A stretch of DNA of 64,000 nucleotides, taken from contig WYBS01000193.1 in assembly GCA_011525755.1 (NCBI GenBank), positions 20,962-84,961 on the forward strand, in the 5' to 3' direction. Position numbers and translations under genes: made by a program. Positions within the stretch are counted from its first letter, which is position 1. Each line of letters begins with the position of its first letter. Source of the stretch: Planctomycetaceae bacterium. Lineage in GTDB: Bacteria > Planctomycetota > PLA2. Below, in pieces: positions 1-64,000 of the stretch. The notes under the pieces are model-generated. The model was not told the origin of the DNA, did no database searches, and was given only the letters and a program-made list of their open reading frames with translations.

Positions 1-3513
<3,513 letters not shown>

Positions 3514-3524
3514 GGCCACCCCCC

Positions 3525-7205
<3,681 letters not shown>

Positions 7206-7334
7206 CGTGGGTCGGTCTCTCTTACGAGATGGCAAAGAACGGACCGGGTTCGCTGCGCCGGGTTTCTCGGTCCTCCTGGACCATCTTCACGGCGTCGGGA
7301 AACGGACGTAGGGGGGCGCGGGGGGAAGCGCCCA

Positions 7335-7748
7335 TCAGGCGAGTTCGACCGTCGCGCCGGACTCCTCGAGCTCCTTCTTGACCTTCTCCGCCTCCTCCTT
7401 CGGGATCCCCTGCTTCACCTTGCCGGGGGCGCCGTCGACGAGGTCCTTCGCCTCCTTGAGGCCGAGGCCCGTCACGGTGCGGACGACCTTGATCACCTGG
7501 ATCTTCTTGTCGCCCGCGGCCTTGAGGATGACGTCGAAGGAGGTCTTCTCCGCCTTCTCCTCCGCGGCCGGGGCGCCGCCGCCGCCGCCGCCGCCGACCA
7601 CGGCGACCGGCGCAGCCGCGCTGACGCCCCACCGCTCCTCCATCGCCTTGACGAGCTTCGCCGCCTTGGAAATGGGGAGCGCATTGAGCGACTCGAAGAT
7701 CTTCTCGAGCTCCGCATCGAGCTCGACCGTCTGGACGTTCTCGGACAT
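7335..7748 (-). CDS. rplL: 50S ribosomal protein L7/L12
   Basis: 137 aa with the typical Ala/Gly-rich hinge ([22 protein letters not shown]) and the C-terminal motif [24 protein letters not shown]. It lies downstream of rplJ. Confidence 0.95.
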
Positions 7749-7788
7749 CGATTCCTCCGTGGGGAGTCCCGTCGGAACGGGAATCCTC

Positions 7789-8361
7789 CTAAGCTGTTCC
7801 TTCGGGTTTGGTTTCGGGGGGGGCCGCGGGGGCCGGGGCCTCCGCGGGCATCTTCTCGATCCGCGCGTTCAGGCAGCGGGCGAGACCCGCGGTGACGGCG
7901 TTGAGCGCCCCCGCGATCCCGCGCGCCGGCCCGAGCAGGGCGCCGCACATCATGGCCCTGAGCGTCTTCTTGTCGGGGCTCCTCGCGAGCAGCTCCACGC
8001 CGCTCTTGTCGAGGACCTGCCCCTCCACGAATCCGCCGCGGATCTCGATCTGCTTCTTCCTCGCGACCTCGACGAGCGTTTTCGCGACGGACCCCATGTC
8101 CGGCTCGTCGCCGGGAACCAGCGTGAGGCCGGTCGCCCGCTCGAAGAGGTCCGCGAGCGGCCGCCTCGCCTCGTCGAGGGCGTGGCCGGACGTGCGGTTG
8201 TGGATCACCCGGAGCCGCGCGCCCTTGGCGCGCAGCTTGCTCCGGAGATCGAACGTCGCCGCCGCGTCCATCGGGTTGAGGCCGATCACGAGGAGGTTCG
8301 GGGACCCCTCGAGGTCCCGCCTCAGCTCCTCGGCCATCATGCGCTTCAGTTCCTTCGGCAT
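7789..8361 (-). CDS. rplJ: 50S ribosomal protein L10
   Basis: 190-aa minus ORF between rplA and rplL. Its N-terminal region [62 protein letters not shown] looks like L10, and the conserved rplKAJL order supports it. Confidence 0.9.
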
Positions 8362-8370
8362 CGCCCCCTC

Positions 8371-9057
8371 CTACGCGACCTGCAGCGAGATCGAGGGACC
8401 CATGCTCGGCGACAGGTAGGCCCCGACGATGAAATTGCCCTTCGCGGTCGCCGGCCGGAGCGAGCGCACGTGGTCGATGAACGCGCTGATGTTCTCCTCG
8501 AGCTTCTTCGCCTCGAAGCTCTTCTTGCCGAGGATCACCTGCAGGTTCCCGCCCGCGTCGTTCCGGAACTCGATCTTGCCGGCCTTGAACTCCTTCACCG
8601 CCTGGGCCACGGCATCGACCACCGTGCCCGCCTTCGGAGTAGGCATCTTGCCCTGCGGGCCGAGCACCTTGCCGAGCTTGCCGACCACGCGCATCATCGA
8701 AGGGTGGGCGATCGCGACGTCGAAGTCCATCCACCCCTCGTTCGCGACCTTGTCGGCGAGGTCCTGTGCCCCGACGAAGTCCGCGCCCGCGGCCCTGGCC
8801 GCCTCGGCGTGCTCGCCGTCGGCGAACACGGCGACGCGGACCGTCTTGCCGATCCCGTGCGGCAGGCTGTACGCGCCGCGCACGATCTGGTCGGACTTCT
8901 TCGCGTCGATCCCGAGGCGCACGCAGAGCCGGACGCTCTCGTCGAACTTCGGGCCCGGCATCTTGCGAAGCACGTCCACCGCCTCGGCGACCGCGTACCG
9001 CTTGTCGGGGTCGACGAGCTTCGCCGCCTTCTCGTAGCGCTTGCTCCTTTTCCGCAT
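8371..9057 (-). CDS. rplA: 50S ribosomal protein L1
   Basis: 228 aa between rplK and rplJ. The ORF reads as an L1-family protein, with segments such as GKTVRVAVFA, KMPTPKAGTV and KAGKIEFRNDAGGNLQV. Confidence 0.93.
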   Translation of the reverse strand: MRKRSKRYEKAAKLVDPDKRYAVAEAVDVLRKMPGPKFDESVRLCVRLGIDAKKSDQIVRGAYSLPHGIGKTVRVAVFADGEHAEAARAAGADFVGAQDLADKVANEGWMDFDVAIAHPSMMRVVGKLGKVLGPQGKMPTPKAGTVVDAVAQAVKEFKAGKIEFRNDAGGNLQVILGKKSFEAKKLEENISAFIDHVRSLRPATAKGNFIVGAYLSPSMGPSISLQVA

Positions 9058-9118
9058 CCTCGCTCCTCCGTGGTCCGAACGTCCCCGAAGGGACTCCCAC
9101 GATTCCGCCTCCGTGAGG

Positions 9119-9544
9119 CTAGTCGCGCACCTCGATCCCGCACGAGCGGGCGGTGCCCATGATGATCCGCTCGGCCGCCTCGGTCGTCGACGCGCTCAGG
9201 TCCGCCTTCTTCATCTCCGCGATCTCGCGCACCTGCGCGCGCGTGACCGCGCCGACCATCGTGCGGCCCGGCTCCTTCGACGCGGTGTCGAGCCCCGCCG
9301 CCTTCTTCAGCAGCACGGCGGCCGGCGGGGACTTCGTGATGAACGTGAACGACCGGTCGTTGAAGACCGAGATCTCGACCGGAATGATCAGCCCGGGCGT
9401 GCCCGCCGTCGCGGCGTTGAACTGCTGGATGAACTGGCCGATGTTCACGCCGTGCTGGCCGAGCGCGGGACCGACCGGGGGTGCCGGGGTCGCCTGCCCG
9501 CCGGGGCACTGCAGCTTGACCTTCGCGACCATCTCCTTCGCCAT
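9119..9544 (-). CDS. rplK: 50S ribosomal protein L11
   Basis: 141 aa with the L11 N-terminal domain motif [19 protein letters not shown], followed by [17 protein letters not shown]. It lies directly downstream of nusG. Confidence 0.95.
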
Positions 9545-9545
9545 G

Positions 9546-10076
9546 TCAGATCCCCTCTACCTGCCAGTACCCGAGCTCGACCGAAGTCGGCCGGTTGAAG
9601 ACCGTGATGATGACCCGGACGGTGCCCTTCTTCGTGTCCACTTCGTCGACGACGCCGTCGTAGTTCTCGAAGGGGCCTTCCTTGATCTTGACCGCGTCGC
9701 CCTTCTGGTACCCGATCTTGATCTTGGGCTTCTCGGTCTCCTTCTCGACCTGGCCGATGAGCTTCTCGACCTCTTCCTGCGCCATGGGCTCGGGCTTGCC
9801 GTGGGCACCGATGAAGTCGCCGACTCCGGGCGTCTCGCGGATCAGGAACCACGTCGGCTCGTCCATCTCCATCTCGACGATGACGTAGCCCGGGTAGATC
9901 TTGCGCTTCATCGTGCGCTTGCGCCCGCCCTTGATCTCCGTGACGGTCTCGGTGGGCACGAGGATGCGCGGGACGCGCTCCTCGATCCCCTTGGCCTTGA
10001 CGCGCGCCTCGAGACCGCGGCGGACGCGGTCCTCCTGACCGCTCGCCACGCGAAGGACGAACCACTGCTTCGCCAT
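9546..10076 (-). CDS. nusG: Transcription termination/antitermination factor NusG
   Basis: The track ORF is artificially extended to 353 aa. The authentic NusG starts at [18 protein letters not shown] (ATG at 10076) and carries the NGN domain and a KOW motif ([23 protein letters not shown]). It sits between secE and rplK. Confidence 0.93.
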
Positions 10077-10078
10077 CG

Positions 10079-10504
10079 TCAGAAGATGAACCTCAGGAGA
10101 AGGTGGAGCGCCCCGTCGAACGCCGCCAGCGTGCCCGTAAGCACGACGGTCACGAAGACGACGACCCACATGGCGTTGAACGACTCCTGCCGGGTGGGCC
10201 AGGAGATCTTCTTCATCTCGAGCTCGGTCTCGACGAGCGTGGTGTTCATCGAGGGCCGCCGCATGGTCCAGCGCACGAAGAGGAGAAGGCCCACGCCGAG
10301 GACCATGCAGAGCAGCATCTTCCACGAGAGCGGCGCGGAGACGATCGGGAGACGACGGAACCACTCGCCCGGGACCAGCGCCCGGTCGTTGGGGCTCTGG
10401 ATCCAGGCGTACAGCTCCCTGCATCCCAGCGCGACAGCGAGGATCAGCACCGTCCAGGTGATGAGTCGGGTCAGAGTGCCCTGACCGGCCTTTTGCGGTT
10501 CCAT
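10079..10504 (-). CDS. secE: Preprotein translocase subunit SecE (longer form with extra N-terminal TM segments)
   Basis: It sits in the conserved position between tRNA-Trp and nusG and is hydrophobic with several TM helices. The track start at 10540 would overlap tRNA-Trp, so the internal ATG at 10504 (MEPQKAGQ...) is preferred. Confidence 0.75.
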   Translation of the reverse strand: MEPQKAGQGTLTRLITWTVLILAVALGCRELYAWIQSPNDRALVPGEWFRRLPIVSAPLSWKMLLCMVLGVGLLLFVRWTMRRPSMNTTLVETELEMKKISWPTRQESFNAMWVVVFVTVVLTGTLAAFDGALHLLLRFIF

Positions 10505-10510
10505 GACGAG

Positions 10511-10586
10511 TGGCACGGGCGGTAGGAATCGAACCCACAACCCCCTGATTTGGAATCAGGTGCTCTGCCAGTTGAGCTACGCCCGT
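10511..10586 (-). tRNA. tRNA-Trp (anticodon CCA)
   Basis: The reverse complement reads ACGGGCGTAGCTCAACTGGCAGAGCACCTGATTCCAAATCAGGGGGTTGTGGGTTCGATTCCTACCGCCCGTGCCA. It has a 7-bp acceptor stem, GTTCGATTC T-loop, CCA anticodon and encoded CCA tail, and sits at the classic tuf-tRNATrp-secE position. Confidence 0.93.
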
Positions 10587-10599
10587 GTGTGGATGCCCC

Positions 10600-11802
10600 T
10601 TATGCAATGACCTTGGTCACGACGCCGGCGCCGATCGTCTTGCCGCCCTCGCGGATCGCGAACCGGACGCCCTCCTCCATGGCGATCGGAGTGATGAGCT
10701 CGACATTCATGCGGACGTTGTCGCCGGGCATGCACATCTCCGCGCCCTGGAGCGTGACGTTGCCCGTCACGTCCGTGGTGCGGAAGTAGAACTGCGGGCG
10801 GTACCCGGCGAAGAACGGGCTGTGGCGGCCGCCCTCTTCCTTCGTCAGGATGTACACCTCGGCGTCGAACTTCGTGTGCGGCGTGATGGAGCCGGGCGCC
10901 GCGATGACCATGCCGCGCTCGATCTCGTCCTTCTCGATGCCGCGCAGGAGGAGGCCGACGTTGTCGCCCGCCTCGCCGCTGTCGAGGGTCTTGTTGAACA
11001 TCTCGACGCCCGTGACGACGGTCTCCTTGAGCTCCGTCCGGAGGCCGACGATCTGCACCTTCTCCTGCACCTTGACGATGCCGCGCTCGATGCGGCCCGT
11101 GGCCACCGTGCCGCGGCCCTTGATCGAGAACACGTCCTCGACCGACATGAGGAAGGGCTTGTCCTTCGCCCGGGTCGGCTGCGGGATGTAGGCGTCGACC
11201 GCGTCCATCAGGTCGTAGATGCACTTCGAGTCCGGGTTCTCGCGCCCCGGCTTGTCGGCCTTCAGGGCCTTCAAGGCCGAGCCGCGGACGACCGGGATCT
11301 TGTCGCCGGGGAACTCGTACTCGGTGAGGAGCTCGCGCACCTCCAGCTCGACGAGGTCGAGGAGCTCCGGGTCGTCGACGAGGTCGACCTTGTTCAGGAA
11401 CACCACCATCGCCGGGACGCCGACCTGGCGGGCGAGAAGGATGTGCTCGCGCGTCTGGGGCATCGGACCGTCGCCCGCGTCCACGACGAGGATCGCGCCG
11501 TCCATCTGCGCGGCGCCCGTGATCATGTTCTTCACGTAGTCCGCGTGGCCGGGGCAGTCGACGTGGGCGTAGTGCCGCTTGTCGGAGAGGTACTCGACGT
11601 GCGCGACGGAGATCGTGACGACCTTCGTCTCGTCGCGGACGGTGCCGCCCTTCGCGATCTCGTGATACGACTTGACCTTCGCATCGGATCCCGCGAGGGT
11701 CCGCACGATCGCGGCCGTCAACGTCGTCTTGCCGTGGTCGATGTGACCGATCGTGCCGATGTTGCAGTGGGGCTTGGTCCGCTGAAAGACTTCCTTGGCC
11801 AT
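10600..11802 (-). CDS. tuf: Elongation factor Tu
   Basis: [32 protein letters not shown] contains the G1 motif GHIDHGKT, followed by DCPGHADY and NKVDLVDD. The ATG at 11802 is preferred over the track start 11889, which is only a 29-aa extension. Confidence 0.96.
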
Positions 11803-11844
11803 GTCCTTGTCTTCCTTCTCCCTCGCGGCGACGGGGAACGCTTG

Positions 11845-11919
11845 TGGAGCTGCCGACGGGGCTTGAACCCGTGACCTCCTCCTTACCAAGGAGGTGCTCT
11901 ACCGCTGAGCTACGGCAGC
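11845..11919 (-). tRNA. tRNA-Thr (anticodon GGU)
   Basis: The reverse complement reads GCTGCCGTAGCTCAGCGGTAGAGCACCTCCTTGGTAAGGAGGAGGTCACGGGTTCAAGCCCCGTCGGCAGCTCCA. It forms a cloverleaf with GGT in the anticodon loop and a GTTCAAGCC T-loop, and lies immediately upstream of tuf as in many bacteria. Confidence 0.9.
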
Positions 11920-11963
11920 ACGATCTTCGACTTGTGCGGGCTCCGGGCGCCCGAAAGAACTCC

Positions 11964-12037
<74 letters not shown>

Positions 12038-12195
12038 TCAATACTAGGGACGGGGTAGAGACCCCGGCCGTCCGACGAACTCGGTCGAAACGCGCATTCT
12101 AGGCCCCCTCCCCCGCCTGTCAAACTTGAGACGGCAACGCCCCCCGTTCCGGGCGGGAATTCCGCGGATCATGATATGCCTAGCGGGAGACAGCC

Positions 12196-13416
12196 ATGCG
12201 AACCCTGCCCCTCCTTCTCCTCCTCGCCGCCGCCGCGCCGGGGGAGGATGCCAAGCTCCTCGTCGCGCCGGAGATGGAGCTTCCCGACCTTGTTGAGGCG
12301 CTCCAGGCCGCCACCGGGGTGACCTACCTCTATCCGCCCGAAGACCTCGCCGGGAGGCGGGTCGATGGGCGCTACGACCTCACGATCCCCAAGGAGCGCA
12401 TGGGGGATGCGGCCGATTTCCTCGTCCGGCAGTGCGGGCTCTCCCTGTGGGCCCTCCCCACGGTCAAGGTGATCCTCCCGGGAAGCGCCAAGGGAACCCG
12501 GTTTTGGACCCCGGGCCTCGAGACCGGGATCGAGTTCGACCGGGGTCCCGGGAGCTGGCGCGGGGAGGCCGAGGCCCAGGGGAGCCTCTCCGCGAAGACG
12601 GTCGAGGCCCTCGTCGCCGAGGCCATGAAGGACCGCCCCGCCGCCCTCGACCTGCTCGCGGCCATGGCCCCCCGGACCCCCCCCGTTGCCGCCGCGGTGG
12701 CGAGGATGCTCGAGAGGCCCGCGCTCAGGTCCCGGGCCGCGGCGACGCTCGCGCGGTTCGGGTTCGCGGCGAAGCCCGTGCTCCCCGCGCTGCGGGAGGC
12801 CCTGAAGGCCGATCCGGATGCCTCGCTCCAGGACCTGGTGTGGGAGATCGAGGCCGCGCGCCACCCGGCGCTCCTCGATCCCGCGCTCGCGACCGGCACC
12901 GCGCCCAGCCGCTACGTCGTGCGGTTCGAGACGACCGCCGGCGAGTTCGAGGTCGAGGTCCTTCGCGACTGGGCGCCGCTCGCCGCCGACCGGTTCTGGA
13001 ACCTCGTGCGTATCGGCTACTTCGACGGCTGCCGCTTCTTCCGCGTGGTGCCGCGGTTCGTCGCGCAGTTCGGAAAGTCGGGGGATCCCGGGGTGAACAG
13101 GCTCTGGTGGAACGCGACGTTCAAGGACGAGCCGGTGAAGGAGGTGAACCGGCGCGGGTACCTCTCGTTCGCGAAGGGCGGAAAGGACTCGCGGTCGACG
13201 CAGGTCTTCGTGAACCTAAAGGACAATCGCGATCTCGACGGCCAGGGGTTCCCGGCCTTCGGGCGGGTCACGAAGGGCATGGAGGTCGTGGACGCGCTCT
13301 ACTCCGGCTACGGCGAGGAGCCCGACCAGGGGCAGCTCCACTTCAAGGGCGAGGAGTACCTCCGGCAGAACTTCCCGAAGCTCGACACGATCAAGGCGGC
13401 GACGATCGTCGAGTGA
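12196..13416 (+). CDS. Secreted fusion protein: N-terminal HEAT/ARM-like repeat region plus C-terminal cyclophilin-type peptidyl-prolyl cis-trans isomerase
   Basis: Signal peptide MRTLPLLLLLAAAAPGEDA; a mid-region of HEAT-like helices (ALDLLAAMAPRTPPVAAAVARMLERPALRSRAAATLARFG); and a C-terminal cyclophilin domain (FFRVVPRFVAQFGKSGDPG...FGRVTKGMEVVDAL). The GGGAGA Shine-Dalgarno lies 8 nt upstream of the ATG. Confidence 0.85.
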   Translation: MRTLPLLLLLAAAAPGEDAKLLVAPEMELPDLVEALQAATGVTYLYPPEDLAGRRVDGRYDLTIPKERMGDAADFLVRQCGLSLWALPTVKVILPGSAKGTRFWTPGLETGIEFDRGPGSWRGEAEAQGSLSAKTVEALVAEAMKDRPAALDLLAAMAPRTPPVAAAVARMLERPALRSRAAATLARFGFAAKPVLPALREALKADPDASLQDLVWEIEAARHPALLDPALATGTAPSRYVVRFETTAGEFEVEVLRDWAPLAADRFWNLVRIGYFDGCRFFRVVPRFVAQFGKSGDPGVNRLWWNATFKDEPVKEVNRRGYLSFAKGGKDSRSTQVFVNLKDNRDLDGQGFPAFGRVTKGMEVVDALYSGYGEEPDQGQLHFKGEEYLRQNFPKLDTIKAATIVE

Positions 13417-13543
13417 CGCGGAATGCCGCGCCGTACGTGTAGGGCGACGTCTCGTATCCCGTGCGCTCGAAGGGGGAGGCTCCGCGGAACCCCGCCGCCT
13501 CGAGGAGAGCCAGGAAGACCCTTCCCGGCACCGCGCCGAGGAT

Positions 13544-14113
13544 TCAGTCCGACCAGGCGCCGACGCGCCTCACGATCGCCTCGTCGACGTCGTCCTCGAG
13601 AAGGATGTCGGCGGCAAGGAGCGGCGCCCCCGGACGCAGCACGCGGGCGAGCTCCCCGAGCACGCGGGCCTTGTCCGGGCAGAGGTTAAGGACGCCGTTC
13701 GAAATGGCCATGTCGAAGGACGCGTCCGCGAAGGGCAGCCGCCCGGCGAGCGACCGCACGAAGCGGACCGCGCCGCAAGCGGCCCCGGCTGCGAACCGGA
13801 GCATCTCCCGCGTCATGTCCACGCCGGTGACGCGGGCGCCGCGCCGGGCGGCGAGGAGCGCATCCATGCCGGCGCCCGACCCGAGGTCGAGGACGCGTGC
13901 CCCCTCCGGGATCCTGCCCAGCGAGAGCGGGCACCCGACGCCGGCGAAGCGGTCCACCGCGGCGGGCGGCAGCGCGTCCAGCTCCTCCGGGTCGTAGCCG
14001 AGGGCGAGCGCGCTCGCCCGTCCGAGGGCGAAGCGCCGCTCGGCGCTCGGGTCCCGCGCGACGGCGCCGAACCTCGCGCGGACTTGGCGGAGGATCTCCT
14101 CGTGCTCGCTCAT
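13544..14113 (-). CDS. Class I SAM-dependent methyltransferase (ArsM/UbiE-like)
   Basis: Motif I VLDLGSGAGMD, post-I acidic residue, and motifs II/III (ASFDMAISNGVLNL, LRPGAPLL). The likely start is MSEHEEILR at 14113; the track start is 14152. Confidence 0.8.
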   Translation of the reverse strand: MSEHEEILRQVRARFGAVARDPSAERRFALGRASALALGYDPEELDALPPAAVDRFAGVGCPLSLGRIPEGARVLDLGSGAGMDALLAARRGARVTGVDMTREMLRFAAGAACGAVRFVRSLAGRLPFADASFDMAISNGVLNLCPDKARVLGELARVLRPGAPLLAADILLEDDVDEAIVRRVGAWSD

Positions 14114-14200
14114 GCGCTCCTCCCGGCCGCGGCGGCCACCGACCCACCGCATGCGGCCTCGGGCCTAGGGCCCGGAGCCGGCAGCCTACCCCTTTAGGCA

Positions 14201-14275
14201 TGGAGCCGGCGGTCGGATTCGAACCGACAACCCCCGGTTTACAAAACCGGAGCTCTGCCCTTGAGCTACGCCGGC
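14201..14275 (-). tRNA. tRNA-Thr (anticodon UGU)
   Basis: The reverse complement reads GCCGGCGTAGCTCAAGGGCAGAGCTCCGGTTTTGTAAACCGGGGGTTGTCGGTTCGAATCCGACCGCCGGCTCCA. Anticodon loop TTTGTAA (TGT), GTTCGAATC T-loop and encoded CCA. Confidence 0.88.
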
Positions 14276-14447
14276 GCAGGATGCCGCGATTCTAAGCCGC
14301 GCGGCGGACCCTGTCCGATCCGTGGCGCACGCACGTACGGAACGCGAGGTCCGCGCGCCACTCGAACCGGCCCGCCTCGACCGCCGCGCGCGGCGTTGCG
14401 GGGCGCCGGCAGTTCTAGGCGCGGTCCCGGCCGAAGCCTAGAATCCA

Positions 14448-16586
14448 GTGCTTAACCAGATGCGGACCGGTATCGAGTTCGGGCGGGGACGGATCTACGC
14501 CTCCGAGGCGTTCGTGAGGCTCGAGGGCCCCGGCCACCTCCTGCCCGCCGACGTCGGGCGCCAGGCAGCGTTCCTCGCCCGCAACGCCCAGGGGTGGGGA
14601 GAGCGGATCCGGCGGATCGCCTCGTTCGCGATCTCGGCCTCTTCGATGCCCTTCCTCGCGGCGATCCGGGACGACCTCGGCATCCGGGCGCTCTTCGCCT
14701 CGATGCGGGGCTACAGCCATGACCGCCTCGACTTCCTCGGCCAGGAGTACTTCGAGCGCTGGCTCCTGCCGCGCATCGACGCCGCCCGGGTCGAACGGCT
14801 GAAGGCCCGGATCGCATCCGGCGAGCGCGTGGTACTCGTGAGCGGCTGGCTGGACCACGTCGTCCGGCCCATCGCCCGCCACCTTGGCGTCGACCGGATC
14901 CTCTGCAACCGGCTCGAGTTCCGGGACGGCAGGGCGACGGGCCGGCTCCTCGACCCGATCATCCCCTCGCGGGGCCGCCACCTGCCCGAGGGCTCCGTCG
15001 TCCAGCCGACCGCGGGCGCCCTCCGGAAGAGCCCGACGATCGTCGTGTTCGAGGACGGCCGGATCCTCGCGCCCTTCTCGGTCCGGGAGACGCTCCGCGG
15101 CAGGCAGTTGCTCCTGATCGGCGTCACGGGCTTCATCGGGAAGGTCTGGCTCGCGAACGTGCTGAACGCGCTCCCCGAGATCGGGAAGGTCTTCTGCCTC
15201 GTGCGCAGGCGCGGGAACACGAGCGCGAAGGCGCGGTTCGAGCGGCTCCTCGCCGAGTCCCCCGTGCTCCGCACGATCCCGCAGGACGTCGTGACCCAGA
15301 AGATCGAGGTCGTCGAGGGCGACATGTGCGAACCGGGGCTCGGCCTCGACGCCGCCACGCGCGACCGCCTCCAGGCGTCGCTCGACGTGATCGTCAACTC
15401 GGGCGGGCTCACCGAGTTCATGCCCGACGTGCGCCTCTCGCTCGCGAGCAACGTGGACTCGACGATCCACGCGGTCGAGTTCCTGCGGGGCTGCGACCAC
15501 GCGTCGCTCCTCCACCTCTCGACCTGCTACGTCGCGGGCCGGCGTTCCGGCCGCATCCCCGAGCGCGCGGAGAAGGACCTCACCCCCGCGGGCACCAGGG
15601 GCTTCGACGTCGAGGACGAGCTGCGCGAGCTGCGCCTGCTCATCGCCGCGAAGGAGCGGGAGTCGGAGAAGCCGGACCTCTTCCCGAACATCCGCCCCCA
15701 CTCGGGCAAGCAGATGAGCGACGTCCAGATGCGGAAGGCGCGCGAGCGCTGGCTCCGCGCGGAGCTCACGCGCCTCGGCATGGAGCGCGCGAACCGCTTC
15801 GGCTGGACGAACACCTACACCTACACGAAGGGCCTCGCCGAGGCGCTGCTCTGCGCGCGCGGCGCCGACCTTCCGATCGCGATCGTGCGCCCGTCGATCG
15901 TCGAGAGCTCCGACAAGGATCCGTTCCGCGGCTGGAACGAGGGCGTGAACACGTCCACCCCGCTCACCTACCTGCTCGGGATGCCCTTCCGGCTGCTCCC
16001 GACGCGGCACGGGCTCCGCCTCGACGTCGTCCCCGTCGACCTCGTCACGCGCGGGATGAACCTCATCGCGGCGGCGCTCGTCCGCCGGACGCACCACCGC
16101 TGCTACCAGATCGCGACGTCGGTCCGGAACCCGCTCGGGATCGCGCAGTCGATCGAGCTCACCTGCCTCGCGCACCGCCGCTACTACCAGGGCCGCCCCG
16201 GGTTCGACGCATGGCTCCGCACCGAGTTCGAGGCGCTGCCGGTCTCGCGTTTCCGCTACCGCGCCTTCTCCGCGCCGGGCCAGCTGGCGGTCGTCCGGGC
16301 GCTGCGCCGCGTCCTCCCGCTCCTCGTGCTGAAGCGCGCGGAGCGAAACCTCGAGAAGGTCGGGAAGATCGTCGAGCTGTACGAGCCCTTCATCCACGAC
16401 AACGACTACGCGTTCGAGGCCGACAACATCGCGCTGCTCGATGCGGCGCTCGTGCCGGAGGAGCGGGAGGCGTTCGGCTGCGACGCCTCCGGGATCGACT
16501 GGCCGACGTACTGGATCGAGACGCACATCCCCGCGCTCCGGAAGTGGTCGTACCCGCTGATCGAGGGGCGCCCGATCGAGGGTTGA
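14448..16586 (+). CDS. Fusion protein: N-terminal HAD-like hydrolase-fold domain (degenerate, no clear DxD) plus alcohol-forming fatty acyl-CoA/ACP reductase (FAR, NAD_binding_4 / male-sterility family)
   Basis: 712 aa. The N-terminal ~200 aa resemble HAD-IB hydrolases (VVLVSGWLDHVVRPIARHLGVDRILCNRLE). The FAR domain has the Rossmann motif LLLIGVTGFIGKVWL, a YTYTK active-site YxxxK and a long C-terminal FAR_C-like region. It is the first gene of a tightly coupled operon. Confidence 0.8.
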   Translation: MLNQMRTGIEFGRGRIYASEAFVRLEGPGHLLPADVGRQAAFLARNAQGWGERIRRIASFAISASSMPFLAAIRDDLGIRALFASMRGYSHDRLDFLGQEYFERWLLPRIDAARVERLKARIASGERVVLVSGWLDHVVRPIARHLGVDRILCNRLEFRDGRATGRLLDPIIPSRGRHLPEGSVVQPTAGALRKSPTIVVFEDGRILAPFSVRETLRGRQLLLIGVTGFIGKVWLANVLNALPEIGKVFCLVRRRGNTSAKARFERLLAESPVLRTIPQDVVTQKIEVVEGDMCEPGLGLDAATRDRLQASLDVIVNSGGLTEFMPDVRLSLASNVDSTIHAVEFLRGCDHASLLHLSTCYVAGRRSGRIPERAEKDLTPAGTRGFDVEDELRELRLLIAAKERESEKPDLFPNIRPHSGKQMSDVQMRKARERWLRAELTRLGMERANRFGWTNTYTYTKGLAEALLCARGADLPIAIVRPSIVESSDKDPFRGWNEGVNTSTPLTYLLGMPFRLLPTRHGLRLDVVPVDLVTRGMNLIAAALVRRTHHRCYQIATSVRNPLGIAQSIELTCLAHRRYYQGRPGFDAWLRTEFEALPVSRFRYRAFSAPGQLAVVRALRRVLPLLVLKRAERNLEKVGKIVELYEPFIHDNDYAFEADNIALLDAALVPEEREAFGCDASGIDWPTYWIETHIPALRKWSYPLIEGRPIEG

Positions 16587-16669
16587 GATGCAGGCGGGCG
16601 ATCGGGGGAGGGCGGGGCCTTGGGTCATCCGATGATTCGGGGCCGGGCTGCGGGAGGGGGGGCCGTCCT

Positions 16670-17806
16670 GTGGCCATCCTCCTGACCGGCGGCACGGGGT
16701 ACATCGGCAGCTACGTGGTCGCCCGGCTCCTCGAGGCGACCCCGGAGCCGCTCCTGCTCCTCGCGCGCAAGGCGTCGAAGGAGGGGCTCTGGCGCGCGCT
16801 CCAGCTCCACCTCGACGAGGCGGCGTTCCGCAAGGCGCTCCGCGACGGACGGATCAAGGGGGTCGAGGGGGACCTCACGGCCCCGGGATTCGGCCTCGAC
16901 GCGGGCGCCCTCGAGCGGCTCACGAAGGAGACCGACTCGATCATCCACATCGCCGCCTCGCTCAACCGGAAGTCGGAGCGCGCCTGCCTCAACACGAACC
17001 TCCGCGGCACGCTCCACCTGATCGAGCTCGCGCGCCGCGCCCAGGACGACCACGGCCTCCGCCGCATCAGCCACGTCTCGACCGTCGCCGTCGCCGGGCA
17101 GCGCCAGGACGAGGTGGTGAAGGAGGACACGGCGATCGACTGGGAGCGGAACGACTACGACCCCTACGCCCGGACGAAGAAGTTCTGCGAGTACATGATC
17201 ACGCGGCTCCTCCCCGAGGTGCCGCGGACGATCTTCCGGCCGAGCGTCGTCCTCGGCGACAGCCGGCGCCCGGAGACGACGCAGTTCGACATGGCGAAGG
17301 CGTTCGTCTTCCTCGCGCGGCTCCCGTTCCTCCCGCTCCGCCGGGACGACCGGATCGACATCGTGCCCGTGGACTACGTCGCGGACGCGATCGCCACGAT
17401 CCACCTGCGCGAGCCCGCGCCGCACTCGATCTACCACCTCGCCGCGGGCGAGGACGCGCCGACCTACGCGGAGGTCACCTCCGCGGTCGCCGACGCGCGA
17501 AGGAAGTCGCCGCCCTGGTTCTGGCCGTGGGCAGAGAGGCCCTTCGCCGGCACCGCGCGCTTCCTCGCGGGGTTCCGCGGCACGGGCGTCGGGAGCGCGG
17601 CCGCGCGCCTCCAGGTGTTCATGCCCTACCTCACCTACAACACGGTCTTCGACAACTCGCGCGTGGTGAGCGCCCTCGGGCGGAAACCCGCGCGCTTCCC
17701 GGCGTACTGCGCGCGGCTCCTCGAGTGGTGCCTCGCGCACAAGTTCGAGTACCCCTACGTGGACCTCCCCCGGGACCCCCTCTCTTCCGCGGAGACGGCT
17801 CGATGA
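16670..17806 (+). CDS. Stand-alone thioester/fatty-acyl reductase (extended SDR, NAD_binding_4-like)
   Basis: GTG start preceded by the strong Shine-Dalgarno GGGAGGGGGGG. The N-terminus is MAILLTGGTGYIGSYVVARLL (TGxxGxxG), with a catalytic YARTK (YxxxK). The stop overlaps the next gene's ATG (ATGATG/TGA). The track ORF 15326-17806 is an out-of-frame read-through artefact upstream of 16670. Confidence 0.8.
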   Translation: MAILLTGGTGYIGSYVVARLLEATPEPLLLLARKASKEGLWRALQLHLDEAAFRKALRDGRIKGVEGDLTAPGFGLDAGALERLTKETDSIIHIAASLNRKSERACLNTNLRGTLHLIELARRAQDDHGLRRISHVSTVAVAGQRQDEVVKEDTAIDWERNDYDPYARTKKFCEYMITRLLPEVPRTIFRPSVVLGDSRRPETTQFDMAKAFVFLARLPFLPLRRDDRIDIVPVDYVADAIATIHLREPAPHSIYHLAAGEDAPTYAEVTSAVADARRKSPPWFWPWAERPFAGTARFLAGFRGTGVGSAAARLQVFMPYLTYNTVFDNSRVVSALGRKPARFPAYCARLLEWCLAHKFEYPYVDLPRDPLSSAETAR

Positions 17807-19206
17807 TGGACCTCGTCCTCGAGGCCTGGATGACCTCCCTCATCGAGGCGAGCAAGCTGCGGTACGTCCTCGGCGGCGGAGATCGCTGGAAGCCGGGCCG
17901 GCCGCTGAAGCTGCTCTTCGTCGGCTACAACGGCGCGCGGAACACCGGCTCCGACGTGCGCGTGGACGGCATGGTGAACCAGATCCGCCACGTCCTCGGC
18001 GCGGCCAACGTCGAGATCTCCGTGATCTCCCAGGACTTCGCGCTCACGAAGGGGTACTTCGGCGGCGCGAAGCTCGTGAAGCTCCAGGACATCTTCCCCC
18101 CCTTCCTCTTCCGCGAGGTGCCGAAGCACGACGGCGTGATCGCATGCGAGGGGTCGATGTTCAAGAGCAAGTTCGCGGACGCGCTCACGGTGATGATGGT
18201 CGGCGCGCTCGGCATCGCATCCGCCTACAACAAGGTCTCCGTCGCCTACGGCGCCGAGGCCGGCCACATGAACCTCGTCCCGCGCTGGATGGTGAAGCGC
18301 TACTGCAAGGACACGCTCGTCGTGACGCGCAGCGAGGAGTCGCGGGCGCTGCTCGGGAGCCTCGGCGTGCCGTCGGAGCTCGGCACCGACACGGCGTGGA
18401 CCTTCGAGCCCCATCCGCCCGAGTACGGGGAGGAGCAGCTCCGGAAGGCGGGCTGGAAGGGGGAGCCGCTCCTCGTCCTCTGCCCCATCAACCCCTTCTG
18501 GTGGCCGGTCAAGGCGTCGGTCGGGAAGGCGCTCCTCCGGCTCTTCGGCGCGTACAAGGAGAGCCACTACCGGTCGATCTACTTCCACAAGTCGGGCCCC
18601 TCGGTCGACGCCGCGTACGAGCGCTACCTCGACGCCTACGCGAACGCGACGAAAGCGTTCCGCGAGCGCCGGAAGGTCTTCCCCGTGCTGGTCGCGATGG
18701 AGCAGCTCGACGCGCGCGCGTGCCGGCGGATCGCGGAGAAGCTCGGCGGCGCGCCGGTCTTCAGCTCGAGCGACTACGACATGTACGAGCTCGTCTCCAT
18801 CGCGCGCAAGGCCGACCTCATGATCTCCTCGCGCTACCACGGCATCGTGACCACGATGCCCGCGCTCGTCGCCTCGGCCGGCGTCACGATGGACGAGCGC
18901 ATCCGCAACCTGATGCGGCAGCGCGGCCAGCCGCAGCTCTCGCTCGAGTGCGACGATCCCGAGCTGGAGAGCAGGATCCTCGCGACCCTCGAGGACCTCC
19001 ACGAGGGCGCGGAACGGGTCCGGGAGGGCATCGGCCGGACCGTCGTCGCCCACCTGAAGGAAATGGCGAAGATGGGCGTCTACTTCGAGGACAACGTCAG
19101 GAAGCTCTACCCCGAGTTCCCCGGAAGGACGGGCGTCCACGGCTGGCGCGAGTACCTCCCGCCGCTCTCGCCGCGCCTCAACGGCCTCGTCGAGCGCTAC
19201 GGTTGA
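17803..19206 (+). CDS. Polysaccharide pyruvyl transferase family protein (CsaB/WcaK-like fold)
   Basis: 467 aa starting MMDLVLEAW. Family-typical N-terminal motif KLLFVGYNGARNTGSDV and C-terminal motif ADLMISSRYHGIVT (compare xLxISxRLHGxI). Its 4-nt start/stop overlaps with both neighbours place it inside the lipid operon. Confidence 0.65.
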   Translation: MMDLVLEAWMTSLIEASKLRYVLGGGDRWKPGRPLKLLFVGYNGARNTGSDVRVDGMVNQIRHVLGAANVEISVISQDFALTKGYFGGAKLVKLQDIFPPFLFREVPKHDGVIACEGSMFKSKFADALTVMMVGALGIASAYNKVSVAYGAEAGHMNLVPRWMVKRYCKDTLVVTRSEESRALLGSLGVPSELGTDTAWTFEPHPPEYGEEQLRKAGWKGEPLLVLCPINPFWWPVKASVGKALLRLFGAYKESHYRSIYFHKSGPSVDAAYERYLDAYANATKAFRERRKVFPVLVAMEQLDARACRRIAEKLGGAPVFSSSDYDMYELVSIARKADLMISSRYHGIVTTMPALVASAGVTMDERIRNLMRQRGQPQLSLECDDPELESRILATLEDLHEGAERVREGIGRTVVAHLKEMAKMGVYFEDNVRKLYPEFPGRTGVHGWREYLPPLSPRLNGLVERYG

Positions 19207-20693
19207 ACTTCCTCGAGCGGATCCACTCGAGCCTCCTCGAGGGCGGCGACCGCGCCGCGGTCCGCGAGGGCCCGCTCTCCGTCCGCGCGCGCGACCTCCT
19301 CGCGATGATCGCGTCCGCCCGCGCGTTCCTGCGCCACGCGGGAGTGAAGCCGAAGGACCGCGTGGCGCTCTGGGGCGACAACAGCGCGCGCTGGGTGGCG
19401 CTCGATCTCGCGATCATGGGCGAGGGCGCGATCACCGTGCCGTTCTACGGCCGCCAGCCCGGGAAGGACGTCCTCCGGATGGTCGCCGACTGCACGCCCG
19501 CGCTCCTCCTCTGCGACACGCGCGAGCGGCTCGACGCGGTCGGCTCCGGCTGCCTCTTCGAGGAGGCGAACGAGGCCGGCAAGGTCGAGGAGCCCCTCCC
19601 CCGCGCCCCCTCCGATCCGGTGCGGATCGTGTACACGTCCGGCACCTCGGGCGAGCCCAAGGGAGCGGTCTTCCACCTCGGGAACGTCGATTTCATGCTC
19701 CCGCGCGTGCTCGGCCGCGTCGAGGAGGTGATGGGCGGCCCGGCCCGGGACGAGCGCGTCTTCCACTACCTCCCCTGCTGCTTCGCGGGGTCGTGGATCC
19801 TCATGCTCAGTTGCCTCGCGCGCGGGACGGAGCTCGTCTTCTGCACCGATCTCGAGAAGCTGAAGGAGGAGATGCGCGCGGCGGATCCGCACTGGATGCT
19901 CAACGTTCCGCTGCTCCTCGAGCGCATGCGCGCGGGGATCGAGCGGCAACTGGGGGGGGCCCGGGGGCCGAAGGCGTGGCTCTGGAGGCGGGCGTTCGGC
20001 CGGAGACTCCTCGCGCCGCTCGTCCGGCGGAGGATCGCGCCCTCGCTCAGGGCGCTGATCTGCGGGTCGGCGCCCCTCTCCGAGGAGACGCAGCGGTTCT
20101 TTATGATGCTCGGGTTGCCCGTGCTCCAGGTCTACGGCCTCACCGAGACGACGGCCATCTGCACGATGGACCGTCCGGGCTCGGTCGTGCCGGGCCGCGT
20201 CGGCAGCGCGGTCGACGGCTGCGAGATGAAGCTGGACGGGAAGGGCGAGATCCTCGTCCGCGGGCCGAACGTGTTCCCCGGGTACTGGGGGAGGGAGCCG
20301 CAGGGCGAGTGGCTCGCGACCGGGGACCTCGGCGACGTGGACGAGGCCGGGCGCTGGCGCATCGTCGGCCGGGCGAAGTACGTGATCGTCCTCGCGTCGG
20401 GCCACAACGTGCCGCCGGAGCCGATCGAGGAGAGGTTCTCGGACCTCGGCCAGGTGATGCTCGTGGGCCACGGGCGGAAGTTCCTCGGGCTTCTCGTGGC
20501 GGGGGACCGGGGGAACGCGGACCTCGCGATCGCCGCCGCGAACAGGGATCTCCCCCACTACAAGCAGGTGCGGGCCTACCGCCGCTGCCCGCCGTTCACG
20601 GTCGAGGAGGGGCTCCTGACCGCGAACGGCAAGCTCCGCCGCGACGCGATCCTCTCGAAGCACGCGACGCTCATCGAGGAGATGTACCGGTGA
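19203..20693 (+). CDS. AMP-dependent synthetase/ligase (fatty acyl-CoA or acyl-ACP ligase)
   Basis: AMP-binding motif YTSGTSGEPKG, then GYGLTET and the C-terminal lysine region. The putative TTG start at 19203 overlaps the upstream TGA (TTGA); a downstream in-frame ATG (MIASARAF) is an alternative start. Confidence 0.85.
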   Translation: MNFLERIHSSLLEGGDRAAVREGPLSVRARDLLAMIASARAFLRHAGVKPKDRVALWGDNSARWVALDLAIMGEGAITVPFYGRQPGKDVLRMVADCTPALLLCDTRERLDAVGSGCLFEEANEAGKVEEPLPRAPSDPVRIVYTSGTSGEPKGAVFHLGNVDFMLPRVLGRVEEVMGGPARDERVFHYLPCCFAGSWILMLSCLARGTELVFCTDLEKLKEEMRAADPHWMLNVPLLLERMRAGIERQLGGARGPKAWLWRRAFGRRLLAPLVRRRIAPSLRALICGSAPLSEETQRFFMMLGLPVLQVYGLTETTAICTMDRPGSVVPGRVGSAVDGCEMKLDGKGEILVRGPNVFPGYWGREPQGEWLATGDLGDVDEAGRWRIVGRAKYVIVLASGHNVPPEPIEERFSDLGQVMLVGHGRKFLGLLVAGDRGNADLAIAAANRDLPHYKQVRAYRRCPPFTVEEGLLTANGKLRRDAILSKHATLIEEMYR

Positions 20694-21454
20694 TCCGCAC
20701 GAAGCTCGAAGGGGGCGTGCTCGAGATCGAGCTCTGCCGGGAGCCCTTGAACGAGATCGGCACCGAGATGCTCGGGGCGCTCGAGAAGGTGGATCTCGGG
20801 GGGGCGCGCGCGGTCGTGCTCCATAGCTCGCTCCGGCAGGGGTTCTGCGCGGGCGCGGATCTGCGCGAGCTCTATCACGCCGGCAAGGGCATGAAGCCCG
20901 CCGAGCGGAGAAAGGGCGTCCGGGAGTTCCTGGGGCGCATCCACGCGTTCCTGAACCGGCTCGACGAGGCGCCGGTGCCGACGGTCGCGGCGGTCCACGG
21001 CGCGGTCTTCGGCGGCGGGCTCGAGCTCGCGCTCGCGTGCGACCTGATCGTCGCCGACCGGTCGACGCGGTTCGCCTTCCCGGAGCTGCGGCTCGGGCTC
21101 GTGCCGGGGTTCGGGGGCATCCCGCGGCTGAAGCGGGACGTCCCGAACTCGCTCGTGCGCGACCTCCTCTTCACGGGCCGCTCGATCAACGCGGAGAAGG
21201 CGCTCCAGGCGGGCCTCGTGAGCCAGGTGGTCGCGGAGGGGCAGGCGCTCCGGGCGGCCCGCGCGACCGCGGCGCAGATGGCGAAGTTCGATCCGGCGAC
21301 GGCGGCGGCGGCGAAGAGGTTCGTGAAGCCGTTCCCGCGGGCGGAGCTGGAGAAGGAGATGGAGCTCTTCCTCGAGCTCTTCGAGCGCCCGGTGGTGCAG
21401 GACGCGCTCCGGAAGTTCGTGGAGGACAAGGGCCCGATGCCCTACCTCCCGTGA
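20690..21454 (+). CDS. Enoyl-CoA hydratase/isomerase (crotonase) family protein
   Basis: 254 aa from a GTG overlapping the upstream stop (GTGA). Crotonase fold signatures: oxyanion-hole region HGAVFGGGLELALACDLIVA, and GFCAGADL earlier. Confidence 0.85.
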   Translation: MIRTKLEGGVLEIELCREPLNEIGTEMLGALEKVDLGGARAVVLHSSLRQGFCAGADLRELYHAGKGMKPAERRKGVREFLGRIHAFLNRLDEAPVPTVAAVHGAVFGGGLELALACDLIVADRSTRFAFPELRLGLVPGFGGIPRLKRDVPNSLVRDLLFTGRSINAEKALQAGLVSQVVAEGQALRAARATAAQMAKFDPATAAAAKRFVKPFPRAELEKEMELFLELFERPVVQDALRKFVEDKGPMPYLP

Positions 21455-21459
21455 TTCGT

Positions 21460-21487
21460 TGTACGGAGCCTGACACGATTCAATGAA
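21460..21487. repeat. 28-bp direct repeat, copy 1 (TGTACGGAGCCTGACACGATTCAATGAA)
   Basis: It lies in the 28-nt gap between the crotonase stop (21454) and the small-peptide ATG (21483). Copy 2 sits 269 bp downstream with 26/28 identity. Confidence 0.8.
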
Positions 21488-21680
21488 CGGGAGGCGCGGC
21501 ATGGGCAAGATCACCCGCCACGAGTTCCTGGGCAGCCGCCTGCTCGTCGTGATCCTCTGCATGACGGTCATCGGGATCCCGATCGCGGTCATCCACCTGA
21601 TCGAGGGGCTCGTCACGATCGAGGAGGAGATCCCGGACCCGACGGCATTCATGGAGGCGTACCGGCGGAAGAACCCCTGA
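21483..21680 (+). CDS. Small hypothetical membrane peptide (one TM helix)
   Basis: 65 aa (or 59 aa from MGKITRHEF at 21501). Hydrophobic core LLVVILCMTVIGIPIAVIHLI. It sits between the crotonase and the ACP inside the operon, and is preceded by copy 1 of a 28-bp repeat and a GGGAGG Shine-Dalgarno. Confidence 0.45.
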   Translation: MNGRRGMGKITRHEFLGSRLLVVILCMTVIGIPIAVIHLIEGLVTIEEEIPDPTAFMEAYRRKNP

Positions 21681-21723
21681 CCGACAGCCCTCGGCGGGCG
21701 AACGCGACCCGTGCGGTAACCTG

Positions 21724-22041
21724 ATGGATGTACGGAGCCTGACACGAATCGATGAATACCAGGTTCTCATTGATAGGTGCCTGGCACACCTCAACGACAT
21801 GCGCACGCAAGAACAGACCGAGAGCGAGCTCCTCGACCTCGCGGCCGCCCACTTCAAGGCGGACCGCAAGACGCTCCGCCCCGAGGACGACATCTTCGAG
21901 AAGCTCGGGATCGACAGCCTCCAGGCCCTCGAGCTCCTGACGAGGCTCGAGCGCCACTTCGGCGTCGAGCTGCCCGACTACGAGCTCCAGGGCGTGAGCG
22001 ACTTCAGGACCCTCGCCGAGCGGATCTTCGTCCGGCTGTGA
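21724..22041 (+). CDS. Acyl carrier protein (dedicated ACP of the operon)
   Basis: [23 protein letters not shown] contains the DSL phosphopantetheine-attachment serine motif. The true start may be the internal MRTQEQTE (21799), giving an 80-aa ACP, because copy 2 of the 28-bp repeat overlaps codons 2-11 of the longer form. The stop overlaps the next GTG (GTGA). Confidence 0.85.
21729..21756. repeat. 28-bp direct repeat, copy 2 (TGTACGGAGCCTGACACGAATCGATGAA)
   Basis: It overlaps the first codons of the long form of the ACP ORF, upstream of the alternative ACP start at 21799. There are two mismatches to copy 1. Confidence 0.8.
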
Positions 22042-23684
22042 TCGACCTCGACCGCCACCCCTCGCTCGGGAGCATGCTCCGGGAGGCCTTGGACCGGTTC
22101 GGGGACGACCTCTGCCTCATCGAGGCCGACCGCGACCGCGAGCGCTGCCGCCTCACCTACGCAGAGGTGCGCGCGGCGCGCGGCAGGCTCGCGGGCGCGC
22201 TCGCCGCGGGCGGCGCCCGCCGCGTCGCGATCCTCATGACGAACCAGTCGAAGTGGCACTTGGCCGCCGCCGCCGCGCTGCACGTCGGCGCGACGGTCGT
22301 GCCGCTCGACCCGAAGCTCTCGCCCGAGGAGCACGCGACGCTCCTGAAGCACGCGGGCGCGGACACGCTCTTCGTCGAGCATCACCTGTACCGGAAGCTC
22401 GCCTACGACGGCCGCGCGATCGTCACCGAGGCGCCGCCGGGCTTCGATCTCCGGGGCGCCGCGCGGTTCGAGGAGTGCGAGGGCGAGGAGCCGCCGCTCG
22501 CGGAGCGCGCCCGCACCGACGTCGCCTGCATCGTCTACTCCTCGGGAACCGGCGGCCGGCCGAAGGGGTGCATGCTCACCCACGGCAACTACCTGTCGCA
22601 GCTGAAGGCGCTGCTCGAGAAGTTCCGCTTCGAGCGCGGCGACCGCTACCTCTCGATCCTCCCCACGAACCACGCGATCGACTTCATGTGCGGGTTCCTC
22701 GGCCCCTACGCGTGCGGCGCGACGGTCGTCCACCTGCGGACGCTCCGCCCCGAGTTCGTCCGCGACGCCTTCCCGCGCTACCGGATCGCCTATGCGGCGC
22801 TCGTGCCGATGCTCCTCCGGAACCTCCAGGCGGGCCTCGAGGAGAAGTTCAAGGCGCTCTCCGGCCCCCGCCGCCCCCTCCTTTCCGCGCTCCGGTGGTT
22901 GAACCGCGTCCTCACGAGGCGTCGCCCGCATCTCGGCCTCTCGAAGAGGCTCCTGCGCCCGGTGCACAGGGGGTTCGGGGGCGCGCTCAAGGCATTCTTC
23001 GCCGGCGGCGCCTTCACCGACCCGAAGATGCTCCGCTTCTTCTACGACCTGGGGATCCAGGTCGCGAACGGCTACGGCTTGACCGAGGCGGGCACGGTCG
23101 TCACCCTCAACGACTTCGAGGACTACCGCCCGGACACCGTCGGCCGTCCGCTCGAGGGCACCGAGGTGCGGATCGCCGACGCGGGCCCGGACGGGATCGG
23201 CGAGGTGTGCGTCAGGGGACCGACGGTGATGGCGGGGTATCTCGACGACCCCGAGCTGACCGCGCAGACGATCGAGGGCGGCTGGCTCCGGACGGGCGAC
23301 CTCGGCCGGCTCGAGCCTTCCGGGCACCTGTGCCTCTTCGGACGCAAGAAGAACATGATCGTGACCGCGGGCGGGAAGAACGTGTACCCGGAGGACATCG
23401 AGAACGTCTTCGACGGAGTGCCGGTGAAGGAGTTCTGCGTCTTCGCGGGCCACGTGATCCGCGACGACCGGAAGGAGCAGCTCCTCGTCGTCGTGCGGCC
23501 GGACGGCCGGGAGTGGCTCGCCGACCTGCAGGCGCGCAACCGGAAGCTCCCGGACTACAAGCGCGTGCATGCCTACATCCCGTGGGAGAAGGACTTCCCG
23601 CGGACCGCGTCGCTGAAGATCAAGCGCGACGCGCTCGCGGACGACCTCCGGGCGGCGGCGGGCGCGCCGGTGGTCGACCTGTGA
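22038..23684 (+). CDS. AMP-dependent synthetase/ligase, second copy (candidate acyl-ACP synthetase loading the adjacent ACP)
   Basis: 548 aa from a GTG. AMP-binding motif [19 protein letters not shown], and a C-terminal [10 protein letters not shown]. It lies immediately downstream of the ACP with a 4-nt overlap. Confidence 0.85.
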
Positions 23685-24574
23685 CGCTTCCTGTAGCGCT
23701 CGCTGTCGTCAACCCGCACGCCGGCGGCGGACGCTGCGGGAGAAAGGCCGACGAGGCTCTCGCGAGGCTCCGGAAGGCGGGCGTCGCGTTCGAGGTGGCG
23801 CGGACGGAGCGGCCGGGCCACGCGGTCGAGATCGTGCGGGAGGCGTACGGGCGCGGCGTCCGCCGTTTCCTCTCGGTCGGGGGCGACGGCACCGGGTTCG
23901 AAGTGGTCAACGGCCTCCGATGGGAGGGGTCCGAGGGGGACCGCGCGACCCTCGGCTTCCTGCCGCTCGGGACCGGGAACTCCTTCCTGCGCGACTTCGA
24001 GGGCGACCCGTTCGAGCGCATCGCCTCGGGCCGGACGCGGCCGTGCGACGTGGTCCGGGTCCGGCACGCGGGGGGCGATGTCTACTCGATCAACCTCGTC
24101 GCCCTCGGGTTCCCGGCGGACGTCGGCGAGGCGACGAACCGGCGATTCAAGTGGGCGGGGCCCATGGGCTACGTCCTCGGCGTCCTCTCGTGCCTCGCGC
24201 GCCGCCCGCGCCACGTCCTCCCGCTCCGCGCGGACGGCGCGGAGGCGTGGGAGCGGGATCCCTGCCTCATGCTCGTCTTCGCGAACAGCCGCTTCACGGG
24301 CGGGAAGATGATGATCGCGCCGGACGCGCGCCCGGACGACGGGCTCATGGAGTTCGTGCGGCTCGGCCCCCTCGGACGGCTGTCGATCGTGCGCCGGCTC
24401 CCGCGCCTCTTCGACGGAACCTACGTGCGGTTGCCCGGCGCCTCGCGCCGGGGCGTGCACCGCGTCGATTTCGATCTCCCGGGGCCGGTGGGTGTCATGA
24501 TCGACGGAGAGGTGCTTCATCTCCACTGCCGCTCCCTCGAGGTGCTGCCCGGGAGGGTCGACGTCCTCGCATGA
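23681..24574 (+). CDS. Diacylglycerol/lipid kinase catalytic-domain protein (YegS/BmrU, sphingosine-kinase-like family)
   Basis: GTG start overlapping the upstream TGA. DAGK_cat signature [16 protein letters not shown], with a later GTGNSF. 297 aa. Confidence 0.82.
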
Positions 24575-25317
24575 AGGGCGGCTGGCTCGTGCTCAGGAGC
24601 ACGGTGCTCTGGACGGTGAGCATCCTCCACTTCTGCGTCGTCGTGCCGCTCGTGCTCCTGCTCGCCGCGATCCTCGGCTGGCAAAGGGTCGAGCCGCTCC
24701 TGCTCCTCGGCTGCAAGAACATCGTCCGCCTCGCGGGCGCGCGGCTCGTCGCGCACGTCCCCGAGGGCTTCGACCCCCGCGTCACCGGCTTTTTCGTCAG
24801 CAACCACGTGAACATCTTCGACCCGTTCGTCCTCTACTCGGCGGTCCCGAGGAAGTTCCGCGGCCTCGAGCTCGAGTCGCACTTCAGGATCCCGGTCTAC
24901 GGCTGGCTCATGAAGCGGTTCGGCAACGTGCCGGTGCCGGACGCGCGCACGCCGTCCGGGCTCAAGAAGACCTACCGGCTCGCGGGCGAGGCGATCGCGG
25001 CGGGAACCTGCCTGATGGTCTTCCCGGAGGGGAGCCGCACCCTCGACGGGCGCGTGGGCGAGTTCGAGGACGGAGTGTTCCGGATGGCGATCCAGCTGCA
25101 GGCGCCGATCACGCCGGTCTCCATCGTGGGCTCGTTCCGCTGGCAGAACAAGCTGTCGAGGCTGCTCCGGCCCGCGACGGTCCACGTCCACGTGCACGAG
25201 ACGGTGGACGTGACGGGGCTCACGCGGAAGGACCTCGACACGCTGCGCGAGCGCGTCCGCGCGACCGTGGCCGCCCCCGTCCACGCCGCCCTCGACGGGT
25301 CACGGCAGGAGCGCTGA
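24571..25317 (+). CDS. 1-acyl-sn-glycerol-3-phosphate (lysophospholipid) acyltransferase, PlsC family
   Basis: ATG overlaps the upstream TGA (ATGA). N-terminal TM segment; acyltransferase motifs HX4D (SNHVNIFD), FPEGSRT and a later VPIxxV-like block. It is the last gene of the operon. Confidence 0.85.
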   Translation: MKGGWLVLRSTVLWTVSILHFCVVVPLVLLLAAILGWQRVEPLLLLGCKNIVRLAGARLVAHVPEGFDPRVTGFFVSNHVNIFDPFVLYSAVPRKFRGLELESHFRIPVYGWLMKRFGNVPVPDARTPSGLKKTYRLAGEAIAAGTCLMVFPEGSRTLDGRVGEFEDGVFRMAIQLQAPITPVSIVGSFRWQNKLSRLLRPATVHVHVHETVDVTGLTRKDLDTLRERVRATVAAPVHAALDGSRQER

Positions 25318-25388
25318 GACGCAGAAGAGGGCGAGGTGCCCGAGCATGTCGCCTCGCCGGCCGTCACCCCCGTCACTCCGGTCAAGCA

Positions 25389-26411
25389 GTGCGGCACCTC
25401 CTGTGCTACGGTGCCGACATGGGTGGACCGCGGTGGTGTCTCCTTGTGCTCGGCTTGCTCCTCCGGTCGGCGGCAGCCCAGGAAGTCGAGGACGCGAGGT
25501 CGGTCGCGGCAGAAGCTTCCGCAAGGCACGCGACCGCCGAGACGATCGCGCGCTTCATCCGCCTCCTCGTGGCGGAGCCCCGGGCTCCCGAGGAGGACGC
25601 ACGCCCGTGGCTGCTTGACGCGCTGATCCGGGCGGATGCCGACGTGCCGGCTCGCATCCTGGAGCCGCTGTTCGACACCTACCCGGATCAGGTGGTCGTC
25701 CTGCTGGCGAAGGATCCGGCCGCGAACCGCGAGGCCATGCTGCGGCTGACGGACGGCGAGGCGGCGCCGCTCCACCGGATGGCGATCGCGGCCGTGCTGG
25801 CCGGCGCCCGTCAACCCGGCGTCGCCTCGCGCCTGCTGGACGGACTCGTCGTGACCTGCATGGTGTCCGTGCTGCCGAGCCCGAACATGGCGATCGGTGT
25901 CGGTGGCGGAGCCGGCGGCCCGCCGCCGGCTCCTGTCGTTCGCGCCCACCGCGTCCTGAGACCGGGTTGGCCTCCTTTCGTCCGGTACACGCTCACGGAC
26001 AAGCCGCAGAGAGGCGACGTGCTCGTCGGAGGTGGGACGTACCGGATCTACTACCGGCGGGAAGAGATCCGCGGTGACGGCGTGGATCTTCTCGTTTTTC
26101 CGCCCTGCATCGACGACGCCAGCTTGCGCCTTGGCTGTGTCGCTGACCTTCTCCCAGGTGGCCCCAGGGAGGTGCGGCTGCAACCAGTCACGCAGTGGAC
26201 CCTCTACTGGAGCGACGCGGAGACGTACCTGAAGGAGGTCGCGGAACGCCGCGCGAGGCTCGCTGTCTTCCACGCAGCGCTCGTCGGTGCGCTGGTGCGG
26301 CGCGGGTTGCTGACGGAGCAGGAGCGGAAGGGGTTGAAGCTCCGCGTTGCGTGGAAGATCACGGACCACCGCCGGGAAAACGAGCCCCTCCCGGCCATTC
26401 CGGACGAGTGA
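25389..26411 (+). CDS. Hypothetical secreted protein
   Basis: 340 aa. The likely start is MGGPRWCLLVLGLLLRSAAAQEV (signal peptide). No recognisable catalytic motif; it is convergent with aroC. Confidence 0.4.
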   Translation: MRHLLCYGADMGGPRWCLLVLGLLLRSAAAQEVEDARSVAAEASARHATAETIARFIRLLVAEPRAPEEDARPWLLDALIRADADVPARILEPLFDTYPDQVVVLLAKDPAANREAMLRLTDGEAAPLHRMAIAAVLAGARQPGVASRLLDGLVVTCMVSVLPSPNMAIGVGGGAGGPPPAPVVRAHRVLRPGWPPFVRYTLTDKPQRGDVLVGGGTYRIYYRREEIRGDGVDLLVFPPCIDDASLRLGCVADLLPGGPREVRLQPVTQWTLYWSDAETYLKEVAERRARLAVFHAALVGALVRRGLLTEQERKGLKLRVAWKITDHRRENEPLPAIPDE

Positions 26412-26416
26412 CAAGG

Positions 26417-27544
26417 TTAAACGGCAGTCCAACGGGGCGCGAGCTGGGCCACGTAGCCCTCGTAGTTCCGGCGCATCTCGGCGAGCGAGTCGCCGCCGAG
26501 CTTCTCCGCGAGCGCCTGCGCGAGCACGATCGCAACCGACGCCTCGCAGACGATCGCCGCCGCAGGCACCGCCGTCACGTCGCTCCGCTCGAAGTGCGCG
26601 TCCTTCCGGCCGCCCCGCTCGAGATCCACCGACTCCAGCGCCCGGCGGAGCGTCGAGAGGGGCTTCATCGCCGCGCGGACGACGACGGGCTCGCCGTTCG
26701 TCATCCCGCCCTCGATCCCGCCCGCGCGGTTCGTCGGCCGCACGATCCGGCCGTCCCTCCCCTCGCGGATCCGGTCATGCACCTGCGAGCCGCGGCGCGC
26801 GGCCGCCCCGAACCCGAGGCCGATCTCGACGCCCTTGATCGCGGGGATCCCGAGGAGCGACGCCCCGAGGCGCGCGTCGAGCCGCATCGCCGCCTGCGCG
26901 TTCGACCCGAGGCCCGGCGGCACGCCGGTCGCCACCACCTCGATCACGCCGCCGAGCGTGTCGCCGTCGCGCGCCGCGGCGTCGACCGCGCGCTTCGCCT
27001 TCGCGTCCCCCTTGGGGTCGAGCGAGTGGAACGGCGACGCGTCGCGCGCCGCCCGGTCGAGCGGCCCCGCCGCGAACCGGACAGGCCCGAGCCGGACGAC
27101 GTGGCCCGTGACCGTCACGCCGAGCTCGCGCAGCAGCAGCGCGCAGAGCCCCCCCACCGCGGTCCGGACGGCGGTCTCGCGGGCGGAGGAGCGCTCGAGC
27201 ACGTCGCGCGCGTCGGCGCCGTGGCCGAACTTGAGGACGCCGGCGAGGTCGGCGTGGCCGGGCCGCGGGCGCGTGACGGCGGGGAGCTTCGAGAGCGTGC
27301 GCGCGCGGTTCCGGACCCGGAGCGTGATCGGGTTCCCGGTGGCCATCCCCTTCCGCACGCCGGAGAGCGTGACCGCGCGATCGCGCTCGAGCTTCTGGCG
27401 CTCCGACCGGCCGTAGCCGGCCTGCCGCCTCGCGAGCATGGCGTCAAGGAACGCGCGGTCGATCCGGAGCCCCGCGGGAAGGCCCGTGACGATCGCGACG
27501 AGCCCCGCGCCGTGCGACTCCCCTGCCGTGACGTACTCGATCAC
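26417..27544 (-). CDS. aroC: Chorismate synthase
   Basis: 375 aa: MIEYVTAGESHGAGLVAIVTGLPAGLRIDRAFLDAMLARRQAGYGRSERQKLERD...GGIEGGMTNGEPVV; a canonical AroC throughout. Confidence 0.93.
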   Translation of the reverse strand: MIEYVTAGESHGAGLVAIVTGLPAGLRIDRAFLDAMLARRQAGYGRSERQKLERDRAVTLSGVRKGMATGNPITLRVRNRARTLSKLPAVTRPRPGHADLAGVLKFGHGADARDVLERSSARETAVRTAVGGLCALLLRELGVTVTGHVVRLGPVRFAAGPLDRAARDASPFHSLDPKGDAKAKRAVDAAARDGDTLGGVIEVVATGVPPGLGSNAQAAMRLDARLGASLLGIPAIKGVEIGLGFGAAARRGSQVHDRIREGRDGRIVRPTNRAGGIEGGMTNGEPVVVRAAMKPLSTLRRALESVDLERGGRKDAHFERSDVTAVPAAAIVCEASVAIVLAQALAEKLGGDSLAEMRRNYEGYVAQLAPRWTAV

Positions 27545-27577
27545 GGGGAGGATTATCAGGGGGCTCCGGGGGCGCCG

Positions 27578-30253
27578 CTAGAGATCGTTGATCTCGTGGG
27601 TCTCGCCGTCGTAGGAGAGGCGGCGGGGGCGGCTCTCGACCAGCGTCTCGATGTGGACGGGGCGCGTCCAGAGGCGGTAGAGGTGGCGGAGCGTCTCCTT
27701 CGCCTGCGCGAGGTCGAGATCCTGCCCGTCGTGGCGGTGGGAAAGGACGACCTCGCCGCGGTTCCGGAAGTTGCCGTCCGTCACCTCGATGATCGGCTGG
27801 CCGCCGTTCGCGAGGCTGCGCAGGAGGCGGTCCTTCACGAGCCTCCAGTCGCGGCTCGCGATCTCCTGGCGGCCCGTCTTCGGGTTGAACTCGTAGGTGT
27901 AGAGCTTCTGGCGCTCGCAGAACTCCCGCGTCAGGAACTCGTCCACGAACGTGACGTCGTTGTAGATGCGCCTCACCTCGAAGATCTTCTCGCGGCCCTG
28001 CCGGAGGCCCGTGTCCCACTGGCGCTTGACGTCCCGGTCGTCGCACTCCTCGTACTCCTTGCCGAACTGCCCCTTGTCCCAGCGCTCCTCGATGTCGCGG
28101 TAGAGCTCGATGCCGAGCTTGTAGGGGTTGACCTGCCCCGGCTGCGTCGCCATCGCGCCCGCGTGGCGTTCGGCGAAATCCACGACCTCCGAGGAATCGA
28201 GGAGCTTCTCGGTCATCATCCGCGAATGCCAGTAGCTGTTGTGGTGGACGAGCCCCTCGGCCGCGTACCGGTGGGTCCCCTCGACCGTCATGTCGTAGAC
28301 GTCCGCGCGTCCGCGATCGAGAGAGACCACCTCGTCCTCGGCCGGCTGGTCGAGGAGCCAGCAGTGGCCATCGACGTAGCGGCGCAGCGCTTCGCGCTTG
28401 CGGGCGAGGCCGAAGTTCACTTCCTCGCCGAAGGTGCGGACCGCGGCGCCCGCGACGTGGATCCGCCAGCAACCATCCGCACGCTGGCGGCGTCTGCTCG
28501 AGATCACCCCGAAGTTCGCGAGGAGCACGTGGACGAGGCGCGCGAGCTCGTCGCTCTTGGTGATCAGGATCACGCCGGCCGGGCCCGCGTAACCGTCCCC
28601 GTCGAAGTACGAGCGGAGGAACGCCGCGACGACGCTCCTGGGGGAACGCAGGATTGCCTCCGGCACCGTCTTGCGCCCGACTGCGAACCCCGCGGGGAGG
28701 CCGAGATGGCGGAGGAAGTCGATCAGGTGGCGTGAATAGAGATGCACCCGGATCCGGTTCCCCTGGCGCTGCGTGCGCGGCTCGAGCCCGAAGAGGTCCT
28801 CTGCGAGCGATGCGAAGTCCGCGGCCTGCTCTTCGTCGCCCGTAGTCAGGGAGACCACGCGCTTGACCTCGCTGACGTTGCCGTCGGAGAGCAGATAGCC
28901 GAGGAAGGATGCCAGCCGCTCGTCCATCACGCGCGGGGTACGAAGCGGTGAGCGATTGCCGAAGAGCGGCCCCCTCGCGGCGAGATCGGGCGCGAGGAGC
29001 GGTTCGATTCGTGCCCCGCTCCTGCTCACGAACAGACCCTGCTCGTGACGCAGGACGGTGCTCACGTTGACGCCGGCCTTCTCAGCTGCGGCTTCAAGCG
29101 TGAACCGCTCGGGCGGCCGCCAGTCGAGCCGGACTCGGTCCCGCGCCCATAGGTCCGTGCCGATTGCGAGGCGGACGCGGTCGCCGGTGACGAGCTCGTC
29201 GAGCCGCCGCCAGGCGCCGTCGGCAAGTTGGACCCGGTGGGTTGTCGAGCCCTCGACTTCGTAGCCCCGGCGGGTCGTGAGCCGCACCGTCTCGCGGTCC
29301 TCGAACCGGGCCCAGTCGGCGATCCGGCGACGGTCGGCGCCGTCGTTCACCTCGCCGGTGATCCGTTCCTCGACGATCTCGCGAATGGTGAGGAGACCGC
29401 GGTCGGTCGGCACCCGCGCGTCGCCTCGCAGGCAAGCCCACCCTTCGTTCGCGACCTTCGTCAGGCGCTGCGGCGCGAAGTAGTAGGCCTCCTCGCGGAT
29501 CATCGCGAGCACGTCGCGCTGCCAGTCGCGGAGCGGCGCGTGCTCGAGCAGGAACCAGAGCACGTCGCGCTCCGGCCGCTCGGGGAAGTGCGGCGCGCGC
29601 TTCCTCGCCTCCTCGATCGCCCTCTTCTGCCCCTCGATGAACTCCGGGGGGTTGATGAAGGACTCCATGTAGGGCTTCGCCTGGAACCGGACGATCCCCT
29701 TCCCCTCGGACCCCTTCCCCTCCTCCTCGCGGGGACGCCGCCTCGGCGGCGCGTAGGGCGCGTAGATGTCGATCAGGTTCTCGAGGCAGAGGCAGGAGTC
29801 GAGGAACGCCTCCACCTCGTCCGGCCCCTCGCGCGACACGTGCCGCTGGATCCGCGAGGCGTGGCTCGCGAGCTCGTCGATCATGTGGCGGTTGGTCGGC
29901 GCGAACCAGAGGTTGTTCTTGAAGAAGTCGCAGTGCGCGTACACGTGCGCCATCACGAGCTTCTGGTCGACGAACGCGTTCCCCTTGAGCAGGTAGGCGT
30001 AGCAGGGGTCGTTGTTGATGACGAGCTCGTAGATCTTGCTGAACCCCCAGCCGTAGCTCTTCGAGATCTGGTCGTAGGCCATCCCGAACCGCCAGTGCGG
30101 GTAGCGGATCGGGAACCCGTCGTAGGCGGCGACGGTGTTCATCTGCTGCCAGTCGACGAGCTCGAAGACCGTCTCGAAGAAGTCGAGGCGATACGAGGCG
30201 GCGACCTCGCGGACCCGCCTCTGGAGTTCGGCGAGCTCGGCCGGCAGGCTCAT
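27578..30253 (-). CDS. spoVR: SpoVR/YcgB-family protein interrupted in-frame by an intein (891-aa precursor; 492-aa mature SpoVR)
   Basis: Start [62 protein letters not shown] (SpoVR N-terminus). The ATG overlaps the yeaH stop (ATGA). The extein junction NEGWA|C...HN|SYWH and a C-terminal extein through ...HEINDL. The 1977-aa track ORF is this frame read upstream through yeaH/prkA out of frame. Confidence 0.88.
28238..29434 (-). mobile_element. Intein (399 aa) with LAGLIDADG-type homing-endonuclease domain, inserted in spoVR
   Basis: It begins with Cys right after the host NEGWA ([17 protein letters not shown]; block A) and ends ...[10 protein letters not shown], followed by Ser+1 (SYWH). 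Block B-like STTH. Two LAGLIDADG motifs ([10 protein letters not shown] and [11 protein letters not shown]) with both Asp retained. Removing residues 274-672 restores the conserved SpoVR motif NEGWASYWH. Confidence 0.85.
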
Positions 30254-31383
30254 CGTCCCGTCCCCAGGAACTGCTTGATCGAGTCCACGATCCCGTCCTT
30301 GTCCGGGACCTCGGACGTGATCACGCGGTCGTCGTCGCGGAAGGAGCTGTCGAGGTCGTTCTTGAACTGCCCCGACCCGTACGTGGAACGCACCTGGCCG
30401 TAGCAGAACACGTTCACCTTCGGCAGCAGCTGGTCCTTGAGGAGCTCGAGGCAGCGCGACGTGTCGCCGCCCGACCAGTTGTCGCCGTCGCTGAAGTGGA
30501 AGGGGTAGATGTTCCACTCCGCCGGCGGGTAGTCGCGGTCGATGATCTTGTTGCAGAGGTCGTACGCCGACGAGATCTTCGTCCCGCCCGACTCCCGCAG
30601 GTGGAAGAACGTGTGCTCGTCCACCTCCTTCGCCTCGGCGTCGTGGACGACGTACCGCGTCTCGATGTGGCGGTACTGGCTCTTCAGCCACGTGTCGATC
30701 CAGAACGCCTCGATGCGCACGATCTCCTTCTGCTCGTCGCCCATGCTCCCGGACACGTCCATCATGTACACGATCACCGCGTTCGACTGCGGCTGGAGCT
30801 TCGGCTCCCAGCTGCGGTAGCGCATGTCGTCGGGATACGGCACGACGATGCCGCCCGCGGGCCCGAAGCGGCCGGACGCGATCTCGCGCTTGAGCGCGCG
30901 CTTGAAGGTGCGCTTCACGTGGCGGAGGGACGCCGGTCCCACGCGGCGGAGCCCCGTGTACCGGTTCACCTGCGTGGTGATCTGCCGCTTCCCCTTGGGC
31001 TGGATCCTCGGGAGCGCGAGCTCCTCGCCGAGGATCTTCGCGAGCTCCTCGAGGCTCACCTCCACCTCGAGGGCGTGCTCGCCGCCCTGCTCGCCGGCCT
31101 CCCCCTTCCCGTCCGCCTGCTCGCCCGGGCCGAGCGGCTCGCCGACCTGGCCCTCGCCCTGGCCGACGCCGCCCCCCTGGTTCGAGCCGAACCGGAACCG
31201 CGGCAGGTGGATCTGCGGCATCGGGATCGAGACCGTCTCCGCCCCCCGCCGCGCGATGAGCGAGCCGTTCGCCACGTGCTTCCGGAGGTCCTTCCGGATG
31301 GCGCCCTTCACGATCGCGCGGAAGCGCGTGTGATCGAGGTCGATCTTCTGCACCATGGCGGCCCACTCGGTCCCTTGCGACAT
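30250..31383 (-). CDS. yeaH: YeaH/DUF444 family protein (vWA-like, PrkA partner)
   Basis: 377 aa: [33 protein letters not shown]..., a Gly-rich segment and a C-terminal vWA-like region ([12 protein letters not shown]). It is flanked by prkA upstream and spoVR downstream as in the conserved yeaG-yeaH-ycgB arrangement. Confidence 0.88.
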
Positions 31384-31392
31384 CCCGTTCCG

Positions 31393-33453
<2,061 letters not shown>

Positions 33454-33766
33454 CTAACGGTCGAGGCCGGCGGGGCCAGTGACGGCCCCCCCGGCCTCTT
33501 CCATCTCGCACTTCTCGGGGAAGCTTCTTCGCCCCCCGCCCCTGAATACGCGGCCCGGGAGCAAATGGCAGCTCCCGCTGGCCCAGGACGAAGACACACC
33601 ACCGCCTGCTTGCATGCCCGGGGGTTGAGCCCCTCTGAGAAAGATCGGCCAGACGCGGGACCGCGACGAGAGGGGGCCCGCTTCCGCCCAGGGGCCTCGG
33701 CGGGGCAGGCCGCCCTCCACGGCGGCCGAGGCCCTGAACGCTCTCTCGGGGACACAGCCGGCGAGA

Positions 33767-34981
33767 CTACCGCGCGGGGGCCTCAACGTAGCGGCCCTGG
33801 CTCCGGTCGGCGAGCGTCTTCAGCGCGGGCGTCCCGGCGCGCCCGAGCGCGATCACGTGGACGCGGCAGCGGCCCTCGGGGAGCTTCTCGAACTGGCGCT
33901 CGACCGCCGACTTGGCGGTCGTGGCCGCCGTCTCGCGCCCGTCCGTGAGGAGGAAGAGCTCGGCCTTCGCGTCCGGGTCGTCCTCCAGCGCCTTGTTGAG
34001 CATCGCGAGGCCCGTCATGACGGCGCCGTTGACGTCGGTCTTCTCCCCCGCGGGGAGATCGTTCACCCAGCGCTCCGCCGCGGCCTTCGCGTCCGTCGTC
34101 GCCGCGACGAGCGACTTCGCCTCCGTGAAGAAGAAGCGGCGCTGGTCGAAGCAGAGGATGTTGAACTCCACGTCGGAGGGCAGCGAGAAGAGCGCGCGCT
34201 TCAGCTCCTGGAAGTGCTCGGAGCGCGAAGCCTTGTGCATGCTGCTCGACATGTCGACGACGAAGATCACCCGCTTCTCCACCACCGGGATCGTGTAGAG
34301 CGCGGGGCAGATGCCCCGCACGGGCCCCCCGTGGAGCGTCACTTTCCGGTCCTCGGCCGTCGTGCGGCGCTCCCCCTCCTTCTGCGGGGGCGCCTCCTTC
34401 GCGAACCACGCGGCCCACTTCTCGCGGTCCGTGCCGAGCGGCTGCCCCGTGAGCCGGTAGAGCGCCTCCGCGGCGCGGGCGACGACGGCCGGGTGCTCGT
34501 CCGAGAGGGCGTCGAGGAGCGGGCCCCTCGCCCGCGCGCGGGCTCCGGCGAGCAGGAGGTCGACCATCGCCGCCCGCATCCGCCAGGACGCGTCCTCCCG
34601 GAGGGCCCGGACGATCGTGTCGTGGAGCACGGGGTCGGCGTGGTCCTTGACGATCGCCTGGACGTGCGCCCGCACCTCCTCGCTCGGGTCCAAGGCCGCG
34701 ACCACGAGCCGGTCGAGGGACCGCCCCGTGCGAAGCCGGAGGAGGAGGTCGCAGGCTGCCTTCCGGACGAGCGGGACATCTTCCCCCTTGAGCGCCTTCT
34801 CCACCTCGGCCGCCGCCCGGTTCCGCTCCTTCTCGTCCGCGCCGCCGGCCGCGGCCCCGGCCTGCTCGAGCCCCACGAGGCGCTCCGCGGGTCCTTCGGC
34901 ACGGAAGGCGCGCTGGACCTGCTGGACGAGGTCGGCCCTCGCCGCGGCCGCGAGGAGCAGGAGGGCGGGCAAGGCGCGCAC
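33767..34981 (-). CDS. Secreted HEAT-repeat protein with C-terminal von Willebrand factor A domain
   Basis: GTG start. Signal peptide MRALPALLLLAAAARA; HEAT-like helices (PBS-lyase type); a vWA MIDAS motif VIFVVDMSSSM ... LLTDGRET. It is the last gene of a minus-strand operon. Confidence 0.75.
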   Translation of the reverse strand: MRALPALLLLAAAARADLVQQVQRAFRAEGPAERLVGLEQAGAAAGGADEKERNRAAAEVEKALKGEDVPLVRKAACDLLLRLRTGRSLDRLVVAALDPSEEVRAHVQAIVKDHADPVLHDTIVRALREDASWRMRAAMVDLLLAGARARARGPLLDALSDEHPAVVARAAEALYRLTGQPLGTDREKWAAWFAKEAPPQKEGERRTTAEDRKVTLHGGPVRGICPALYTIPVVEKRVIFVVDMSSSMHKASRSEHFQELKRALFSLPSDVEFNILCFDQRRFFFTEAKSLVAATTDAKAAAERWVNDLPAGEKTDVNGAVMTGLAMLNKALEDDPDAKAELFLLTDGRETAATTAKSAVERQFEKLPEGRCRVHVIALGRAGTPALKTLADRSQGRYVEAPAR

Positions 34982-34983
34982 GT

Positions 34984-36462
34984 CTAGCGGCTCTCGTCGA
35001 TGATCTTCCGGAAGCGTTCCTCCAGGCGGGCGCGCTCCCGATCATTGGGAACGACGCGGAGGACCCGGATGGCAGCGGCGGCCGCCTTGGCCGTGTGGAT
35101 CCTCTCGAGCGCGACGAACGCCGTGCTCCATTCGGACCGGTGTCCGCTCCGCTCGATGTAGGCGACGAGCGCCTCGACGCCGTCGTCCCGCCCGCGCTGC
35201 CCGAGGGCCCGGGCGGCCGAGGTCCGGACGCGGAGCTCGGCGTCCTGGAGCCCCCGTTCCTGCGCGACCTTCGTCATCTCCTCGGTCGGCGCCGGGATCC
35301 GGGAGACGGCGCCCATGACCGCGACCCGCCCTTCGGTGCCGAGGCCGCCGAAGCCCTCCGCGAGCATCGCGACCGTGTCGCGCTCCTTGATCGAGTGGAT
35401 CGCGTTGATCGCGCGGTTCTGGTCCTCGGGCGAGCCGGTCTGGACGATGTCCAGGAGCATCTTCCCCGAGTCCACGTCGCCGAACTTGCCGAGCGCCTGG
35501 ATCGCGATCGCGCGGCTCTCCGAGTCGGACTCGGTCTTCAGGAGCTCGCGCACCATCTCGGCGTGCTTGGGCTCGTTCGACGCCTGGAGGATCCGGAGCA
35601 GCGAACGACGCTTCTGGGGGTCCGCCCCGTCGAGCCCCGTCGCGACCTTCTCCATGAGGCCGGGGATCCGGCCGCGCTCCTGGAGCACGCGCTCGATCTC
35701 GGTCCTCGACGCCGGGATGAGGGGCTTGTCGAGGCGCAGGAAGAGCTGCTCGAGCTCGTCGGGCCGCGCGACCTGCCCGATCGTGCGGATGATCAGGGGC
35801 TCGTCCTGGAGCCCCTCGCCGAGCATCGCGAGGAGCGCCGGCGTCACCTCCGGCACGTTCATCATGCCGAGCGCGGAGTAGATGCCGCGGCGGGTGTGGA
35901 CGTCGTCCGGCGTGTTCCGGAGCATCTCGAGGAGCGCCTTCGCCGTATCGGTGTCCCCGTCGAGCGACCCGATCGCGCCCGCGATCGCGTCCTTCCACGC
36001 CGGCTGGGCCGAGCCGAGCATCTGGAGCAGCCGCTCGCGGACCGCCGGCGTCACGCGGTGCCCCATCTTCCGGAGGAGCTCCTGGAGCTCGCGCGCCATC
36101 GCCATCCGCTCGTCCGGACGGAGCTTTCCGTCGGTCATCCCCTCGACGAGCTCCTCGATCCGGCCCGCGTAGCGCTCGCGGGCCTCGATCATCTCGGGGC
36201 TGTCGAAGGGCTCGCGGAGGCCGGGCTCGACGATCATCGGCGGCACCTTCCCGGCGCCGCGCCGGGCCTGCTCCGGCGTGACGTGCTGGATCCCCTTCGG
36301 GACATCCTTCGCCGGCATCCCCCCCCGCGCCCCCCCCTTGTCCGCATCCCGATCCGCGCGCGCGGTGCGGGTGTCCTCCTTCCCGCCGGTGACAAGGAGA
36401 AGCCCGCCGACGGCGATCGCGCCGAAGAGCGTCATCACGACGAGCAGCAGGTTGCGATTCAT
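34984..36462 (-). CDS. Membrane-anchored HEAT-repeat (PBS-lyase-like) protein
   Basis: Start MNRNLLLVVMTLFGAIAVGGLLLVTG (one TM), followed by ~450 aa of repeated HEAT-like units (e.g. ESRAIAIQALGKFGD, VRTSAARALGQRG). The ATG overlaps the upstream TGA (ATGA). The 1075-aa track ORF is a read-through artefact. Confidence 0.7.
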   Translation of the reverse strand: MNRNLLLVVMTLFGAIAVGGLLLVTGGKEDTRTARADRDADKGGARGGMPAKDVPKGIQHVTPEQARRGAGKVPPMIVEPGLREPFDSPEMIEARERYAGRIEELVEGMTDGKLRPDERMAMARELQELLRKMGHRVTPAVRERLLQMLGSAQPAWKDAIAGAIGSLDGDTDTAKALLEMLRNTPDDVHTRRGIYSALGMMNVPEVTPALLAMLGEGLQDEPLIIRTIGQVARPDELEQLFLRLDKPLIPASRTEIERVLQERGRIPGLMEKVATGLDGADPQKRRSLLRILQASNEPKHAEMVRELLKTESDSESRAIAIQALGKFGDVDSGKMLLDIVQTGSPEDQNRAINAIHSIKERDTVAMLAEGFGGLGTEGRVAVMGAVSRIPAPTEEMTKVAQERGLQDAELRVRTSAARALGQRGRDDGVEALVAYIERSGHRSEWSTAFVALERIHTAKAAAAAIRVLRVVPNDRERARLEERFRKIIDESR

Positions 36463-37256
36463 GCCGGACGCGCGCTCCTGCCCTTGGACGACAGGAGCCG
36501 GAACTCCCTTGCGGCCGCGACGAACGCGGCGAAGAGCCTCTGCGACGAGGCCGCCCCGCCGCCCTCGAGCACCTCGGGGTGCCACTGGACGGCGACGAAG
36601 AAGGGGTGGCCCGGATCCTCCACGGCCTCGACGATCCCGTCGGCGGTCGTCGCGGTCACGGCGAGGCCTTTCGCCACGCGGCGACAGGCCTGGTGGTGGT
36701 AGGAGTTCACGGCGGCCCTCGTCTCCCCGAGGATCTCCGCAAGCCGCGTGCCGGGACGGACCTCGATCTCGTGCCACGGCCCCTCCCGGAGCGTCTTCTG
36801 CGCGTGTCCTACGGACGACTCCTTCTGCGAGGGGATGTCCTGGTAGAGGTCGCCCCCGAGGGCCACGTTGATGAGCTGGATCCCCCGGCAGATGCCGAGG
36901 ACCGGCATGCCGCGCTCGCGGGCCGCACGGAGGAGTGCGATCTCGAACGCGTCCCGCCGCTCGTCCACGAGGTCGATCCTCGGGTGGGGCGCCTCGCCGT
37001 AGTGCCGGGGGTGGATGTCGTCCCCGCCGGTCAGGAGGAGTCCGTCCACCCGGGCCACGTACTCCGGCGCCAGCGAGAGGTTGTCGCTGTTCGGGAAGAG
37101 CACCGGGAGCCCCGACGCGGCCTCCACCCCCTGGGTATAGCCGCGCGGGACGGACTCGTTGAAGCGGTCCTTCACGCCCGACCGCACGCGCCGGGTCCAG
37201 GAGGTGAGCCCGATGAACGGATGTGTGTCCCCGTGCATGCCCATATTGTGACCCAT
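36459..37256 (-). CDS. Class I glutamine amidotransferase-like / gamma-glutamyl hydrolase (peptidase C26, PuuD-like)
   Basis: Start MGHNMGMHGDTHPFIGLTSW at 37256. Catalytic-cysteine context GICRGIQLIN and VQWHPE (His/Glu of the triad). Confidence 0.8.
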   Translation of the reverse strand: MGHNMGMHGDTHPFIGLTSWTRRVRSGVKDRFNESVPRGYTQGVEAASGLPVLFPNSDNLSLAPEYVARVDGLLLTGGDDIHPRHYGEAPHPRIDLVDERRDAFEIALLRAARERGMPVLGICRGIQLINVALGGDLYQDIPSQKESSVGHAQKTLREGPWHEIEVRPGTRLAEILGETRAAVNSYHHQACRRVAKGLAVTATTADGIVEAVEDPGHPFFVAVQWHPEVLEGGGAASSQRLFAAFVAAAREFRLLSSKGRSARPA

Positions 37257-38226
37257 GATCCGAGCCTCCGCCCCCACGCGCATCGACCTCGCCGGGGGCA
37301 CGATCGACATCTGGCCGCTCTGCCTCTCGCTCGACCGCCCCGCCGTGACCGTGAACCTCGCGATCGACCTCCGGGCGGAGGCGACGGTCACGGAGACGGA
37401 CGACGGCTTCCTCTCCGTTCGATCGGACGATCGGGGCGAGGAGGTCTCCCTCCCCGCGGGACGGATCACGCACGAGCGGCTCGGGATCGCCACGCGGCTC
37501 TCCGCCTACTACGGCGTCGGCAAAGGGCTCTCCGTCCGCCTCCTCTCCCGCGCGCCGCCCCACTCCGGGCTCGGGGGATCGAGCGCGCTCGCCGTGGCGC
37601 TCGCGGGCGCGCTCGGCAGGCTCCGCGACCGTCCGCTCGACCTGCGCGTGGTGCAGGACCTGGAGACGACGCTCTTGCGGACGCCGACCGGATACCAGGA
37701 CTACTACCCGGCGTGGAAGGGCGGCCTCAACGCGCTCACCGCCGTGCCGGGCGGCGTCGAGGTCGAGACGATCGCGCACGGCCCCTCGTTCCTCGCGCCG
37801 CACCTGCTCCTCGTGGACACCCGGATGGAGCACGCGAGCGGGCTCACGAACTGGGAGGCCGTGAAGCGGTTCTTCGATGGCGACAGGAACACCCGCGATG
37901 CGTTCCACCGGATCGCGGAGTGCGCGGCGCGGCTCCGCGACGCGGTGAAGGCGCGCGACCTCGAAGCGGTCGGCGCGGCGCTCCGCGACGAGTGGGACGC
38001 GCGACGTCGCCTCTCGCCGGCGGTCACGAACGCCCGACTCGACGCGCTCGCCGACGCCGCGCGCGGCGCCGGCGCCCTCGCGGCGAAGGTCTGCGGCGCC
38101 GGCGGCGGCGGCTGCATGGTGATCCTCGCGCCCGACGCGGCGGACGGCTCGCTCCGGGAGAGAATCGGGGAGGCCGGGGGGAACCCCCTCGTCTTCCGCC
38201 CCGACCCCCAAGGCCTCCGGTTCTGA
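37255..38226 (+). CDS. GHMP-family sugar/small-molecule kinase
   Basis: MIRASAPTRIDLAGGTIDIW (GHMP N-terminal motif); ATP-binding motif PPHSGLGGSSALAVALAGAL; C-terminal KVCGAGGGGCMVIL. Its ATG (37255-37257) overlaps the ATG of the divergent minus-strand amidotransferase (37254-37256). Confidence 0.82.
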   Translation: MIRASAPTRIDLAGGTIDIWPLCLSLDRPAVTVNLAIDLRAEATVTETDDGFLSVRSDDRGEEVSLPAGRITHERLGIATRLSAYYGVGKGLSVRLLSRAPPHSGLGGSSALAVALAGALGRLRDRPLDLRVVQDLETTLLRTPTGYQDYYPAWKGGLNALTAVPGGVEVETIAHGPSFLAPHLLLVDTRMEHASGLTNWEAVKRFFDGDRNTRDAFHRIAECAARLRDAVKARDLEAVGAALRDEWDARRRLSPAVTNARLDALADAARGAGALAAKVCGAGGGGCMVILAPDAADGSLRERIGEAGGNPLVFRPDPQGLRF

Positions 38227-38280
38227 TCGCGCCGCCTCCCTGACCTCGCGATCCGCGGCCTCCGGCGACCTGCGCGAAGC

Positions 38281-38910
38281 TCAGAAGTACGGCAGCGCGA
38301 GGAGGATCAGCCGGAGCGAGACGTTCGCGTAGAGGCCCGCGAGGATGTCGTCCGCCATCACCGCGATCCCGCCCGGCTTCTCCTCGATCGCCCGGATCGG
38401 CCACGGCTTCAGGATGTCGAAGATCCGGAACGCGAAGAACCCCCCCGCCACGCAGAGCCACGCGTGCTCCCGGAGCGGCATGCCGAGCATCGTCACGAGG
38501 TACCCCGCCACCTCGTCCCATACGAATGTACGGGGATCCTTCCCCTCGACGCGCTCGGCGAGGCTCGCCAGCGGCGCGCCGAGCACCGTCACGGCGCACG
38601 CGAAGGCGAGGATGATCTCCTGGTCGCGGCCCGGGTGGTCCATCGCGAACAGCGCGATGAGGACGCCCGCGACCGTGCCGAAGGTGCCCGGCCCGAAGGG
38701 GATGAGGCCGAGTCCGCCCACCGTCCAGAGGATCCGCGCGGGGATCGCGACGGCGCGCGGCAGGGGCTTCCTCCGCGGACCGGGCTTGCCGGGGGGCTTC
38801 GTCCCCTCGGTCGCGCGGCGCGCCGCCTCCCTCCACCCCTTGGGCGGGAGCGGCCGGCGCGGCGGGGTCCTGTCCCTCCCCCGCGCCCCCTCCCCTCCGC
38901 CGGGGCCCAC
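38281..38910 (-). CDS. pgpA: Phosphatidylglycerophosphatase A
   Basis: PgpA signatures FGPGTFGT, VWDEVAGY, FRIFDILKPWPI and GGIAVMADDI. The track start gives a ~60-aa Pro/Arg-rich N-terminal extension, so the real start may be internal. It lies immediately downstream of smc. Confidence 0.8.
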   Translation of the reverse strand: MGPGGGEGARGRDRTPPRRPLPPKGWREAARRATEGTKPPGKPGPRRKPLPRAVAIPARILWTVGGLGLIPFGPGTFGTVAGVLIALFAMDHPGRDQEIILAFACAVTVLGAPLASLAERVEGKDPRTFVWDEVAGYLVTMLGMPLREHAWLCVAGGFFAFRIFDILKPWPIRAIEEKPGGIAVMADDILAGLYANVSLRLILLALPYF

Positions 38911-38911
38911 C

Positions 38912-41900
38912 TCAGTTCAGGCCGACGACGCGGCCCGCCTCGATGTCCGCGAACCGGACCGCGACGTGGCGGCTTACGCCCGCCTCCGGCATCGTGACGC
39001 CGTAGAGCGTGTCCGCCGCCGTCATGGTCGATCGCGCGTGCGTGATGACGAGGAACTGCGCGCGGCGCGCGAACTCCTTGAGCATCTCGCACATGCGCAC
39101 GCTGTTGGCCTCGTCGAGCGCCGCGTCCACCTCGTCGAGGAGGCAGAACGGCGGCGGCTTGATCTGGTAGACGGAGAAGAGCAGCGCGACGGTCGCGAGC
39201 GACCGCTCGCCGCCCGACAGCAGCGAGATCGTGCGCAGCTCCTTGCCCGGCGGGCGGACGCGGATCTCGACTCCCGAGCCGAGGACGTCCTCGGGGTTCT
39301 CGAGGAAGAGATCCGCCTTCCCGCCGCCGAAGAGCTTCCGGAACGTGACCTGGAAGATCTCCTTCACCTTGTCGAACGTCTCGAGGAAGCGCTCCTTGCA
39401 GAGCGTGTCGATCTTCTCGATGGTCTCGCGGAGCTGCTTCTCGGCCGCGGCGAGGTCGCTCTCCTCGCGCCGGAGGAACGCGAGCTTCTCCTCGACCTGC
39501 TTCAGCTCATCGAGCGCCTCGTGGTTGACGTTGCCGAGCCGCTCGAGCTTCTCGCGCAGCTCGCGGATCTCCTGCTCGAGCTTCTCCGGGTCCGCGGCCG
39601 CCTCCTCCGCGCCCTGCTCGAGGGTGAGGAGCTCGAGGCCGTGATCGCGGCGCACCTCGTCGAGGAGCGTCTCGAGGCGCAGCTTCAGCTCCTGCTCCCG
39701 CATCCGGTGGCGCTCGAGCTCGCCGCGCCGCTCCTCGTGGAGGCGCTGGAGATCGCGGAGCCTCTCGCCGCCCTGCTGGAGCCCCTGCTGCAGCTCGCTC
39801 GCCGAGACGCGGAGCGCCTCGACGTCCTGGCCGAGGCGCGAAAGCGTCTTCTCGCGCTCCTTCGAGAGCCTCCGGAGCGCCTCCTGCTCGTCGAGGCACT
39901 CGGCGCGGCGAAGGGCGCACGACCGCGCCTCCTCGTCCGCTCCCCGCGCCTCCCGGCGCGCCGCCTCGACCGCGTCCTCGAGCGCCCGCACGCGCTGCGC
40001 CGTCGACGCGGCCTTCTCCTTGAAGCGGGCGAGGTCGACCTTGGCCTCCGTGAGCCTCTGCGCCGCCGCCTCGCGCTCGAGGGCGACGCCCCGGACGCGC
40101 TCGCGGAGCCCCTCGGCGCCCTTCTCCAGCTCCTCCCGCGCGCGCACGGCGCCCTCCAGCGCCGCGGCGGCGGCCTCGCGGCGCTTGCCCGCGTCCGCGA
40201 TCGCGACCTCGACGTCCTCCTGCTCCGCCTCCTCGAGCCCCATCTCCTGGGCACGGGCGGCCGCGGCCTCGGCGGCCTTCGCCGTCGCCTCGCTCGCCTC
40301 GCGAAGCTCCGCGCGCGCGTCGCGGAGGAGCGGCCGCAGCTCCTCGAACCTCGCCTCCCACTGCGCGCCGCGCGCGCGCGCCTCGGCGAGCCTTTTCGCG
40401 GCGGCCTCGCGCTCGCCCTCGGCGCGCGCGACCTCCTCCAGCACCTCCTTCAGCTCCGTGTTCCGGCGGACGAGCCCCTGCCCCGCGTCGCCGGTGCCCC
40501 CGACGATCGCGCCGCTGGGCTCGATCTCCTCGCCGGAGAGGACGACGACGCGCCAGCCGGAGCCGGTCTCGAGCGCCGCGTCGATCGACTCCGCGATCAC
40601 GGTGCGCGCGAGGAGCGCGCCCAGGAGCCCCTTCGCCGCGGTCTCGATCCCGTCGAAGCGGCTCGGGAGCGGCGCCTCGCGCACGCGGTCCAGGGGCAGG
40701 ATGCGGGCGCGGCCCCTTCCGCCCTCCTTGAGCCACCGGAGGCAGGCGATCGCCTGCTCCGTCGTGTCGACGACCACCGCGCCGGCGAGCTCGCCGAGCG
40801 CCTGGTCGAGCGCCGCGGCCGCCTCCCCGGCGTAGCCCGCGAGGTCGGCGACGGTCCCCCGGACCCCCTCCAACCCGCCTTCGAGGAGCGCGCGCGTGCC
40901 CGCCGAGAGCCCCTCGCCCTTCTCGACGAGGCCGCGCAGGAGGTCGCGCCTTGCGAGGAGGGCCGCGGCCTCGTTCGCGAGCCGCGAGGCGTCGGCCGCC
41001 GCCTCCTCCGCCTCGGCGCGCGAGCGCTTCGCCTCCTCCTCGGCGGTCGCCGAGCGGTCCTCGAGCGCGCGCAGGCGGTCCTCGACGCCCTTGAGCGCGA
41101 GCCCCCTCGCCTTCTGCGTCTCCTCGAGCGATCGCAGCTCCTTGCCCGCGTCCTCGACGCGGCGCTGCAGCCGCTCGTGACGCTGCGCGAGCGACTTCAG
41201 CTCCGCCTCGCACGACACGAGCGCGTTCCTCGCGGTCGTCTCCTTCGCGTAGGCCTCGGTGCGCTCGAGGTCGAGCACGTCGCGCTCGCGGCGCACGGCC
41301 TCCACGCGCGCCTCCGCCTCGGCGCAAAGCGCCTCCGCGGCGGCGAGCTCCCCGGCGCGGCGCGCCTCCTCGGCCGCGGCGCCCTCGTGCTCCGCGAAGG
41401 CGGACGCATGCTCCAGGGAGAGCTCCGCGCCCCGCTTCTCCGCCTCCGCGCGCGTCCGCTCCGCGCGGCCCGCGCGGTCCAGGAGATCGGCGGCCTCGCG
41501 CCCGCGCGCCGCCTCCTTCTCCTCCGACGCGCGCTGCTCGCCGACGAGCGAGGCCATCTCGGCCTCGCCCTTCGTCACGCGCTCGCGCAGGAGGTCGAGC
41601 TCCTTCCGGCGCTCCTCGGTCGACTGCATCGCCTCCGCGAGCGCCGTCCGCGCCGCCGATTCCGCCTCCTCGACCGCGCGCAGCTCCTCCTGCGCCGCCT
41701 CGCGGCGCCGGCGCAGCTCGCCATAGCGGGCCAGGGCGCCCGTGACGCGCTTCCGCTTGAGCTCGTCCGTGAGCTCCTGCCAGCGGCGCGCCTTGCTCGC
41801 CTGGATCTTCAGGCTCCGCTCGCGCGTCTCGTTCTCGGCGAGGATGTCCTTCAGCCGGGCGAGGTTCTCGGCGGTCTTCTCGAGCTTCCGCTCGGTCTCG

Positions 41901-42424
41901 ACGCGCCGCGCCCGGTACTTCGAGATGCCCGCCGCCTCCTCGAACACGCCCCGGCGCTCGACCGGGTCGGCGCGGAGGAGCCGGTCGATGTTGCCCTGCT
42001 CCATGACGCTCACGGAGCCCGGCCCGCCGCCCGAGTCCATCATCAGCTCGCGCACGTCGCGCAGGCGGACCGGGTTGCCGTTGAGGAGGTACTCGCTCTC
42101 GCCCGACCGGTAGAGGCGGCGCGTGACGACCACCTCCTCGTACTCGATCGCGAGCGTCTTCGCGCTGTTGTCGAAGACGAGCGAGACCTCCGCCACGCCG
42201 AGCCCCTTGCGCGAGCTCGTGCCCGAGAAGATGACGTCGCTCATCTCCTTGCCGCGGAGGCTCGTCGGCTTCTGCTCGCCGAGGACCCACTTGATCGCGT
42301 CGACGACGTTGCTCTTGCCGCAGCCGTTCGGGCCGACGATCGCGGTGATCCCTTCCTTGAACTCGAACTCCGTGCGGTCCGCAAAGCTCTTGAAGCCGTG
42401 CAGGATGAGTTTCTTGATGCGCAT
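38912..42424 (-). CDS. smc: Chromosome segregation protein SMC
   Basis: Start MRIKKLILHGFKSFADRTEFEFKEGITAIVGPNGCGKSNVVDAIKWVLGE (Walker A), followed by long coiled coils, a hinge, and C-terminal LSGGERSLATVALLFSVYQIKPPPFCLLDEVDAALD (signature/Walker B). ~1170 aa. Confidence 0.93.
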   Translation of the reverse strand: MRIKKLILHGFKSFADRTEFEFKEGITAIVGPNGCGKSNVVDAIKWVLGEQKPTSLRGKEMSDVIFSGTSSRKGLGVAEVSLVFDNSAKTLAIEYEEVVVTRRLYRSGESEYLLNGNPVRLRDVRELMMDSGGGPGSVSVMEQGNIDRLLRADPVERRGVFEEAAGISKYRARRVETERKLEKTAENLARLKDILAENETRERSLKIQASKARRWQELTDELKRKRVTGALARYGELRRRREAAQEELRAVEEAESAARTALAEAMQSTEERRKELDLLRERVTKGEAEMASLVGEQRASEEKEAARGREAADLLDRAGRAERTRAEAEKRGAELSLEHASAFAEHEGAAAEEARRAGELAAAEALCAEAEARVEAVRRERDVLDLERTEAYAKETTARNALVSCEAELKSLAQRHERLQRRVEDAGKELRSLEETQKARGLALKGVEDRLRALEDRSATAEEEAKRSRAEAEEAAADASRLANEAAALLARRDLLRGLVEKGEGLSAGTRALLEGGLEGVRGTVADLAGYAGEAAAALDQALGELAGAVVVDTTEQAIACLRWLKEGGRGRARILPLDRVREAPLPSRFDGIETAAKGLLGALLARTVIAESIDAALETGSGWRVVVLSGEEIEPSGAIVGGTGDAGQGLVRRNTELKEVLEEVARAEGEREAAAKRLAEARARGAQWEARFEELRPLLRDARAELREASEATAKAAEAAAARAQEMGLEEAEQEDVEVAIADAGKRREAAAAALEGAVRAREELEKGAEGLRERVRGVALEREAAAQRLTEAKVDLARFKEKAASTAQRVRALEDAVEAARREARGADEEARSCALRRAECLDEQEALRRLSKEREKTLSRLGQDVEALRVSASELQQGLQQGGERLRDLQRLHEERRGELERHRMREQELKLRLETLLDEVRRDHGLELLTLEQGAEEAAADPEKLEQEIRELREKLERLGNVNHEALDELKQVEEKLAFLRREESDLAAAEKQLRETIEKIDTLCKERFLETFDKVKEIFQVTFRKLFGGGKADLFLENPEDVLGSGVEIRVRPPGKELRTISLLSGGERSLATVALLFSVYQIKPPPFCLLDEVDAALDEANSVRMCEMLKEFARRAQFLVITHARSTMTAADTLYGVTMPEAGVSRHVAVRFADIEAGRVVGLN

Positions 42425-42452
42425 GAGGGCCTTCGGCGGCGGTTCCTTCCCT

Positions 42453-44414
42453 TTATAAATCGGCCCGCCCGGGGCGCACGGAGCGGTCCGGCCACGGGGC
42501 GAAACGGATCGCCCCGATGCGGGGGTCGCGCGCAAGCGCGCGAACGGCGTCGTAGAGCGCCTCCGGCGGGGGGGCCTGCTCCCGCGGGAAGCGGAGGACG
42601 AGCGTGCCCGTGAGGGGCTCGAAGAGCGGCTCCACGGCCGGGAACGCCGCCTCCCGCGGCAGGGCGAGGGGCTCGGCGTCGGGCTCCGCCTCCTTCCCGG
42701 CGAAGAAGCGGCTCGCCGCCTCGCCGTCCCGGTCGGGGGCCGCGAGCACCCGGAGCCGCACCGCGCGCCCCTCCTCGGCGACCCGCACGGCGGCGTACGA
42801 GCGCAGGCGTCCCGCGAGCCTCGCCGCCGCGGCCGGGTCGGCCTCGATGCGGTGCGCCAGCGCCCGGATCCCGACGAGGTGGACGAGATCCGCCCCCTGC
42901 GGGCCGACGAGCGGGCGCGCCCCCGCGGCGACGCGGTAGAGCGGCCCGGACGGGTCGGCCGAGAGCGCGCTCATGAAGCTGCGCTTCTGCCGCAGCGCCT
43001 TGACCGCGAGCGCGACCAGCGGCTCCAGTGCCTCGACCAGCTGCGCCTCGCCGTCGCCCATGAGCGCCGCCACGTTGACCGCGACCGCGCCCGCGACCGG
43101 CAGCGCGACCCCCTCCGAGGGGTCCGGCGCCGAGAGCCGGTACCAGGGGGTCACGAGGGCGGGCTCGCCCCGGTCGAGGACGAGCAGCAGGCGCCCGGTC
43201 TCGGCCGCCGCGGCGACAAGGGGGAGAAGGGTCCGGCGGGAGGAGGGGGCGAGCGCGCCCGACTCCGACGCGTGGACCACGAGATCCGGAAGTCCGTCGA
43301 GGCTCCCCGCCCGGAACCGCGCCCAGTGCTCCCGCACGAGGCTCTCGCCGAGCTGGAGCGCCCCCTCCTCCTCGGGCAGCGCCGGAAACGCGAGGGCGAG
43401 GCGGAACCGCCCGCCGCGCCGGTCGAGGGCGCGGAGCCCGCTGTGGCCGAGCAGGCGGCGCGCCGCGGCGGATGCGGCGCCGGGGGCCGCGGCCCACGGG
43501 CACCGGCCGGGGACGACGCCCGTGAGCGTGAGGTCGCGGGTGACGACCGGGGCCAGGGGCCCGACGTGCGCCGGCACGGCCTCCGCCCACGCCTCCGCGT
43601 CGTCCCGCGCCGGAAGCGGCGCGGCGGCGCCCACCCACTCGAACGGATTCGCCGCGTCGAGGATGTGGAGGCGTCCCTCGAGGTGCGCGTCCGCGACCTC
43701 CGCGCTGTAGATCTCCGAGAGCGCGTACTGCCCGAGGACGGCCTCCGCCACCGTGCGCTTCAGGTCCTGCGGGCCCAAGGCGCGCCACCCGCCCTCCTTG
43801 CCGCCGCGGAGGAGCCGGTCGATGTCGTAGCGCGGCAGCCCGACGAGCGCCTGCCGGCCGACGCGGTCGGGATACCCGCGCTCGAAGAGCTCCGCCTCGA
43901 CGAGCGCGCGGATGACCGACGTGGTGATCCGCGTCACGCCCCGTCCGAAGACCTTCGCCTCGACGCTCGCGGCGACCTTCGAGGCGACCTTCTCGTCGAG
44001 GTCCGCCTCGCGGACGAGCGCCTCCGCGATCCGCGCCTTCGACCAGGGCGAGACGCGCGCCTTGCCCGGGTTGCCGACCAAGGGTCCCCCCGGCCCCCCC
44101 CCATGCACGCTCACCTGCTCCCGCGCGCGCGCCCGCCGCTCGCGGTAGAGGATGTAGGCCTTCGCCATCTTCGCGTGGCCGGTCTCGATCAGGACCTTCT
44201 CGACCATGTCCTGGATCTCCTCGATCCCGGGCACGGTTCCCTTGAAGCGCTTCTCGAGGAAGAGGGTGACGACGCCCGCCAGCTCCTCGGCGAGGAAGCG
44301 GTCGTCGCGCCCCACGGCGCAGCCCGCCTTGTGGATGGCGTCGGCGATCTTCGTCTCGTCGAAGTCGACGAGGCGTCCATCGCGCTTCCGGACCCGCGTG
44401 ATGCGGCCGATCAC
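42453..44414 (-). CDS. Protein with an N-terminal ATP-cone domain (possibly two in tandem) and a ~480-aa C-terminal domain of unknown function (possibly a degenerate RNR-like protein)
   Basis: GTG start at 44414 overlapping the nrdR TGA (GTGA). ATP-cone 1 is MIGRITRVRKRDGRLVDFDETKIADAIHKAG...AKAYILYRE. A second ATP-cone-like stretch is VSPWSKARIAEALVREADLDEKVASKVAASVEAKVFGRGVTRITTSVIRALVEAELFERGY. The remainder is Ala/Leu/Arg-rich, with no Cys, no glycyl-radical motif and no recognisable catalytic domain. Confidence 0.55.
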   Translation of the reverse strand: MIGRITRVRKRDGRLVDFDETKIADAIHKAGCAVGRDDRFLAEELAGVVTLFLEKRFKGTVPGIEEIQDMVEKVLIETGHAKMAKAYILYRERRARAREQVSVHGGGPGGPLVGNPGKARVSPWSKARIAEALVREADLDEKVASKVAASVEAKVFGRGVTRITTSVIRALVEAELFERGYPDRVGRQALVGLPRYDIDRLLRGGKEGGWRALGPQDLKRTVAEAVLGQYALSEIYSAEVADAHLEGRLHILDAANPFEWVGAAAPLPARDDAEAWAEAVPAHVGPLAPVVTRDLTLTGVVPGRCPWAAAPGAASAAARRLLGHSGLRALDRRGGRFRLALAFPALPEEEGALQLGESLVREHWARFRAGSLDGLPDLVVHASESGALAPSSRRTLLPLVAAAAETGRLLLVLDRGEPALVTPWYRLSAPDPSEGVALPVAGAVAVNVAALMGDGEAQLVEALEPLVALAVKALRQKRSFMSALSADPSGPLYRVAAGARPLVGPQGADLVHLVGIRALAHRIEADPAAAARLAGRLRSYAAVRVAEEGRAVRLRVLAAPDRDGEAASRFFAGKEAEPDAEPLALPREAAFPAVEPLFEPLTGTLVLRFPREQAPPPEALYDAVRALARDPRIGAIRFAPWPDRSVRPGRADL

Positions 44415-44911
44415 TTCTTCTTTTTCGGCGGCGGCGGCGGCTCGGCGCCTCCGCGGCTCGACTCCTTGAGCATGGGCTGGATCTCTTCCACGAACTCTGC
44501 GACGTCCTTGAAGTCGCGGTAGACCGAGGCGAAGCGCACGTAGGCGACCGGATCGACCTTGCGCAGCTCGCGCATGACCTGCCGCCCGATGAACTTGCTC
44601 GGGACCTCCCGCTCGAACTGGTCCGTCACATGATGCTCGATACGGGAGACGATCTCTTCGAGGGTATCCATGCTCACGGGTCTTTTTTCGCACGCCTTCA
44701 GGAGGCCCATCAGGATCTTCCGGCGGTCGAAGGGCTCCCGCCGGCCGTCCTTCTTGACCACCCGGAGGGGGGACTCCTCGATCCGCTCGTAGCTCGTGTA
44801 GCGGCGGCTGCAGGAGAGGCACTCCCGGCGCCGGCGGATGGCGAATCCGTCGGCGCTGGCGCGCGAATCGACCACCCGGCTGTGGTCCGCCTTGCAGAAG
44901 GGGCACTTCAT
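44411..44911 (-). CDS. nrdR: Transcriptional repressor NrdR (Zn-ribbon plus ATP-cone)
   Basis: MKCPFCKADHSRVVDSR...CLSCSRRYTSYERIE (Zn ribbon), then the ATP-cone (VVKKDGRREPFDRRKILMGLLKACEKRPVS...VAYVRFASVYRDF). Unusual C-terminal tail GGAEPPPPPKKKK. The start is at the internal ATG (44911), not the track start 44968. Confidence 0.92.
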   Translation of the reverse strand: MKCPFCKADHSRVVDSRASADGFAIRRRRECLSCSRRYTSYERIEESPLRVVKKDGRREPFDRRKILMGLLKACEKRPVSMDTLEEIVSRIEHHVTDQFEREVPSKFIGRQVMRELRKVDPVAYVRFASVYRDFKDVAEFVEEIQPMLKESSRGGAEPPPPPKKKK

Positions 44912-45099
44912 GGCGTACCCCGCTCCCCCTCGCGGACACAGGATAAGGGCATCGCGGCACGCTAGCACGCTACCCGTTGTGCGTCAATCCGAGGGGGCCA
45001 CGGGGGCAGCGCCTCCTTGACGCCGCTTCCTCCCGCTCGCATACTGAGCCCACTTCACGGTGGCAGCAGGGCGGGCCCGGGCGGCTCGGAGTAGCCTCG

Positions 45100-45858
45100 T
45101 TGGCGCAGATCGCGATTATCTCGGACATCCACGCGAACCTCGAGGCTCTTGAGGTCGTCCTCGCGGACATCAGGAAGCGGATGATCAAGGACGTCGTCTG
45201 CCTCGGCGACATCATCGGGTACGGCCCGAATCCGCGGGAGTGCCTCCGGCTCCTCATGGACTGCAAGATGGTCCTCATGGGAAACCACGAGGAGGCGGTC
45301 CTCTACTACGGCGAGGACTTCAACCCGAAGGCGCGCGAGGCGATCGACTGGACGCGCGACCAGCTGAACCGCTCCGACCGGCCGAAGGAGGAGAACTACG
45401 ACCTCTGGAACTTCCTCGGCGTGATGGAGCAGATCATCGAGACCGAGGACGCCATGTTCGTCCACGCGTCCCCGCGCGACCCGACGAAGGAGTACGTGAC
45501 GCCGGACGACTGCAAGAAGAACCGCGAGAAGCTCCAGGAGATCTTCTCCCGTTTCCAGCGGGTCTGCTTCATCGGCCACTCGCACATCCCGGGCGTCTAC
45601 ACGCAGGAACTGCGCTACATCGACCCGAAGACGATCGGGCAGGAGTACACGCTCGAGGACGGCCGGAAGGCGCTGATCAACGTCGGCGCGGTCGGCCAGC
45701 CCCGCGACGGCGACCCGCGCGCCTCCTACGTCACGTACGACGGGAAGCGGATCCGCTTCCACCGTCTCGACTACGACTTCAAGAAGACGATGGAGAAGAT
45801 CTACGCGGAGGAGCGGCTCCCGAACTACCTCGCGGACCGCCTCGCCGTCGGAAGGTAG
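45100..45858 (+). CDS. Calcineurin-like metallophosphoesterase
   Basis: Putative TTG start giving MAQIAIISDIHANLEAL (motif I DxH); GDIIGYGPNP (GDxxDRG-like); GNHE; GHSHIPGV. The track start 44977 would add a 41-aa extension into the nrdR upstream region. Confidence 0.8.
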   Translation: MAQIAIISDIHANLEALEVVLADIRKRMIKDVVCLGDIIGYGPNPRECLRLLMDCKMVLMGNHEEAVLYYGEDFNPKAREAIDWTRDQLNRSDRPKEENYDLWNFLGVMEQIIETEDAMFVHASPRDPTKEYVTPDDCKKNREKLQEIFSRFQRVCFIGHSHIPGVYTQELRYIDPKTIGQEYTLEDGRKALINVGAVGQPRDGDPRASYVTYDGKRIRFHRLDYDFKKTMEKIYAEERLPNYLADRLAVGR

Positions 45859-45952
45859 GGCGGCGCGCCCCCCGACGCCCCCCCGCCCCCCCCGGATCCC
45901 CGCCCGCGCGGGGCCGATTCCCGCCCCCTTCGGTTAGTCTTTTCCCTTTCCC

Positions 45953-48370
45953 ATGGGACGCCAGATCCTCACGTTCGTCCTCGTCTTCTTCGCGATCATC
46001 ATGGTGACGCGGAGCTGCTTCTCGCCGCCGCCGGCGAAGAAGGGCATCCCCGTGGAGCGGCCGGATGCGGCGCCGGGGGAGGCCCCGGTCCTCAAGCACG
46101 AGGCCACCGGCACCGAAGTCGTGCTCGGGCCGGACGGATCGGTCGCGGCGATCACGGTCGGGGGCGCGCCGGTGATGCGGCCCGTGCCCGCGGACCGGCG
46201 TCCCTTCCACCTCTTCCTCGGGCGGACCGAGAAGGCGAAGCGGATCCCCGAGGCGGCCTGGACGCCCGAGGACGTGCCGGTCGGCCGCAAGTACGTCCAC
46301 GAGAACGACAAGCTCCGGATCGAGCGGACGGTCCGCTTCGCCGAGGACGGCAAGGGCCTCGTGCTCGACATCAAGGCGCAGGGGGTTCCCGCGGACGACA
46401 ACTTCCTCGTCCTCACCGGCGCCTCCGGCGTCGAGCTCACGGCCGACGGCGGCGAGCCCCCGTTCGCCTTCACGGAGCTCCAGGGGGGGAAGCCGAGGAT
46501 CCAGTCGCTCGCGTCGCTGAAGCAGGCGAGGGAGACGGCGGGCGGGCGGCTCTACGCGGCGACCGAGGAGCTCGCCGCCGCGGACCGCGTCGCGCGGTTC
46601 GGCCTCTTCGGCCGCGCCTTCTGCCTCGCGCTCAGCGACCTTCCGCCGGTCTCGAAGCTCTTCGTCGACGTCTACAGGGCCGACCGCGAGGACGTCGGCG
46701 AGACCGACGAGGCGGAGACCTGGATGGAGCTCGTGGCGAAGGACGGCTCGTTCGAGGGGAGCTTCACGCTCCGCTGGACGCCGCAGGCCGAGGCGGCGGC
46801 GTCGTTCCCGTCGTCCCAGACCCGGCCGGGCCGGATCCACGTGCTCGAGGACGAGACGTTCCGGGTCGTCTTCACCGACCGCGGCGCGGCGATCCGCGAG
46901 ATGTGGCTCAAGGCCTTCTCGACCGTCGCGGGCGAGGCCCCGTCCGAGGCGACATGGATCCCGATCCTCAACGCCGGCACGCCCGAGGGCGAGCGCGCGC
47001 TCACCCTCGTCGCGGAGGGCCACGGCACCGACCTCGCCCACGAGATCTGGGACATGGCGCCTTCGGGGGACGGGCGCTCGATCCTCTTCACGATCACGGC
47101 CCCCGACGGGTGGAAGTTCTCGAAGCGGGTGAGCCTGCCCGGGAAGGACCGCTACGACCTCGGCGTGGAGATCGGGATCGAGGCGGCGCCGGGCGCCGCC
47201 GCCTCCCAGGTCCTCGCCGGCCTGATCGGGCCCGCGGGAAGCTACATCGTCGACAGCTACCGCGGGATCATCGGCGCGGAGCCGCCCGCCGTGTTCGTGC
47301 TCGACCGCAACGGCGACGACGAGACCGAGACGATCGAGAGCCTCCAGAAGGAGATCCTCGAGCAGACCTATCCCGAGGAGCGCCGCGGCACCTTCCGGGC
47401 CATCGGCACGCGCGGAACCTACTTCGTCTGCGCGCTCGTGTCGGAGGACGCGAGGAACGCGGTGACGAGCGCGCTCGGGAAGTGGATCCAGCTCGACCGG
47501 CCGCAGCCGCGCGCCGACGGCAAGCCGCCGACGCGCGACGGCATGCTCGGGCGCGTGGGGCTCGCGCTGCCGCTCGAGGGGGGCCGCGCGACGCAGTCGT
47601 TCCGTCTCTACGCGGGGCCCAACGAGACCTCCGCGCTCCGGGAGCTCGAGATCGGCGGCAGCGTGAACTTCGGCTTCTTCGGCTCGATCGGCCGCGCGCT
47701 CATGTGGCTCATGAAGGCGCTGGAGGGCCTCGTCGGCTCCTTCGGCATCGCCATCATGCTCATGACCGTGATCGTGCGTGCGCTGCTCTTCCCCGTCTCC
47801 TACAAGACCCAGCTCTCGATGCAGCGCTACGGCAAGCGCATCCAGAAGATCAAGCCGCTGCTCGACGAGATCCAGAAGAAGCACGGAAAGGACCCGCAGC
47901 GGATGAACGCGGAGCGGATGAAGGTGATGAAGGAGCATGGGGTGGGACTCCCCCTCGGCTGCCTCACGATCTTCCTCCAGATCCCGATCTGGTATGCGCT
48001 CTTCCAGGCGCTGCGCGTCGAGTTCGCGCTGCGGCACCAGACGTTCCTCTGGGTCGACGACCTCGCGATGCCGGACCATCTCTTCCCGCTGCCGACGTTC
48101 GGCATCGGATTCCTCCCGGACTGGTTCAACCTGCTGCCGATCCTCATGCTCGTGCTCTGGGTGCTCCAGCAGAAGCTCGCGCCGGCGCCCGGGTCCACCG
48201 ACGACCCGCAGGTCAAGATGCAGATGAAGATGATGAAGTTCATGCCCTACGTCTTCTTCTTCATGCTCTACAACTATGCCGCGGCGCTCGCGCTCTACAT
48301 GTGCGTCTCGTCGGTCTGGACGATCGCGGAGTCGAAGCTCGTGCGCCGCGCCATCGCGCGCCTCGGATAG
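45953..48370 (+). CDS. yidC: Membrane protein insertase YidC (with large N-terminal periplasmic domain)
   Basis: 805 aa. N-terminal TM MGRQILTFVLVFFAIIMV, a ~500-aa periplasmic region, and a C-terminal 60-kDa insertase core (PLLDEIQKKHGKDPQRMNAERMKVMKEHGVGLPLGCLTIFLQIPIWYALFQAL ... MKFMPYVFFFM). Confidence 0.92.
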   Translation: MGRQILTFVLVFFAIIMVTRSCFSPPPAKKGIPVERPDAAPGEAPVLKHEATGTEVVLGPDGSVAAITVGGAPVMRPVPADRRPFHLFLGRTEKAKRIPEAAWTPEDVPVGRKYVHENDKLRIERTVRFAEDGKGLVLDIKAQGVPADDNFLVLTGASGVELTADGGEPPFAFTELQGGKPRIQSLASLKQARETAGGRLYAATEELAAADRVARFGLFGRAFCLALSDLPPVSKLFVDVYRADREDVGETDEAETWMELVAKDGSFEGSFTLRWTPQAEAAASFPSSQTRPGRIHVLEDETFRVVFTDRGAAIREMWLKAFSTVAGEAPSEATWIPILNAGTPEGERALTLVAEGHGTDLAHEIWDMAPSGDGRSILFTITAPDGWKFSKRVSLPGKDRYDLGVEIGIEAAPGAAASQVLAGLIGPAGSYIVDSYRGIIGAEPPAVFVLDRNGDDETETIESLQKEILEQTYPEERRGTFRAIGTRGTYFVCALVSEDARNAVTSALGKWIQLDRPQPRADGKPPTRDGMLGRVGLALPLEGGRATQSFRLYAGPNETSALRELEIGGSVNFGFFGSIGRALMWLMKALEGLVGSFGIAIMLMTVIVRALLFPVSYKTQLSMQRYGKRIQKIKPLLDEIQKKHGKDPQRMNAERMKVMKEHGVGLPLGCLTIFLQIPIWYALFQALRVEFALRHQTFLWVDDLAMPDHLFPLPTFGIGFLPDWFNLLPILMLVLWVLQQKLAPAPGSTDDPQVKMQMKMMKFMPYVFFFMLYNYAAALALYMCVSSVWTIAESKLVRRAIARLG

Positions 48371-48414
48371 GCCACGCGCCGCGGGGGGGCGCAGGAACGC
48401 GCGGCGGAGAGGCC

Positions 48415-49104
48415 CTACATCAGGCCCGTCTCCTTGAAGCTCGCGTAGACGCCGTCGCCGACGATCACGTGGTCGAGCACGCGGATCCCGAGCAGCTCCG
48501 CGGCGTGGACGAGGCGGCGCGTGACCGCGACGTCCTCGTCGGAGGGGCGCGGGTCGCCGGACGGGTGGTTGTGCACGAGCACGACCGCGCCGGCCGACTC
48601 GCGCACCGCCGGGAGGAAGACCTCGCGCGGGTGGACGATCGACGTCGTGAGCGACCCCTCGGAGACGATCTCCTCGCCGAGCACCCGGTGGCGCGCGTCG
48701 AGCAGCACGACGAGGAACATCTCGCGTTTCTTGTCGCGCAGCACGCCGTGGTAGTGGTCGAAGATCTGGCGCGGGTTCATGAACAGCATGCCATGGCGCA
48801 TCCGCTCGCACATGAGCCGGCGCGAGAGCCCGAAGAGCGCGCCCAGCCGCGCGGCCTGGAGGCCGCCGACGCCCTTCCGGTCCATGAGCTCGCGCGGCGC
48901 GCGCGTGGCGAGGCGGCGGAGCGATCCGTGCTCGAGGAGCAGATCGCGCGCCACCTCGATCGCGGGGCGGACGCCGTTCCTGCCGAGGACGAGGGAGAGG
49001 AGCTCGTCGTCGGCGAGGGAGTCGGGACCGAGGCGCAGGAGCCGTTCGCGGGGGGTCTCGGGGGCGATGGTTTCCACGTCTATTACGTCGGGAGCCGGTG
49101 TCAT
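48415..49104 (-). CDS. radC: RadC-family JAMM/MPN+ protein (UPF0758)
   Basis: JAMM motif HNHPSGDPRPSDED preceded by an HhH-like N-terminal region. The preferred start is MTPAPDV (49104); the track start 49158 would overlap the upstream gene's 3' end. Confidence 0.85.
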   Translation of the reverse strand: MTPAPDVIDVETIAPETPRERLLRLGPDSLADDELLSLVLGRNGVRPAIEVARDLLLEHGSLRRLATRAPRELMDRKGVGGLQAARLGALFGLSRRLMCERMRHGMLFMNPRQIFDHYHGVLRDKKREMFLVVLLDARHRVLGEEIVSEGSLTTSIVHPREVFLPAVRESAGAVVLVHNHPSGDPRPSDEDVAVTRRLVHAAELLGIRVLDHVIVGDGVYASFKETGLM

Positions 49105-49136
49105 CGCCACCGTCCCCCGACACACGCCGGGAACCC

Positions 49137-50348
49137 TCATCGCAGGCCGGATTTCCACCTTTCGAAGAGAATTTCGCGCGAGTCGCCGAACGCCTCGCGG
49201 AAGGCCTCCGCCTCGTCCTTCCCCGCCCCGAGATCGCGGAGCATCCGCTGGATCGCGCCGCGCTGCCCGTCGTCGAGGTACCGCGTGAACGCGAGGGTCG
49301 CGTCGTAGAAGAGCGCCACGCGGCGCGGATCCTCCTCGCGGAGGATCGCGGCGGAGAGGAGCGTGTCGCGGAGCTCGCCCGTCCCGCGCAGCCTCTGCTC
49401 GGCCTTCTCCGCGCTCCGCCCCTCCTCGATCTGCGCGAGCCCCTCGTGCAGCCAGACCGGCGCCTTCGGCGCGAGGGCGCGGATCACGTGGTGCGTCATC
49501 TCGTGGCGGATCGTCGGCCCGAGCGAGGCCGGGTCGTCGCGACTCCCGAGCGAAAGGCGGATCGTGCCGTCGGAAACGCCCGTGACCCAGCCGTGGAGCA
49601 GCGTCGCGCTCCGGAACTCGGCGGGGGTGTAGAGCGTGACCGTGATCCGCGGCGGATAGCTCCCGTAGAGCGCGGCGAGACGGCCGCGCGCCTCCTCGCA
49701 GAGCACGAGGACCTCCTGCGCCCTCGCCGGCGTGATCTTAGGGGAGTGCCGCACGAGGAAGAGGGGGCCCGGGATCTCCCCGAAGGACCGCTCCACCTCG
49801 CGCTCCCGCTCGGCCTTCGCGAGCCGGCGGAGGATCTCCGCATCGCCGGGGCGGAGCTCCAGCGCGCGTCGCCAGCGCGCGACGGCGACGTCCAGCTCCC
49901 GCGCGAGGTAGGCGATCTCCCCGAGGCGCATCAGGGCCTCCAGGTGATCGGGATCCTTCTCCAGCACGGCCTCGAAGTCCGCGCGCGCCGCCGCGAGGAG
50001 GGCGTCGTCGCCGCCTTCCAGCCGGACGCGGCCGAGGAGCGCGCGGTAGAGGATCCGCTCGGGGTGGAGCCGCGTCGCCCTCTCGAGCAGACGGATCGCC
50101 TCGCCGAGGTCCCCGCCGGAACGCTTCTCTTCGGCCAGGAGGACGAGCGCCGCGGCGAGGCTCCTCCGCGGCGCCTCCGCGTCGGGGCGCAGCGCGAGCG
50201 CCGCCTCGAAGGCCTTCCTCGCGGCTTCGGCGCGGCCCGCGGCGAGGTGCGCGAGCCCCTCCTCGTTGAGGGCGACGGCGGGATCGGCGGCGCGGACGGC
50301 CGCGGCCGCCAAGAGGAGCGCGAGCGCGCGCCGCGGCATGCGCGCCAT
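49137..50348 (-). CDS. Secreted TPR-repeat protein with C-terminal putative HExxH zinc-metallopeptidase-like domain
   Basis: Signal peptide MARMPRRALALLLAAAAVRAAD; several TPR-like helices (EEGLAHLAAGRAEAARKAFEAAL...); C-terminal TIRHEMTHHVIRAL (HExxH) with a downstream Glu (WLHEGLAQ). Confidence 0.6.
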   Translation of the reverse strand: MARMPRRALALLLAAAAVRAADPAVALNEEGLAHLAAGRAEAARKAFEAALALRPDAEAPRRSLAAALVLLAEEKRSGGDLGEAIRLLERATRLHPERILYRALLGRVRLEGGDDALLAAARADFEAVLEKDPDHLEALMRLGEIAYLARELDVAVARWRRALELRPGDAEILRRLAKAEREREVERSFGEIPGPLFLVRHSPKITPARAQEVLVLCEEARGRLAALYGSYPPRITVTLYTPAEFRSATLLHGWVTGVSDGTIRLSLGSRDDPASLGPTIRHEMTHHVIRALAPKAPVWLHEGLAQIEEGRSAEKAEQRLRGTGELRDTLLSAAILREEDPRRVALFYDATLAFTRYLDDGQRGAIQRMLRDLGAGKDEAEAFREAFGDSREILFERWKSGLR

Positions 50349-50457
50349 TACATCATGCCGATTCAGGGGGGCCCGGGGGGCGCACGCCGCCGCAACGCCC
50401 TGCCCTTCCGCCTCCTGCAGCCCTAGAGCCTAGGGCCTGGAGCTTAGAGACTCTCCC

Positions 50458-51162
50458 CTACCGGTCCTCGACCCGGATCTCGACGCGCCGGTTCTTCCAC
50501 TTGTTGATGTCGCTCGTGTTCGGCGCGACCGGTCGGTTCTGGCCGAAGCCCGCGACCGACACGCGCGCCTCGGCGATGCCGCCGTCCTTGATCAGATAGT
50601 CGTAGACGGCGAAGGCGCGGCCCACCGAGAGCTCGATGTTGCCGCGGGGATAGCGCTTGCGCGTCTCCTCCTTCGTGACCGGCACGTTGTCGGTGTGCCC
50701 CTCGACGCTGATCTTCTGGTTGCCCCCGTGGAGCGCCTCGGCGACGCGGCCAAGGGCACGGCGACCGTCCTCGGAGAGGTCGCTCGAGCCGGTCCCGAAG
50801 AGAACCGACTCGCGCAGGACGAAGCGGTAGCCGCTCCCTGCGTCGCGGATCACCTCGATCTGGTTGTCGCCCTTGAATCGCTCGAGGACGCGGCGGACGC
50901 TCTCGCTCATCTCGCCCTTGGCCTCCTCGACGGCCTGCTGGGCGCTGCCTGCCTTCGCGACCTTCGCCTCGAGCTCCTTGACCCGGCGGTCGAGGGCCTC
51001 GCGGTCGGCCGTGAGCTGGTCGATCCTCTCCTGCTGCTGCTCGATGACGCCGAACTGGTTCCTGATCTCGGCATCCTGCTGCTCCGTGCGCGGGGTCGAC
51101 TTGCACCCGGCACCGACCAGCAGAAACACCGCGGCCACGATCCTCGCGTACGCGCCGGTCAC
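50458..51162 (-). CDS. OmpA/MotB-family lipoprotein (peptidoglycan-associated)
   Basis: Lipobox LLVGAGC; a coiled-coil region; a C-terminal OmpA_C domain (ISVEGHTDNVPV...NRRVEIRV). Confidence 0.85.
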   Translation of the reverse strand: MTGAYARIVAAVFLLVGAGCKSTPRTEQQDAEIRNQFGVIEQQQERIDQLTADREALDRRVKELEAKVAKAGSAQQAVEEAKGEMSESVRRVLERFKGDNQIEVIRDAGSGYRFVLRESVLFGTGSSDLSEDGRRALGRVAEALHGGNQKISVEGHTDNVPVTKEETRKRYPRGNIELSVGRAFAVYDYLIKDGGIAEARVSVAGFGQNRPVAPNTSDINKWKNRRVEIRVEDR

Positions 51163-51187
51163 GTCGTCTCTCCTTCGCTGCGATCCG

Positions 51188-51922
51188 CTAGCCGCCGACG
51201 CGCGCCTTGGCCGCGTTGATCCTGTCGGCGACCTTCTTCTTCGCGCCGAAGCTGTCGTAGATCATGTTGGACATGCTCCGGAAGGCGCCGTCCCCGAGCT
51301 GGCCCTTGCCGGTCTCGTTGCCGCTCGTCCGGAGCGAGAGCGCCACGGCGAGGAGCAGGATGATCGACGTGAGGACGAGAGCGAACGTGATGCCCGGGCT
51401 GCCCGCGGGGGCTTCCGCGGCCGCGCGGGCGCGGCCCCGCGTCGCCGTCGGCTTCGCGCCGCGCGCGCCGACGACCTCCTCGACCTCCTCCTCCTCGACC
51501 TCCTGGGTGAGGTCGGCGGAGAGATCGATCGGCTCCGTGCTCATGCCGACGTCCTCGGCCTTGCCCTTCGGCTCGATGAAGGTGTCCTGGGAGGAGATCT
51601 CGCGTCCCCGGGCCCCCTCGCCGATCTGGACCTTGTCCTCGCCGCTCTCGAAGACGAGGTCGTCGGTGAGCGTCTCGCCCGACTCCTCGAACGCGGGCGC
51701 CTCGTCCTCGAGCGTGATCTCGGAGAGCACCGTCTCGGAGGTCTCGGAGCCCGTCCCCTTCGACACGAGCTTGTCGATCTCCGACTTCTTGAACTTCATC
51801 ACGTCGCCTTCGCGGAACGCGGAGATCTCGCCCTCCGAGACCAGGCGCTTGAGCTTGTTCTGGTCGATCTTCAGCTGACGGACGACCTCGTCGAAGGTGT
51901 AGAACTCGCCACTCTTTGCCAT
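51188..51922 (-). CDS. Membrane-anchored protein with N-terminal excisionase/MerR-type helix-turn-helix
   Basis: N-terminal MAKSGEFYTFDEVVRQLKIDQNKLKRLVSEGEISAFREGDVMKFKKSEI (HTH_17-like), an acidic linker, a single C-terminal TM helix ITFALVLTSIILLLAVALSL and a short tail. Confidence 0.55.
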   Translation of the reverse strand: MAKSGEFYTFDEVVRQLKIDQNKLKRLVSEGEISAFREGDVMKFKKSEIDKLVSKGTGSETSETVLSEITLEDEAPAFEESGETLTDDLVFESGEDKVQIGEGARGREISSQDTFIEPKGKAEDVGMSTEPIDLSADLTQEVEEEEVEEVVGARGAKPTATRGRARAAAEAPAGSPGITFALVLTSIILLLAVALSLRTSGNETGKGQLGDGAFRSMSNMIYDSFGAKKKVADRINAAKARVGG

Positions 51923-51943
51923 GTTCGTCCTTGCGCGTTCGCG

Positions 51944-52519
51944 CTACTTTGCCGCGGCGGCCTTGGCCGCCTGCCGGCTGACCTCCTGCTGGTACAGCTC
52001 CCGCATCCGGTCGTAGGAGAATTCCGATACGTCCTTGTAGCCGGACACCTTGAGATCGTACTCGATCTTCCTGCTCGCCAGGTACTCGAGACCCTGCCCC
52101 GCCCGGAACCGGTAGACGGCGACCTGCTCCTGCATCGAATCGACGAGGAACAGGACCGACTCGCCCGTGACCGTCGGGCAGGTGACCGCGACGAAGCGGT
52201 TGTTGCTGTCCGAGTCGGTCGGCCGGCTGGCGCTCGTGCGTCCCTCCGCGCCGGGCGGGCGCGGGCTCGGGGGCGTCGGCGTCGGGCCGGGCTGCTGCGG
52301 CTGGTTGACAGGGATCTCCGGCGGCGCGCCGCCGGGCGTGCCCGTTCCCTGCGCGGACGCCTCCGGGAGGAGGCGCATGTCCTGCCCGAGCAGGAGCCCG
52401 ACGCAGAAGAGCAGCATCGCGGCCAAGGTGGCGATCAGGTAGTCCCGACGATCACGCATCGTGAGTCTCCCGGGGAACCGGGGAAGGCGCATTGTGGCAA
52501 CTTCCCGTGTTCCCTTCAA
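51944..52519 (-). CDS. Hypothetical membrane-anchored protein (Pro-rich linker)
   Basis: TM helix LIATLAAMLLFCVGLLLG, a Pro/Thr-rich linker, and a C-terminal ~90-aa globular region. No motif match. Alternative start at MRDRRDYL (52459). Confidence 0.4.
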   Translation of the reverse strand: MKGTREVATMRLPRFPGRLTMRDRRDYLIATLAAMLLFCVGLLLGQDMRLLPEASAQGTGTPGGAPPEIPVNQPQQPGPTPTPPSPRPPGAEGRTSASRPTDSDSNNRFVAVTCPTVTGESVLFLVDSMQEQVAVYRFRAGQGLEYLASRKIEYDLKVSGYKDVSEFSYDRMRELYQQEVSRQAAKAAAAK

Positions 52520-52702
52520 CCCCCCTACCCTGCCGGAAAGGGGTCACCGACAGGTCATGGCCAGGACGCGCCGCCGCGGGCGCGAAGCAGGTCCCGGGCT
52601 GGTTGCCCGGCGCGGTCTTGGCGAAGGCGCGCGATCGGGTCCGTGAACACGGCCGTTCGGCGATGCACCCCCCGGGGAGCCTGCCCCCGGAGCCCCCCGG
52701 GA

Positions 52703-54091
52703 TCATGCCCCGATCGGCAGGCGCATGATGACGGTCGTTCCCTTCCCCCGCTCCGTGCGGATGTCCATGCTCCCGCCGTGCTCGATGACGATGAACTGGA
52801 CGATCGCGAGGCCGAGGCCGGTCCCCTCGGGCTTCGTGGTGAAGAACAGATCGATGCACCGCCGGGCCGTCTCGGGGTCCATCCCGACGCCATCGTCGGA
52901 GACCTCGATGACCGCCTCGTTCCCCTCCTGCCGCGCCTCGACCCGCACCGTGCCCGCTCGCCCCTCGGGGATCGCGTCCTCGGCGTTGAGGACGAGGTTC
53001 AGGATGGCCTGGGTCAGTTCCTGCGCGTCGCCGATCACGCCCTTCACCGGCCGGTCGGCGTGCACATCGAGCCGGATCCCCCTGCGCTCCGCGCGGTGGC
53101 TCGCGAGCCCCGCGGCCCGCCGGCAGGCGTCCGCGACGTCCACGTCCGATGGCTCGCGTCGGCGCGGCGCGAAGTGGAGCATCCGCTCCACGATCGTCCG
53201 GATCCGCTCGAGGCCGTCGAAGACGAGGTCGAAGTACTCGGCGCTCCGCTGCGGCGAGAGCCCGCCCTCCCGCAGCTTCCGCAGCGCGTTGAGGACGCCG
53301 CCCAGGGGGTTGTTGATCTCGTGGGCGAAGCCCGCCGCGAGCGTGCCCGTGGCCGCGAGACGCTGCGCGACGACGAGCCGGTTCTCGGCCGCCTTGGCCC
53401 GCGAAAGGGCGTCGAGAACGCGTTCCTCGAGGCGGGTCTGGTACTCGTGCACCTCCCGCGCCATGCGGTTGAACCGGTCGACGAGGTTCCCGACCTCGTC
53501 GTTCCCCTTGGGCCTCGGCACCTCGGGCGGGGGCTTCCCCTCCGCCACCGTGCGCGCCGCCTCGGAGAGCTGCTCGAGCGGCCGCAGGACGAGCCGCCGG
53601 AGGACGAGGAAGGTCGCGCCGATGAGGAGGATCGTGCCGGATCCGAAGAGGATGTAGGTCTGGCGCAGCCCCTCGAGGGCGCCCTCCCGGGCGAACTCGT
53701 TGAAGGCCACGTGGCAGGCGCTCCAAGGGGCCCGCGGCGACGGGTCGATCCGCGTGAAGCCGTGCCGGTCGTACTCGAACCTCGGCTGCTGCTCGTCCAC
53801 GAGCGCCCGCAGGCTCTCGGCCATCCGGTGGACCTCGGCCTCCGTATCGGGCGTCCAGCTGCCCTCCACCTCGTCGCTCGAGGGGCGAAGCCTCACGACG
53901 TAGCGGATCGTGCGGAGGCGGCCGAGCGCCTCGAGTTCCGTCTCCTCGGAGGCGCGGAAGGCGTCGACGAGCGCGCCGGGCGACACCTGCTCGCCGGTCG
54001 CCGCCGTCTCGAGGCCGAGCCACACGACGAGGAGGAGCAGCCCGACGTTGATCGCCCCGATGACGATGAGCAGGCGGAGGCGGAGCGACAC
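52703..54091 (-). CDS. Sensor histidine kinase (two TM plus HAMP plus HisKA plus HATPase_c), PilS-like position
   Basis: N-terminal TM MSLRLRLLIVIGAINVGLLLLVVWL; H-box FAHEINNPLGGV; N/G boxes ...LNLVLNAEDAI, GTGLGLAIVQ. It lies downstream of pilC. No response regulator is adjacent. Confidence 0.85.
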   Translation of the reverse strand: MSLRLRLLIVIGAINVGLLLLVVWLGLETAATGEQVSPGALVDAFRASEETELEALGRLRTIRYVVRLRPSSDEVEGSWTPDTEAEVHRMAESLRALVDEQQPRFEYDRHGFTRIDPSPRAPWSACHVAFNEFAREGALEGLRQTYILFGSGTILLIGATFLVLRRLVLRPLEQLSEAARTVAEGKPPPEVPRPKGNDEVGNLVDRFNRMAREVHEYQTRLEERVLDALSRAKAAENRLVVAQRLAATGTLAAGFAHEINNPLGGVLNALRKLREGGLSPQRSAEYFDLVFDGLERIRTIVERMLHFAPRRREPSDVDVADACRRAAGLASHRAERRGIRLDVHADRPVKGVIGDAQELTQAILNLVLNAEDAIPEGRAGTVRVEARQEGNEAVIEVSDDGVGMDPETARRCIDLFFTTKPEGTGLGLAIVQFIVIEHGGSMDIRTERGKGTTVIMRLPIGA

Positions 54092-54177
54092 GGCCCGGTC
54101 CTACGCCGGCGTCCCGCGCATGGGGAAGCCCGGCCGCGGGGCGGCCGGTCCGCCCGGCTCCCCCCGCGCCCGCCGGC

Positions 54178-55350
54178 TCACTTGCCGCCCGTCAGCTGCT
54201 CGATGATCTTCAGCAGCGGCAGGAAGAGGGCCAACACGATGCAGAAGACCGCGCCGCCCATCACGACGATGAGCATGGGCTCGAGGAGCGAGGTGAGGCT
54301 CGCGACCGCCACGTCCACCTCGTCGTCGTAGTTGTCCGCGACCTTGATGAGCATCTTGTCGAGCTCGCCGGTCTTCTCCCCCACGTCGATCATGTTGATG
54401 ACGAGGTCGTCGAAGATCCGCGTCTTCTGGTTCGCAAGCGGCTCGGCGATCGACTCGCCCTCGCGGATGGCCGCGTGCAGGTCGCCGATGATCCGGCTCA
54501 TGACCGCGTTCCCGGCCGCCCCCTGGCAGATCTCGAGGGCCTCGAGGATCGGCACGCCGGACGAGATCAGGGTGCCGAACGTGCGCGTGAAGCGGGCGAC
54601 GAGGACCTTCCGGTAGAGCCCGCCGACGATCGGCATCTTGAGCCTCAGCCCGTCCATGAAGTAGCGCCCGCCGGGCGACATCCCGACCAGCTTCGGGAGG
54701 CCCCAGAAGAGGAGGCCCACGCCGAGGAGGAAGGCCCACCACCACTGGACGAGCCACCGGGAGATGTTCATCATCACCTTGGTGATGCCGGGCAGCCCCT
54801 CCTGGCCCCCGGGAAGCTGCGTGAACACCGACTCGAACTTCGGGACGACGCTCGTCATGATGAAGAGCAGGATCGCGACGATCACGATGAGGACCGCGAC
54901 CGGGTAGGTCGCCGCCCCCTTCACCTGCCGCTTGAGCTTCTCGCTCTTCTCCTTGAAGCTCGCGAGACGGGCGAGGATCACGTCCAGGACGCCGCCTGCC
55001 TCGCCGGCCCGGACCATGTTCACGTAGAGGGTGTCGAAGACCCTCGGGTGCTTCGCGAGCGCCTCGGAGAGGCTCGACCCCGACTCGACGTCGTCCGTGA
55101 CGCCGACGAGGACGTTCTTGAAGAACCCCTTCCGGAGCTGCCCCTCGAGGATCTTCAAGCAGGAGACGATAGGGAGACCCGCGTCCTGAAGCGTGCTGAG
55201 CTGGGTCGTGAACTGGGTCAGCTGCTTCTCGGAGACGCCGCCGATGAAGCCGCCCGTCTTCTTCGCGGGGGTTGCGGTGGCCACTGCCGGCGCCTTCTTG
55301 CTCGCCATCGATGCTCCTTTCGATGCCCTCGTACCTGCCGTACCCGCCAC
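54178..55350 (-). CDS. pilC: Type IV pilus assembly platform protein PilC (GspF family)
   Basis: Two GspF repeats, e.g. LSEALAKHPRVFDTLYVNMVRAGEAGGVLDVIL and ESIAEPLANQKTRIFDDLVINMIDVGEKTGELDKML, with three TM helices. The likely start is MASKKAP (55308). Confidence 0.9.
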   Translation of the reverse strand: MAGTAGTRASKGASMASKKAPAVATATPAKKTGGFIGGVSEKQLTQFTTQLSTLQDAGLPIVSCLKILEGQLRKGFFKNVLVGVTDDVESGSSLSEALAKHPRVFDTLYVNMVRAGEAGGVLDVILARLASFKEKSEKLKRQVKGAATYPVAVLIVIVAILLFIMTSVVPKFESVFTQLPGGQEGLPGITKVMMNISRWLVQWWWAFLLGVGLLFWGLPKLVGMSPGGRYFMDGLRLKMPIVGGLYRKVLVARFTRTFGTLISSGVPILEALEICQGAAGNAVMSRIIGDLHAAIREGESIAEPLANQKTRIFDDLVINMIDVGEKTGELDKMLIKVADNYDDEVDVAVASLTSLLEPMLIVVMGGAVFCIVLALFLPLLKIIEQLTGGK

Positions 55351-55524
55351 CCGGTGCCGGGCAGGGGTCCCACATCATTCAAAAACCGCGGCCCAAACGC
55401 AACGCTCACCCGGCGGGGCCGCGACGGGGGTGGGGTCCGGGGAGGGGGGATCCGCCCGATCCGGGCCCCCCGACCCCCCTCGGGATCGGCCCGCTTTCGC
55501 CGCGCCCCGCGCGGTTCGGCGCGC

Positions 55525-57276
55525 CTAAAGCATGATCATGGTCTCGCGGATGACCTCCTCGACCGACGTCGTGCCGTCGAAGATCGCGAGAAGCCCGCTC
55601 TCGCGCAGCGTGCGCATCCCCTCCCGCCTCGCCAGGTCCCGGATGTGCGACGTCGGCGCCTTGTCCATGATCATCTCCCGGACGGCGTCCGAGACGACCA
55701 TGATCTCGAAGATCGCCATGCGGCCCTTGTAGCCCGTGCCGTTGCAGGCCGCGCAGCCCTTGCCGTAGGCGAACTTCTTGCCCGCCACCTGCTCCGGGGC
55801 GATGTCCAGCTCCCGGAGGATCTCGATCGACGGCTCGTACCAGGTCTTGCAGCCCGTGCAGATCCGGCGCACGAGGCGCTGGCCCACGACCCCCTCGAGC
55901 GTCGCCGCGATCAGGAAGGGCTCGACGCCGATGTCCACGAGGCGGGTGATCGCCAGCGGGGCGTCGTTCGTGTGCAGCGTCGAGAAGACGACGTGGCCCG
56001 TGAGCGACGCCTCGATCGAGATCTGGGCCGTCTCCCTGTCGCGGATCTCGCCCACGAGGATCATGTCCGGGTCCTGGCGCAGGATCGACCGCAGGCAGGC
56101 GGCGTACGTGACGCCGATCTCCTCGTTGATCTGCACCTGGACGATCCCCTCGAGGTCGTACTCCACCGGATCCTCGGTGGTGATGATCTTCATGGACACG
56201 TCGTTCGCCTGGTTGAGCGCGCTGTAGAGGGTGGTCGTCTTCCCGGAGCCGGTCGGGCCGGTCACGAGGATGATCCCGTGCGGGAGATCGATCATCTGCT
56301 TGATCTTCCCGACCTCGTCCTCCCGGAGCCCGATCTGGGTCAGGTCGAGGCTCACGACCGAGCGGTCGAGCACGCGCATGACGCAGGACTCGCCGAACAT
56401 GGTCGGGAGCGTCGAGATGCGCAGGTCCACCGGCCGCCCGCCGATCGCGAGGTCGATGCGGCCGTCCTGCGGGACGCGCGTCTCGGAGATGTCGAGGCCG
56501 CTCATGACCTTCACGCGGCTGATGAGCGCGCCCGAGAGGTGGAGCGGCGGCGCCTCGAGCTCGTAGAGGACGCCGTCCACGCGGTAGCGGATCTTGAACT
56601 CGTCCTCGAACGGCTCGAGGTGGATGTCGGACGCCCGGTCGCGGATCGCCTGGTAGAGGATGTAGTTGAGGAGCTTCTTCACCGGCGCCGCGTTCGCCAT
56701 CTCCTCGACGTCCTCGAGGTCGGTGACCGCGGACCCCGTCGCGCCGCTGCGCCGCGCCTGCTTCCCCTTCGCCGGGACGAGGCCGCCCTCCTCGATCTCC
56801 TTCAGGATCGAGGCCATCACGTTCTGCTCCTTGCCGTAGGCCTTCTCGATCGCGGCAGCGACCTGCGACGGCTCGGCGACGACCCCCTTGACCTCGCAGT
56901 TCGCGGTGAACCGGATGTCGTCGAGCGCCCCCTTGTTCATCGCGTCGGCCATGGCGACGACGAGCGTCGTGCCGTCGAACGAGACGGGCACGATCTGGAA
57001 GGGACGCGCGTAGGTCTCGTCGACCCTCGACACGGCCTCCTTGCTCGGCTCGAAGCTCCTGAGGTCGATCACGTCGAGGCCGGCCTGCTTGCCGAGCGCG
57101 ACCATGAGCTGGTCCTCGGTGATCGCGCCCATCCGGACGAGCGCCTGCCCGATCCGGCCGCCCTCCTTCTTCTGGAGCCCGAGCGCCTCCTGGATCTGCC
57201 CCTCGTGGACGAGGCGCATCTCCTTCAGGACCTGCCCGATGAGCTTCTTCCGGACGCCGAAGCGATCGACCGCCAT
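55525..57276 (-). CDS. pilB: Type IV pilus assembly ATPase PilB (GspE family with N-terminal GSPII_E_N domain)
   Basis: Start MAVDRFGVRKK at 57276 (overlapping the pilT stop). Walker A GPTGSGKTT, Asp box, Walker B ILVGEIRD, His box, and a C-terminal tetracysteine motif CTGC...CAAC. Confidence 0.9.
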   Translation of the reverse strand: MAVDRFGVRKKLIGQVLKEMRLVHEGQIQEALGLQKKEGGRIGQALVRMGAITEDQLMVALGKQAGLDVIDLRSFEPSKEAVSRVDETYARPFQIVPVSFDGTTLVVAMADAMNKGALDDIRFTANCEVKGVVAEPSQVAAAIEKAYGKEQNVMASILKEIEEGGLVPAKGKQARRSGATGSAVTDLEDVEEMANAAPVKKLLNYILYQAIRDRASDIHLEPFEDEFKIRYRVDGVLYELEAPPLHLSGALISRVKVMSGLDISETRVPQDGRIDLAIGGRPVDLRISTLPTMFGESCVMRVLDRSVVSLDLTQIGLREDEVGKIKQMIDLPHGIILVTGPTGSGKTTTLYSALNQANDVSMKIITTEDPVEYDLEGIVQVQINEEIGVTYAACLRSILRQDPDMILVGEIRDRETAQISIEASLTGHVVFSTLHTNDAPLAITRLVDIGVEPFLIAATLEGVVGQRLVRRICTGCKTWYEPSIEILRELDIAPEQVAGKKFAYGKGCAACNGTGYKGRMAIFEIMVVSDAVREMIMDKAPTSHIRDLARREGMRTLRESGLLAIFDGTTSVEEVIRETMIML

Positions 57277-58331
57277 CAGGCCCCCTCCGCGAGCTTGTCG
57301 AGGAGCGCGCGCGGCTGCTGCGCCCACTCCATCGCGGTCTCCTTCGTGATCCTATTGGCCTTGATCAGCTCGAGCAGGTGGTCGTCGAGCAGGTGCATGC
57401 CGAGCCCCTTGCTCGTCTGGATCGTGGACGGGATCTTGAACGTCTCCGCCTTGCGGATGTGGTTCTCGATCGCCGGGGTCACGATCATCACCTCGAACCC
57501 CGCGATCACGCCCGGCTTGTCCGCGCGCGGCATCAGCACCTGCGAGACGACGGCGAGGATCGAGACCGAGAGCTGGACGCGGACCTGCTCCTGCTGGTCG
57601 TGCGGGAACTGGTCGATGATGCGGTCCATCGTGCGCGCGGACCCGGTCGTGTGCAGGGTGCCGAAGACGAGGTGGCCGGTCTCTGCGGCGGTGATCGCCG
57701 TCGAGATCGTCTCCTTGTCTCGCATCTCGCCGAGCAGGATCACGTCCGGGTCCTGGCGCAGGCCGCGCCGCAGGCCCTCGGCGAACGAGGTGACGTCCAC
57801 CCCCACCTCGCGCTGGTTCACGATCGACTTCTTGTGCTCGTGGTAGTACTCGATCGGGTCCTCGATCGTGATGATGTGGCAGTCGAGGTTCGTGTTGACC
57901 GCGTCGATCATCGTCGCGAGCGTGGTCGTCTTGCCGGACCCCGTCGGGCCGGTCACGAGGATGAGGCCGCGCGGACGCGCGCAGAGGTCGCGCACCGGCT
58001 GCGGGAGGCCGATCTCGTCGAAGGAGAGCAGGCGGCTCGGGATCAGGCGCGCGACCATCGCGGCCTGCCCGCGCTGGCGGAAGATCGCGACGCGGAAGCG
58101 CGCGCGGTCGCCGTGGGCGAAGCCGAAGTCGGCGCTGCCCGTCTCCCGGAACTCCGTCAGCATGCGCTCCGGCGAGATCGACTCGACGAGCGTCATCGTG
58201 TCCGCGGACGTGAGCGGCGGGTGCCGCACGTTCTTCAGGCGTCCGTGAACCCGCAGCACCGGCGGTCGGCCGACCGTGATGTGGACGTCGGATGCCCCCG
58301 ACTCCACCATCAGGTCGAACAGCTGCGGCAT
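57276..58331 (-). CDS. pilT: Twitching motility ATPase PilT
   Basis: Start MPQLFDLMVESGASDVHI. Walker A GPTGSGKTTT, the PilT-specific AIRNLIRE-like motif AIENHIRKAE, and a ~350-aa size without an N-terminal GSPII_E_N domain. Confidence 0.9.
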   Translation of the reverse strand: MPQLFDLMVESGASDVHITVGRPPVLRVHGRLKNVRHPPLTSADTMTLVESISPERMLTEFRETGSADFGFAHGDRARFRVAIFRQRGQAAMVARLIPSRLLSFDEIGLPQPVRDLCARPRGLILVTGPTGSGKTTTLATMIDAVNTNLDCHIITIEDPIEYYHEHKKSIVNQREVGVDVTSFAEGLRRGLRQDPDVILLGEMRDKETISTAITAAETGHLVFGTLHTTGSARTMDRIIDQFPHDQQEQVRVQLSVSILAVVSQVLMPRADKPGVIAGFEVMIVTPAIENHIRKAETFKIPSTIQTSKGLGMHLLDDHLLELIKANRITKETAMEWAQQPRALLDKLAEGA

Positions 58332-58410
58332 CGTCAGGAACAACGCGGCCTCCTTCCCCGGAGCCCCATCCCGTCGTCGCGCCCGTCGCGGCGCCCTTGC
58401 CGGGCCGCGC

Positions 58411-60078
58411 TCATACGTCGAGGGCCGCCCCGACGACCCGGAGGACCTCGTCCACGGACGCGATGCCGGCGAGGATCTTGCGCACGCCGTCCTCGCGGAG
58501 CGTGAGCATCCCGCACGACGCGCGCGCCTGGTTGCGCAGGTCGAGCGTGGACGCGCCCTTGAAGGTCAGGTCGCGCATCCGGCTGTCCATCTCGAACATC
58601 TCGAAGACGCCCTTCCGTCCGCGGTACCCCTCGTGCCGGCACTCGGGGCACCCGACCGCCTTGTAGATCGTCCGCCCCGCCACCTGCTCCGGCTTGATCC
58701 CGAGCGCGCGGAGCTTCGCCGGTTCGACCTCCCACGGCGCCTTGCAGTTCGGGCAGAGGAGCCGCATGAGGCGCTGCGCCATGACCGCGAGGACCGCGGT
58801 CGAGACGAGGAAGGGCTTCACGCCGAGGTCGATGAGGCGCGTGATCGCGGACGGCGCGTCGTTCGTGTGGAGCGTCGAGAACACGAGGTGGCCCGTCAGC
58901 GCGGCCTGGATCGCGATCTCCGCCGTCTCGAGGTCGCGGATCTCGCCGACGAGGATGATGTTCGGCGCCTGGCGCAGCATCGCGCGGAGGATCCTCGCGA
59001 AGTCGAGCCCGATCTGGTGCTTCACCTCGCACTGGTTGATGCCCTTCAGGTGGTACTCGATCGGGTTCTCCGCCGTGATGATCTTCACGTTCGGCTTGTT
59101 GAGCTCCTGGAGCGCGGCGTAGAGCGTCGTCGTCTTCCCGGAGCCGGTGGGCCCGGTGACGAGGAAGATGCCGTTCGGCTTCTTGATGATGCGCTTGAAT
59201 CGCTCGTGGTCGTCGGAGTGGAACCCGAGCTTCTCCAGGCTGACGAGCGCCACCTCCTTGTCGAGGATGCGCATCACGATCGACTCGCCGTGGGTCGCGG
59301 GGAGCGCGGATACTCGCAGGTCGATCGACCGGCCCATGAGGTCGATCTGGATGCGGCCGTCCTGCGGCTTCCGCTTCTCCGCGATGTCCATCTTCGCCAT
59401 GATCTTCAGGCGCGAGAGGACCGAGCCCTGGATGTCCTTCGGGAGCGACTTCGCCTCGAAGCAGAGCCCGTCCACGCGGTACCGGACGCGGATCCGCTCG
59501 GCCATCGGCTCGACGTGCACGTCGGACGCCCGCGCCCGGAGCGCCTCCTCGAGCATCGTGTGGACCAGCTTGATGATGGGCGCGTCGTCGCCGCCCGCCG
59601 CCGCCGCCTCCGCGACGGCGGCCGGACCCTTCCTCTCGATCCGGTGGCCGACCCCGTAGTACTCGGCCATGGCGTTGTTGAGCCCGGTAGGCGTCGTGAG
59701 CGCGAACTTCACCTCGGCGTTGAGCACGAACTGGAGGCCGTCCGCCTGGTAGACCTGCGCCGGGTCGGCGATCGCGCAGATGACCTGCCGCCCCTGCTTC
59801 TTGACCGGCACCATCCGGTACTCGGCGACCGTCTTCGTGTCGACGAGGTCGATGACGTCGGCCGGCAGCTTCGCCTTCTCGAGATCGACGAAGGGCAGCT
59901 TGTTCTGGCGGCAGAGGGCGCGGGCGATCTGCTCCTCCGTCGCCATCTTGAGGTCGACGAGCGCCTCGCCCAGCCGCCCGCCGGTCCGGCGGGCGTGGGT
60001 CAGCGCCTCCTCGATCTTCTCGGGGGTGACGAGACCCATCTGGAGGAGGATCTCCCCGAGGCGTTTTCGCGGCTCCAC
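58411..60078 (-). CDS. Second GspE/PilB-family secretion ATPase (MshE/PilB paralogue)
   Basis: 555 aa. N-terminal GSPII_E_N-like domain (MEPRKRLGEILLQMGLVTPEKIEEAL); Walker A GPTGSGKTT; ILVGEIRD; tetracysteine CPNC...CPEC. Confidence 0.85.
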   Translation of the reverse strand: MEPRKRLGEILLQMGLVTPEKIEEALTHARRTGGRLGEALVDLKMATEEQIARALCRQNKLPFVDLEKAKLPADVIDLVDTKTVAEYRMVPVKKQGRQVICAIADPAQVYQADGLQFVLNAEVKFALTTPTGLNNAMAEYYGVGHRIERKGPAAVAEAAAAGGDDAPIIKLVHTMLEEALRARASDVHVEPMAERIRVRYRVDGLCFEAKSLPKDIQGSVLSRLKIMAKMDIAEKRKPQDGRIQIDLMGRSIDLRVSALPATHGESIVMRILDKEVALVSLEKLGFHSDDHERFKRIIKKPNGIFLVTGPTGSGKTTTLYAALQELNKPNVKIITAENPIEYHLKGINQCEVKHQIGLDFARILRAMLRQAPNIILVGEIRDLETAEIAIQAALTGHLVFSTLHTNDAPSAITRLIDLGVKPFLVSTAVLAVMAQRLMRLLCPNCKAPWEVEPAKLRALGIKPEQVAGRTIYKAVGCPECRHEGYRGRKGVFEMFEMDSRMRDLTFKGASTLDLRNQARASCGMLTLREDGVRKILAGIASVDEVLRVVGAALDV

Positions 60079-60162
60079 TCGATGCTCCTGCCGGGGCCTA
60101 GTATTCGCGCAAGGCGGCCGAAGTCAATCGGCCCTCTCGGACCGTACGTGCCCTTCCGTAGA

Positions 60163-60752
60163 ATGCGCCCCGTGAGAAGGACCCCGTGGCTCGTGGCCGC
60201 GCTGCTCGGAGCCTGCGCCCTGCCGCCTCGCGCGGAGGACGCATCGACGCCGGAGCGCGCGTTCGAGACGTTCCGCGGGGCGCTCGCGCGGGAGGAGTTC
60301 GACCGCGCCTACGGCCTCCTCTCGGACGGGCTCCGGAGAAAAATCGGGGTGGAGAGCCGCGCCGAGTTCATGGACTGGGGGGCGGTCGGCGGCAGGAAGG
60401 CCGTGGGCGCGATCCGGCGCGCCAAGTCCAAGGGCCCCGCGGAGCCGCTTGCCGACGGGCGCGCGCTGCTCCGCGTGCGGGTCTCCTGGCTCTTCTTCGG
60501 CCGGGAAGTCCGCCTCCTGTTCACGAGGATCCCGGTCGCCCGGGCCTACGTCGAAGGGAGCGAGGGGGCGGTCTTCTACGAGCACCTCGAGGACCTGGAG
60601 CTCGTCCAGAAGGACGGGCTCTCGGGGGTCCGGCTGCCGCCGGAGGCCCAGGAGAGCCTGAAGGAGGGGGTCCGAGGGGGCAGGCTCTCCGGGTTCGAGG
60701 CGCGGAACGAGTGGTTCCTGGACGATTACGACATGGGAGACGAGGAGCGCGA

Positions 60753-60756
<4 letters not shown>
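60163..60756 (+). CDS. Hypothetical secreted/lipoprotein
   Basis: MRPVRRTPWLVAALLGACALPP (signal peptide with Cys). 197 aa. The stop overlaps the ppdK ATG (ATGA). Confidence 0.5.
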
Positions 60757-63377
<2,621 letters not shown>

Positions 63378-63468
63378 GGACGGGGGCAGGGCGCCCCCGG
63401 GCCCCCTGCTATCATCTGCCGGCGATGATCCCGCGAACCTTCCCCGCCGTCCGCCGTTGGAAAGGCGC

Positions 63469-64000
63469 ATGGCGGTGAGCGGGACGTCCGACGCGCGGGG
63501 CGGCGCGGCACGGCTCGAGAGGGAGATCGGCTCGGTCTTCCTGGGGAAGCCGAAGGTCATCCGGCTCGCGCTGACGGCCTTCTTCGCGCAGGGGCACCTC
63601 CTCCTCGAGGACGTGCCGGGGGTCGGGAAGACGCTCCTTGCCCGCGCGCTCGCGCGCTCGATCGACGCGACGTTCAAGCGGATCCAGTTCACGCCGGACC
63701 TCCTCCCCTCGGACCTCCTCGGGACGTCGGTCTTCAACCAGCGGACCGGGGAGTTCGAGTTCCGGCCGGGCCCGGTGTTCGCGCACGTGGTGCTCGCGGA
63801 CGAGATCAACCGGACGACGCCGCGCACGCAGTCGGCGCTGCTCGAGGCGATGAACTCGGCGAGCGTCTCGCTCGACGGCGTGACCCACCAGCTGCCGACG
63901 CCCTTCGTCGTGCTCGCGACGCAGAACCCGTTCGAGTTCGAGGGCACCTACCCGCTGCCGGAGTCGCAGATCGACCGCTTCCTCATGCGGATCGACGTGG
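63469..64000 (+). CDS. MoxR-family AAA+ ATPase, C-terminally truncated by the window edge
   Basis: [12 protein letters not shown]...[20 protein letters not shown] (Walker A); Walker [22 protein letters not shown]; [24 protein letters not shown]. The frame is still open at the window end. Confidence 0.85.

Follow-up and report, generated by a model that had tools for sequence, protein, structure and literature searches.

We identified an operon at positions 14448-25317 of the window, by which we mean the whole 64,000-nucleotide stretch of Planctomycetaceae DNA that was analysed. It consists of nine enzyme or carrier genes and a small non-conserved open reading frame (ORF), g6, all on the plus strand (Table 1). 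The operon is real, and GC3 frame plots resolve the region into a single unbroken series of plus-strand coding frames. A tRNA-Thr gene on the minus strand (14201-14275) marks the upstream boundary, and downstream a non-conserved 340-aa ORF is followed by aroC on the minus strand.

Six 4-nt start/stop overlaps are secure (g2/g3, g3/g4, g4/g5, g7/g8, g8/g9 and g9/g10), with starts reproduced by independent gene calls on identical contigs. The tight packing described in the original prediction stands for these junctions, but the g1/g2 overlap, which would be the seventh, requires a TTG start after which the first 30 codons lack conservation. Gene callers place the g2 start at GTG 16670, leaving an 84-nt gap after g1, and the alignment of g2 orthologs begins only at about residue 31. 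Of the ten genes predicted, all except g6 are conserved. The g6 frame has coding-type GC3, has no match in Pfam or NCBIfam and was found only on identical or near-identical contigs. In other lineages its position holds nothing, a 111-aa ORF, KAS III or mobile/defence genes, and g6 is probably outside the pathway.

Table 1. Genes of the operon, with positions in the window.
Gene	Position	Strand	Predicted product
g1	14448 (or ATG 14460)-16586	+	Degenerate HAD-IB-like domain (residues ~20-175) fused to alcohol-forming fatty acyl reductase (FAR)
g2	16583 (more likely GTG 16670)-17806	+	Stand-alone thioester reductase (TR), NRPS/PKS terminal-reductase type, extended SDR
g3	17803-19206	+	467-aa GT-B-fold pyruvyl-transferase-like protein (PyrT); PS_pyruv_trans
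g4	19203-20693	+	AMP-forming ligase 1 with AMP-binding_C_3 C-terminal domain
g5	20690-21454	+	Crotonase-fold enoyl-thioester hydratase (ECH); ECH_1
g6	21501-21680	+	59-aa ORF, one predicted TM helix
g7	21724 or 21799 (gene-caller ATG, 80 aa)-22041	+	Dedicated acyl carrier protein (ACP); PP-binding
g8	22038-23684	+	AMP-forming ligase 2, translationally coupled to ACP g7
g9	23681-24574	+	Soluble lipid kinase, DgkB/YegS family
g10	24571-25317	+	PlsC/AGPAT-family acyltransferase, N-terminal TM segment

Pfam searches bore out all the domains that had been named in g1-g5 and g7-g10, and all catalytic motifs are intact except in the HAD domain. The g1 protein matches HAD (PF12710, 7.9e-15), NAD_binding_4 (PF07993, 1.6e-50) and Sterile/FAR_C (PF03015, 2.9e-08). 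Its residues 211-700 match the fatty acyl-CoA reductase of PDB 7eoz (E=4.6e-36), and the motifs GVTGFIGK and YTYTK are present. The DxDxT nucleophile and catalytic aspartates of the HAD-like domain are absent from every ortholog examined; motif I reads (F/Y)WRVEGSLL instead in all 21 aligned g1 orthologs. A phosphatase role therefore cannot be assumed, and the domain appears to be a conserved pseudo-phosphatase with a non-catalytic or altered role. In two related loci (L005 and L095), separate genes encode HAD and FAR. The second reductase, g2, matches NAD_binding_4 (PF07993, 3.8e-42), Epimerase (PF01370, 6.8e-21), the TIGR01746 thioester reductase model (1.3e-31) and MxaA (PDB 4u7w, E=5.6e-22). 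Judged from these matches, the two reductases differ in kind: g1 is a eukaryote-type FAR and g2 an NRPS/PKS-type terminal thioester reductase.

The first ligase, g4 (PF00501, 8e-56; PF23562, 8.9e-07), carries the motif YTSGTSGEPKG, and in the PDB it best matches feruloyl-, malonyl- and oxalyl-CoA synthetases as well as carboxylic acid reductase (CAR). The second, g8 (PF00501, 1.8e-70), best matches NRPS adenylation domains, MenE and FadD13, and probably loads the ACP g7, which has a DSL serine motif (PF00550, 1.4e-12) and is 66-78% identical among orthologs. The crotonase g5 (PF00378, 1.5e-45) keeps both catalytic glutamates (GGGLELAL, FPELRLG) and always follows g3 or g4. The genome also encodes the lipid kinase g9 (DAGK_cat PF00781, 1.7e-24; YegS_C PF19279, 2.2e-24), with a GGDG motif, and the acyltransferase g10 (PF01553, 9.9e-20), with NHxxxxD and FPEGSR motifs.

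The original prediction had listed g3 among the supplements to the pathway and considered a modified headgroup possible. However, g3 is not a peripheral head-group decorator: no other enzyme of the operon is as well conserved (61-67% identity between phyla), and in other phyla it is fused or coupled to reductases. It scores above the Pfam gathering score for PF04230 (PS_pyruv_trans), and its alignment with WcaK conserves the signature motifs GGS, DTAW and R-x-H. In Pvg1p the counterparts of R-x-H, R337 and H339, were modelled as phosphoenolpyruvate (PEP) contacts (PMC6801904). On the CsaB equivalog model, for which the cut-off is 213, g3 scores 74.8, and it is ~150 aa longer than CsaB. The g3 family itself comprises 876 clusters at 50% identity. 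By its sequence, g3 is a distant branch of the ketal-pyruvyl transferase family PF04230 (CsaB, WcaK, Pvg1p), with which it shares the GT-B fold. In contrast to those enzymes it lies among lipid enzymes; glycosyltransferases, flippases and polymerases are absent from its context, and one lineage has a fusion of it with a fatty acyl reductase. A sequence search of the PDB gave no sequence-level match to g3; structural matches were to generic GT-B glycosyltransferases and epimerases, which score above Pvg1p, so PEP as the g3 donor is not proven.

All 80 related genome loci that were recovered with g3, from Acidobacteriota and Planctomycetota, keep the nine genes in the same order, and this arrangement is not due to chance. 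The set is complete in 31 loci, and 31 more end before the missing genes; the other 18 have room for them yet lack g7-g10 or g10. In eight Terriglobales-type loci g10 does not directly follow g9. The invariant core is g1-g4, and the locus nearest to the window belongs to a Planctomycetota metagenome-assembled genome (MAG). A Myxococcota MAG (L095) encodes HAD, FAR, TR, a g3-like PyrT, ECH, ACP, AMP ligase, YegS and PlsC, without the first ligase, and the operon is conserved across at least three phyla. Precomputed Pfam matches of the Myxococcota g3 homologs are faint or absent. In Pseudobacteriovorax (L093), a FAR-PyrT fusion is followed by ECH, ACP and AMP ligase. This version likewise lacks g4, and g8 is the sole ligase in both.

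Directly after PyrT, Clostridiales and a second metagenome locus (L091, L120) carry a TR-ligase 1 fusion, with the g2-like reductase part N-terminal in both; the Clostridiales fusion resembles g4 (27% identity, E=2e-40). A 4-nt overlap of TR with PyrT occurs in Polyangiales (L094) and is shared by 52 of 78 other loci. In an Actinobacteria-type lineage, a YegS-type kinase flanks the g3 homologs (17 of 26 metagenome loci), and a CDP-alcohol phosphatidyltransferase lies ~57 nt downstream of the operon in 15 of 35 complete loci. We detected no beta-oxidation or polysaccharide genes in the context of the operon. The self-contained lipid pathway that had been proposed fits this conservation as a unit and this neighbourhood.

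The closest described system is the elbA-E operon of Myxococcus xanthus (MXAN_1531-1527), which is linked to ether lipids (Lorenzen et al. 2014, as cited in PMC9131029 and PMC13012113). The comparison with ElbD made in the original prediction holds, as ElbD is described as FAR-ACS-ACP-AGPAT in one polypeptide (PMC9131029). The HAD-like domain had been regarded as a supplement to the ElbD activities, but neither it nor the second reductase is one. As annotated in these sources, elb itself includes a HAD gene (elbB) as well as genes of the NAD-epimerase type (elbA, elbE), bringing the matched elb functions from four to six: HAD, FAR, ACS, ACP, AGPAT and an NAD-epimerase-type reductase. This homology rests on domain content and literature statements. 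Each system also has one poorly annotatable protein, and ElbC, listed there as of 'unknown function', may be the equivalent of g3. The operon differs from elb in that FAR, ACS, ACP and AT are separate ORFs, that HAD is fused to FAR, and that a second ligase, a crotonase and a YegS lipid kinase are added. Elb-like clusters of sponge symbionts are flanked by DAG kinases, acyltransferases, CDP-alcohol transferases and KAS III (bioRxiv 10.64898/2026.06.23.733905). The gene combination had not been recognised as a described cluster, which is correct only in part; the literature searchable here contains no mention of the pyruvyl-transferase or crotonase components and no test of the pathway.

The eukaryotic peroxisomal/ER route (FAR1, GNPAT, AGPS) shares the NAD_binding_4 plus Sterile architecture of g1. 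It also offers a parallel for g9 and g10, as alkylglycerol kinase and AGPAT convert alkylglycerol to 1-alkyl-2-acyl-glycerol-3-phosphate in its salvage branch. The operon, in contrast, has neither an AGPS-like flavoenzyme nor a GNPAT-type DHAP acyltransferase; its candidate ether-forming enzyme would be g3, to which nothing in the eukaryotic route corresponds. The set g8, g7 and g2 (or g4 and g2) resembles an adenylation, carrier and thioester-reductase system acting in trans, as in CAR and NRPS/PKS terminal reductases. MxaA is the best solved relative of g2, and CAR aligns with g4 residues 132-495. Here the polypeptides are separate, and the CAR-like didomain of Clostridiales has the reverse domain order, with no carrier domain between its parts. 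MurA and MurB provide a precedent in chemistry only: PEP and an alcohol give an enolpyruvyl ether, and reductive processing follows (PMC6801904). There is no homology between MurA and g3, as their folds are unrelated, and the acceptor of g3 would be a lipid alcohol.

On balance, and with moderate confidence, we favour a chromosomal, vertically conserved lipid operon that is the unfused ('exploded') counterpart of elb and makes a fatty-alcohol-derived glycerophospholipid. Most likely, it converts fatty acids to fatty alcohols, which are incorporated into a phospholipid precursor, most likely of the alkyl (ether-type) acyl glycerophospholipid class. The domains, the likeness to ElbD and the lipid context of the original prediction are supported; the ether chemistry is an inference. 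An AMP ligase would activate fatty acids, and the FAR domain of g1, identified by its domains, would reduce these presumed substrates to fatty alcohol. The FAR-g3 fusion and the retained R-x-H donor motif suggest that g3 acts on this alcohol with PEP or a similar phospho-activated donor. The pairing of g4 with g2, supported by their fusion, may form a second acid-to-alcohol module for a carboxylate linked to the g3 reaction, and g5 would hydrate an enoyl-thioester intermediate. The enzyme families and the neighbouring CDP-alcohol phosphatidyltransferase point to a final stage in which g9 would phosphorylate a lipid alcohol with two free hydroxyls and g10 would acylate it with acyl-ACP from g8 and g7, yielding a phosphatidic-acid analogue able to enter head-group synthesis.

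Alternatively, ECH and FAR may make a long-chain 1,3-diol from an enoyl/3-hydroxyacyl thioester, which g3 bridges by a PEP-derived ketal whose carboxylate is modified by g4 and g2; this would give a glycerol-free or unusual anionic lipid in place of an alkyl glycerol ether. Pyruvate ketals usually bridge a sugar 4,6-diol, which is a 1,3-diol arrangement. The two hydratase glutamates of g5 and the minimal Pseudobacteriovorax gene set agree with such a route, which is free of the regiochemistry problem of the PEP-ether model, and characterised PF04230 members are described as ketal-pyruvyl transferases (PMC6801904, PMC8615578). However, a ketal leaves no hydroxyl for PlsC, making g9 and g10 hard to place, and the adjacent CDP-alcohol transferase points to a phosphatidic-acid-like product. 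We also know of no pyruvate-ketal diol lipid from Acidobacteria, Planctomycetota or Myxococcota, and consider this route unlikely. Equally doubtful is an elb-type synthesis in which g3 only modifies the product or head group, while another activity joins the reductase-made fatty aldehyde or alcohol to a glycerol/DHAP derivative, for example by hemiacetal formation, dehydration and reduction by g2. Two reductases are present, the domain content is that of elb, described as making 1-O-alkyl lipids, and acidobacterial monoethers are described as 1-O-alkyl (PMC10087280), to which PEP chemistry at C2 gives no direct route. A peripheral decorator would, however, be expected to be the most dispensable component, whereas g3 belongs to the invariant core, exceeds the other enzymes in conservation, is the one fused to FAR, and is translationally coupled between g2 and g4.

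A ligase, a carrier protein and a terminal reductase are also hallmarks of NRPS-like clusters. The operon might make a diffusible metabolite derived from a fatty aldehyde or alcohol, or a wax/storage lipid, with the kinase and PlsC as coincidental neighbours. antiSMASH detects elb-like clusters, which were compared with MIBiG BGC0000871 (bioRxiv 10.64898/2026.06.23.733905), and g7-g10 are detached in some genomes. We regard this as very improbable, as the operon is part of the core chromosome, flanked by EF-Tu/ribosomal genes and aroC, a location shared by related Planctomycetota, and keeps 45-70% identity across phyla in a fixed gene order. No wax synthase (WS/DGAT), export gene or tailoring enzymes were found at the locus, and the g8/g9 and g9/g10 junctions are translationally coupled in most loci.

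The distribution of the operon bears on the elb-type pathway with g3 as its ether-forming enzyme in both directions. Nearly all carriers are MAGs, and the operon is known here from its genes. Counting against the pathway are the 18 loci that lack g7-g10 or g10, a g3 homolog without the operon in Schlesneria paludicola, and the frequency of the operon in Terriglobales-type MAGs, whose cultured relatives reportedly mostly lack ether lipids. S. usitatus also counts against it, as this organism makes ethers though it is said in the literature to lack ElbD. In favour, many loci belong to Blastocatellia (SD4), for which abundant alkyl glycerol ethers and elb homologs have been reported. We suggest g3 as a possible explanation for ether-lipid formation in aerobic bacteria.

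We identified ten ORFs (g1 to g10) in the operon, which forms an unbroken succession of plus-strand coding frames in GC3 frame plots. The window DNA is about 70% G+C, so that raw ORF lists are rich in artefacts; the ten ORFs were set by start-codon inspection and by gene calls made independently on public contigs of identical sequence. All domain assignments of the original prediction were borne out by Pfam (Table). Specifically, the fatty acyl reductase (FAR), ACS, ACP and AGPAT domains match above gathering score, except for the Sterile domain (34.2 versus 35.4). None of g1 to g10 reaches an NCBIfam equivalog cut-off. Of the predicted tight packing of ten coupled genes, six junctions are firm 4-nt overlaps. 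An overlap at the seventh, g1/g2, would need translation to begin at a TTG, and the first 30 codons from there are not conserved; this junction is probably an 84-nt gap.

Table. Positions, domain content and conservation of the operon, its surroundings and selected related loci (L-numbers)
Feature	Sequence	Position	Strand	Pfam match or description	Median identity to window protein
Operon	window	14448-25317	+	g1 to g10
g1	window		+	HAD + NAD_binding_4 + Sterile	48%
g2	window		+	NAD_binding_4/Epimerase	56%
g3	window		+	PS_pyruv_trans	63%
g4	window		+	AMP-binding + AMP-binding_C_3	46%
g5	window		+	ECH_1	58%
g6	window		+	59-aa membrane ORF, no Pfam match
g7	window		+	PP-binding (ACP)	72%
g8	window		+	AMP-binding	56%
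g9	window		+	DAGK_cat + YegS_C	52%
g10	window		+	PlsC acyltransferase	46%
SAM methyltransferase	window	13544-14152	-	upstream of the operon
ORF directly 3' of operon	window	25389-26411	+	340 aa, signal-peptide-like N-terminus, no Pfam match
SpoVR gene	window	27578-30250	-	Intein_splicing, LAGLIDADG_3
DUF444 (YeaH) gene	window	30250-31392
PrkA gene	window	31393-33453
1977-aa ORF	window	27578-33511	-	rejected as a gene
ElbD-like gene	L005 (Acidobacteria)	19886-21419		AMP-binding/PP-binding/acyltransferase without FAR, convergent to operon
ElbD-like gene	L080 (Acidobacteria)	9340-11331		AMP-binding/PP-binding/acyltransferase without FAR, convergent to operon
Insertion	L066	18443-19102		AbiU2
Insertion	L069	17352-19444		AAA_15 + DUF4435
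Insertion	L058	15799-16296		PIN
Radical SAM gene	L055 (Terriglobia MAG)	13228-14937		569 aa, B12-binding type
Region with lone g3 homolog	L092 (Schlesneria paludicola JH636435.1)	10001-14652		WP_010586167.1

The neighbours of the operon place it in the core chromosome. Upstream lie rpoB, ribosomal protein genes, EF-Tu, tRNAs, and genes for a cyclophilin, a methyltransferase and tRNA-Thr; downstream lie a non-conserved ORF, aroC and the SpoVR-DUF444-PrkA genes. Rfam and promoter/terminator scans returned tRNAs only and no regulatory element. We rejected the upstream SAM methyltransferase, g6 and the 340-aa ORF as pathway genes, each being conserved only in near-identical contigs; the GC3 signal of the 340-aa ORF is also weaker than that of its neighbours. 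The SpoVR gene, part of a PrkA-DUF444(YeaH)-SpoVR operon, encodes about 890 aa, versus 492 aa in related contigs, and houses an intein that carries a homing endonuclease of LAGLIDADG type. The 1977-aa ORF on the same strand was dismissed as a high-GC artefact, as its N-terminal ~1085 codons overlie the PrkA and DUF444 genes in another frame.

A search with g3, restricted to one genome per species, returned 244 relatives, and loci were compared for the best 80. These belong nearly all to Acidobacteriota (Blastocatellia, Terriglobales/Acidobacteriaceae, Acidiferrales and Chloracidobacterium), the remainder to Planctomycetota, with Planctomycetota MAG.302 the closest (94% identity), which assigns the window to that lineage. 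Genes g1-g5 and g7-g10 are colinear and on the same strand in all 80 loci by tblastn of the window proteins, with none out of order, and 31 of the 80 are complete. The block g7-g10, or g10 alone, is non-adjacent in 18 loci despite spare room, and the invariant core of the operon is g1-g4. Flanking genes are not conserved, the sole exception being a convergent CDP-alcohol phosphatidyltransferase downstream in 15 of 35 complete loci. We also considered genes inserted within the operon elsewhere as accessory pathway genes and mostly rejected them: only KAS III recurs, between the crotonase and ACP genes of Blastocatellia-type loci, the others being of defence or mobile type, namely AbiU2, AAA_15/DUF4435, PIN, peptidase S15 and ABC transporter genes. 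The insertions of defence or toxin type, found in some Acidobacteria MAGs, lie between conserved genes and leave gene order intact. One Terriglobia MAG has a radical SAM gene immediately after g1-g4; its product is TIGR04013-like, far under cut-off, and unique among the loci examined.

The two predicted fatty acyl reductases are enzymes of different kinds. The first, g1, has the features of an alcohol-forming FAR: an NAD_binding_4 domain (PF07993, 1.6e-50) retaining GxxGxxG and YxxxK as GVTGFIGK and YTYTK, and a C-terminal Sterile domain. Its FAR part aligns over the whole length to a solved fatty acyl-CoA reductase (PDB 7eoz, E=4.6e-36). The best solved match of g2, with intact GGTGYIG and YARTK motifs, is the terminal thioester reductase of myxalamid synthesis, MxaA (E=5.6e-22). 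Ligase motifs are intact in both AMP ligases; the nearest solved relatives of g4 are feruloyl-, malonyl- and oxalyl-CoA synthetases and CAR, and those of g8 are NRPS adenylation domains, MenE and FadD13. The ACP (g7) has an intact DSL motif. The crotonase g5 (PF00378, 156 bits) keeps both catalytic glutamates, equivalent to E144 and E164 of rat ECH, in GGGLELAL and FPELRLG. The lipid kinase g9 carries DAGK_cat and YegS_C domains (PF00781, 86.2 bits; PF19279, 86.5 bits) with a GGDG motif, and falls below the TIGR00147 subfamily cut-off (93.4 versus 118.65). In g10, NHVNIFD and FPEGSRT correspond to the HX4D and (F)PEG(S/T)R motifs of PlsC-type acyltransferases (PF01553, 71.1 bits versus 23).

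At its N-terminus g1 has a HAD-like domain (PF12710), which is encoded by a separate gene in two loci (L005, and L095 from a Myxococcota MAG). All 21 aligned orthologs carry (F/Y)WRVEGSLL in place of its nucleophile motif I, DxDxT; the window has FVRLEGPGHLL and Myxococcota FFRLEGTLV at this site, and motif IV is absent from the form fused to the FAR. The domain is degenerate, lacking the nucleophile and the acid/base aspartates of a HAD phosphatase, and should not be counted as one.

The pyruvyl-transferase-like protein g3 exceeds the PF04230 gathering score and has the GT-B fold and R-x-H donor-site motif of that family. It spans the full CsaB model (TIGR03609) but scores 74.8 bits versus an equivalog cut-off of 213.1, and sequence search of the PDB returned no relative even at E<=10. 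A profile alignment with Escherichia coli WcaK reached only modest significance (E=1e-4), with CEGSMFK, GTDTAW and SSRYHG of g3 aligned to GGSFF, GVDTAW and GTRLH. Modelling of Pvg1p has its R-x-H residues contacting PEP (PMC6801904). Across 25 diverse g3 family members aligned, H346 does not vary and R344 hardly does. The family is well delimited: clustered at 50% identity, it comprises 876 representatives at E<=1e-3 and 216 at E<=1e-30, and clustering at 90% gives more than 7800 members.

Most informative of all were the genes found around distant g3 relatives. The Myxococcota MAG has the order HAD, FAR, thioester reductase, g3 homolog, crotonase, ACP, AMP ligase, YegS, PlsC and TetR, with proteins 34-57% identical to those of the window and g4 missing. 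In a Polyangiales MAG (L094), the thioester reductase and g3 homolog genes overlap by 4 nt. A Pseudobacteriovorax MAG (L093) encodes a 1014-aa fusion of a FAR (NAD_binding_4 + Sterile) with a pyruvyl transferase domain 45% identical to g3, followed by genes for a crotonase, an ACP and a g8-like ligase. In a Clostridiales MAG (L091) and a second metagenome contig (L120), the g3 homolog precedes a 918-aa protein in which a g2-like reductase (E=2e-37) is joined to a g4-like ligase (E=2e-40). In an Actinobacteria-type lineage, two tandem g3 paralogs have a YegS lipid kinase and a pair of Fe-ADH genes next to them in most of 26 loci from a metagenome search with a narrow family alignment. This separate conserved arrangement (L090, L098-L115) comprises the two Fe-ADH genes, a divergent YegS lipid kinase, both paralogs, an FAD amine-oxidase/phytoene-desaturase-like protein, a SAM methyltransferase and a GH57 protein. 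Given these contexts and fusions, g3 homologs set among lipid genes pair with an NAD_binding_4 reductase, in one lineage as a single polypeptide; g2 pairs with g4, and g8 and the ACP pair with the FAR and crotonase. Lipid enzymes adjoin g3 homologs across lineages, the exceptions being one Deltaproteobacteria MAG and the cultured Schlesneria paludicola. The lone homolog of S. paludicola (51% identity) is directly followed by PEP carboxylase, also a PEP-using enzyme. We conclude that the g3 family is the central enzyme of the operon, with an unrecognised role in lipid metabolism.

The nearest described system is the elb ether-lipid operon of Myxococcus xanthus. Both operons bring FAR, ACS, ACP and AGPAT activities together; in elb these form a single polypeptide, ElbD, whereas here they are separate ORFs (g1, g8 and also g4, g7 and g10). 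The g1 N-terminus belongs to the HAD superfamily, like ElbB, and g2 (PF01370, PF07993) to the NAD-dependent epimerase/dehydratase family, like ElbE and ElbA. All annotated elb functions occur in the operon, each as its own ORF. The unfused version is also present in Myxococcota; a search seeded with the Polyangiales g3 relative returned Polyangia MAGs and no Myxococcus. The crotonase and YegS kinase give strong Pfam matches and the Myxococcota g3 homologs faint ones or none. Thus g3 is the only one of the three extra genes likely to be labelled as of unknown function there, and ElbC is probably a g3 homolog. Sponge symbionts are reported to contain elb-like clusters, in some of which elbD is split, with DAG kinases, acyltransferases, CDP-alcohol transferases and KAS III on their flanks (bioRxiv 10.64898/2026.06.23.733905); these are probably operons of the same kind. 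In the literature searched, no paper ties a pyruvyl transferase or crotonase to an elb-like operon. An ElbD-like gene is not a regular neighbour, occurring at two loci only, both listed in the Table. Overall, the locus is most fittingly classed as an elb-type system in unfused variant form and not as a strict-sense member defined by ElbD.

The predicted pathway from activated fatty acid to reduced lipid is supported as to its domains and the conservation of the operon, and we infer its substrates and product. A fatty-acid degradation locus was rejected: acyl-CoA dehydrogenase, 3-hydroxyacyl-CoA dehydrogenase and thiolase are absent, and ACP, FAR and PlsC are present. The PF04230 match recalls polysaccharide pyruvyl transferases, but these act on saccharide acceptors and sit in polysaccharide or cell-wall glycan loci, and g3 sits alongside lipid enzymes; with no glycosyltransferase, flippase or polymerase here or in related loci, a polysaccharide locus was likewise rejected. 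Within lipid metabolism, the FAR presumably supplies the acceptor alcohol of g3, g4 and g2 may act on a carboxylate connected to the g3 reaction, and the g9 kinase and PlsC may convert a lipid diol, for example alkylglycerol, to an analogue of phosphatidic acid.

We speculate, while considering it rather unlikely, that the g3 family is a new class of lipid enolpyruvyl transferase that forms the ether bond, with de novo synthesis of the ether-lipid glycerol backbone from PEP. The fatty alcohol made by the FAR would react with PEP on g3 to give an alkyl enolpyruvyl ether, whose carboxylate would be converted to a thioester by g4, or by g8 with g7. The crotonase would add water to the resulting 2-alkoxyacryloyl thioester, the thioester reductase g2 would reduce the 2-O-alkyl-glyceroyl thioester to O-alkylglycerol, and g9 and g10 would yield an alkyl-acyl-glycerophosphate. 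This scheme is the most economical: every catalytic gene receives a role, and the HAD-like domain, which is degenerate, is the sole part left over. The scheme is weak in its regiochemistry: with attack at C2, PEP would give a 2-O-alkylglycerol, and the monoethers of Acidobacteria (PMC10087280) and M. xanthus (PMC9131029) are described as 1-O-alkyl. Alternatively, the product may be a 1,3-diol pyruvate ketal lipid, or the operon may carry out elb-type ether synthesis with g3 in another role.

Alkyl ether bond formation in aerobic bacteria without AGPS is an unsolved problem. For M. xanthus, the route between fatty acid and alkyl ether is described as unknown and ElbC as lacking an assigned function (PMC9131029). 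This gap also stands in the way of understanding how Acidobacteria synthesise the ether lipids and brGDGTs that serve as palaeoclimate proxies (PMC10087280, PMC11868695). Since the elb activities occur here as single genes, every step can be tested individually, and the candidate for the missing chemistry is narrowed to one uncharacterised, highly conserved family, that of g3, linked by fusion to fatty acyl reductases. If ether formation from PEP proved true, it would constitute an ether-lipid route independent of AGPS, oxygen and ester reduction and would give ElbC a function. Even if the ether idea fails, a pyruvyl-transferase-like enzyme in the lipid metabolism of at least five phyla would be new biology for this family.

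Follow-up and report, generated by a model that had tools for sequence, protein, structure and literature searches.

REPs, short palindromes outside genes, are found singly or as inverted doublets (REPINs) and flank single-copy RAYT genes (PMC3116915, PMC5581495). Di Nocera et al. (2013; PMC3733652) described RAYT-like genes that carry terminal inverted repeats instead of GTAG-tagged REPs, the TIRtrons and TIRYT; the TIRYT repeat families are moderately abundant, partly self-complementary and found both as singles and as dimers. Quentin et al. (2018; PMC6006769) equated TIRYT with subclass 2.1 of TnpA-Y1, a group of long proteins with a C-terminal Bac_DnaA_C, HTH_23 or HTH_28 domain, and found no REP-like sequences near subclass 2.1 genes.

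Here we analyzed a repeat that occurs twice in a 64-kb stretch of DNA (the window; GC = 70%), beside the genes for a small peptide and an acyl carrier protein (ACP) of a lipid operon. Judged from sequence, both copies very probably belong to a REP/REPIN or 'TIR repeat' family cognate to a RAYT/TIRYT-type Y1 (HUH) transposase, with uncultured, roughly 70% GC Planctomycetota as the host clade of repeat and transposase alike.

Two gaps of a lipid operon each hold one copy

The plus-strand gene block was defined from a GC3 frame plot and Pfam, together with gene calls on same-species contigs:

14448–16586, plus strand: fatty acyl reductase/HAD (GC3 plot, Pfam)
about 16670–17806, plus strand: second NAD_binding_4 reductase (GC3 plot, Pfam)
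17803–19206, plus strand: pyruvyl-transferase-like protein (GC3 plot, Pfam)
19203–20693, plus strand: AMP ligase (GC3 plot, Pfam)
20690–21454, plus strand: enoyl-CoA hydratase (ECH_1, E = 1.5e-45; gene calls on L001)
21501–21680, plus strand: gene for a 59-aa peptide with a predicted membrane helix, between the copies (GC3 = 0.94)
21799–22041, plus strand: ACP, 80 aa, starting MRTQEQ, downstream of copy 2 (PP-binding, E = 7e-13)
22041–23684, plus strand: second AMP ligase (GC3 plot, Pfam)
23681–24574, plus strand: DAGK/YegS kinase (GC3 plot, Pfam)
24571–25317, plus strand: PlsC acyltransferase (GC3 plot, Pfam)

Between 17.8 and 25.3 kb, neighboring genes share 4-nt overlaps throughout, save at two gaps, each of which holds one copy of the repeat. 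An earlier note on this DNA had copy 1 filling the only gap in the operon. That count was too low, as the block of overlapping genes has two gaps and a further one of 83 nt lies at 16587–16669. The 59-aa peptide gene is a real gene, because its GC3 is 0.94 and its ten homologues (61–100% identity) all start with MGK; a Pfam search with the peptide gave no match.

For the ACP gene, the earlier note favored a start at 21799 over one at 21724, and several lines of evidence bear this out. The start ATGCG(C/G)ACGCA is kept in all orthologues (L007, L009, L025, L050, L051 and L052). An ATG equivalent to 21724 is found only in the window, L009 and L050, and is missing in L007, L025, L051 and L052. 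The PP-binding domain fits the shorter product, spanning residues 10–76 of its 80 aa, and gene calls on same-species contigs likewise give an 80-aa ACP. At ≥90% identity, the window ACP falls into one cluster with a protein whose annotation names Planctomycetota as its source.

Within the two gaps we distinguish the following features:

21455–21488, plus strand: copy 1, a singlet (family HMM, E = 2e-13)
21708–21723, plus strand: spacer motif CCCGTGCGGTAACCTG, upstream of ACP in every orthologue and unique in the window
21728–21790, plus strand: in-frame, stop-free segment of ~63 nt (21 codons) of the window's species that L009 and L050 lack (alignment)
21729–21756, plus strand: copy 2, left arm of a degenerate inverted doublet (HMM, E = 9e-10)
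21763–21798, minus strand: tentative degenerate inverted partner (right arm) of copy 2 (hairpin predicted with the left arm)

The 28-bp repeat itself was as first described. Copy 1 (TGTACGGAGCCTGACACGATTCAATGAA, 21460–21487) and copy 2 (TGTACGGAGCCTGACACGAATCGATGAA, 21729–21756) lie on the same strand, 269 bp apart, and agree at 26 of 28 positions, a match seen in none of 100 dinucleotide-preserving shuffles. No third copy was found in the 64-kb window, either at ≤3 mismatches or by the family HMM.

Family similarity of copy 1 begins 5 nt further upstream than had been noted, at TTCGT (21455), directly past the hydratase stop codon TGA (21452–21454). The unit consists of an outer 5' half-stem TTCGTTG (21455–21461), an invariant 17-nt core TGTACGGAGCCTGACAC (21460–21476), a variable GATT and a second half-stem CAATGAA (21481–21487). 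It is extragenic, occupying a 46-nt gap that runs from the hydratase stop codon to the peptide start (21501), and it ends 13 nt short of that start, upstream of a GGGAGG Shine–Dalgarno sequence. Copy 2 comprises a core (21729–21745) and a 3' half-stem CGATGAA (21750–21756); it lacks the canonical TTCGT 5' flank and has GATGGA there. It too is extragenic, in a gap of 118 nt that follows the peptide stop (21680) and precedes the ACP start (21799), where local GC is 0.54 as against 0.70 overall. Copy 2 is closer to a copy in another genome (L012b, 27/28) than to copy 1 (26/28).

The putative right arm of the copy 2 doublet ends ...CCTCAACGAC, abutting the ACP start codon. The inverted-repeat score of this doublet was reached by 4 of 2000 shuffles, and the similarity of its right arm to that of the L012b doublet by 2 of 2000. 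We treat this partner as tentative because the family HMM does not detect the arm (E > 10).

Each copy ends in ATGAA, the ATG of which the earlier note placed out of frame with the ORF downstream. This holds for copy 2, whose ATG (21752) is out of the ACP frame, but not for copy 1, whose ATG (21483) is in the frame of the peptide ORF, 18 nt upstream of 21501. The copy 1 ATG is not the conserved peptide start, since relatives (L007) lack it. As had been surmised, the repeat is conserved at the nucleotide level and not at the protein level.

A dispersed family of extragenic repeats

A search of other genomes, which the earlier note had suggested for the 28-mer, showed that the repeat recurs elsewhere and is not specific to the operon. 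A degenerate 19-mer, TGTACGGAGCCTGACACSM, in which two partly specified bases extend the core, matched four sites on three contigs of the Planctomycetota MAG SMAG_U1411, and the HMM added a fifth copy and an inverted, diverged partner arm. This MAG holds at least five intact copies and one diverged arm. The 17-mer core TGTACGGAGCCTGACAC was found at 31 metagenome loci, about 20 of which (GC 0.65–0.72) also share the flanks TTCGTTG ... CAACGAA/CAATGAA; loci found by this core search are biased towards intact cores. We took about 12 low-GC metagenome hits and the genome hits L010 and L013 as chance, because they share nothing beyond the core. The same applies to four low-GC hits from a scan of viral contigs, none of which has the flanks and two of which are the contigs of L028 and L034.

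Alignment of 28 copies gave the consensus nnnTTCGTTGTACGGAGCCTGACACnnTTCAACGAA. The unit is ~34 nt long, with a 7-bp outer inverted repeat enclosing the invariant asymmetric core and 3–4 variable bases. A covariance analysis, another check that had been suggested, found that the outer stem covaries: the score was 0.237 as against 0.185 in shuffles (reached by 6 of 500), and every slid register scored lower. In the outer inverted repeat, taken as 7–8 bp, pairing holds in 82% of cells, and both sides have changed in five of the eight pairs, examples being TCCGTTG/CAACGGA, TTCATTG/CAATGAA and TGTTG/CAACA. G-U and A-C intermediates are about equal in number (13 versus 9), so neither strand is favored and this comparison does not point to a hairpin at the RNA level. 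As single-stranded DNA, singlets are predicted to fold weakly (–2.6 to –6.6 kcal/mol; z = 0.15 for copy 1), and the copy 2 singlet gave no fold at all. Seven convergent inverted doublets with spacers of 0–60 nt were identified, in the window, L012b, L024, L029, L033, L035 and L037. Their predicted folds (RNA parameters) are long hairpins that range from –19 kcal/mol, for the window's own degenerate 72-nt doublet, to –79 kcal/mol.

All 26 elements placed against GC3-based gene calls (26/26) lie outside them, many only 0–3 nt from a stop codon. The neighboring genes are unrelated (clpP, lipoprotein, PIN toxin, amidinotransferase-like and lipid genes), and orientation towards them is not fixed. 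In SMAG_U1411 the gaps holding copies are divergent, convergent and, upstream of clpP, tandem with the element antisense, which rules out a promoter or a 5'-UTR element of fixed sense. Contigs often begin or end at an element, behavior in assembly that is typical of a repeat. The apparent copy number is low, with two copies in the 64-kb window and five to six detected in one MAG.

The repeat flanks a Y1 transposase gene

At L019, an inverted pair of exact cores (705–741, plus strand; 1800–1838, minus strand), 1.1 kb apart, encloses a single ORF (777–1811). The 344-aa product matches Pfam Y1_Tnp at 24.1 bits (cut-off 23), and its best NCBIfam match is REP_Tyr_transpos (REP-associated tyrosine transposase) at 48 bits, below the equivalog cut-off of 80. 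L054 has the same arrangement, with exact cores at 880–915 (plus strand) and 1965–2000 (minus strand) around the gene for P0015 (990–1976). P0015 is 60% identical to the L019 ORF and is flanked alike in L054–L058. The right-hand repeat of both L019 and L054 includes the stop codon of the transposase gene (CGT TGA). At L042, an 88% orthologue of the L019 ORF adjoins an element. Around the gene for a 57% homologue from a Planctomycetota MAG (P0028, L059), the inverted pair consists of a variant repeat, GTACGGTGCCAGGCTCCGA, from which we conclude that repeat and enzyme vary together.

In all, 479 transposase homologues were found; JGI names many of them RayT, and several come from Planctomycetota MAGs. 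The transposases are 330–344 aa long. In an alignment of 25 homologues, HUH (THFH) and RYIDxN are invariant; the class-2 signature Y---NP is present as RYIDxN(A/P)V, which is invariant or nearly so. A Y..NP regular expression for RAYT motifs gave no match, and some clade members have Y...NA. Y1_Tnp was recognized in 23 of the 25, a C-terminal helix-turn-helix (HTH) of the Sigma70_r4_2 type in 13, and HTH_23 in five. In a profile search, E. coli TnpA-REP (4ER8, E = 0.086) and DnaA domain IV were matched weakly, and phmmer against the PDB gave no meaningful match.

No relative of the transposase was found to be encoded in the 64-kb window. P0015 is probably the window organism's own enzyme, as suggested by shared sequencing runs: it comes from SRR10807893 and SRR31893987, both of which also yielded contigs of the window's species. 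The left repeat of P0015 ends in CAATGAA, like both window copies.

Occupancy differs between orthologous loci

Orthologous loci were collected through the peptide protein, so the set is not biased towards the repeat (L025, found through the DNA core, is the exception). A scan of metagenome contigs by protein-based alignment of the peptide confirmed no loci. The same-species contigs L001–L006 are identical to the window. In the ligase gene, L009 is the closest relative (92% nucleotide identity to the window) and L007 is more distant (82%).

The earlier note made presence at orthologous loci a test of its proposals, and the two copies fared differently. Copy 1 is kept at the same hydratase junction in L007, L025 and L050, and the window, L007 and L050 agree in all of its first 22 nt (the 5' part), although coding DNA of the window and L007 is only 82–85% identical. 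L051 retains a remnant, TTCGCCGTCCTCAACGAA, and L052 has no copy 1; gene order is kept in both. L025 has the order hydratase–element–ACP and lacks the peptide gene. The L009 contig begins with a variant repeat (19/19 match) in place of copy 1. Altogether, the hydratase–peptide junction holds a family member in five of seven lineages. On P0003-type contigs, a two-gene DUF4258 insertion lies between the peptide and ACP genes.

Copy 2, by contrast, is absent from L009, L050, L007, L051 and L052 and, among these loci, was seen only in the window's own species. There, the segment of ~63 nt that is extra relative to L009 and L050 falls between CCTGATGG and the ACP start, and copy 2 lies within it together with most of the partner arm; the segment's boundaries (21728–21790) are uncertain by about 8 nt. 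L050 reads CCTGATGGCCACTCGAATGCGC at this site, and no target-site duplication is visible in comparison with L009 and L050. Most likely, copy 1 is an old singlet lodged behind the hydratase stop codon, and copy 2 a decayed doublet that entered the peptide–ACP spacer. The two operon gaps are, on this evidence, insertion sites. The spacer motif CCCGTGCGGTAACCTG is not part of the repeat and is the only locus-specific conserved non-coding sequence here.

Origin of the copies

The sequences contain a family that is spread over extragenic sites, that forms doublets, whose sites are occupied in some relatives and empty in others, and whose units form an inverted pair around a Y1 gene. By analogy with IS200/IS605 and RAYT, the transposase would recognize the unit or doublet as folded single-stranded DNA, its catalytic tyrosine would cut and rejoin the unit, and copies would in this way be seeded into short intergenic gaps. 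Most likely, then, the window copies are those of a mobile element that settled in two operon gaps, and not a control site specific to lipid genes. They are most likely passengers in one transcript; that they are transcribed is to be presumed, because both gaps lie within one block of genes with 4-nt overlaps. Any effect of an mRNA hairpin on the stability or coupling of the operon is hypothetical and would be a by-product.

Some observations sit less easily with a transposase-linked origin. The apparent copy number is low, a GTAG/CGTC tag is missing and singlet hairpins are weak. The transposase falls short of the equivalog cut-off (48 versus 80 bits), its match to 4ER8 is weak (E = 0.086), and no transposase gene lies in the window. 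Moreover, 22 nt of copy 1 match perfectly in the window and L007, whose ligase genes are 82% identical, which is more than neutral decay predicts and could point to a host function.

Three candidate roles for the repeat had been offered in the earlier note: repeated operator of a lipid-responsive regulator, internal promoter, and RNA element that sets ACP and peptide levels relative to the enzymes. We hold it very improbable that a transcription factor of the lipid operon uses the copies as repeated operators or as a promoter. The core does have partial dyad symmetry (TGT-N10-ACA) with inverted flanks, both copies precede small genes, and copy 1 is kept in three relatives. Yet the same element adjoins clpP, lipoprotein and PIN toxin genes and the RAYT-type transposase gene, and it occurs in either orientation, at gene 3' ends and in convergent gaps. 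Related genes and a consistent promoter position, as expected of the sites of a regulon, were not found, and the core is identical at 17 of 17 positions across sites and species, unlike degenerate regulon sites. Further points against an operator or promoter are a scan of 21000–22300, which found no sigma-70 promoter or intrinsic terminator, and copy 2, which is missing from every orthologous locus outside the species. A dedicated RNA element is no better supported, as an Rfam scan of 20500–23000 (E ≤ 10) returned nothing on either copy and the same element stands elsewhere beside unrelated genes. The repeat therefore offers no evidence that the ACP and peptide genes are controlled in response to lipids, tempting as that reading was; the CCCGTGCGGTAAYCTG motif upstream of ACP is a better candidate for regulation. 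Other parallels were also considered and dropped. In integron attC sites the GTT/AAC core order is opposite to that of the repeat, and no integrase is present. Resemblances to CRP/NtcA-like or LexA-like boxes were set aside once the distribution of the family became clear.

Two other accounts of how the copies arose carry even less weight. Doublets look like a pair of terminal inverted repeats separated by a short variable spacer, as would MITEs derived from a classical DDE insertion sequence and without a Y1 partner, but we consider that origin extremely improbable: a Y1/HUH gene is the only gene found between the inverted pair at two independent loci and in an orthologue, its stop codon falls within the right-hand copy, and we saw no DDE transposase and, in comparison with L009 and L050, no target-site duplication at copy 2. 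The chance that copy 2 arose inside the operon by local duplication of copy 1 is close to nil. Their 26/28 identity, common strand and 269-bp spacing suit it, but no sequence outside the element is duplicated, copy 2 came with a tentative inverted partner and copy 1 has none, and both mismatches fall at family-variable positions. As copy 2 is nearer to the L012b copy than to copy 1, the window copies are alike through the family consensus and not through duplication. Compatible with the transposase-linked origin is a repeat that was mobile at first and whose copy 1 the host later co-opted to serve between cistrons, as RNA or as DNA, a course of events that we rate as quite unlikely. Copy 1 might then act as a hairpin for mRNA stability or for translational coupling of hydratase to peptide or ACP, or as a site for the transposase HTH domain. 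In favor are the 22 identical nucleotides amid coding sequence that has diverged to 82–85% between the window and L007, the family member at the junction in five of seven lineages, and the position of both gaps in a single block of 4-nt overlaps. Also, 21425–21515 has a predicted fold of –37.5 kcal/mol (z = –3.4) that pairs the end of the hydratase ORF with the peptide Shine–Dalgarno sequence and leaves the element in a loop. Against it, gene order is unchanged where the element is gone (L052) or reduced to a remnant (L051), L025 has the element without the peptide gene, the singlet hairpin is weak, and the G-U and A-C counts (13 versus 9) show no strand preference that would point to RNA. A joint picture, in which a repeat population spreads with a long, HTH-bearing RAYT branch (TIRYT/subclass 2.1-like) and copy 1 also has a host-level role, seems to us unlikely on the whole; if it were true, copy 1 could, for example, act between cistrons in the mRNA or bind the transposase HTH, which would serve as a regulator.

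Comparison with known systems

Correia/NEMIS, ERIC and RUP are MITEs of DDE insertion-sequence origin that duplicate their target site on insertion, and within an mRNA they can fold and change expression. Like them, the present repeat is a small non-coding inverted-repeat element beside or between co-transcribed genes. Unlike them, it has a Y1 enzyme as its partner and shows no target-site duplication. The intercistronic REPs of E. coli malEFG lie in a gap of a polycistronic operon and could stabilize the upstream mRNA or shift the ratio of expression. The window copies share this kind of position, but the hairpin of a present singlet is much weaker.

Classical REP families number in the hundreds, and in this the present family, with its low apparent copy number, differs. 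It resembles the REP/REPIN–RAYT systems of E. coli and Pseudomonas (Nunvar 2010; Bertels & Rainey 2011, PMC3116915; Ton-Hoang 2012; Messing 2012, PMC3479197) in its extragenic singlets, its hairpin-forming doublets and the inverted pair around a Y1/HUH gene. Repeat variants go with transposase variants in both, and copies persist at orthologous sites. It differs in that the repeat is a 17-nt asymmetric core in a weak 7-bp stem and not a strong GC-rich palindrome; the consensus TTCGTTGTACGGAGCCTGACACnnTTCAACGAA is a weak palindrome that lacks a 5' GTAG tag and CGTC. The transposase is twice as long, with an added HTH domain.

Four marks of a REP/REPIN–RAYT or TIR–TIRYT system are nonetheless here, namely multiple extragenic copies, a flanked Y1/HUH gene, the protein motifs and inverted doublets, and the family fits the TIRYT description best. 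As in TIRtrons and TIRYT, a long RAYT-like Y1 protein (330–344 aa) with a C-terminal helix-turn-helix is encoded by a gene between partly self-complementary terminal inverted repeats, which recur in moderate abundance elsewhere as singles and dimers. The GGGGWSAS motif of many TIRYT repeats is not found in the present one. By length and domains alone, the transposase would be placed in subclass 2.1; unlike the subclass as described by Quentin et al., it has a flanking repeat that is clear and dispersed. Some uncultured Planctomycetota harbor a clean, apparently undescribed example of a repeat family linked to a RAYT-like transposase that is long and has an HTH at its C terminus. With its singlets, its doublets, a variant repeat that accompanies a variant transposase, and copies retained at orthologous sites, this family could be used to test DNA recognition by this branch of enzymes.

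Conservation upstream of the ACP gene

The sequence CCCGTGCGGTAAYCTG, at 21708–21723 upstream of the ACP gene, is kept in every orthologous locus (L007, L009, L025, L050, L051 and L052), regardless of what else the spacer contains. It occurs only once within the window and includes a –10-like TAACCT. As a candidate for locus-specific control, CCCGTGCGGTAAYCTG is better than the 28-mer, which belongs to a dispersed extragenic repeat family. Insertion of the second window copy of this repeat (21729–21756) has enlarged the distance between CCCGTGCGGTAAYCTG and the ACP start (21799) by ∼63 nt. An upstream ATG (21724) stays in frame with the ACP gene across the insertion, which adds no stop codon, and the resulting ORF encodes 105 aa (21724–22041). 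Both GC3 and the orthologous loci speak against translation of the N-terminal extension from 21724. For one ENA relative (P0146), the ACP is called at 103 aa.

Ten relatives conserve the gene upstream of this spacer (21501–21680), which encodes a 59-aa membrane peptide without a Pfam match. The gene is missing from L025 (2081–2176, minus strand), where hydratase gene, repeat and ACP gene are contiguous. In the JGI contigs of P0003 (3300043331 and 3300056388), the peptide and ACP genes are separated by a two-gene insertion encoding proteins of 86 aa (weak DUF4258 match) and 89 aa, which looks like a toxin–antitoxin pair. The peptide–ACP spacer has therefore received differing insertions in different lineages.

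Placement of the repeat

The outer (5′) end of the element lies very often 0–4 nt from a stop codon (26 elements, in the window and L007–L045), the junctions taking the forms TGA|TTCGT, TAA|TTCGT and TAG|TTCGT. Very small gaps between genes could account for this closeness, as could a target preference. Across many samples, short-read contigs start or terminate at the element, assembly behavior that is expected from a repeat:

Contig position 1: L050 and L055–L058
Contig position 5: L009 and L060–L063
Near contig ends: L011, L044 and L045

Full copies can also be adjoined by partial tandem duplications of element pieces, as seen in L038 (1140–1195) and L037 (306–323), a pattern suggestive of either slippage or recurrent insertion into one site.

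At two loci, L019 and L054, a Y1/HUH RAYT-type transposase gene lies between inverted copies of the repeat. The inner half-stem of the right-hand copy encodes the final transposase codons and stop (CGT TGA; 1800–1811 in L019 and 1965–1976 in L054). Because most close transposase homologues likewise end in R, the data suggest that this overlap between gene and repeat is old.

Gene set of the lipid gene block

This block encodes the following functions:

14448–25317: two acyl reductases, two AMP ligases, ACP, enoyl-CoA hydratase, a DAG-kinase-like protein, a PlsC acyltransferase and a pyruvyl-transferase-like protein

We take this gene set to resemble a split version of the multidomain bacterial systems for ether-lipid or fatty-alcohol lipid synthesis.
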